A stretch of 64,000 bases of DNA from Eledone cirrhosa. Its lineage: Eukaryota. The position numbers and the translations under genes are program-made. The notes beneath the pieces are model-generated. The model did not search any database. It was not told where the DNA came from and saw only the letters and a list, made by a program, of their open reading frames with translations. Of this stretch, positions 1-64,000 are shown in pieces (position 1 is the first letter of the stretch; each line of letters starts with the position of its first letter). The stretch spans positions 7,750,001-7,814,000 of the forward strand of contig OZ024741.1 in assembly GCA_964016885.1 (NCBI GenBank), written 5' to 3'.

Positions 1-3000
1 GATGGAAGGGAGAGTGTAAGGTTTACCGTATGGTGAAGGGTGTGTTGGTAAGATGGAAGGCAGAGTAAGGTTTACCGTATGGTGAAGGGTGTGTTGGTAA
101 GATGGAAGGGAGAGTAAGGTTTACTGCATGGTGAAGGGTGTGTTGGTAAGATGGAAGGGAGAGTAAGGTTTACCGTATTGTCTGGGTGTGTTGGTAAGAT
201 GGAAGGGAGAGTAAGGTTTACTGTATGGTGAAGGGTGTGTTGGTAAGATGGAAGGGAGAGTAAGGTTTACCGTATGGTGAAGGGTGTGTTGGTAAGATGG
301 ATGGGAGAGTAAGGTTTACCGTATGGTGAAGGGTGTGTTGGTAAGATGGAAGGGAGAGTAAGGTTTACTGTATGGTGAAGGGTGTGTTGGTAAGATGGAA
401 GGGAGAGTAAGGTTTACCGTATGGTGAAGGGTGTGTTGGTAAGATGGAAGGGAGAGTAAGGTTTACTGTATGGTGAAGGGTGTATTGGTAAGATGGAAGG
501 GAGAGTAAGGTTTACCGTATGGTGAACGGTGTGTTGGTAAGCTGGAAGGGAGAGTAAGGTTTACTGTATGGTGATGGGTGTGTTGGTAAGATGGGAGGGA
601 GAGTAAGGTTTACTGTATGCTGAAGGGTCTGTTGGTAAGATGGAAGGGAGAGAGTAAGGTTTACTGTATGGTGAAGGATGTGTTGGTAAGATGGGAGGGA
701 GAGTAAGGTTTACTGTATGGTGAAGGGTGTGTTGGTAAGATGGAAGGGAGAGTAAGGTTTACTGTATGGTGAAGGGTGTGTTGGTAAGATGGAAGGGAGA
801 GTAAGGTTTACTGTGTGGTGAAGGGAGTGTTGGTAAGATGGAAGGGAGAGTGTAAGGTTTACTGTATGGTGAAGGGTGTGTTGGTAAGATGGAAGGGAAA
901 GTAAGGTTTACTGTATGGTGAAGGGTGTGTTGGTAAGATGGAAGGGAGAGTAAGGTTTACTGTGTGGTGAAGGGTGTGTTAGTAAGATGGAAGGGAGAGT
1001 GTAAGGTTTACTGTATGGTGAAGGGTGTGTTGGTAAGATGGAAGGGAGAGTAAGGTTTACTGTATGGTGAAGGGTGTGTTGGTTAGATGGAAGGGAGAGT
1101 GTAAGGTTTACCGTATGGTGAAGGGTGTGTTGGTAAGATGGAAGGCAGAGTAAGGTTTACCGTATGGTGAAGGGTGTGTTGGTAAGATGGAAGGGAGAGT
1201 AAGGTTTACTGCATGGTGAAGGGTGTGTTGGTAAGATGGAAGGGAGAGTAAGGTTTACCGTATTGTCTGGGTGTGTTGGTAAGATGGAAGGGAGAGTAAG
1301 GTTTACTGTATGGTGAAGGGTGTGTTGGTAAGATGGAAGGGAGAGTAAGGTTTACCGTATGGTGAAGGGTGTGTTGGTAAGATGGATGGGAGAGTAAGGT
1401 TTACCGTATGGTGAAGGGTGTGTTGGTAAGAGGGAAGGGAGAGTAAGGTTTACTGTATGGTGAAGGGTGTGTTGGTAAGATGGAAGGGAGAGTAAGGTTT
1501 ACCGTATGGTGAAGGGTGTGTTGGTAAGATGGAAGGGAGAGTAAGGTTTACTGTATGGTGAAGGGTGTATTGGTAAGATGGAAGGGAGAGTAAGGTTTAC
1601 CGTATGGTGAACGGTGTGTTGGTAAGCTGGAAGGGAGAGTAAGGTTTACTGTATGGTGAAGGGTGTGTTGGTAAGATGGAAGGGAGAGTAAGGTTTACTG
1701 TATGGTGAAGGGTGTGTTGGTAAGATGGAAGGGAGAGTAAGGTTTACCGTATGGTGAAGGGTGTGTTGGTAAGATGGAAGGGAGAGTAAGATTTACCGTA
1801 TGGTGAAGGGTGTGTTGGTAAGATGGAAGGGAGAGTAAGGTTTACTGTGTGGTGAAGGGTGTGTTGGTAAGATGGAAGGGAGAGTGTAAGGTTTACTGTA
1901 TGGTGAAGGGTGTGTTGGTAAGATTTGAGGGAGAGTAAGGTTTACTGTATGGTGAAGGGTGTATTGGTAAGATGGAAGGGAGAGTAAGGTTTACCGTATG
2001 GTGAAGGGTGTGTTGGTAAGATGGAAGGGAGAGTAAGGTTTACTGTATGATGAAGGGTGTATTGGTAAGATGGAAGGGAGAGTAAGGTTTACCGTATGGT
2101 GAAGGGTGTGTTGGTAAGATGGAAGGGAGAGTAAGGTTTACTATATGGTGAAGGGTGTGTTGGTAAGATGGAAGGGAGAGTAAGGTTTACCGTATGGTGA
2201 AGGGTGTGTTGGTAAGATGGAAGGGAGAGTGTAAGGTTTACTGTATGGTGAAGGGTGTGTTGGTAAGATGGAAGGGAGAGTGTAAGGTTTACTGTATGGT
2301 GAAGGGTGTGTTGGTAAGATGGAAGAGAGAATGTAACGTTTACTGTATGGTGAAGGGTGTGTTGGTAAGATGGAAGGGAGAGTGTAAGGTTTACTGTATG
2401 GTGAAGGGTGTGTTGGTAAGATGGAAGGGAGAGTGTAAGGTTTACTGTATGGTGAAGGGTGTGTTGGTAAGATGGAAGGGAGAGTAAGGTTTACTGTATG
2501 GTGAAGGGTGGGTTGGTAAGATGTAAGGGAGAGTGTAAGGTTTACTGTATGGTGAAGGGTGTGTTGGTAAGATGGAAGGCAGAGTAAGGTTTACCGTATG
2601 GTGAAGGGTGTGTTGGTAAGATGGGAGGGAGAGTAAGGTTTACTGCATGGTGATGGGTGTGTTGGTAAGATGGGAGGGAGAGTAAGGTTTACTGTATGCT
2701 GAAGGGTCTGTTGGTAAGATGGAAGGGAGAGAGTAAGGTTTACTGTATGGTGAAGGGTGTGTTGGTAAGATGGAAGGGAGAGTAAGGTTTACTGTATGGT
2801 GAAGGGTGTGTTGGTAAGATGGAAGGGAGAGTAAGGTTTACTGTGTGGTGAAGGGAGTGTTGGTAAGATGGAAGGGAGAGTGTAAGGTTTACTGTATGGT
2901 GAAGGGTGTGTTGGTAAGATGGAAGGGAAAGTAAGGTTTACTGTATGGTGAAGGGTGTGTTGGTAAGATGGAAGGGAGAGTAAGGTTTACTGTGTGGTGA

Positions 3001-6000
3001 AGGGTGTGTTAGTAAGATGGAAGGGAGAGTGTAAGGTTTACTGTATGGTGAAGGGTGTGTTGGTAAGATGGAAGGGAGAGTAAGGTTTACTGTATGGTGA
3101 AGGGTGTGTTGGTAAGATGGAAGGGAGAGTAAGGTTTACTGTATGGTGAAGGGTGTGTTGGTTAGATGGAAGGGAGAGTGTAAGGTTTACCGTATGGTGA
3201 AGGGTGTGTTGGTAAGATGGAAGGCAGAGTAAGGTTTACCGTATGGTGAAGGGTGTGTTGGTAAGATGGAAGGGAGAGTAAGGTTTACTGCATGGTGAAG
3301 GGTGTGTTGGTAAGATGGAAGGGAGAGTAAGGTTTACCGTATTGTCTGGGTGTGTTGGTAAGATGGAAGGGAGAGTAAGGTTTACTGTATGGTGAAGGGT
3401 GTGTTGGTAAGATGGAAGGGAGAGTAAGGTTTACCGTATGGTGAAGGGTGTGTTGGTAAGATGGATGGGAGAGTAAGGTTTACCGTATGGTGAAGGGTGT
3501 GTTGGTAAGATGGAAGGGAGAGTAAGGTTTACCGTATGGTGAAGGGTGTGTTGGTAAGATGGAAGGGAGAGTAAGGTTTACTGTATGGTGAAGGGTGTAT
3601 TGGTAAGATGGAAGGGAGAGTAAGGTTTACCGTATGGTGAACGGTGTGTTGGTAAGCTGGAAGGGAGAGTAAGGTTTACTGTATGGTGAAGGGTGTGTTG
3701 GTAAGATGGAAGGGAGAGTAAGGTTTACTGTATGGTGAAGGGTGTGTTGGTAAGATGGAAGGGAGAGTAAGGTTTACCGTATGGTGAAGGGTGTGTTGGT
3801 AAGATGGAAGGGAGAGTAAGGTTTACTGTGTGGTGAAGGGTGTGTTGGTAAGATGGAAGGGAGAGTGTAAGGTTTACTGTATGGTGAAGGGCGTGTTGGT
3901 AAGATTTGAGGGAGAGTAAGGTTTACTGTATGGTGAAGGGTGTATTGGTAAGATGGAAGGGAGAGTAAGGTTTACCGTATGGTGAAGGGTGTGTTGGTAA
4001 GATGGAAGGGAGAGTAAGGTTTACTGTATGGTGAAGGGTGTATTGGTAAATGGAAGGGAGAGTAAGGTTTACCGTATGGTGAAGGGTGTGTTGGTAAGAT
4101 GGAAGGGAGAGTAAGGTTTACTGTATGGTGAAGGGTGTGTTGGTAAGATGGAAGGGAGAGTAAGGTTTACCGTATGGTGAAGGGTGTGTTGGTAAGATGG
4201 AAGGGAGAGTGTAAGGTTTACTGTATGGTGAAGGGTGTGTTGGTAAGATGGAAGGGAGAGTGTAAGGTTTACTGTATGGTGAAGGGTGTGTTGGTAAGAT
4301 GGAAGAGAGAGTGTAACGTTTACTGTATGGTGAAGGGTGTGTTGGTAAGATGGAAGGGAGAGTGTAAGGTTTACTGTATGGTGAAGGGTGTGTTGGTAAG
4401 ATGGAAGGGAGAGTGTAAGGTTTACTGTATGGTGAAGGGTGTGTTGGTAAGATGGAAGGGAGAGTAAGGTTTACTGTATGGTGAAGGGTGGCTTGGTAAG
4501 ATGTAAGGGAGAGTGTAAGGTTTACTGTATGGTGAAGGGTGTGTTGGTAAGATGGAAGGGAGAGTGCAGGTTTACTGTATGGTGAAGGGTGTGTTGGTAA
4601 GATGGAAGGGAGAGTAAGGTTTACAGTATGGTGAAGGGTGTGTTGGTAAGATGGAAGGGAGAGTAAGGTTTACTGTATGGTGAAGGGTGTGTTGGTTAGA
4701 TGGAAGTGAGAGTGTAAGGTTTACCGTATGGTGAAGGGTGTGTTGGTAAGATGGAAGGCAGAGTAAGGTTTACCGTATGGTGAAGGGTGTGTTGGTAAGA
4801 TGGAAGGGAGAATAAGGTTTACTGTATGGTGAAGGGTGTGTTGGTAAGATGGAAGGGAGAGTAAGGTTTACCGTATTGTCTGGGTGTGTTGGTAAGATGG
4901 AAGGGAGAGTAAAGTTTACTGTATGGTGAAGGGTGTGTTGGTAAGATGGAAGGGAGGGTATGGTTTACCGTATGGTGAAGGGTGTGTTGGTAAGACGGAA
5001 GGGAGAGTGTACGGTTTACTGTATGGTGAAGGGTGTGTTGGTAAGATGGAGGGAGAGTCAGGTTTACTGTATGGTGAAGGGTGTGTTGGTAAGATGGAAT
5101 GGAGAGTCAGGTTTACTGTATGGTGAAGGGTGTGTTGGTAAGATGGAAGGGGGAGTAAGGTTTACTGTATGGTGAAGGGTGTGTTGGTAAGACGGAAGGG
5201 AGAGTGTACGGTTTACTGTATGGTGAAGGGTGTGTTGGTAAGATGGAAGGGAGAGTCAGGTTTACTGTATGGTGAAGGGTGTGTTGGTAAGATGGAAGGG
5301 AGAGTAAGGTTTACCGTATGGTGAACGGTGTGTTGGTAAGCTGGAAGGGAGAGTAAGGTTTACTGTATGGTGAAGGGTGTGTTGGTAAGATGGAAGGGAG
5401 AGTAAGGTTTACTGTATGGTGAAGGGTGTGTTGGTAAGATGGAAGGGAGAGTAAGGTTTACCGTATGGTGAAGGGTGTGTTGGTAAGATGGAAGGCAGAG
5501 TAAGGTTTACCGTATGGTGAAGGGTGTGTTGGTAAGATGGAAGGGAGAATAAGGTTTACTGTATGGTGAAGGGTGTGTTGGTAAGATGGAAGGGAGAGTA
5601 AGGTTTACCGTATTGTCTGGGTGTGTTGGTAAGATGGAAGGGAGAGTAAAGTTTACTGTATGGTGAAGGGTGTGTTGGTAAGATGGAAGGGAGGGTATGG
5701 TTTACCGTATGGTGAAGGGTGTGTTGGTAAGACGGAAGGGAGAGTGTACGGTTTACTGTATGGTGAAGGGTGTGTTGGTAAGATGGAGGGGAGAGTCAGG
5801 TTTACTGTATGGTGAAGGGTGTGTTGGTAAGATGGAAGGGAGAGTCAGGTTTACTGTATGGTGAAGGGTGTGTTGGTAAGATGGAAGGGGGAGTAAGGTT
5901 TACTGTATGGTGAAGGGTGTGTTGGTAAGACGGAAGGGAGAGTGTACGGTTTACTGTATGGTGAAGGGTGTGTTGGTAAGCTGGAAGGGAGAGTAAGGTT

Positions 6001-9000
6001 TACCGTATGGTGAACGGTGTGTTGGTAAGCTGGAAGGGAGAGTAAGGTTTACTGTATGGTGAAGGGTGTGTTGGTAAGATGGAAGGGAGAGTAAGGTTTA
6101 CTGTATGGTGAAGGGTGTGTTGGTAAGATGGAAGGGAGAGTAAGGTTTACCGTATGGTGAAGGGTGTGTTGGTAAGATGGAAGGGAGAGTAAGATTTACC
6201 GTATGGTGAAGGGTGTGTTGGTAAGATGGAAGGGAGAGTAAGGTTTACTGTGTGGTGAAGGGTGTGTTGGTAAGATGGAAGGGAGAGTGTAAGGTTTACT
6301 GTATGGTGAAGGGTGTGTTGGTAAGATTTGAGGGAGAGTAAGGTTTACTGTATGGTGAAGGGTGTATTGGTAAGATGGAAGGGAGAGTAAGGTTTACCGT
6401 ATGGTGAAGGGTGTGTTGGTAAGATGGAAGGGAGAGTAAGGTTTACTGTATGGTGAAGGGTGTATTGGTAAATGGAAGGGAGAGTAAGGTTTACCGTATG
6501 GTGAAGGGTGTGTTGGTAAGATGGAAGGGAGAGTAAGGTTTACTGTATGGTGAAGGGTGTGTTGGTAAGATGGAAGGGAGAGTAAGGTTTACCGTATGGT
6601 GAAGGGTGTGTTGGTAAGATGGAAGGGAGAGTGTAAGGTTTACTGTATGGTGAAGGGTGTGTTGGTAAGATGGAAGGGAGAGTGTAAGGTTTACTGTATG
6701 GTGAAGGGTGTGTTGGTAAGATGGAAGAGAGAGTGTAACGTTTACTGTATGGTGAAGGGTGTGTTGGTAAGATGGAAGGGAGAGTGTAAGGTTTACTGTA
6801 TGGTGAAGTGTGTGTTGGTAAGATGGAAGGGAGAGTGTAAGGTTTACTGTATGGTGAAGGGTGTGTTGGTAAGATGGAAGGGAGAGTAAGGTTTACTGTA
6901 TGGTGAAGGGTGGCTTGGTAAGATGTAAGGGAGAGTGTAAGGTTTACTGTATGGTGAAGGGTGTGTTGGTAAGATGGAAGGGAGAGTGCAGGTTTACTGT
7001 ATGGTGAAGGGTGTGTTGGTAAGATGGAAGGGAGAGTAAGGTTTACAGTATGGTGAAGGGTGTGTTGGTAAGATGGAAGGGAGAGTAAGGTTTACTGTAT
7101 GGTGAAGGGTGTGTTGGTTAGATGGAAGTGAGAGTGTAAGGTTTACCGTATGGTGAAGGGTGTGTTGGTAAGATGGAAGGCAGAGTAAGGTTTACCGTAT
7201 GGTGAAGGGTGTGTTGGTAAGATGGAAGGGAGAGTAAGGTTTACTGTATGGTGAAGGGTGTGTTGGTAAGATGGAAGGGAGAGTAAGGTTTACCGTATTG
7301 TCTGGGTGTGTTGGTAAGATGGAAGGGAGAGTAAAGTTTACTGTATGGTGAAGGGTGTGTTGGTAAGATGGAAGGGAGGGTATGGTTTACTGTATGGTGA
7401 AGGGTGTGTTGGTAAGACGGAAGGGAGAGTGTACGGTTTACTGTATGGTGAAGGGTGTGTTGGTAAGATGGAGGGGAGAGTCAGGTTTACTGTATGGTGA
7501 AGGGTGTGTTGGTAAGATGGAAGGGAGAGTAAGGTTTACTGTATGGTGAAGGGTGTGTTGGTAAGATGGAAGGGAGAGTGTAAGGTTTACTGTATGGTGA
7601 AGGGTGTGTTGGTAAGATGGAAGGGGGAGTAAGGTTTACTGTATGGTGAAGGGTGTGTTGGTAAGATGGAAGGGAGAGTGTAAGGTTTACTGTATGGTGA
7701 AGGGTGTGTTGGTAAGATGGAAGAGAGAATGTAACGTTTACTGTATGGTGAAGGGGGTGTTGGTAAGATGGAAGGGAGAGTGTAAGCTTTACTGTATGGT
7801 GAAGGGTGTTTTGGTAAGATGGAAGGGAGAGTGTAAGGTTTACTGTATGGTGAAGGGTGTGTTGGTAAGATGGAAGGGAGAGTAAGGTTTACTGTATGGC
7901 GAAGGGTGTGTTGGTAAGATGTAAGGGAGAGTGTAAGGTTTACTGTATGATAAAAGGTGTGTTGGTAAGATGGAAGGGAGAGTGTAAGGTTTACTGTATG
8001 GTGAAGGGTGTGTTGGTAAGTTGGAAGGGAGAGTAAGGTTTACCGTATGGTGAAGGGTGTGTTGGTAAGGTGGAAGAGAGAGTAAGGTTTACCGTATGGT
8101 GAAGGGTGTGTTGGTAAGATGGAAGGGAGAGTAAGGTTCACTGTATGGTGAAGGGTGTGTTGGTAAGATGGAAGGGAGAGTAAGGTTTACTGTATTGTGA
8201 AGGGTATGTTGGTAAGATGGGAGGGAGAGTAATGTTTATCGTATGGTGAAGGGTGTGTTGGTAAGATGGAAGGGAGAGTAAGGTTTACTGTATGGTGAAG
8301 GGTGTGTTGGTAAGATGGAAGGGAGAGTAATGTTTACTGTATGGTGAAGGGTGTGTTGGTAAGATGGAAGGGAGAGTAAGGTTTACTGTATGGTGAAGGG
8401 TGTGTTGGTAAGATGGAAGGGAGAGTAAGGTTTACTGTATGGTGAAGGGTGTGTTGGTAAGATGGAAGGGAGAGTAAGGTTTACTGTATGGTGAAGGGTG
8501 TGTTGGTAAGATGGCCGGGAGAGTAAGGTTTACTGTATGGTGAAGGGTGTATTGGTAAGATGGAAGGGAGAGTAAGGTTTACTGTATGGTGAAGGGTGTG
8601 TTGGTAAGATGGAAGGGAGAGTAAGGTTTACTGTATGGTGAAGGGTGTGTTGGTAAGATGGAAGGGAGAGTAAGGTTTACTGTATGGTGAAGGGTGTGTT
8701 GGTTAGATGGAAGGGAGAGTAAGGTTTACTGTATTGTGAAGGGTATGTTGGTAAGATGGGAGGGAGAGTAATGTTTATCGTATGGTGAAGAGTGTGTTGG
8801 TAAGATGGAAGGGAGAGTAAGGTTTACTGTATGGTGAAGGGTGTGTTGGTAAGATGGAAGGGAGAGTAATGTTTACTGTATGGTGAAGGGTGTGTTGGTA
8901 AGATGGAAGGGAGAGTAAGGTTTACTGTATGGTGAAGGGTGTGTTGGTAAGATGGAAGGGAGAGTAAGGTTTACTGTATGGTGAAGGGTGTGTTGGTAAG

Positions 9001-12000
9001 ATGGAAGGGAGAGTAAGGTTTACTGTATTGTGAAGGGTATGTTGGTAAGATGGGAGGGAGAGTAATGTTTACCGTATGGTGAAGGGTGTGTTGGTAAGAT
9101 GGAAGGGAGAGTAAGGTTTACTGTATGGTGAAGGGTGTGTTGGTAAGATGGAAGGGAGAGTGTAAGGTTTACTGTATAGTGAAGGGTGTGTTGGTAAGAT
9201 GGAAGGGAGAGTGTAAGGTTTACTGTATGGTGAAGGGTGTGTTGGTAAGATGGAAGAGAGAGTGTAACGTTTACTGTATGGTGAAGGGTGTGTTGGTAAG
9301 ATGGAAGGGAGAGTGTAAGGTTTACCGTATGATGAAGGGTGTGTTGGTAAGATGGAAGGGAGAGTAAGGTTTACTGTATGGTGAAGGGTGTGTTGGTAAG
9401 ATGGAAGGGAGAGTGTAAGGTTTACTGTATGGTGAAGGGTGTGTTGGTAAGATGGAAGAGAGAATGTAACGTTTACTGTATGGTGAAGGGGGTGTTGGTA
9501 AGATGGAAGGGAGAGTGTAAGCTTTACTGTATGGTGAAGGGTGTGTTGGTAAGATGGAAGGGAGAGTGTAAGGTTTACTGTATGGTGAAGGGTGTGTTGG
9601 TAAGATGGAAGGGAGAGTAAGGTTTACTGTATGGCGAAGGGTGTGTTGGTAAGATGTAAGGGAGAGTGTAAGGTTTACTGTATGATAAAAGGTGTGTTGG
9701 TAAGATGGAAGGGAGAGTGTAAGGTTTACTGTATGGTGAAGGGTGTGTTGGTAAGATGGAAGGGAGAGTAAGGTTTACCGTATGGTGAAGGGTGTGTTGG
9801 TAAGGTGGAAGAGAGAGTAAGGTTTACCGTATGGTGAAGGGTGTGTTGGTAAGATGGAAGGGAGAGTAAGGTTCACTGTATGGTGAAGGGTGTGTTGGTA
9901 AGATGGAAGGGAGAGTAAGGTTTACTGTATTGTGAAGGGTATGTTGGTAAGATGGGAGGGAGAGTAATGTTTATCGTATGGTGAAGGGTGTGTTGGTAAG
10001 ATGGAAGGGAGAGTAAGGTTTACTGTATGGTGAAGGGTGTGTTGGTAAGATGGAAGGGAGAGTAATGTTTACTGTATGGTGAAGGGTGTGTTGGTAAGAT
10101 GGAAGGGAGAGTAAGGTTTACTGTATGGTGAAGGGTGTGTTGGTAAGATGGAAGGGAGAGTAAGGTTTACTGTATGGTGAAGGGTGTGTTGGTAAGATGG
10201 AAGGGAGAGTAAGGTTTACTGTATGGTGAAGGGTGTGTTGGTAAGATGGCCGGGAGAGTAAGGTTTACTGTATGGTGAAGGGTGTATTGGTAAGATGGAA
10301 GGGAGAGTAAGGTTTACTGTATGGTGAAGGGTGTGTTGGTAAGATGGAAGGGAGAGTAAGGTTTACTGTATCGTGAAGGGTGTGTTGGTAAGATGGAAGG
10401 GAGAGTAAGGTTTACTGTATGGTGAAGGGTGTGTTGGTAAGATGGAAGGGAGAGTAAGGTTTACTGTATTGTGAAGGGTATGTTGGTAAGATGGGAGGGA
10501 GAGTAATGTTTATCGTATGGTGAAGGGTGTGTTGGTAAGATGGAAGGGAGAGTAAGGTTTACTGTATGGTGAAGGGTGTGTTGGTAAGATGGAAGGGAGA
10601 GTAATGTTTACTGTATGGTGAAGGGTGTGTTGGTAAGATGGAAGGGAGAGTAAGGTTTACTGTATGGTGAAGGGTGTGTTGGTAAGATGGAAGGGAGAGT
10701 AAGGTTTACTGTATGGTGAAGGGTGTGTTGGTAAGATGGAAGGGAGAGTAAGGTTTACTGTATTGTGAAGGGTATGTTGGTAAGATGGGAGGGAGAGTAA
10801 TGTTTACCGTATGGTGAAGGGTGTGTTGGTAAGATGGAAGGGAGAGTAAGGTTTACTGTATGGTGAAGGGTGTGTTGGTAAGATGGAAGGGAGAGTGTAA
10901 GGTTTACTGTATAGTGAAGGGTGTGTTGGTAAGATGGAAGGGAGAGTGTAAGGTTTACTGTATGGTGAAGGGTGTGTTGGTAAGATGGAAGAGAGAGTGT
11001 AACGTTTACTGTATGGTGAAGGGTGTGTTGGTAAGATGGAAGGGAGAGTGTAAGGTTTACCGTATGTTGAAGGGTGTGTTGGTAAGATGGAAGGGAGAGT
11101 AAGGTTTACTGTATGGTGAAGGGTGTATTGGTAAGATGGAAGGGAGAGTAAGGTTTACCGTATGGTGAAGGGTGTGTTGGTAAGATGGAAGGGAGAGTGT
11201 AAGGTTTACTGTATGGTGAAGGGTGTGTTGGTAAGATGGAAGGGAGAGTGTAAGGTTTACTGTATGGTGAAGGGTGTGTTGGTAAGATGGTAGAGAGAGT
11301 GTAACGTTTACTGTATGGTGAAGGGTGTGTTGGTAAGATGGAAGGGAGAGTGTAAGGTTTACTGTATGGTGAAGGGTGTGTTGGTAAGATGGAAGGGAGA
11401 GTAAGGTTTACTGTATGGTGAAGGGTGGGTTGGTAAGATGTAAGGGAGAGTGTAAGGTTTACTGTATGGTGAAGGGTGTGTTGGTAAGATGGAAGGGAGA
11501 GTGTAGGTTTACTGTATGGTGAAGGGTGTGTTGGTAAGATGGAAGGGAGAGTAAGGTTTACTGTATGGTGAAGGGTGTGTTGGTAAGATGGAAGGGAGAG
11601 TAAGGTTTACTGTATGGTGAAGGGTGTGTTGGTTAGATGGAAGTGAGAGTGTAAGGTTTACCGTATGGTGAAGGGTGTGTTGGTAAGATGGAAGGCAGAG
11701 TAAGGTTTACCGTATGGTGAAGGGTGTGTTGGTAAGATGGAAGGGAGAGTAAGGTTTACTGTATGGTGAAGGGTGTGTTGGTAAGATGGAAGGGAGAGTA
11801 AGGTTTACCGTATTGTCTGGGTGTGTTGGTAAGATGGAAGGGAGAGTAAGGTTTACTGTATGGTGAAGGGTGTGTTGGTAAGATGGAAGGGAGGGTAAGG
11901 TTTACTGTATGGTGAAGGGTGTGTTGGTAAGACGGAAGGGAGAGTGTACGGTTTACTCTATGGTGAAGGGTGTGTTGGTAAGATGGAGGGGAGAGTCAGG

Positions 12001-26450: not shown

Positions 26451-26657
26451 TTAAGTCGTTTGGAAGCCTCGACAATGCAAATGGGTAAATCTCCGGGTAA
26501 CAAGGTCCGGTGGTGGAGAGAGAGATGTAAGTGGGTGTACGTTGAGATGCGTGGTGTGTATAAGATGTGTGAGATGTGTAGAATGAAGGGAAGAGTATAA
26601 AGGATAAAAATAAAAATAACAACACAAGAGAGAGTTACCTTGGGAGAGATATAATAG

Positions 26658-26694
26658 TCCCTATATATTTCGGATTCACATCCATCAACTGGGG
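26658..26694 (-). ncRNA. Hammerhead-like motif with variant core CAGUUGA
   Basis: Reverse complement: CCC-CAGUUGA-U-GGAU-GUGA-AUCC-GAAA-UAUA-UA-GGG, in the pLTR downstream of the GIY-YIG ORF. Confidence 0.55.
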
Positions 26695-27088
26695 TTTTTT
26701 CCGGGTGGGGGAAAAGGTTGTCTGTCGGACAAGTCCGGAACGCGTCTTTCGCTGTTTGTTGTTTTGAATATCTGAGGTATTCGGCAGAGCGCGCGTGCGC
26801 GTGAAATGGGGTCGGTCGTACAGAGGTCAGCGGCCGAATGAAGGAGTGGGATGGCGCTAGCTGTCAGTCCATTCTCTGCCTGTTTGTTAAATGTTACTGT
26901 GTGTGTGTGTGCGTGTGTTGTTGTCTCGCTTGAGTGTGTGTGTGTGTGTGTTGCCTTGTTCATCTGTATTGGCAGTGTAGTATGTTCGTATGATGGAATG
27001 CTACTGTGTGTGCGTGTGTGTGTGTAGTTGTCTCGTTTGCGTGTGTGTGTGTGTGCGTGTGTTGTGTGTTGTTGCATCGCTTGTTAAC

Positions 27089-27874
27089 TTAAACCAGCCA
27101 TCTCATTTCGCTTCTCTCTGATCGGTTGTTTATTTGCGGTTGCAGTCGTTTGATAAAAAGCGCTTCCTTGATACGTAACGTGCCGACGTTTCTTTCAGTC
27201 GCTAGAATTGTGACAATGGGCCTTCCGTCTTTGTTTCCGCATTTGTCTCTGTGTTTCCGGAAAGACGAGGCCCTGGTTTTAGTGTGTTCCTTGATCCGGA
27301 TGTGCAAAGGTCGAATTGTGCTACCTATGTAGTATTGGTTGCACCTGTCACATTCTATCTCATACACGACGTATGTGCGTAGGCAACAGTTCGCATGGCG
27401 TATCGGGCAGTCTCTGAGGGAGCATGCGTCAGTAGATTTTTCGGGTTCCTGGAGAGGCATCATCGCAGGGAGGGGCCCGAGTGGGCCAGGTGGATGTCGA
27501 GGCCCTCCCTCCGTATAGCCTTGCGGATAGCGTTGATGGTTTACTCGCCCAGGTGTGGAATTTTAAGGAAGCACTTGCCTTGGGTGCTTCTCTGTCTCTT
27601 GCGTCTGGTGTCTCCTATTCTGTCTGTGATCGAGGTAGTGTACCCGTTCGTCTCCAGCACCTCGAGGAATCGCTTGGTATGAGTGACACCACTCGCGGGA
27701 TCGCTGCATCTGTTTTTGATTCGCGCGATCTCGTTCGTGATGTATCCACTTTTGGCACTGTTAGGGAGGGCGGACTTGTAGTGAACGAATAGGTCCCTGC
27801 AGGCTGCCTTTCTGTAGAAGTTGCAGTGGATCCCTCCTTGTTCCGTGATGTTGATTCGGAAGTCGAGGAGGGCA
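27089..27874 (-). pseudogene. Disrupted PLE RT-thumb/GIY-YIG coding remnant
   Basis: In-frame TAA (~27541) and TGA (~27460) plus a frameshift before the GIY-YIG domain. Confidence 0.85.
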
Positions 27875-28219
27875 TATATATATTATTCAAAATATTAACA
27901 AATGAAAAATATTCTCATAATCAAAATATATACTTTATTATATATATTTATATATTTTGAATAATATTAAAAACTCCAGCAAAACCTTTCAGTTGAGTGC
28001 TTCTAATCTATTGTAAAATTGTATTTATTGAGTAATCAACGAACCATACTAATCTTTGGTTATATATATATACATAGTTCTAGTTGTTTCTCAACTTGAG
28101 ATGTGGAACAAAAATTTTGTTATATCATTTATACATATATATATATGTGTGTGTGTGTGTCTGTGTGTGTGGGAGGGGGGGGCATGTATATGTATAATTA
28201 TAGATATATATTAAGCAAA

Positions 28220-28435
28220 GAAATCTGTTGAGCCTTTGATTCTTGAGTCTGGCCCGATCGATAGGGATCAAACCTTGAGCAGATCAATCGCGATACATTA
28301 GCTTAATGATACCTCGTCCATACTTATTATTAATATTACACTCTGATTAGTACAACAAAGTTCTTACAGGAAACTACGTATCGAGTGTTCACTTTGGTGT
28401 AACAACAGTAACTTGACGTTACAATCTCTAAACTA
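28220..28435 (+). mobile_element. pLTR fragment with variant long-stem-II HHR (core CUGUUGA...GAUA, 28220-28310)
   Basis: Aligns with 18903-19140 and 19707-19798 (GAU..GAGUC.GG..GAUC..GAUC..CUUGAGC.GAUC; tail ATATTACACTCTG..ATCGAGTG..GTTACA). Confidence 0.6.
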
Positions 28436-28683
28436 TATATATATATATATATATAGTTTAGAGATTGTATATTTCTAATGTATATTTCTAATGACTTGAT
28501 TTTTTATTTCATTGTTTTAACTTATATATATATATATATATCAAGATAAGCAGAACAAGTAAAAATTCAATCAATTTTTCAAAATAAATCAAAATTAATA
28601 TACAATCAAAATTAATCAAAATTAAAAAATATAATATAAATATTTACCTATTCAAATGGCCCTAACTGTACAGTTTCACGGTG

Positions 28684-28740
<57 letters not shown>

Positions 28741-28741
<1 letters not shown>

Positions 28742-30234
28742 TTGAAACACCCACGTCCCGTAGGGCCTACATAGGGTTAACCGCCAATAGATTCAAGCAG
28801 CGTCTTTACATGCATACCCATTCTTTTCGTTACCCTTTAAGAAGGAATATGACGTCACTTTCAGCTTATATCTGGAGTCTAAAAGACAACCATACCCAAT
28901 ATAAGTTACACTGGGAGATCCTAGCTAGGGCTAGATCGTATAACGGAAATAAAAGACCATGTGACCTCTGCGCTGCTGAGGCCCTGGAAATACTCTACGC
29001 CAAAGACCACATCTTAAAGAAAAAATCTGAGGCAATTTCGGCTTGTAAACATAAATTGCACAAAACTTTCCTGTATTACAGCCCCACATTATACCCTACC
29101 GGATCGTACGAACTATACGCGGATATTTTACGTCTTGATGTGGTAGCTAAGTATATGTTATGTTTATACCATTACTTATTTGTATAGGTAAGTATATATT
29201 ACCTGTATGTTTTATGAAGGTACGTATACTTCCTCGTACGTATATTTGATTGTATGTGTTATGGCGTATATATTATATATTCTGGTACATATGCTTTTGG
29301 TTATGTGTATACGTGAGTTTTGCGTCTGTGTGAGTATGTGGGTTCGTACGTATGTAGGGTGTGTGTATATGTGTACTTAGTGTTTTGGTTGACGTACGTC
29401 TCCGAACATATGTATATTTACATGTAGGTATGTGTGTGCGCTTGTTTTATACGTATTTATTTATTTATATACGTTTATTTAATTATTGTATGCACGCACA
29501 CACACACACACACATATATATATATTAATATATATATTTTTATATATATTTTTGTGTGTATTTGGTGTATACATTCATATGCGTGCGGGTACAGGCGCTG
29601 CGTGAGTTCCGTATGTGTGTGTGGGGTTTTTTTTGTGTGTACGTGCGTGTATTTGTATACCTATGGCAAGTGTTTTCGCGTATGCTTGTGTTTGTACGTT
29701 ATGGAAGCGTGTATGTATTTACTTCAATTACCTCTGTATTTTATTTACTTTATTCTTAACTCTGAAGCCGAGAATCATTCGGTTTCCTAGTTAGAATTTT
29801 AGTCTACGACTTCAGTTATACTATTTACGTGGTTTTGCCTTTGCGTGTAATTGTTTTTTTCCGCTCCAAATAATGACGTATTATCTTCGTTTTTTTCCCA
29901 TTCTTTGCCAGGGAACGTTTCCACGAACCAAAGTATCGTCTTCCTGTCTTCCTCCGGTTGCAACGTTTTTTGAAATATTCACTTCTGCGCTCATAGATTG
30001 ACTTTGTTAGTTTCAGAAGATCCCGTTAAGGGTGAAAGCAGCAACTTAAACTTTAATCTGTTATTTTAATAAACACTCATCTTTTTCCATTTCTCCGAGG
30101 GTTATAAACCCCACTATCAGGCTAGAAATTTCTTTAGTCTAAAATACGGTGAAAGCTTATAATTTCAAATTTCTAATTTCAAACTCGCGCACCGTTTCAA
30201 AATCATACTTACTTGTTTACATTTATATTTTGCT

Positions 30235-30236
<2 letters not shown>
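28741..30236 (+). mobile_element. 5'-truncated PLE (GIY-YIG with CxxC C-terminal extension) plus long pLTR
   Basis: Frame from 28741: VETPTSRRAYIGLTANRFKQRLYMHTHSF...TSLSAYIWSLK...WEILARARSY...CDLCAAE...SEAISACKH; (TA)n at both ends; pLTR related to 35400-35892. Confidence 0.88.
30009..30052 (+). ncRNA. HHR motif with core CAGAAGA (stem III partly deleted)
   Basis: AGUUU-CAGAAGA-UCCC-GUUAA-GGGU-GAAA-GCAGCAAC-UU-AAACU. Confidence 0.6.
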
Positions 30237-30304
<68 letters not shown>

Positions 30305-30309
<5 letters not shown>

Positions 30310-31108
30310 AGATAAGCAGAACAAGCAAAATTCAAACAATTCTTTAAAATAAATTAAAAAATATAATTTAAATATTTACCTATTCCAATTGCTTTTACCG
30401 ATCGGTTTCACTTCAGAAAAGATTGAAGATCCATGGGGACTTCCAATGGAAAAGTTTAGTTCATCAGAAAGCATTTTCCTTTCTTAGAACTAAAAATCCC
30501 AGGAACGGCAAAATATATTGCCATCTGCCAGCTAGCACAGGATCGAATGGGGCCGAAAATTTGACCTGTACATGAACCAGTCCGTAGTAGAAGTGGAAGT
30601 AAACATAGGCGTGTTGTCTACCTCACCACTAAAAATAGCAGCTAAATAGAACAACAGATTTGTTCTCTACATAACGGAGAATATTAAAAGAAGTTAATAT
30701 GCCCACAGGTACTAAGTACCCCTGGAAATATATAGGGTGTCTATGATACAATGGTTGTTCTATGGTATTAATTTGATATACCAGAACTATAATATTGAGA
30801 TAAGCAGAACAAGCAAAATTCAAACAATTCTTTAAAATAAATAAAAAAATATAATTTAAATATTTACCTATTCCAATTGCTTTTACCGATCGGTTTCACT
30901 TCACAAAAGATTGGTAAAAGCAATTGGAATAGGTAAATATTTAAATTATATTTTTTAATTTATTTTAAAGAATTGTTTGAATTTTGCTTGTTCTGCTTAT
31001 CTCAATATTATAGTTCTGGTATGTCAAATTAATACCATAGAACAACCATTGTATCATAGACACCCTATATATTTCCAGGGGTACTTAGTACCTGTGGGCA
31101 TATTAACT

Positions 31109-31115
<7 letters not shown>
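30305..31115 (-). mobile_element. Non-coding PLE insertion: partial tandem pLTR plus inverted truncated copy
   Basis: Direct repeat 30307-30424 / 30794-30913; inverted repeat 30685-30890 / 30909-31115; (TA)n on both sides; diverged relative at 28540-28685. Confidence 0.85.
30391..30472 (-). ncRNA. Canonical type-I hammerhead ribozyme with palindromic stem/loop III
   Basis: Reverse complement: GCUUU-CUGAUGA-ACU...AGU-GAAA-CCGAUCGG-UA-AAAGC. Confidence 0.88.
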
Positions 31116-31161
<46 letters not shown>

Positions 31162-31203
31162 TAAATTAGCGAGAATCGTATTTCGGCTTTGGAAATTAGC
31201 GAA

Positions 31204-31312
<109 letters not shown>

Positions 31313-32083
31313 TGTATGTGTATATATATGTTGGTATGTATACATGTGAATGTACAAGTATATAGTTAAGTTTGTATATTGTGTCTGTCAATTAAGATAA
31401 GGCGTTATGTGTTTTCCTAAGTCTGCTGCTTTTCCCCTGCGTTGACACAACACACGATAATAATACAAGCTTTTAGATGGCAACACACGATACATTTGTA
31501 AAGATACATAATTTCACCACGGCTTTTCAACAGAACGTTTATGCTGGAACGTATGTATGTGTTTGTATATATGTATGTATATATGTATATATGTGTTTGT
31601 ATATATGTATGTATGTGTTTGTATATATGTATGTATATATATATGTGTTTGTATATATGTGTGTATGTGTTTGTATATATGTATGTATGTGACTGTATGT
31701 ATATATGTGTTTGTATATATGTATGTATGTGTTTGTATGTATATATGTGTTTGTACGTAGCTATGTATGCATATATGTATGCATGAATATATGTGTGTAT
31801 GCGTGCAAGTATGTATGTAAGTATTGCACGAATATATGTATGTAAACAAGCGTGTATGTATGTATTTATATATATATATATATATAATCAATTTGAAGAC
31901 CAAAATTCAAAGAGGGCTCGATAAGGATAAATATATATCAAATATATAAGAACCGTAGAGCAAATATTTATTATAAATACACACATAGATAGATGCATAG
32001 ATGCATACGTACATATATGCATAGATCCTATGTATGTATGTATGTATGTATGTATGTATGTATGTATGTATGTATGTATGTAT

Positions 32084-32495
32084 GGGAGAGATGACCCCTT
32101 AGCCTTTGTCAAGGCAGAATTCTAGGAGAAGGAAAACTCTGATATAACACCTGCAACCCTGATGGTATCCAATGATGTTGACTTGTTCTTCTTTTTGGTA
32201 AATATCATCTTGGTTAAGAGAGTGGGACTGGCTTTGTGCAGTGCCTTTGCTCACTATAAAAGCTTCACGGCACAGGCATTGCTTTATATCTGGAGATCTC
32301 TCTGCACTTGTCGTCACATGGTACCATGGGTCCAGCACTATGTGTCAATAATTGTCACAAGTGTAGTGTTTGTACCAGAGTTTTCAAGTCGCTGGCTGGA
32401 CTAAAAAGTCACACTCGTTCAGCGCATCGGTAGGGGTTCTCCTACATGGATATAAAGTAGTGGCCGTACTCGAAAACGAGTTGGCAGCCACCATG
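32084..32495 (+). mobile_element. RTE-derived non-autonomous element copy
   Basis: Near-identical to 24323-24725; embedded in (TATG)n. Confidence 0.8.
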
Positions 32496-32573
32496 TATGT
32501 ATGTATGTATGTATGTATGTATGTATGTATGTATGTATGTATGTATGTATGTATGTATGTATGTATGTATGTA

Positions 32574-33074
32574 TCTCTTTCTCTTAATTTCGAGTATATT
32601 TTTTTGACCGGCCACCTTCCTGGTGGCAAGGTTGTAAAAGAAAATAAATTGTCATCCCTTGAATCGCAAGAATATTTTGCAAATTTTGAAGGTGCCAGCT
32701 ATCGCAGCCATTTGTAGACTATGAATTAGGGAGCTGCGCTTTTTGTCCGCAAATCCAAGTTCAGTCATACTTTGGTCTAAGCGGGTTGGTATATAACCCG
32801 TAGCTCCAATAATGATGGGTATGAAGCTAAAGGTGTATCTTGGATACTGGATTTGTAAGCTCCTCATCAATGGTCCGTAGATGTCCTCCTTCTCCTGTAT
32901 TTTTCTGACAACGTTTACATCATGTGGGCAGCTGATCTCCACAACAGAACACGTTTTCAATGTGTGGTCCCAAACAACAATATCAGGCCGGTTGTGCTTT
33001 AATTTGGTGGCAGTTTTTATTTTCAGGTTCCACCAGTACTCCTTAGTGCCATCTGTCTCAATATATTCCTCCTC
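32574..33074 (-). mobile_element. 5'-truncated non-LTR retrotransposon with restriction-like endonuclease (R4/Dong-like)
   Basis: Minus-strand frame KEYWWNLKIKTATKLKHNRPDIVVWDHTLKTCSVVEISCPHD...EKEDIYGPL...IPIIIGATG (PD..E REL motif), stop at 32652, short 3' UTR; (TACA)n on both sides. Confidence 0.85.
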
Positions 33075-33156
33075 GTATGTATGTATGTATGTATGTATGT
33101 ATGTATGTATGTATGTATGTATGTATGTATGTATGTATGTATGTATGTATGTATGT

Positions 33157-33765
33157 CAGGTCACCAGTTGGTGCTACTGGTAACATGTATCCCAGTACAA
33201 CCTGTCTCATGGTCGGGTCGTTGGCGACTAAACTGGCAACGCCACCAAGGTTTCTTGGTGAGGAGGGTGACTTTGGACATCCTGCAGGACTAAAAACAAA
33301 ACCTGTCAAAGGGCAAGGGAGCTCTTAAGAGTCAATAGCCATCCAAAATCACCGGGAGAGATGACCCCTTAGCCTTTGTCAAGGCAGAATTCTAGGAGAA
33401 GGAAAACTCTGATATAACACCTGCAACCCTGATGGTATCCAATGATGTTGACTTGTTCTTCTTTTTGGTAAATATCATCTTGGTTAAGAGAGTGGGACTG
33501 GCTTTGTGCAGTGCCTTTGCTCACTATAAAAGCTTCACAGCACAGGCATTGCTTTATATCTGGAGATCTCTCTGCACTTGTCGTCACATGGTACCATGGG
33601 CCCTGCACTATGTGTCAATAATGGTCACAAGTGTAGTCTTTGTACCAGAGTTTTCAAGTCGCTGGCTGGACTAAAAAGTCACATTCGTTCAGCGCATCAG
33701 TAGGGGTTCTCCTACATGGATATAAGGTAGTGGCCGTACTCGAAAACGAGTTGGCAGCCACCATG
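33157..33765 (+). mobile_element. Longest copy of the RTE-derived non-autonomous element
   Basis: Extends ~200 bp further 5' than the other copies; (TATG)n at both ends. Confidence 0.8.
33159..33236 (+). ncRNA. Candidate HDV-like ribozyme at element 5' end
   Basis: P1 GGUCA/UGGUC, P2 CCAGU/ACUGG, CC/GG P1.1, P4 UCG-UUGG-CGA, J4/2 CUAA; P3 is not well formed in this copy. Confidence 0.4.
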
Positions 33766-33847
33766 TATGTATGTATGTATGTATGTATGTATGTATGTAT
33801 GTATGTATGTATGTATGTATGTATGTATGCATGTGTATGTATATGCG

Positions 33848-34195
33848 CGGGGATAGAGAAATAGTCGGGCTGGACACCCGATCGCGGGTTAAACCACTGG
33901 GAGTGAAGGACCCCTAGCCTTTGTCAGGGCATTCTTCTAGGAGAAGGCAACTCAGGAAACTGGGATAACTCCGATATAAAACCTGCGGCTCAGTAGTTAC
34001 CGATGATGTTGATCTTTTCTTCTATTCGGGTTACAGCTACTGTCGCTCAGAGAGTGGGATTGGCTCAGTGCACAGTCTTTCCTCAATTTAAAAATATCAT
34101 CACGCACAGGCATTGCACGATAGAATTAATTAATAATTATTAATAATGGTATATCGTGCAATGGCCATACTCGATAACGAGGGGGCAGCCATCAT
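33848..34195 (+). mobile_element. Diverged sister family of the RTE-derived element
   Basis: GACCCCTAGCCTTTGTCAGGGCA..CTAGGAGAAGG and 3' end GGCCATACTCGATAACGAGGGGGCAGCCATCATG(TATG)n. Confidence 0.7.
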
Positions 34196-34399
34196 GTATG
34201 TATGTATGTATGTATGTATGTATGTATGTATGTATGTATGTATGTATGTATGTACTTTCTTCGTGTTTTAAGTGTTAGAGGTATATTTTGCCCAGTCATC
34301 TGAGGAATAGAAACAATCTACGGTGGTGGTCACCATCTTTTCCGAATAACCCATGCAACCATTCACCTTTCACCTTTCAAGGTCATGTCGAATTATATG

Positions 34400-34558
34400 G
34401 TCCAGGCAAGGGCAGACATGTGTTTCCGGCTTCGCAGTCACGAGGTCTCGAGTTCATGTCCACATTGTGGCACATCGCTTCTTCTATTATAGCCACAGGT
34501 TGACCAATGCCTTGTGTGTGGAATTTGGAAGACGGTGACTGTAGAAGCCTGTCATATA
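34400..34558 (+). mobile_element. Degraded tRNA-derived SINE
   Basis: B-box-like GAGTTCATGTCC followed by CTTCTATTATAGCC..GACCAATGCCTTGTG..GACGGTGACTGTAGAAGCC. Confidence 0.55.
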
Positions 34559-34577
34559 GGAGGGACAATTGAAAGAT

Positions 34578-34771
34578 TCATGGACTGAAAAGTTCATAGG
34601 TTGGCTAAGATACTCTCATGGAATGACCAAATGTTTTATTTTTCAACATAGTCCCTGGAAAGAAACAATACAGTTATTAATAAGATGTGTTGAAATTAAT
34701 GCAGGCAAGATTTCACAGCTCTAGATGACTACTTCATAGTCAGCTTATGAACTTTTCAGCCCACCCTCGTG
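34578..34771. mobile_element. Mariner-type MITE (fragment also at 21797-21846)
   Basis: TIR GGACTGAAAAGTTCATAGGTTG / CAGCTTATGAACTTTTCAGCCCACCCTCGT; terminal ACGAGGG is typical of mariner TIRs. Confidence 0.7.
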
Positions 34772-34777
34772 TGTGTG

Positions 34778-34874
<97 letters not shown>

Positions 34875-34890
34875 TAAAATAGCAGATTAA

Positions 34891-34941
34891 AGTTTAAGCA
34901 AAGAATTGCTGCTTTCACCCTTAACGGGATCTTCTGAAACT
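34891..34941 (-). ncRNA. HHR with core CAGAAGA
   Basis: Reverse complement of the motif at 35826-35876. Confidence 0.7.
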
Positions 34942-35303
34942 AACAAAGTCAATCTGTAAACGCAGAAGTGAATATTTCAAAAACCGTTGCAATCGGAGGA
35001 AGACAGGAAGACGATATTTTGGTTCGTGGAAACGTTCGCTGGCAAAGAAGGGGAAAAAACGAATATAATACGTCATTAATAGGAGCGGTGAAAAACAATT
35101 ACACGCAAAGACAGAACCACGTTTATGGTATAAAAGAGGTCGTAGACTAATGTTCTATTAGGTGGTGCATAGATATATATTTCTCCTTATCGAGCCCTCT
35201 TTGGATTTTAGTCTTCACATTTATTATTATTACTATATATATATATACTACCTTGATTAAATCTTAAACATTTAACATCTCAGGGTATGTCATGTATCAT
35301 TAT

Positions 35304-35348
35304 ATTTTGTCTGACGAGGACGTACATCCGAAATATGTATAATAAAAT
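35304..35348 (+). ncRNA. Minimal type-I hammerhead ribozyme (family A)
   Basis: AUUUUGU-CUGACGA-GGA-CGUACA-UCC-GAAA-UAUGUA-UA-AUAAAAU. Confidence 0.88.
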
Positions 35349-35825
35349 GTAATTGATCAAAAGAACGTCTAAAGAACCGTAGAGCAAATATTTATTTAAT
35401 TTCTATTACTTCTGTATTGTATTTATTTACTTTGTTCTTAACTCTGTAGCGGAGATTCATTCGGTCTCATAGTTAGAATTTTAGTCTACGACTTCTGCTA
35501 TACCATTTACGTGGTTTTGTCTTTGCGTGCTATTGTTCGCCACGCTCCACATATGACGTATTATCTTCGTTTTTTCGTTCATTGCCAGAGAACGTCTCTA
35601 TGCACCACCTAAGAGAACATTAGTCTACGACCTCTTTTATACCTAAACGTGGTTCTGTCTTTGCGCGTAATTGTTTTTCACCTCTCCTATTAATGACGTA
35701 TTATTCGTTTTTTCCCGTTCTTCGCCAGCGAACGTTTCCACGAACCAAAGTATCGTCTTCCTGTCTTCCCCCGGCTGCAACGTTTTTTGAAATATCCACT
35801 TCTGCGTTTACAGATTGACTTTGTT

Positions 35826-35876
35826 AGTTTCAGAAGATCCCGTTAAGGGTGAAAGCAGCAATTCTTTGCTTAAACT
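35826..35876 (+). ncRNA. HHR with core CAGAAGA
   Basis: AGUUU-CAGAAGA-UCCC-GUUAA-GGGU-GAAA-GCA-(9 nt)-UGC-UU-AAACU; all three stems can pair. Confidence 0.7.
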
Positions 35877-35884
35877 TTAATCTG

Positions 35885-35939
<55 letters not shown>

Positions 35940-36006
35940 CAAATGGAAACTATATTTATAAAACCATACTTATTAGCAAGACATACCCTTTTCAAAGACC
36001 CCCTGT

Positions 36007-36387
36007 ATGGATAAGAAATGTATAACCTGTAAAATAAGCCCCCATATTAACCGTAAAACTAGAAATGTAGTGTATAGCATAAGATGTACTGAAGGACGAT
36101 GTAGAGACAAAAATATAGTGTACATAGGTGAGACAGCTCGTAATGTAGGGGAACGGATAAATGAACACTGGCGAGACCTTCAAGATAGTAAAGAATCATC
36201 TGTACTCTACCAACATGCTAAAATAGAACATAAGGGTAAATTAGAGAACATAGAAATAAAAATAGAATCTACACACAGAAAAGACACAATGTTTAGACAA
36301 ATCACAGAGGCAATAAACATAAAAGAATTACAACCAAAATTAAATAGAAAATATGAGTGGAACAGCAACATCACAACTTACAATTAA
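36007..36387 (+). pseudogene. PLE GIY-YIG endonuclease domain (open but 5'-truncated)
   Basis: CITC..NVVYSIRCTEGRC..VYIGETARNVGERINEH..SVLYQH..RQITEAINIKELQPKLN. Confidence 0.9.
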
Positions 36388-36588
36388 GGACAAAATGAAA
36401 ACACACACGCACATAGATCAAACAACCAACCGGTAACATGTAAATAAACAAATAAATAAACGAATATAAACACACACAGACACCCGGATGTGGCGCATGC
36501 GTAGACTGAGCACACAACACACACACAGAAACAAAATGGCGTAGGATAGAACAAAGGAGAGGCACAAAAACAAAGAAAGGAATCCCCA

Positions 36589-36631
36589 GTCACTGAAGAT
36601 GTCACATAATGTGTGACAAAAGAACTTTGAC
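36589..36631 (+). ncRNA. HHR motif, G12 mutated in this copy
   Basis: GUCA-CUGAAGA-U-GUCACA..UGUGAC-AAAA-GAAC-UU-UGAC. Confidence 0.6.
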
Positions 36632-36978
36632 AATATATAAACAACTATCTGGTTGTGGAACCAACCAACCAACCAGAAATTTATAGATTTATAAATTCCT
36701 AAATTTATAAATTTATTATAATAAATTGAAGTGAAAGCAACTGGTGGGTGTGTTTCTTATTGGCAACATGACCCTCCCAAAGTATAACAATATCGGTTTC
36801 AACACACGATTTCAGATAAAGAATCTTGCTAAACAAATTCAGAAACGACATACTTATTTCATTATACATATTTCATTATACAATTATACATTATACAAAG
36901 CTCCCGGGAGCTTCCAACAGAAATGGTCGCATTCTTTAAGGGTATGTCAATATTTATTTATAAAACTGATCTATATTA

Positions 36979-37043
36979 TATTTTATCTGATGAAAGCACA
37001 CGATAGTTTAACTTGGTGTCCTTGAAATATGTATAATGAAATA
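36979..37043 (+). ncRNA. Minimal type-I hammerhead ribozyme (family A relative)
   Basis: UAUUUUAU-CUGAUGA-AAG..CUU-GAAA-UAUGUA-UA-AUGAAAUA. Confidence 0.82.
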
Positions 37044-37169
37044 AATATGGTTTTATAAATATAGTTTCCATTTGTTAATATATTGTATTTTTACTCCAAT
37101 AATTTGTTGACTGCTTTATATCAGTTGTAAAAATATTTGCTTGTTGTATCCCAACAATTTAAATAGAAC

Positions 37170-37219
<50 letters not shown>

Positions 37220-37437
37220 GATCGAGTATCGAAAAATCGGCGCACGAGTTCACGATAAACAAAATTCGAAATGAGCGGCAGAGGGCTCAATAATTCAGAT
37301 GAATCAGAGCTATAACTATCGTTAAAATACCGTCACATATAGAACAAGTCTACAATCAACCATACGATAAAAAATCGATAATAGAAGATTCGGGACAAAC
37401 AGATAAAAAATATCAATAAAACAATACATCAATAATT

Positions 37438-37472
<35 letters not shown>

Positions 37473-37506
37473 CGATTTATTTATTAAAATAAATATATAT
37501 ATTTCT

Positions 37507-40500
37507 ATGTGTAGTTGTGTGGTTGTGTGTGTGGTTGTGTGTGTGTGGTTGTGTGTGGTTGTGTGTGTGGTTGTGTGTGTGGTTGTGTGTGTGGTTGTGT
37601 GTGGTTGTGTGTGTGGTTGTGTGTGGTTGTGTGTGTGGTTGTGTGTGTGGTTGTGTGTGTGGTTGTGTGTGAGGTTGTGTGTGTGGTTGTGTGTGTGGTT
37701 GTGTGTGGTTGTGTGTGTGGTTGTGTGTGTGGTTGTGTGTGGTTGTGTTTGTGGTTTGTGTGTGGTTGTGTGTGTGGTTGTTTGTGTGGTTGTGTGTGGT
37801 TTGTGTGTGGTTGTGTATGTGGTTGTGTGTGTGGTTGTGTGTGGTTGTGTGTGTGGTTGTGTGTGTGGTTGTGTGTGGTTGTGTTTGTGGTTGTGTGTGG
37901 TTGTGTGTGTGGTTGTGTGTGTGGTTGTGTGTGTGGTTGTGTGTGAGGTTGTGTGTGTGGTTGTGTGTGTGGTTGTGTGTGTGGTTGTGTGTGTGGTTGT
38001 ATGTGAGGTTGTGTGTGTGGTTGTGTGTGGTTGTGTGTGTGGTTGTGTGTGTGGTTGTGTGTGTGTGGTTGTGTGTGGTTGTGTGTGTGGTTGTGTGTGT
38101 GGTTGTGTGTGTGGTTGTGTGTGTGGTTGTGTGTGGTTGTGTGTGGTTGTGTTTGTGGTTGTGTGTGGTTGTGTGTGTGGTTCTGTGTGTGGTTGTGTGT
38201 GTGGTTGTGTGTGGTTGTGTGTGTGTGGTTGTGTGTGTGGTTGTGTGTGTGGTTGTGTGTGTGGTTGTGTATGTGGTTGTGTGTGTGGTTGTGTGTGGTT
38301 GTGTGTGGTTGTGTGTGTGGTTGTGTGTGGTTGTGTGTGTGGTTGTGTGTGTGGTTGTGTGTGTGGTTGTGTGTGAGGTTGTGTGTGTGGTTGTGTGTGT
38401 GGTTGTGTGTGGTTGTGTGTGTGGTTGTGTGTGTGGTTGTGTGTGGTTGTGTTTGTGGTTGTGTGTGTTGTGTGTGTGGTTCTGTGTGTGGTTGTGTGTG
38501 TGGTTGTGTGTGTGGTTGTGTGTGTGTGGTTGTGTGTGGTTGTGTGTGGTTGTGTGTGGTTGTGTGTGTGGTTGTGTGTGTGGTTGTGTGTGTGGTTGTG
38601 TGTGAGGTTGTGTGTGTGGTTGTGTGTGGTTGTGTGTGTGGTTGTGTGTGTGGTTGTGTGTGTGGTTGTGTGTGGTTGTGTGTGTGGTTGTGTGTGTGGT
38701 TGTGTGTGTGGGTGTGTGTGAGGTTGTGTGTGTGGTTGTGTGTGGTTGTGTGTGTGGTTGTGTGTGTGGTTGTGTGTGTGGTTGTGTGTGGTTGTGTGTG
38801 TGGTTGTGTCTGATTGTGTGTGTGGTTGAGTGTGTGGTTGTGTGTGGTTGTGTGTGTGGTTGTGTGTGGTTGTGTGTGGTTGTGTGTGATTGTGTGTGTG
38901 GTTGTGTGTGTGGTTGTGTGTGTGGTTGTTTGTGTGGTTGTGTGTGGTTTGTGTGTGGTTGTGTATGTGGTTGTGTGTGTGGTTGTGTGTGGTTGTGTGT
39001 GTGATTGTGTGTGTGGTTGTGTGTGGTTGTGTTTGTGGTTGTGTGTGGTTGTGTGTGTGGTTCTGTGTGTGGTTGTGTGTGTGGTTGTGTGTGGGGTTGT
39101 GTGTGGTTGTGTGTGTGGTTGTGTGTGTGGTTGTGTGTGTGGTTGTGTGTGTGGTTGTGTATGTGGTTGTGTGTGGTTGTGTGTGTGGTTGTGTGTGTGG
39201 TTGTGTGTGGTTGTGTGTGTGGTTGTGTGTGTTGTTGTGTGTGGTTGTGTATGTGGTTGTGTGTGGTTGTGTGTGTGGTTGTGTGTGTGGTTGTGTGTGG
39301 TTGTGTGTGTGGTTGTGTGTGTGGTTGTGTGTGGTTGTGTGTGTGGTTGTGTGTGTGGTTGTGTGTGGTTGTGTGTGTGGTTGTGTGTGTTGTTGTGTGT
39401 GGTTGTGTGTGTGGTTGTGTGTGTGGTTGTGTGTGGTTGTGTGTGTGGTTGTCTGTGTTGTTGTGTGTGTGGTTGTGTGTGTGGTTGCGTGTGTTGTTGT
39501 GTGTGATTGTGTGTGTGGTTGTGTGTGTGGTTGTGTGTGTGGTTGTTTGTGTGGTTGTGTGTGGTTTGTGTGTGGTTGTGTGTGTGGTTGTTTGTGTGGT
39601 TGTGTGTGGTTTGTGTGTGGTTGTGTATGTGGTTGTGTGTGTGGTTGTGTGTGGTTGTGTGTGTGGTTGTGTGTGTGGTTGTGTGTGGTTGTGTTTGTGG
39701 TTGTGTGTGGTTCTGTGTGTGGTTCTGTGTGTGGTTGTGTGTGTGGTTGTGTGTGGGGTTGTGTGTGGTTGTGTGTGTGGTTGTGTGTGTGGTTGTGTGT
39801 GTGGTTGTGTGTGGTTGTGTGTGTGGTTGTGTGTGGTTGTGTGTGTGGTTGTGTGTGTGGTTGTGTGTGGTTGTGTGTGTGGTTGTGTGTGTTGTTGTGT
39901 GTGGTTGTGTGTGTGGTTGTGTGTGTGGTTGTGTGTGGTTGTGTGTGTGGTTGTGTGTGTTGTTGTGTGTGTGGTTGTGTGTGTGGTTGCGTGTGTGGTT
40001 GTGTGTGGTTGTGTGTGTGGTTGTGTGTGATTGTGTGTGTGGTTATGTGTGTGGTTGTGTGTGTGGTTGTATGTGTGGTTGTGTGTGGTTGTGTGTGTGG
40101 TTGTGTGTGTGGTTGTGTGTGGTTGTGTATGTGGTTGTGTGTGTGGCTGTGTGTGGTTGTGTGTGTGGTTGTGTGTGTGTTTGTGTGTCTGGTTGTGTGT
40201 GGTTGTGTATGTGGTTGTGTGTGTGGTTGTGTGTGGTTGTGTGTGTGGTTGTGTGTGGTTATGTGTGTGGTTGTGTGTGGTTGTGTGTGTGATTATGTGT
40301 GGTTGTGTGTGTGGTTGTGTGTGGTTGTGTGTGGTTGTGTGTGTGGTTGCGTGTGTGGTTGTATGTGTGGTTGTGTGTGGTTGTGTGTGTGGTTGTGTGT
40401 GTGGTTGTGTGTGGTTGTGTGTGTGGTTGTGTGTGGTTGTGTGTGGTTGTGTGTGTGGTTGCGTGTGTGGTTGTATGTGTGGTTGTGTGTGGTTGTGTGT

Positions 40501-42035
40501 GTGGTTGCGTGTGTGGTTGTGTGTGGTTGTGTGTGTGGTTGTGTGTGATTGTGTGTGTGGTTATGTGTGTGGTTGTGTGTGTGGTTGTGTGTGGTTGTGT
40601 GTGTGTGGTTTTGTGTGGTTGTGTGTGTGGTTTTGTGTGTGGTTGTGTGTGTGGTTGTATGTGTGGTTGTGTGTGGTTGTGTGTGTGGTTGTGTGTGTGG
40701 TTGTGTGTGGTTGTGTGTGGTTGTGTGTGTGGTTGTGTGTGGTTGTGTGTGGTTGTGTGTGGTTGTGTGTGGTTGTCTGTGTGGTTGTGTGTGTGTGGTT
40801 GTGTGTGGTTGTGTGTGGTTGTGTGTGTGGTTGTGTGTGGTTGTGTGTGTGGTTGTGTGTGGTTGTGTGTGGTTGTGTGTGTGGTTGTGTGTGTGGTTGT
40901 GTGTGGTTGTGTGTGGTTGTGTGTGTGGTTGTGTGTGGTTGTGTGTGTGGTTGTGTGTGGTTGTGTGTGGTTGTGTGTGGTTGTGTGTGTGGTTGTGTGT
41001 GTGGTTGTGTGTGGTTGTGTGTGTGGTTGTGTGTGTGGTTGTGTGTGGTTGTGTGTGGTTGTGTGTGTGGTTGTGTGTGGTTGTGTGTGTGGTTGTGTGT
41101 GGTTGTGTGTGGTTGTGTGTGTGGTTGTGTGTGGTTGTGTGTGTGGTTGTGTGTGGTTGTGTGTGGTTGTGTGTGGTTGTGTGTGTGGTTGTGTGTGGTT
41201 GTGTGTGTGGTTGTGTGTGGTTATGTGTGGTTGTGTGTGTGGTTGTGTGTGGTTGTGTGTGGTTGTGTGTGTGGTTGTGTGTGGTTGTGTGTGTGGTTGT
41301 GTGTGTGGTTGTGTGTGGTTGTGTGTGGTTGTGTGTGTGGTTGTGTGTGGTTGTGTGTGTGGTTGTGTGTGGTTGTGTGTGGTTGTGTGTGGTTGTGTGT
41401 GTGGTTGTGTGTGTGGTTGTGTGTGGTTGTGTGTGGTTGTGTGTGTGGTTGTGTGTGTGGTTGTGTGTGGTTGTGTGTGGTTGTGTGTGTGGTTGTGTGT
41501 GGTTGTGTGTGTGGTTGTGTGTGTGGTTGTGTGTGGTTGTGTGTGGTTGTGTGTGTGGTTGTGTGTGGTTGTGTGTGTGGTTGTGTGTGGTTGTGTGTGT
41601 GGTTGTGTGTGGTTGTGTGTGTGGTTGTGTGTGGTTGTGTGTGGTTGTGTGTGTGGTTGTGTGTGTGGTTGTGTGTGGTTGTGTGTGTGGTTGTGTGTGG
41701 TTGTGTGTGTGGTTGTGTGTGTGGTTGTGTGTGGTTGTGTGTGTGGTTGTGTGTGTGGTTGTGTGTGTGGTTGTGTGTGGTTGTGTGTGGTTGTGTGTGG
41801 TTGTGTGTGGTTGTGTGTGTGGTTGTGTGTGTGGTTGTGTGTGGTTGTGTGTGTGGTTGTGTGTGGTTGTGTGTGGTTGTGTGTGTGGTTGTGTGTGTGG
41901 TTGTGTGTGTGGTTGTGTGTGGTTGTGTGTGTGGTTGTGTGTGTGGTTGTGTGTGGTTGTGTGTGTGGTTGTGTGTGTGGTTGTGTGTGGTTGTGTGTGT
42001 GGTTGTGTGTGTGGTTGTGTGTGTGGTTGTGTGTG
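37507..42035. repeat. 4.5-kb GT-rich minisatellite of mixed GGTTGTGTGT / GGTTGTGTGTGT units
   Basis: Direct reading; Cys/Val-rich ORFs are artefacts. Confidence 0.97.
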
Positions 42036-42059
42036 TCTCCAAGTTTAACAAATATAACG

Positions 42060-42590
42060 ACCCCTCCCCCTCCCTACAATACGCCCACTACTTTTATCTC
42101 CCCCCTCCCGCACCAATCACCCCTCCCCATCTTTACCACCCCTTCCACCCCAACTACTAACTCTCCCCACTTCTCTCACGACACCACCCCTCTCACTAGC
42201 CCGCTCCTCCACCACTACTGCCTTCCTCATCACCATTTGACCACCCCACCACTACCACCACCACCACCACCACTACCATTACAACCCCACTCTCACTCAC
42301 ATCCCCACAAACACGATCACCACTGACTCCTCCTCACCGCCACCACTAGCTCCCCCCACCCCAATCTTATCTCCCCTTAACCCCACCACCATCTTCCTCT
42401 ACCCTATTCCCACCCTCACCTCCTCTATCACCCTGCCCTACCTCCACCGCCATCTCGCGCACCCTACTACCACCTTCCCGCATCACCCCTACCTCCACCC
42501 TCATCCCCCACATCTCCCTCCACCACCACCACTATCACCCCTACCTCCACTCACATCCCCACATCTCCCACCACCACCACCACCACCAAT
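42060..42590. repeat. C-rich low-complexity tract (CCA/CCT-like)
   Basis: Direct reading. Confidence 0.8.
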
Positions 42591-42918
42591 ACATACAACA
42601 ATAACAAGACCAGCTAACATACCCCGAATGAGATATCGCGACAAAGTCCTGACAATAGCTAATCACTTAAACCCTGCAAATCGCAAGGGTTGACACTCCA
42701 CTTGAGTGTGCCCTCCTCTTGCCCTCCATTATACACTTAATAAAATAGAAATACGGCTGCCCCTCCCTCAACGCAGCACACCTATTAAATCTGTCTAAAC
42801 GGTTTTTTATTCTTTCACTCTTTTCAAGTTGACCACACAAAACACACACACGCACACGTGTATATGTATGTCTGCGTATATATATATATATATATATATG
42901 TGTCTGCGTATATATATG

Positions 42919-42955
<37 letters not shown>

Positions 42956-42971
42956 CTGCGTATATATATGT

Positions 42972-43007
<36 letters not shown>

Positions 43008-43053
43008 CTGCGTATATGTATGTATGTCTGCGTATATATATATATATATCTGC

Positions 43054-43098
<45 letters not shown>

Positions 43099-43164
43099 TG
43101 CGTATATATATATGTATATCTGCGTATATATATATATGCCTGCGTGTATATATATATATATGTC

Positions 43165-43258
<94 letters not shown>

Positions 43259-43314
43259 TGCGATAATATATATATGTATGTCTGCGTATATATATATATG
43301 TATGTATGACTGCG

Positions 43315-43349
<35 letters not shown>

Positions 43350-43426
43350 CTGCATATATATATATATATGTATATATGCGTATATACATATATATATATG
43401 CATACATACATACATACATATATATG

Positions 43427-43489
<63 letters not shown>

Positions 43490-43544
43490 AAGTATACGGG
43501 AATTGAACAATCAAGACCGTAGCGGTATGTCATATATCAAATCA

Positions 43545-43616
43545 TATATTTTATCTGATGAGGACGTACTGAAAAAAACATCACAATACCGTTGAAATAT
43601 GTATAATAAAGTATAT
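43545..43616 (+). ncRNA. HHR motif (family A pLTR 43520-43756), stem II decayed
   Basis: AUAUAUUUUAU-CUGAUGA-GGACGUA..UACCGUU-GAAA-UAUGUA-UA-AUAAAGUAUAU. Confidence 0.75.
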
Positions 43617-43754
43617 GTTTTGATTATGCAAATATCTTTCATTTGTTAATATTTTGAATAATATTAAAAACTCCAGGAAAACCACAGTTGAGTGCTTCTA
43701 ATCTATTGTAAAACTGTATTTATTGTGTAATCAACGAACCATACTAATCTTTGG

Positions 43755-43803
<49 letters not shown>

Positions 43804-44087
43804 CACGCACACAAGCGTACACACATAATATATAAATATGTGTGTACATATACATAAGTATGTGTGTTTGTTATGTATGTCTAAGTATTTATGTATACGT
43901 ACACACAGGCACACACACACATATATATAGATATGCACATACATATACGTATATGTACATACACGCATATCCACGCACGTTTACGCCCTCTCACGCAGAC
44001 AGACGTAACTTTCATATATACATAATTAGATTTGCACATATACACTCTGTCAAGCTGATCACACAAAAACAAACGCACACGCACTCA

Positions 44088-44155
<68 letters not shown>

Positions 44156-44224
44156 GAGAGAGAGAGAGAAACACACACACATACATACACATATACACGT
44201 GTATAGCTTACTATATAAAACGCC

Positions 44225-44430
44225 TGCTTTACTGGTTAGTGCGTTCAGCTCACAATCGTGACGTTGCGAATTCGAATCCCGGACAGGGGGATGCGTCGTG
44301 TCCTTGAGCAAGACACTCTACTTGACGTTGCTCCAGTTTCCTCAGCTGTACAAATGAGTTGTGACATCACTGATGTCAAGCTGTATCGGCCATTACCTTT
44401 CCCTTTGACAATATCGGTGATGTGCGAGAC
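44225..44430 (+). mobile_element. tRNA-derived SINE
   Basis: TGGTTAGTGCG..GAATTCGAATCCC..GTGTCCTTGAGCAAGACACT..CAGCTGTACAAATGAGT. Confidence 0.75.
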
Positions 44431-45079
44431 TGTACCAGATTACAGCTAAATACAGCACTCAAAACCCCTAACAGGGTACATACTTAATTCATAATTTATT
44501 TCACATAGAAAGTCCAGATGATTTTAATTGAATGAAACCGTACTAGTCCTGTAGAAGTAATTCTATATGAAATAAACTATATTTTGTAATTCTCACTTAT
44601 GTATTTGTCACTGACTCGTCTCTTCAATTTATCGTATTTGGCGCCGATTCGAAAGCCTTTAACTCTCTTATTTGTAATCTTTAGACAGATGATTGCAACT
44701 TAGCAGCAAATACTGTTGAAGATATTCTACTTCTCGTTGACCTTTACATGTCATCTATTTGGGAGGAGGCAAATTGACGTTAGAACGTTGGATAGAGGGT
44801 TTGGTGGTATTTATTTCAGCTGTCTGCTTTCTGAGTTCATCTTTTCAATTTCGATAAAAAAGTACCAGTCAAGAACTGGTGTTGATTCTTCCTCTATATC
44901 TCTTTCTTATTTCCTCTTTCTCACTTTCTATCTTTCTCTGGGGGAAATCTGCTGTACGCAGGCCTGGAGAGAGATGAGATCCGCCAGGCTTAAAATGCCA
45001 AAGAAACACCACATGTCAATATTGTGCCCCTACGACCCCAGGAGTTACGGGATAGGAAAAAGAAGAATCTATTTGATTA

Positions 45080-48000
45080 GAGTATTACCCTAGACTAGAC
45101 AGCTGTAAGGCTCCAGTGTTATCCTAGACTAGACAGTTGTAAAGTTCCAGTGTTACCCTAGACAGTTGTAAAGTTCCAGTGTTTCCTTAGACAGTGGTAA
45201 AGTTCCAGTGTTACCCTAGACAGTTGTAAAGTTCCAGTGTTACCCTAGACAGTGGTAAAGTTCCAGTGTTTCCCTAGACAGTGGTAAATTTCCAGTGTTA
45301 CACTAGATAGTCGTAAAGTTCCAGTGTTTCCCTAGACAGTGGTAAAGTTCCAGTGTTACCCTAGACAGTGGTAAAGTTCCAGTGTTACCCTAGACAGTGG
45401 TAAAGTTCCAGTGTTACACTAGACAGTGGTAAAGTTCCAGTGTTTCCCTAGACAGTGGTAAAGTTCCAGTGTTTCCCTAGACAGTGGTAAAGTTCCAGTG
45501 TTTCCCTAGACAGTGGTAAAGTTCCAGTGTTACCCTAGACAGTTGTAAAGTTCCAGTGTTACACTAGACAGTGGTAAAGTTCCAGTGTTTCCTTAGACAG
45601 TGGTAAAGTTCCAGTGTTACCCTAGACAGTGGAAAAGTTCCAGTGTTTCCCTAGACAGTGGTAAATTTCCAGTGTTACACTAGATAGTTGTAAAGTTCCA
45701 GTGTTTCCCTAGACAGTGGTAAAGTTCCAGAGTTTCCCTAGACAGTGGTAAAGTTCCAGTGTTTCCCTAGACAGTGGTTAAGTTCCAGTGTTACCCTAGA
45801 CAGTGGTAAAGTTCCAGTGTTACCCTAGACAGTGGTAAAGTTCCAGTGTTTCCCTAGACAGTGGTAAAGTTCCAGTGTTACCCTAGACAGTTGTAAAGTT
45901 CCAGTGTTACCCTAGACAGTTGTAAAGTTCCAGTGTTACCCTAGACAGTTGTAAGGCTCCAGTGTTACCCTAGACAGTGGTAAAGTTCCAGTGTTACCCT
46001 AGACAGTGGTAAAGTTCCAGTGTTACCCTAGACAGTGGTAAAGTTCCAGTGTTACCCTAGACAGTGGTAAGGCTCCAGTGTTACCCTAGACAGTGGTAAA
46101 GTTCCAGTGTTACCCAAGACAGTGGTAAAGTTCCAGTGTTTCCCTAGACAGTGGTAAAGTTCCAGTGTTTCCCTAGACAGTGGTAAAGTTCCAGTGTTTC
46201 CCTAGACAGTGGTAAAGTTCCAGTGTTACCCTAGACAGTTGTAAAGTTCCAGTGTTACACTAGACAGTGGTAAAGTTCCAGTGTTTCCCTAGACAGTGGT
46301 AAAGTTCCAGTGTTACCCTAGACAGTGGTAAAGTTCCAGTGTTTCCCTGGTCAGAGGTAAAGTTCCAGTGTTTCCCTAGACAGTGGTAAAGTTCCAGTGT
46401 TACCCTAGACAGTTGTAAAGTTCCAGTGTTACACTAGACAGTGGTAAAGTTCCAGTGTTTCCCTAGACAGTGGTAAAGTTCCAGTGTTTCCCTAGACAGT
46501 GGTAAAGTTCCAGTGTTTCCCTAGTCAGTGGTAAAGTTCCAGTGTTTCCCTAGACAGTGGTAAAGTTCCAGTGTTACCCTAGACAGTTGTAAAGTTCCAG
46601 TGTTACCCTAGACAGTGGTAAAGTTCCAGTGTTACCCTAGACAGTGGTAAAGTTCCAGTGTTTCCCTAGACAGTGGTAAAGTTACAGTGTTACCGTAGAC
46701 AGTTGTAAAGTTCCAGTGTTACCCGAGACAGTTGTAAAGTTCCAGTGTTACCCTAGATAGTTGTAAGGCTTCAGTGTTACCATAGACAGTGGTAAAGTTC
46801 CAGTGTTACCCTAGACAGTGGTAAAGTTCCAGTGTTACCCTAGACAGTGGTAAAGTTCCAGTGTTACCCTAGACAGTTGTAAGGCGCCAGTGTTACCCTA
46901 GACAGTGGTAAAGTTCCAGTGTTACCCAAGACAGTGGTAGAAGTTCCAGTGTTACCCTAGACAGTTATAAAGTTCCAGTGTTACCCTAGACAGTTGTAAA
47001 GTTCCAGTATTACAATAGACAGTGGAAAGTTCCAGTGTTAACCTAAATAGTTCTAAAGTTCCTGTGTTACCCTAGACAGTTGTAAAGTTCCAGTGTTACC
47101 CTAGACAGTGGTAAAGTTCCAGTGTTACCCTAGACAGTTGTAAAGTGCCAGTGTTACCCTAGACAGCGGTAAAGTTCCAGTGTTACCCTAGATAGTTCTA
47201 AAGTTCCAGTGTTACCCTAGACAATGGTAAAGTTCCAGTGGTACCCTAGACAGTTGTAAAGTTCCAGTGTTACGCTAAATAGTTCTAAACTTCCAGTGTT
47301 ACCTTAGACAGTGGTAAAGTTCCTGTGTTACACTAGCCAGTGGTAAAGTTCCAGTGTTAACTTAGACAGTTGTAAAGTTCCAGTGTTGCCTTAGACAGTG
47401 GTAAAGTTCCAGTGTTACCCTACACTACACAGTTGTAAAGATCCAGTGTTACCCTAGACAGTGGTAAAGATCCAGTGTTACCCTAGACAGTGGTAAAGTT
47501 CCAGTGTTACCCTAGATAGTTGTAAAGTTCCAGTGTTACCCTAGACAGTTGTAAACTTCCAGTGTTATCCTAGACTAGACAGTTGTAAAGCTCCAGTGTT
47601 ACCCTAGACAGTGGTAAAGTTCCAGTGTTACCCTAGACAGTGGTAAAGTTCCAGTGTTACCCTAAATAGTTCTAAAGTTCCAGTGTTACCCTAGACAGTG
47701 GTAAACTTCCAGTGTTACCCTAGACAGATGTAAAGTTCCAGTGTTACCATAGACAGTGGTAAAGTTCCAGTGTTAAACTAGACAGTTGTAAAGTTCCAGT
47801 GTCACCCTAGACAGTGGTAAAGTTCCAGTGTTACCCTAGACTAGACAGTTGTAAAGCTCCAGTGTTACCCTAGACAGTCGTAAAATTCCAGTGTTACCCT
47901 AGACAGTGGTAAAGTTCCAGTGTTACCCTAGACAGTTGTAAAGTTCCAGTGTTACCCTAGACAGTGGTAAAGTTCCAGTGTTTCCCTAGACAGTGGTAAA

Positions 48001-51000
48001 TTTCCAGTGTTACACTAGATAGTTGTAAAGTTCCAGTGTTTCCCTAGACAGTGGTAAAGTTCCAGTGTTACACTAGACAGTGGTAAAGTTCCAGTGTTTC
48101 CTTAGACAGTGGTAAAGTTCCAGTGTTACCCTAGACAGTGGAAAAGTTCCAGTGTTTCCCTAGACAGTGGTAAATTTCCAGTGTTACACTAGATAGTTGT
48201 AAAGTTCCAGTGTTTCCCTAGACAGTGGTAAAGTTCCAGTGTTTCCCTAGACAGTGGTAAAGTTCCAGTGTTTCCCTAGACAGTGGTTAAGTTCCAGTGT
48301 TACCCTAGACAGTGGTAAAGTTCCAGTGTTACCCTAGACAGTGGTAAAGTTCCAGTGTTTCCCTAGACAGTGGTAAAGTTCCAGTGTTACCCTAGACAGT
48401 TGTAAAGTTCCAGTGTTACCCTAGACAGTGGTAAAGTTACAGTGTTACCGTAGACAGTTGTAAAGTTCCAGTGTTACCCGAGACAGTTGTAAAGTTCCAG
48501 TGTTACCCTAGACAGTTGTAAGGTTTCAGTGTTACCATAGACAGTGGTAAAGTTCCAGTGTTACCCTAGACAGTGGTAAAGTTCCAGTGTTACCCTAGAC
48601 AGTGGTAAAGTTCCAGTGTTACCCTAGACAGTTGTAAGGCGCCAGTGTTACCCTAGACAGTGGTAAAGTTCCAGTGTTACCCAAGACAGTGGTAGAAGTT
48701 CCAGTGTTACCCTAGACAGTTGTAAAGTTCCAGTGTTACCCTAGACAGTTCTAAAGTTCCAGTGTTACCCTAGACAGTTATAAAGTTCCAGTGTTGCCCT
48801 AGACAGTTGTAAAGTTCCAGTGTTACCCAAGACAGTGGTAAAGTTCCAGTGTTACCCTAGACAGTTGTAAAGTGCCAGTGTTACCCTAGACAGCGGTAAA
48901 GTTCCAGTGTTACCCTAGATAGTTCTAAAGTTCCAGTGTTACCCTAGACAATGGTAAAGTTCCAGTGGTACCCTAGACAGTTGTAAAGTTCCAGTGTTAC
49001 CCTAAATAGTTCTAAAGTTCCAGTGTTAACTTAGACAGTTGTAAAGTTCCAGTGTTGCCTTAGACAGTGGTAAAGTTCCAGTGTTACCCTACACTACACA
49101 GTTGTAAAGATCCAGTGTTACCCTAGACAGTGGTAAAGTTCCAGTGTTACCCTAGACAGTGGTAAAGTTCCAGTGTTACCCTAGATAGTTGTAAAGTTCC
49201 AGTGTTACCCTAGACAGTTGTAAACTTCCAGTGTTATCCTAGACTAGACAGTTGTAAAGCTCCAGTGTTACCCTAGACAGTGGTAAAGTTCCAGTGTTAC
49301 CCTAGACAGTGGTAAAGTTCCAGTGTTACCCTAGACAGTGGAAAAGTTCCAGTGTTTCCCTAGACAGTGGTAAATTTCCAGTGTTACACTAGATAGTTGT
49401 AAAGTTCCAGTGTTTCCCTAGACAGTGGTAAAGTTCCAGAGTTTCCCTAGACAGTGGTAAAGTTCCAGTGTTTCCCTAGACAGTGGTTAAGTTCCAGTGT
49501 TACCCTAGACAGTGGTAAAGTTCCAGTGTTACCCTAGACAGTGGTAAAGTTCCAGTGTTTCCCTAGACAGTGGTAAAGTTCCAGTGTTACCCTAGACAGT
49601 TGTAAAGTTCCAGTGTTACCCTAGACAGTTGTAAAGTTCCAGTGTTACCCTAGACAGTTGTAAGGCTCCAGTGTTACCCTAGACAGTGGTAAAGTTCCAG
49701 TGTTACCCTAGACAGTGGTAAAGTTCCAGTGTTACCCTAGACAGTGGTAAAGTTCCAGTGTTACCCTAGACAGTGGTAAGGCTCCAGTGTTACCCTAGAC
49801 AGTGGTAAAGTTCCAGTGTTACCCAAGACAGTGGTAAAGTTCCAGTGTTTCCCTAGACAGTGGTAAAGTTCCAGTGTTTCCCTAGACAGTGGTAAAGTTC
49901 CAGTGTTTCCCTAGACAGTGGTAAAGTTCCAGTGTTACCCTAGACAGTTGTAAAGTTCCAGTGTTACACTAGACAGTGGTAAAGTTCCAGTGTTTCCCTA
50001 GACAGTGGTAAAGTTCCAGTGTTACCCTAGACAGTGGTAAAGTTCCAGTGTTTCCCTGGTCAGAGGTAAAGTTCCAGTGTTTCCCTAGACAGTGGTAAAG
50101 TTCCAGTGTTACCCTAGACAGTTGTAAAGTTCCAGTGTTACACTAGACAGTGGTAAAGTTCCAGTGTTTCCCTAGACAGTGGTAAAGTTCCAGTGTTTCC
50201 CTAGACAGTGGTAAAGTTCCAGTGTTTCCCTAGTCAGTGGTAAAGTTCCAGTGTTTCCCTAGACAGTGGTAAAGTTCCAGTGTTACCCTAGACAGTTGTA
50301 AAGTTCCAGTGTTACCCTAGACAGTGGTAAAGTTCCAGTGTTACCCTAGACAGTGGTAAAGTTCCAGTGTTTCCCTAGACAGTGGTAAAGTTACAGTGTT
50401 ACCGTAGACAGTTGTAAAGTTCCAGTGTTACCCGAGACAGTTGTAAAGTTCCAGTGTTACCCTAGATAGTTGTAAGGCTTCAGTGTTACCATAGACAGTG
50501 GTAAAGTTCCAGTGTTACCCTAGACAGTGGTAAAGTTCCAGTGTTACCCTAGACAGTGGTAAAGTTCCAGTGTTACCCTAGACAGTTGTAAGGCGCCAGT
50601 GTTACCCTAGACAGTGGTAAAGTTCCAGTGTTACCCAAGACAGTGGTAGAAGTTCCAGTGTTACCCTAGACAGTTATAAAGTTCCAGTGTTACCCTAGAC
50701 AGTTGTAAAGTTCCAGTATTACAATAGACAGTGGAAAGTTCCAGTGTTAACCTAAATAGTTCTAAAGTTCCTGTGTTACCCTAGACAGTTGTAAAGTTCC
50801 AGTGTTACCCTAGACAGTGGTAAAGTTCCAGTGTTACCCTAGACAGTTGTAAAGTGCCAGTGTTACCCTAGACAGCGGTAAAGTTCCAGTGTTACCCTAG
50901 ATAGTTCTAAAGTTCCAGTGTTACCCTAGACAATGGTAAAGTTCCAGTGGTACCCTAGACAGTTGTAAAGTTCCAGTGTTACGCTAAATAGTTCTAAACT

Positions 51001-54000
51001 TCCAGTGTTACCTTAGACAGTGGTAAAGTTCCTGTGTTACACTAGCCAGTGGTAAAGTTCCAGTGTTAACTTAGACAGTTGTAAAGTTCCAGTGTTGCCT
51101 TAGACAGTGGTAAAGTTCCAGTGTTACCCTACACTACACAGTTGTAAAGATCCAGTGTTACCCTAGACAGTGGTAAAGTTCCAGTGTTACCCTAGACAGT
51201 GGTAAAGTTCCAGTGTTACCCTAGATAGTTGTAAAGTTCCAGTGTTACCCTAGACAGTTGTAAACTTCCAGTGTTATCCTAGACTAGACAGTTGTAAAGC
51301 TCCAGTGTTACCCTAGACAGTGGTAAAGTTCCAGTGTTACCCTAGACAGTGGTAAAGTTCCAGTGTTACCCTAAATAGTTCTAAAGTTCCAGTGTTACCC
51401 TAGACAGTGGTAAACTTCCAGTGTTACCCTAGACAGATGTAAAGTTCCAGTGTTACCATAGACAGTGGTAAAGTTCCAGTGTTAAACTAGACAGTTGTAA
51501 AGTTCCAGTGTCACCCTAGACAGTGGTAAAGTTCCAGTGTTACCCTAGACTAGACAGTTGTAAAGCTCCAGTGTTACCCTAGACAGTCGTAAAATTCCAG
51601 TGTTACCCTAGACAGTGGTAAAGTTCCAGTGTTACCCTAGACAGTTGTAAAGTTCCAGTGTTACCCTAGACAGTGGTAAAGTTCCAGTGTTTCCCTAGAC
51701 AGTGGTAAATTTCCAGTGTTACACTAGATAGTTGTAAAGTTCCAGTGTTTCCCTAGACAGTGGTAAAGTTCCAGTGTTACACTAGACAGTGGTAAAGTTC
51801 CAGTGTTTCCTTAGACAGTGGTAAAGTTCCAGTGTTACCCTAGACAGTGGAAAAGTTCCAGTGTTTCCCTAGACAGTGGTAAATTTCCAGTGTTACACTA
51901 GATAGTTGTAAAGTTCCAGTGTTTCCCTAGACAGTGGTAAAGTTCCAGTGTTTCCCTAGACAGTGGTAAAGTTCCAGTGTTTCCCTAGACAGTGGTTAAG
52001 TTCCAGTGTTACCCTAGACAGTGGTAAAGTTCCAGTGTTACCCTAGACAGTGGTAAAGTTCCAGTGTTTCCCTAGACAGTGGTAAAGTTCCAGTGTTACC
52101 CTAGACAGTTGTAAAGTTCCAGTGTTACCCTAGACAGTGGTAAAGTTACAGTGTTACCGTAGACAGTTGTAAAGTTCCAGTGTTACCCGAGACAGTTGTA
52201 AAGTTCCAGTGTTACCCTAGACAGTTGTAAGGTTTCAGTGTTACCATAGACAGTGGTAAAGTTCCAGTGTTACCCTAGACAGTGGTAAAGTTCCAGTGTT
52301 ACCCTAGACAGTGGTAAAGTTCCAGTGTTACCCTAGACAGTTGTAAGGCGCCAGTGTTACCCTAGACAGTGGTAAAGTTCCAGTGTTACCCAAGACAGTG
52401 GTAGAAGTTCCAGTGTTACCCTAGACAGTTGTAAAGTTCCAGTGTTACCCTAGACAGTTCTAAAGTTCCAGTGTTACCCTAGACAGTTATAAAGTTCCAG
52501 TGTTGCCCTAGACAGTTGTAAAGTTCCAGTGTTACCCAAGACAGTGGTAAAGTTCCAGTGTTACCCTAGACAGTTGTAAAGTGCCAGTGTTACCCTAGAC
52601 AGCGGTAAAGTTCCAGTGTTACCCTAGATAGTTCTAAAGTTCCAGTGTTACCCTAGACAATGGTAAAGTTCCAGTGGTACCCTAGACAGTTGTAAAGTTC
52701 CAGTGTTACCCTAAATAGTTCTAAAGTTCCAGTGTTAACTTAGACAGTTGTAAAGTTCCAGTGTTGCCTTAGACAGTGGTAAAGTTCCAGTGTTACCCTA
52801 CACTACACAGTTGTAAAGATCCAGTGTTACCCTAGACAGTGGTAAAGTTCCAGTGTTACCCTAGACAGTGGTAAAGTTCCAGTGTTACCCTAGATAGTTG
52901 TAAAGTTCCAGTGTTACCCTAGACAGTTGTAAACTTCCAGTGTTATCCTAGACTAGACAGTTGTAAAGCTCCAGTGTTACCCTAGACAGTGGTAAAGTTC
53001 CAGTGTTACCCTAGACAGTGGTAAAGTTCCAGTGTTACCCTAAATAGTTCTAAAGTTCCAGTGTTACCCTAGACAGTGGTAAACTTCCAGTGTTACCCTA
53101 GACAGATGTAAAGTTCCAGTGTTACCATAGACAGTGGTAAAGTTCCAGTGTTAAACTAGACAGTTGTAAAGTTCCAGTGTCACCCTAGACAGTGGTAAAG
53201 TTCCAGTGTTACCCTAGACTAGACAGTTGTAAAGCTCCAGTGTTACCCTAGACAGTCGTAAAATTCCAGTGTTACCCTAGACAGTGGTAAAGTTCCAGTG
53301 TTACCCTAGACAGTTGTAAAGTTCCAGTGTTACCCTAGACAGTGGTAAAGTTCCAGTGTTTCCCTAGACAGTGGTAAATTTCCAGTGTTACACTAGATAG
53401 TTGTAAAGTTCCAGTGTTTCCCTAGACAGTGGTAAAGTTCCAGTGTTACACTAGACAGTGGTAAAGTTCCAGTGTTTCCTTAGACAGTGGTAAAGTTCCA
53501 GTGTTACCCTAGACAGTGGAAAAGTTCCAGTGTTTCCCTAGACAGTGGTAAATTTCCAGTGTTACACTAGATAGTTGTAAAGTTCCAGTGTTTCCCTAGA
53601 CAGTGGTAAAGTTCCAGTGTTTCCCTAGACAGTGGTAAAGTTCCAGTGTTTCCCTAGACAGTGGTTAAGTTCCAGTGTTACCCTAGACAGTGGTAAAGTT
53701 CCAGTGTTACCCTAGACAGTGGTAAAGTTCCAGTGTTTCCCTAGACAGTGGTAAAGTTCCAGTGTTACCCTAGACAGTTGTAAAGTTCCAGTGTTACCCT
53801 AGACAGTGTTAAAGTTACAGTGTTACCGTAGACAGTTGTAAAGTTCCAGTGTTACCCGAGACAGTTGTAAAGTTCCAGTGTTACCCTAGACAGTTGTAAG
53901 GTTTCAGTGTTACCATAGACAGTGGTAAAGTTCCAGTGTTACCCTAGACAGTGGTAAAGTTCCAGTGTTACCCTAGACAGTGGTAAAGTTCCAGTGTTAC

Positions 54001-57000
54001 CCTAGACAGTTGTAAGGCGCCAGTGTTACCCTAGACAGTGGTAAAGTTCCAGTGTTACCCAAGACAGTGGTAGAAGTTCCAGTGTTACCCTAGACAGTTG
54101 TAAAGTTCCAGTGTTACCCTAGACAGTTCTAAAGTTCCAGTGTTACCCTAGACAGTTATAAAGTTCCAGTGTTGCCCTAGACAGTTGTAAAGTTCCAGTG
54201 TTACCCAAGACAGTGGTAAAGTTCCAGTGTTACCCTAGACAGTTGTAAAGTGCCAGTGTTACCCTAGACAGCGGTAAAGTTCCAGTGTTACCCTAGATAG
54301 TTCTAAAGTTCCAGTGTTACCCTAGACAATGGTAAAGTTCCAGTGGTACCCTAGACAGTTGTAAAGTTCCAGTGTTACCCTAAATAGTTCTAAAGTTCCA
54401 GTGTTAACTTAGACAGTTGTAAAGTTCCAGTGTTGCCTTAGACAGTGGTAAAGTTCCAGTGTTACCCTACACTACACAGTTGTAAAGATCCAGTGTTACC
54501 CTAGACAGTGGTAAAGTTCCAGTGTTACCCTAGACAGTGGTAAAGTTCCAGTGTTACCATAGATAGTTGTAAAGTTCCAGTGTTACCCTAGACATTTGTA
54601 AAGTTCCAGTGTTATCCTAGACTAGACAGTTGTAAAGCTCCAGTGTTACCCTAGACAGTGGTAAAGTTCCAGTGTTACCCTAGACAGTGGTAAAGTTCCA
54701 GTGTTACCCTAAATAGTTCTAAAGTTCCAGTGTTACCCTAGACAGTGGTAAACTTCCAGTGTTACCCTAGACAGATGTAAAGTTCCAGTGTTACCATAGA
54801 CAGTGGTAAAGTTCCAGTGTTAAACTAGACAGTTGTAAAGTTCCAGTGTCACCCTAGACAGTGGTAAAGTTCCAGTGTTACCCTAGACTAGACAGTTGTA
54901 AAGCTCCAGTGTTACCCTAGACTAGACAGTTGTAAAGCTCCAGTGTTACCCTAGACAGTCGTAAAATTCCAGTGTTACCCTAGACAGTGGTAAAGTTCCA
55001 GTGTTACCCTAGACAGTTGTAAAGTTCCAGTGTTACCCTAGACAGTGGTAAAGTTCCAGTGTTTCCCTAGACAGTGGTAAATTTCCAGTGTTACACTAGA
55101 TAGTTGTAAAGTTCCAGTGTTTCCCTAGACAGTGGTAAAGTTCCAGTGTTACACTAGACGGTGGTAAAGTTCCAGTGTTTCCTTAGACAGTGGTAAAGTT
55201 CCAGTGTTACCCTAGACAGTGGAAAAGTTCCAGTGTTTCCCTAGACAGTGGTAAATTTCCAGTGTTACACTAGATAGTTGTAAAGTTCCAGTGTTTCCCT
55301 AGACAGTGGTAAAGTTCCAGTGTTTCCCTAGACAGTGGTAAAGTTCCAGTGTTTCCCTAGACAGTGGTTAAATTCCAGTGTTACCCTAGACAGTGGTAAA
55401 GTTCCAGTGTTACCCTAGACAGTGGTAAAGTTCCAGTGTTTCCCTAGACAGTGGTAAAGTTCCAGTGTTACCCTAGACAGTTGTAAAGTTCCAGTGTTAC
55501 CCTAGACAGTTGTAAAGTTCCAGTGTTACCCTAGACAGTTGTAAGGCTCCAGTGTTACCCTAGACAGTGGTAAAGTTCCAGTGTTTCCCTAGACAGTGGT
55601 AAAGTTCCAGTGTTTCCCTAGACAGTGGTATAGTTCCAGTGTTTCCCTAGACAGTGGTAAAGTTACAGTGTTACCCTAGACAGTTGTAAAGTTCCAGTGT
55701 TACACTAGACAGTGGTAAAGTTCCAGTGTTTCCCTAGACAGTGGTAAAGTTCCAGTGTTTCCCTAGACAGTGGTAAAGTTCCAGTGTTTCCCTAGACAGT
55801 GGTAAAGTTCCAGTGTTACCCTAGACAGTTGTAAAGTTCCAGTGTTACACTAGACAGTGGTAAAGTTCCAGTGTTTCCTTAGACAGTGGTAAAGTTCCAG
55901 TGTTACCCTAGACAGTGGAAAAGTTCCAGTGTTTCCCTAGACAGTGGTAAATTTCCAGTGTTACACTAGATAGATGTAAAGTTCCAGTGTTTACCTAGAC
56001 AGTGGTAAAGTTCCAGTGTTACCCTAGATAGTGGTAAGGCTCCAGTGTTACCCTAGACAGTGGTAAAGTTCCAGTGTTACCCTAGACAGTGGTAAAGTTC
56101 CAGTGTTACCCTAGATAATGGTAAGGCTCCAGTGTTACCCTAGACAGTGGTAAAGTTCCAGTGTTACCCAAGACAGTGGTAAAGTTCCAGTGTTTCCCTA
56201 GACAGTGGTAAAGTTCCAGTGTTTCCCTAGACAGTGGTAAAGTTCCAGTGTTTCCCTAGACAGTGGTAAAATTCCAGTGTTACCCTAGACAGTTGTAAAG
56301 TTCCAGTGTTACACTAGACAGTGGTAAAGTTCCAGTGTTTCCCTAGACAGTGGTAAAGTTCCAGTGTTACCCTAGACAGTGGTAAAGTTCCAGTGTTTCC
56401 CTAGTCAGAGGTAAAGTTCCAGTGTTTCCCTAGACAGTGGTAAAGTTCCAGTGTTACCCTAGACAGTTGTAAAGTTCCAGTGTTACACTAGACAGTGGTA
56501 AAGTTCCAGTGTTTCCCTAGACAGTGGTAAAGTTCCAGTGTTACCCTAGACAGTGGTAAAGTTCCAGTGTTTCCCTAGTCAGTGGTAAAGTTCCAGTGTT
56601 TCCCTAGACAGTGGTAAAGTTCCAGTGTTACCCTAGACAGTTGTAAAGTTCCAGTGTTACCCTAGACAGTGGTAAAGTTCCAGTGTTACCCTAGACAGTG
56701 GTAAAGTTCCAGTGTTTCCCTAGACAGTGGTAAAGTTACAGTGTTACCGTAGACAGTTGTAAAGTTCCAGTGTTACCCTAGACAGTTGTAAAGTTCCAGT
56801 GTTACCCTAGACAGTTGTAACGCTTCAGTGTTACCATAGACAGTGGTAAAGTTCCAGTGTTACCCTAGACAGTGGTAAAGTTCCAGTGTTACCCTAGACA
56901 GTGGTAAAGTTCCAGTGTTACCCTAGACAGTTGTAAGGCGCCAGTGTTACTCTAGACAGTGGTTAAGTTCCAGTGTTACCCAAGACAGTGGTAGAAGTTC

Positions 57001-60000
57001 CAGTGTTACCCTAGACAGTTGTAAAGTTCCAGTGTTACCCTAGACAGTTCTAAAGTTCCAGTGTTACCCTAGACAGTTATAAAGTTCCAGTGTTATCCTA
57101 GACAGTTGTAAAGTTCCAGTATTACAATAGACAGTGGAAAGTTCCAGTGTTAACCTAAATAGTTCTAAACTTCCGGTGTTACCCTAGACAGTTGTAAAGT
57201 GCCAGTGTTACCCTAGACAGCGGTAAAGTTCCAGTGTTACCCTAGATAGTTCTAAAGTTCCAGTGTTACCCTAGACAATGGTAAAGTTCCAGTGTTACCC
57301 TAGACAGTTGTAAAGTTCCAGTGTTACCCTAAATAGTTCTAAAGTTCCAGTGTTACCTTAGACAGTGGTAAAGTTCCTCTGTTACCCTAGCCAGTGGTAA
57401 AGTTCCAGTGTTAACTTAGACAGTTGTAAAGTTCCAGTGTTGCCTTAGACAGTGGTAAAGTTCCAGTGTTACCCTACACTACACAGTTGTAAAGATCCAG
57501 TGTTACCCTAGACAGTGGTAAAGTTCCAGTGTTACCCTAGACAGTGGTAAAGTTCCAGTGTTACCCTAGATAGTTGTAAAGTTCCAGTGTTACCCTAGAC
57601 AGTTGTAAAGTTCCAGTGTTATCCTAGACTAGACAGTTGTAAAGCTCCAGTGTTACCCTAGACAGTGGTAAAGTTCCAGTGTTACCCTAGACAGTGGTAA
57701 AGTTCCAGTGTTACCCTAAATAGTTCTAAAGTTCCAGTGTTACCCTAGACAGTGGTAAACTTAGAGTGTTACCCTAGACAGATGTAAAGTTCCAGTGTTA
57801 CCATAGACAGTGGTAAAGTTCCAGTGTTAAACTAGACAGTTGTAAAGTTCCAGTGTTACCCTAGACAGTGGTAAAGTTCCATTGTTACCCTAGACTAGAC
57901 AGTTGTAAAGCTCCAGTGTTACCCTAGACTAGACAGTTGTAAAGCTCCAGTGTTACCCTAGACAGTCGTAAAATTCCAGTGTTACCCTAGACAGTGGTAA
58001 AGTTCCAGTGTTACCCTAGACAGTTGTAAAGTTCCAGTGTTACCCTAGACAGTGGTAAAGTTCCAGTGTTTCCCCAGACAGTGGTAAATTTCCAGTGTTA
58101 CACTAGATAATTGTAAAGTTCCAGTGTTTCCCTAGACAGAGGTAAAGTTCCAGTGTTACCCTAGACAGTGGTAAATTTCCAGTGTTACTCTAGACAGTGG
58201 TAAAGTTCCAGTGTTACACTAGACAGTGGTAAAGTTCCAGTGATTCCCTAGACAGTGGTAAAGTTCCAGTGTTTCCCTAGACAGTGGTATAGTTCCAGTG
58301 TTTCCCTAGACAGTGGTAAAGTTCCAGTGTTACCCTAGACAGTTGTAAAGTTCCAGTGTTACCCTAGACAGTGGTAAAGTTCCAGTGTTTCCCTAGACAG
58401 TGGTAAAGTTCCAGTGTTACCCTAGACAGTGGTAAAGTTCCAGTGTTTCCCTAGAGAGTGGTAAAGTTCCAGTGTTTCCCTAGACAGTGGTAAAGTTCCA
58501 GTGTTTCCCTAGACAGTTGTAAAGTTCCAGTCTTAACCTAGACAGTGGTAAAGTTCCAGTGTTACCCTAGACAGTGGTAAAGTTCCAGTGTTTCCCTAGA
58601 CAGTGGTAAAGTTCCAGTGTTACCCTAGACAGTTGTAAAGTTCCAGTGTTAACCTAGACAGTGGTAAAGTTCCAGTGTTACCCTAGACAGTGGTAAAGTT
58701 CCAGTGTTTCCCTAGACAGTGGTAAAGTTCCAATGTTACCCTTGACAGTGGTAAAGTTCCAGTGTTACCCTAGACAGATGTAAAGTTCCAGTGTTACCCT
58801 AGACAGTTGTAAAGTTCCAGTGTTATCCTAGACTAGACAGTTGTAAAGCTCCAGTGTTACCCTAAACAGTGGTAAAGTTCCAGTGTTACCCTAAATAGTT
58901 CTAAAGTTCCAGTGTTACCCTAAACAATGTTAAAGTTCCAGTGTTACCCTAGACAGTGGTAAAGTTCCAGTGTTACACTAGACAGTTGTAAAGTTCCAGT
59001 GTTATCCTAGACTAGACAGTTGTAAAGCTCCAGTGTTACCCTAGACAGTGTTAAATTCCAGTGTTAACCTAAATAGTTCTAAAGTTCCAGTGTTACACTA
59101 CACAGTGGTAAAGTTCCAGTGTTACCCTAGACAGTGGTAAAGTTCCAGTGTTACCCTAGATAGTTCTAAAGTTCCAGTGTTACACTAGATAATGGTAAAG
59201 TTCCAGTGTTACCCTAGACAGTTGTAAAGTTCCAGTGTTACCCTAAATAGTTCTAAAGTTCCAGTGTTACCTTAGACAGTGGTAAAGTTCCTGTGTTACC
59301 CTAGACAGTGGTAAAGTTCCAGTGTTAACCTAGACAGTTGTAAAGTTCCAGTGTTGCCTTAGACAGTGGTAAAGTTCCAGTGTTACCCTACACTACACAG
59401 TTGTAAAGATCCAGTGTTACCCTAGACAGTTGTAAAGTTCCAGTGTTACACTAGACAGTGGTAAAGTTCCAGTGTTTCCCTAGACAGTGGTAAAGTTCCA
59501 GTGTTACCCTAGACAGTGGTAAAGTTCCAGTGTCTCCCTAGTCAGTGGTAAAGTTCCAGTGTTTCCCTAGACAGTGGTAAAGTTCCAGTGTTACCCTAGA
59601 CAGTTGTAAAGTTCCAGTGTTACCCTAGACAGTGGTAAAGTTCCAGTGTTACCCTAGACAGTGGTAAAGTTCCAGTGTTTCCCTAGACAGTGGTAAAGTT
59701 ACAGTGTTACCGTAGACAGTTGTAAAGTTCCAGTGTTACCCTAGACAGTTGTAAAGTTCCAGTGTTACCCTAGACAGTTGTAAGGCTTCAGTGTTACCAT
59801 AGACAGTGGTAAAGTTCCAGTGTTACCCTAGACAGTGGTAAAGTTCCAGTGTTACCCTAGACAGTGGTAAAGTTCCAGTGTTACCCTAGACAGTTGTAAG
59901 GTGCCAGTGTTACCCTAGACTGTGGTAAAGTTCCAGTGTTACCCAAGACAGTGGTAGAAGTTCCAGTGTTACCCTAGACAGTTGTAAAGTTCCAGTGTTA

Positions 60001-63000
60001 CCCTAGACAGTTCTAAAGTTCCAGTGTTACCCTAGACAGATATAAAGTTCCAGTGTTACCCTAGACAGTTGTAAAGTTCCAGTATTACAATAGACAGTGG
60101 AAAGTTCCAGTGTTAACCTAAATAGTTCTAAAGTTCCTGTGTTACCCTAGACAGTTGTAAAGTTCCAGTGTTACCCTAGACAGTTGTAAAGTTCCAGTGT
60201 TGCCTTAGACAGTGGTAAAGTTCCAGTGTTACCCAACACTACACAGTTGTAAAGATCCAGTGTTACCCTAGACAGTGGTAAAGTTACAGTGTTACCCTAG
60301 ACAGTTGTAAAGTTCCAGTGTTACCCTAGATAGATGTAAAGTTCCAGTGTTACCCTAGACAGTTGTAAAGTTCCAGTGTTATCCTAGACTAGACAGTTGT
60401 AAAGCTCCAGTGTTACCCTAGACAGTGGTAAAGTTCCAGTGTTACCCTAGACAGTGGTAAAGTTCCAGTGTTACCCTAAATAGTTCTAAAGTTCCAGTGT
60501 TACCCTAGACAGTGGTAAACTTCCAGTGTTACCCTAGACAGATGTAAAGTTCCAGTGTTACCATAGACAGTGGTAAAGTTCCAGTGTTTCCCTAGACAGT
60601 GGTATAGTTCCAGTGTTTCCCTAGACAGTGGTAAAGTTCCAGTGTTACCCTAGACAGTTGTAAAGTTCCAGTGTTACCCTAGACAGTGGTAAAGTTCCAG
60701 TGTTTCCCTAGACAGTGGTAAAGTTCCAGTGTTACCCTAGACAGTGGTAAAGTTCCAGTGTTTCCCTAGAGAGTGGTAAAGTTCCAGTGTTTCCCTAGAC
60801 AGTGGTAAAGTTCCAGTGTTTCCCTAGACAGTTGTAAAGTTCCAGTCTTAACCTAGACAGTGGTAAAGTTCCAGTGTTACCCTAGACAGTGGTAAAGTTC
60901 CAGTGTTTCCCTAGACAGTGGTAAAGTTCCAGTGTTACCCTAGACAGTTGTAAAGTTCCAGTGTTAACCTAGACAGTGGTAAAGTTCCAGTGTTACCCTA
61001 GACAGTGGTAAAGTTCCAGTGTTTCCCTAGACAGTGGTAAAGTTCCAATGTTACCCTTGACAGTGGTAAAGTTCCAGTGTTACCCTAGACAGATGTAAAG
61101 TTCCAGTGTTACCCTAGACAGTTGTAAAGTTCCAGTGTTATCCTAGACTAGACAGTTGTAAAGCTCCAGTGTTACCCTAAACAGTGGTAAAGTTCCAGTG
61201 TTACCCTAAATAGTTCTAAAGTTCCAGTGTTACCCTAAACAATGTTAAAGTTCCAGTGTTACCCTAGACAGTGGTAAAGTTCCAGTGTTACACTAGACAG
61301 TTGTAAAGTTCCAGTGTTATCCTAGACTAGACAGTTGTAAAGCTCCAGTGTTACCCTAGACAGTGTTAAATTCCAGTGTTAACCTAAATAGTTCTAAAGT
61401 TCCAGTGTTACACTACACAGTGGTAAAGTTCCAGTGTTACCCTAGACAGTGGTAAAGTTCCAGTGTTACCCTAGATAGTTCTAAAGTTCCAGTGTTACAC
61501 TAGATAATGGTAAAGTTCCAGTGTTACCCTAGACAGTTGTAAAGTTCCAGTGTTACCCTAAATAGTTCTAAAGTTCCAGTGTTACCTTAGACAGTGGTAA
61601 AGTTCCTGTGTTACCCTAGACAGTGGTAAAGTTCCAGTGTTAACCTAGACAGTTGTAAAGTTCCAGTGTTGCCTTAGACAGTGGTAAAGTTCCAGTGTTA
61701 CCCTACACTACACAGTTGTAAAGATCCAGTGTTACCCTAGACAGTTGTAAAGTTCCAGTGTTACACTAGACAGTGGTAAAGTTCCAGTGTTTCCCTAGAC
61801 AGTGGTAAAGTTCCAGTGTTACCCTAGACAGTGGTAAAGTTCCAGTGTCTCCCTAGTCAGTGGTAAAGTTCCAGTGTTTCCCTAGACAGTGGTAAAGTTC
61901 CAGTGTTACCCTAGACAGTTGTAAAGTTCCAGTGTTACCCTAGACAGTGGTAAAGTTCCAGTGTTACCCTAGACAGTGGTAAAGTTCCAGTGTTTCCCTA
62001 GACAGTGGTAAAGTTACAGTGTTACCGTAGACAGTTGTAAAGTTCCAGTGTTACCCTAGACAGTTGTAAAGTTCCAGTGTTACCCTAGACAGTTGTAAGG
62101 CTTCAGTGTTACCATAGACAGTGGTAAAGTTCCAGTGTTACCCTAGACAGTGGTAAAGTTCCAGTGTTACCCTAGACAGTGGTAAAGTTCCAGTGTTACC
62201 CTAGACAGTTGTAAGGTGCCAGTGTTACCCTAGACTGTGGTAAAGTTCCAGTGTTACCCAAGACAGTGGTAGAAGTTCCAGTGTTACCCTAGACAGTTGT
62301 AAAGTTCCAGTGTTACCCTAGACAGTTCTAAAGTTCCAGTGTTACCCTAGACAGATATAAAGTTCCAGTGTTACCCTAGACAGTTGTAAAGTTCCAGTAT
62401 TACAATAGACAGTGGAAAGTTCCAGTGTTAACCTAAATAGTTCTAAAGTTCCTGTGTTACCCTAGACAGTTGTAAAGTTCCAGTGTTACCCTAGACAGTT
62501 GTAAAGTTCCAGTGTTGCCTTAGACAGTGGTAAAGTTCCAGTGTTACCCAACACTACACAGTTGTAAAGATCCAGTGTTACCCTAGACAGTGGTAAAGTT
62601 ACAGTGTTACCCTAGACAGTTGTAAAGTTCCAGTGTTACCCTAGATAGATGTAAAGTTCCAGTGTTACCCTAGACAGTTGTAAAGTTCCAGTGTTATCCT
62701 AGACTAGACAGTTGTAAAGCTCCAGTGTTACCCTAGACAGTGGTAAAGTTCCAGTGTTACCCTAGACAGTGGTAAAGTTCCAGTGTTACCCTAAATAGTT
62801 CTAAAGTTCCAGTGTTACCCTAGACAGTGGTAAACTTCCAGTGTTACCCTAGACAGATGTAAAGTTCCAGTGTTACCATAGACAGTGGTAAAGTTCCAGT
62901 GTTAAACTAGACAGTTGTAAAGTTCCAGTGTCACCCTAGACAGTGGTAAAGTTCCAGTGTTACCCTAGACTAGACAGTTGTAAAGCTCCAGTGTTACCCT

Positions 63001-64000
63001 AGACTAGACAGTTGTAAAGCTCCAGTGTTACCCTAGACAGTCGTAAAATTCCAGTGTTACCCTAGACAGTGGTAAAGTTCCAGTGTTACCCCAGACAGTT
63101 GTAAAGTTCCAGTGTTTCCCTAGACAGTGGTAAAGTTCCAGTGTTTCCTTAGACAGTGGTAAAGTTCCAGTGTTACCCTAGACAGTGGAAAAGTTCCAGT
63201 GTTTCCCTAGACAGTGGTAAATTTCCAGTGTTACACTAGATAGTTGTAAAGTTCCAGTGTTTCCCTAGACAGTGGTAAAGTACCAGTGTTTCCCTAGACA
63301 ATGGTAAAGTTCCAGTGTTTCCCTAGACAGTGGTTAAGTTCCAGTGGTACCCTAGACAGTGGTAAAGTTCCAGTGTTACCCTAGACAGTGGTAAAGTTCC
63401 AGTGTTTCCCTAGACAGTGGTAAAGTGCCAGTGTTACCCTAGACAGTTGTAAAGTTCCAGTGTTACCCTAGACAGTTGTAAAGTTCCAGTGTTACCCTAG
63501 ACAGTTGTAAGGCTCCAGTGTTACCCTAGACAGTGGTAAAGTTCCAGTGTTTCCCTAGACAGTGGTAAAGTTCCAGTGTTTCCCTAGACAGTGGTATAGT
63601 TCCAGTGTTTCCCTAGACAGTGGTAAAGTTCCAGTGTTACCCTAGACAGTTGTAAAGTTCCAGTGATACACTAGACAGTGGTAAAGTTCCAGTGTTTCCC
63701 TAGACAGTGGTAAAGTTCCAGTGTTTCCCTAGACAGTGGTAAATTTCCAGTGTTTCCCTAGACAGTGGTAAAGTTCCAGTGTTACCCTAGACAGTTGTAA
63801 AGTTCCAGTGTTAAACTAGACAGTGGTAAAGTTCCAGTGTTTCCCTAGACAGTTGTAAAGTTCCAGTGTTAAACTAGACAGTGGTAAAGTTCCAGTGTTT
63901 CCTTAGACAGTGGTAAAGTTCCAGTGTTAGCCTAGACAGTGGAAAAGTTCCAGTGTTTCCCTAGACAGTGGTAAATTTCCAGTGTTACACTAGATAGTTG
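45080..64000. repeat. 29-bp tandem satellite with kb-scale higher-order duplications (runs off window end)
   Basis: Monomer GTTCCAGTGTTACCCTAGACAGTGGTAAA. Rare variants recur at 3709 bp (CTGGTCAGAGG 46347/50056), 1669 bp (AAGGCG 52345/54014) and 2315 bp (CTAGAGAGTG 58451/60766). Confidence 0.98.

Follow-up and report, generated by a model that had tools for sequence, protein, structure and literature searches.

The insert at positions 30305-31115 of the window (by which we mean the whole 64,000-nt stretch analysed, from contig OZ024741.1 of Eledone cirrhosa) is a dispersed copy of a non-coding 488-nt hammerhead family. It was probably inserted into a TA microsatellite by a borrowed reverse transcriptase/endonuclease of Penelope type that was copying what was likely a circular RNA monomer. 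This family, F1, is by its testable features an animal non-LTR retrozyme, and it bears the insertion marks of EN+ Penelope-like elements (PLEs).

Architecture of the insert

Set in (TA)n, the insert is built from a 488-bp unit, to which a 121-bp partial repeat and a 207-bp inverted arm are added (Table 1). Read along the minus strand, the inverted arm is followed by the 609-nt main arm and then by (TA)n, and the far end likewise abuts (TA)n; because both ends lie inside these runs, any target site duplication, which in metazoan non-LTR retrozymes exceeds 4 bp when present, is masked. The direct repeat (30305-30425 and 30793-30913) carries 2 differences in 121 nt and the inverted arm differs from 30685-30891 at 3 of 207 positions, so that the insert is neither brand new nor a read-level duplication. 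An earlier reading of the letters without database searches (the sequence-only reading) had described an ~810-bp insert of PLE-type architecture, with a partial tandem repeat, an inverted truncated copy, and no coding remnant. The partial tandem, the inverted arm and the lack of a coding remnant are borne out, and the period, which had been put at ~487 bp, is corrected to 488. The longest stop-free frame is 88 aa, and a Pfam scan of 10 of the 21 listed ORF frames gave no match at the cut-off and a single one below it (E 0.071). The unit's GC content is under 50%, as in metazoan non-LTR retrozymes, and its predicted MFE as a circle is -127.4, against -95.7 ± 5.4 in 40 shuffles (z -5.8).

Table 1. 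Features of the insert and of a sister fragment, in window coordinates
Feature	Position	Strand
(TA)n target run, 3' end of main arm	30238..30304	
Main (sense) arm: 121-nt partial unit plus one full 488-nt turn; ends at fixed site A, ~92-96 nt past the predicted cut	30305..30913	-
Complete type I hammerhead	30391..30472	-
488-nt cut-to-cut monomer; 34% GC, without ORF, predicted well-folded circle	30396..30883	-
Internal copy of the A-B stretch: site A ~30792-30788, site B ~30685-30681, both AAUAU-type; two predicted hairpins between	30681..30792	-
3' half of second hammerhead: part of stem II, GAAA, palindrome, UA, AAAGC; without CUGAUGA	30879..30913	-
Inverted arm, 207 nt, from palindrome region to fixed site B, ~199-203 nt past the cut; joins main arm at ~30909-30913	30909..31115	+
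(TA)n target run, 3' end of inverted arm	31116..31156	
150-nt 5'-truncated copy of sister F3 (528-nt unit, palindrome CUGUACAG); ends at F3 site A in (TA)n; without core	28533..28682	-

Two other places in the window had been singled out by the same reading. The diverged relative with a different palindrome at ~28660-28680 (minus strand) is real and proves to be the F3 fragment of Table 1. The CGCGCG at ~18979 is likewise present; the element that holds it does not match the insert by BLAST, and a CUGANGA core was not seen nearby. That element (18730-19040) is a head-to-head inverted insert of an abundant unrelated family, with 55 matches among 40 scored candidates and many two-armed copies, which reads GAAA-CGCGCG-UC; the window copy has AUAA where 6/6 other loci have GAAA. 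Three more small head-to-head inverted inserts, recognized by eye beside TA runs at ~19170-19440, 20020-20340, and 20450-20650, are likely other PLE-type ends. Farther along lies a 300-nt direct repeat (32084-32383 and 33354-33653, 98% identity) that adjoins (ATGT)n runs and has a weaker third copy at 33891. Long blocks of uniform composition at 1-14000, ~37400-42100, and 44000-64000, the first two with extreme GC skew, are probably tandem or simple repeats.

A dispersed family and its sisters

Exact patterns of 23-24 nt matched at least 185 dispersed genome sites (68 + 117), against 0 for reversed controls. The 99 F1 inserts analysed here are the window insert, 58 loci, with which the first pattern is covered completely, and 40 taken from the 100 of 117 second-pattern matches listed. 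Their 5' ends are scattered over phases 6-469 (numbered from the predicted cut); main arms measure 123-813 nt, with one of ~1,050, and exceed 500 nt in 33/99, the longest amounting to ~2.2 units. A fixed transcription start near phase 335, which the longest copies had suggested, was dropped because stops rise steadily with length. TA runs lie directly 3' of 69/99 inserts and directly 5' of 60/99. Li et al. (2026) call a retrozyme 'active' when it has at least two consecutive complete ribozymes (10.64898/2026.07.22.740005); two complete tandem ribozymes occur in 7/99 F1 inserts, and the window copy has one whole ribozyme and half of another. The F1 family and its head-to-tail joint also appear in contigs of three outside runs, all of a single sample. 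F1 is an older, partly decayed family.

With a looser pattern there were 1,923 genome sites, against 3 in the control, and the 100 matches listed belong to sister families F2, F3, and F4, whose units are 483, 528, and 488 nt long. Similarity to F1 is 83% for F4 and 74% for F3, and F2 has almost no BLAST similarity to it. The F2 insert at locus L179 (G000:C1:82114500-82122500) is very young: 4,270 nt long, it runs through 8.8 units with 2 private changes, sits in (TA)n, and also has a 172-nt inverted arm. The sequence-only reading had suggested a genome-wide search for multi-unit tandem arrays of its ~487-bp unit; such arrays exist in a sister family, and the F1 unit itself closes head to tail.

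A further F2-like sister, with an imperfect 9-nt palindrome in stem III (CCGAUUCGG), was seen at L033:3363-3910 and L042:1715-1873. Different retrozyme families lie side by side in or near one TA run at L021/L034 (G000:C1 ~238.02 Mb), L033, and L046, and at L034 the tails of an F1 and an F2 insert abut.

A type I hammerhead with a palindromic stem III

A descriptor scan found one complete type I hammerhead in the insert. On the minus strand it is made up of stem I GCUUU (30472-30468, pairing with AAAGC), the core CUGAUGA (30467-30461), a 51-nt stem II (30460-30410), GAAA (30409-30406), the palindromic stem/loop III CCGAUCGG (30405-30398), and UA, with the predicted cut at 30396/30395. The self-complementary stem/loop III that had been reported from the letters is therefore where it should be, between GAAA and UA; the label of a minimal hammerhead does not suit a ribozyme with an 8-nt stem/loop III and a 51-nt stem II. 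The second hammerhead copy is cut inside stem II and lacks CUGAUGA, which leaves the insert with one complete ribozyme. A stem-II-less look-alike at 30416, CUGAAG-U-GAAA, was rejected: its C is a private change inside stem II, at a position that is G in 94/96 family copies and in all contigs of one outside sample. No hammerhead family appears in the 150 of 183 Rfam matches listed, for which the long stem II may be the reason.

The core, which lay outside the family search pattern, is well conserved in the family copies (C3 89/89, U4 88/89, G5 89/89, A6 87/89, G8 85/90, A9 89/90). Stems I, II, and III covary across the four families in 14 hand-picked sequences, with 84% paired against 31-49% for slid controls and with 9/17 pairs changed on both sides; the 14 rows are related, so that they stand for few events and not for 14. 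At the base of stem II there is a U.U in 77/91 copies, the window copy being among the 14 with A-U. For the isolated motif the active fold (-11.3 kcal/mol) is predicted to be less stable than the MFE fold (-18.4).

The palindrome is predicted to form a duplex of -16.6 kcal/mol, against -1.8 for two hairpins, and its central pair, which forms only in the dimer, has changed from AU to UA in sister F3, in one event. Action of the ribozyme as a dimer through the palindrome is plausible on this evidence. At 68 sites the palindrome is exactly CCGAUCGG; at 117/185 it is imperfect, as CCGUCGG or CCGUUCGG (predicted duplex ~-11), which counts against strict dimer dependence.

Thirteen nucleotides past the predicted cut, in all four families, there is a donor-like AG/GUAAA, an invariant UAGGUAAA followed by a U-rich stretch (window ~30382-30375, minus strand). 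The invariant element resembles a splice donor or a protein-binding site; for an intron reading, the acceptor-like site is not common to F2 and F3.

Further canonical-looking type I hammerheads are present in the window at 18357, 19713, 20235, 26220, 35311, 36987, and 43555 on the plus strand and at 20119 on the minus strand, with a weak one at 20572 (plus). Several of them have a short palindromic stem III (CUAG, CACAUG, CGGCCG), and one type, UAUUUUAU-CUGAUGA...GAAA-UAUGUA-UA, recurs.

Two fixed 3' ends used reciprocally

The 3' ends of the 99 F1 inserts fall at site A (65 inserts, 85-97 nt past the predicted cut) or site B (30 inserts, 190-204 nt), with 4 elsewhere; two AAUAU-type sites, 107 nt apart, together terminate 95/99 inserts. 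An inverted 5' piece is present in 36/99, a share inflated by the 13/40 second-pattern loci that were picked for two nearby matches or a known partial tandem. Both outer ends are at A or B in 26 of these inserts, and one end lies elsewhere in 10. Among the 26, the combinations are 13 B/A, 12 A/B, 1 A/A, and 0 B/B, so that 25 are mixed where independent site use predicts 43% (P 1.2e-8); the window insert itself has A on the main arm and B on the inverted arm. The sister families, F2 included, keep two ends 103-108 nt apart, and in 15/16 of their scorable two-armed inserts the sites are mixed (20 inverted in 51 examined), which brings the total over F1 and its sisters to 40/42.

Such reciprocity is the outcome to be expected if one complex assigns one site to each target strand, an assignment step that we infer from the ends. 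L1-type twin priming, in which one cDNA stops where the other starts, was rejected because the starts of the main arms show no clustering at either site. A literature search, which covered the listings of mostly freely accessible papers, turned up no statement of a reciprocal two-site rule and no cephalopod retrozyme.

Circular or linear template

For 239 crossings of the ribozyme cut site by the cDNAs there are 4 stops near it, where 6.3 would be expected, so the template was continuous at the cut, either as a circle or as an uncut multimer. The sequence-only reading had proposed that a ~490-nt hammerhead-to-hammerhead unit could be a retrozyme-like, possibly circular RNA copied by a PLE reverse transcriptase. 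The retrozyme-like element stands, and the enzyme is probably that of a PLE; a simple linear hammerhead-to-hammerhead template is disfavoured by these counts.

Comparison of units bears on how the monomer comes to be repeated. Subfamily-diagnostic sites of F1 differ by 7-8% within inserts and by 31% between them; private differences are similar within (3.4-4.0%) and between inserts (4.2%), as expected of an older burst. For F2, the within-insert difference is 0-1.4% in 12/17 multi-pass inserts, against between-insert medians of 5-14%, and 5/17 inserts have variants common to every pass and absent from the other 20 sampled inserts, which may represent unsampled subfamilies. An element that is copied linearly from internal starts can lose length but not regain it; for inserts of several uniform units to arise in many haplotypes, one monomer must therefore be repeated at some step. 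The simplest such step is a circle, and a circular RNA template is the reading to which these patterns, on balance, point. Circular RNA has been shown for coral, mussel, and axolotl retrozymes, for which a PLE helper was proposed (PMC7229834). In some inserts (e.g., L037, L089, L095, and L100) units differ at linked diagnostic sites, for which a single circle is insufficient without template switching or conversion. Further points against the circular reading are that 8/9 predicted retrozyme dimers did not cleave in one study (10.64898/2026.07.22.740005), that F1 arrays reach no more than ~2.2 units and seldom hold two complete ribozymes, that U.U at the stem II base and an imperfect palindrome are common in F1, and that the active fold is the less stable one in prediction.

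The mixed units would sit well with a read-through RNA that is transcribed from a tandem source locus and stays linear and uncleaved, a possible but rather unlikely template that leaves twin priming unchanged, has the ribozyme acting elsewhere or surviving as a relic, and lets long arrays arise rarely. Continuity at the cut site fits it equally. For one PLE protein in vitro, uncleaved RNA was the dominant substrate and ribozyme mutants were still inserted (PMC11167929), so that a linear multimer is also compatible with these data. Most F1 copies also have a weak stem II base, and most an imperfect palindrome. Such a transcript would nevertheless have to rebuild the multi-unit length that internal 3' starts and 5' truncation remove, supply many different haplotypes each uniform across the units of an insert, and, for the 8.8-unit insert, reach 4.3 kb uncut at nine ribozymes.

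Less probable again, and in our view improbable, is a cleaved linear monomer as template, with tandem cDNA arising when the reverse transcriptase, at the 5' end, jumps to a 3' end, either that of the monomer just copied or that of a second one. Jumps of this kind would account for uniform units and for occasional mixed ones, and 4 segments start 4-6 nt past the cut and insert L121 ends at it; they should, however, have left an excess of stops at the cut, which the crossings do not show, and the cut-site columns are intact in the aligned copies, although the search pattern itself imposed this on one pass per locus.

Relationship to Penelope-like elements

Three stretches of the window, 27089-27882 (minus), 28741-29187 (plus), and 35977-36387 (minus), resemble the C-terminus of PLE reverse transcriptase and the GIY-YIG endonuclease, from at least three families; none is joined to the insert. 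The density of such fragments, in the window and near many loci, would be natural if the unit were no more than an autonomous PLE's pLTR or 3' end, represented here by 5'-truncated copies. This reading, which the sequence-only reading had itself named as one to check, is largely refuted and now very unlikely. In a tblastn search with four partial PLE proteins as ORF probes, 0/99 F1 inserts were contiguous with a PLE EN/RT match or linked to a PLE ORF; on the same strand, the closest 5' match lies 400 nt from an insert, behind its inverted arm. Inserts continue head to tail into their own unit and not into ORF sequence, and their 5' flanks have no common extension. No ORF-linked relative emerged from tblastn with the four window PLE fragments, from a ribozyme scan downstream of EN matches, from an nhmmer profile run over 1.16 Mb of sampled loci, or from a pattern that excluded the four known families (4 matches, all point variants of those families; control 2). 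In the sampled inserts, the F1 unit is not the bare pLTR of an ORF-bearing copy.

An assembly artefact, or a local duplication or fold-back at the TA run, might be suspected from the long TA runs on both flanks, and is hardly credible given the differences between the repeated parts (2/121 and 3/207), the recurrence of the geometry at dozens of unlinked loci, and the presence of the head-to-tail joint in the outside contigs.

What is known of PLE insertion accords with a borrowed PLE enzyme. One PLE protein, a predicted dimer, is reported to cut both strands of AT-rich DNA and to initiate cDNA at either of two internal positions, by which the genomic tail is defined (PMC11167929). This tail is often found at one end only (PMC8557442; PMC3846280), and PLE inserts show an inverted 5' copy and a microsatellite bias (PMC8557442).

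Comparison with known elements

A retrozyme fits the unit well; as an idea it is not new, having already been published for animals (PMC7229834), and a 2026 preprint argues that animal retrozymes are non-autonomous PLE derivatives (10.64898/2026.07.22.740005). F1 shares with the metazoan non-LTR retrozymes a head-to-tail unit of low GC content that codes for no protein and carries a single type I hammerhead, a well-paired predicted circle, and the PLE as proposed helper (PMC7229834). Axolotl HHR_Amex2, which cuts better as a dimer, is like F1 in its 2-bp stem III with a tetraloop and in the U.U at the base of stem II (PMC7229834). At 488 nt, the F1 unit is above the retrozyme range of 150-450 (PMC7229834) and inside that of 51-972 (10.64898/2026.07.22.740005). 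F1 departs from described retrozymes in its 51-nt stem II and in copies that are mostly 0.3-1.7 units long and dispersed in (TA)n; its two fixed 3' ends and two-armed inserts are absent from the retrozyme descriptions that we compared.

With EN+ PLE insertions F1 has in common the partial tandem, the head-to-head inverted truncated copy, the AT-rich or microsatellite target, two alternative 3' ends, and an extension that is often at one end only (PMC8557442; PMC3846280; PMC11167929). It differs from them in having no ORF and in a 'tail' of ~107 nt instead of 30-40. Both start sites in F1 share AU microhomology with the target, unlike the non-homologous ones of PAc (PMC11167929), and the A/B reciprocity that is near-strict by count in F1 and its sisters is only qualitative in the EN+ PLE literature compared. 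Non-autonomous Chlamys PLEs such as MRC1 are, like F1, ORF-less PLE derivatives, with pLTRs and multicopy head-to-tail insertions (PMC8557442). Minimal PLE hammerheads resemble that of F1 in being type I, in their predicted dimer function, and in their tie to PLE-type repeats (PMC4209133). The minimal class is, however, defined by a missing helix III/loop 3 (PMC4209133), and with its 8-nt palindromic stem/loop III and long helix II the F1 hammerhead is, to judge from its sequence, closer to the canonical class.

A model for insertion

On the favoured reading, that of a circular monomer copied by a borrowed PLE enzyme, a locus with two ribozymes would be transcribed and the RNA would cut itself, probably aided by pairing of the two palindromic stems III; the released 488-nt monomer would then be closed by a host ligase, as shown for other animal retrozymes. 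A PLE protein would bind the structured A-B stretch and cut both strands of a (TA)n run. One target end would start cDNA at A and the other at B, the two ends at which the inserts are observed to terminate, and these AAUAU-type sites are capable of pairing with TA repeats. From its start each cDNA extends backwards across the ribozyme cut, in many cases beyond a single turn, before halting at a position that varies. If a single cDNA survived, the result would be a plain partial tandem; if both did, their truncated ends would be joined to give the head-to-head form, bounded by A on one side and by B on the opposite side.

We further suggest, tentatively and with less than even confidence, that one dimeric PLE protein grips the circular RNA by the 107-nt two-hairpin element, presents A to one target strand and B to the other, and rolls from both ends of the break, in which case retrozyme families would record the geometry of the PLE insertion complex.

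In the literature consulted, the formation of tandem and inverted PLE ends and the insertion of animal retrozymes are both treated as open questions. The retrozyme class is already known, and the gain lies in sharpening a test, not in a new type of system: with its two exact, reciprocally used start sites, a small element that lacks an ORF is a ready substrate for the question of circle versus linear template. Were the two-strand arrangement correct, a single event would account for both the PLE 'tail at one end' and the inverted pLTR, and the 107-nt element would act as a transferable signal by which any RNA circle could be inserted at TA repeats.
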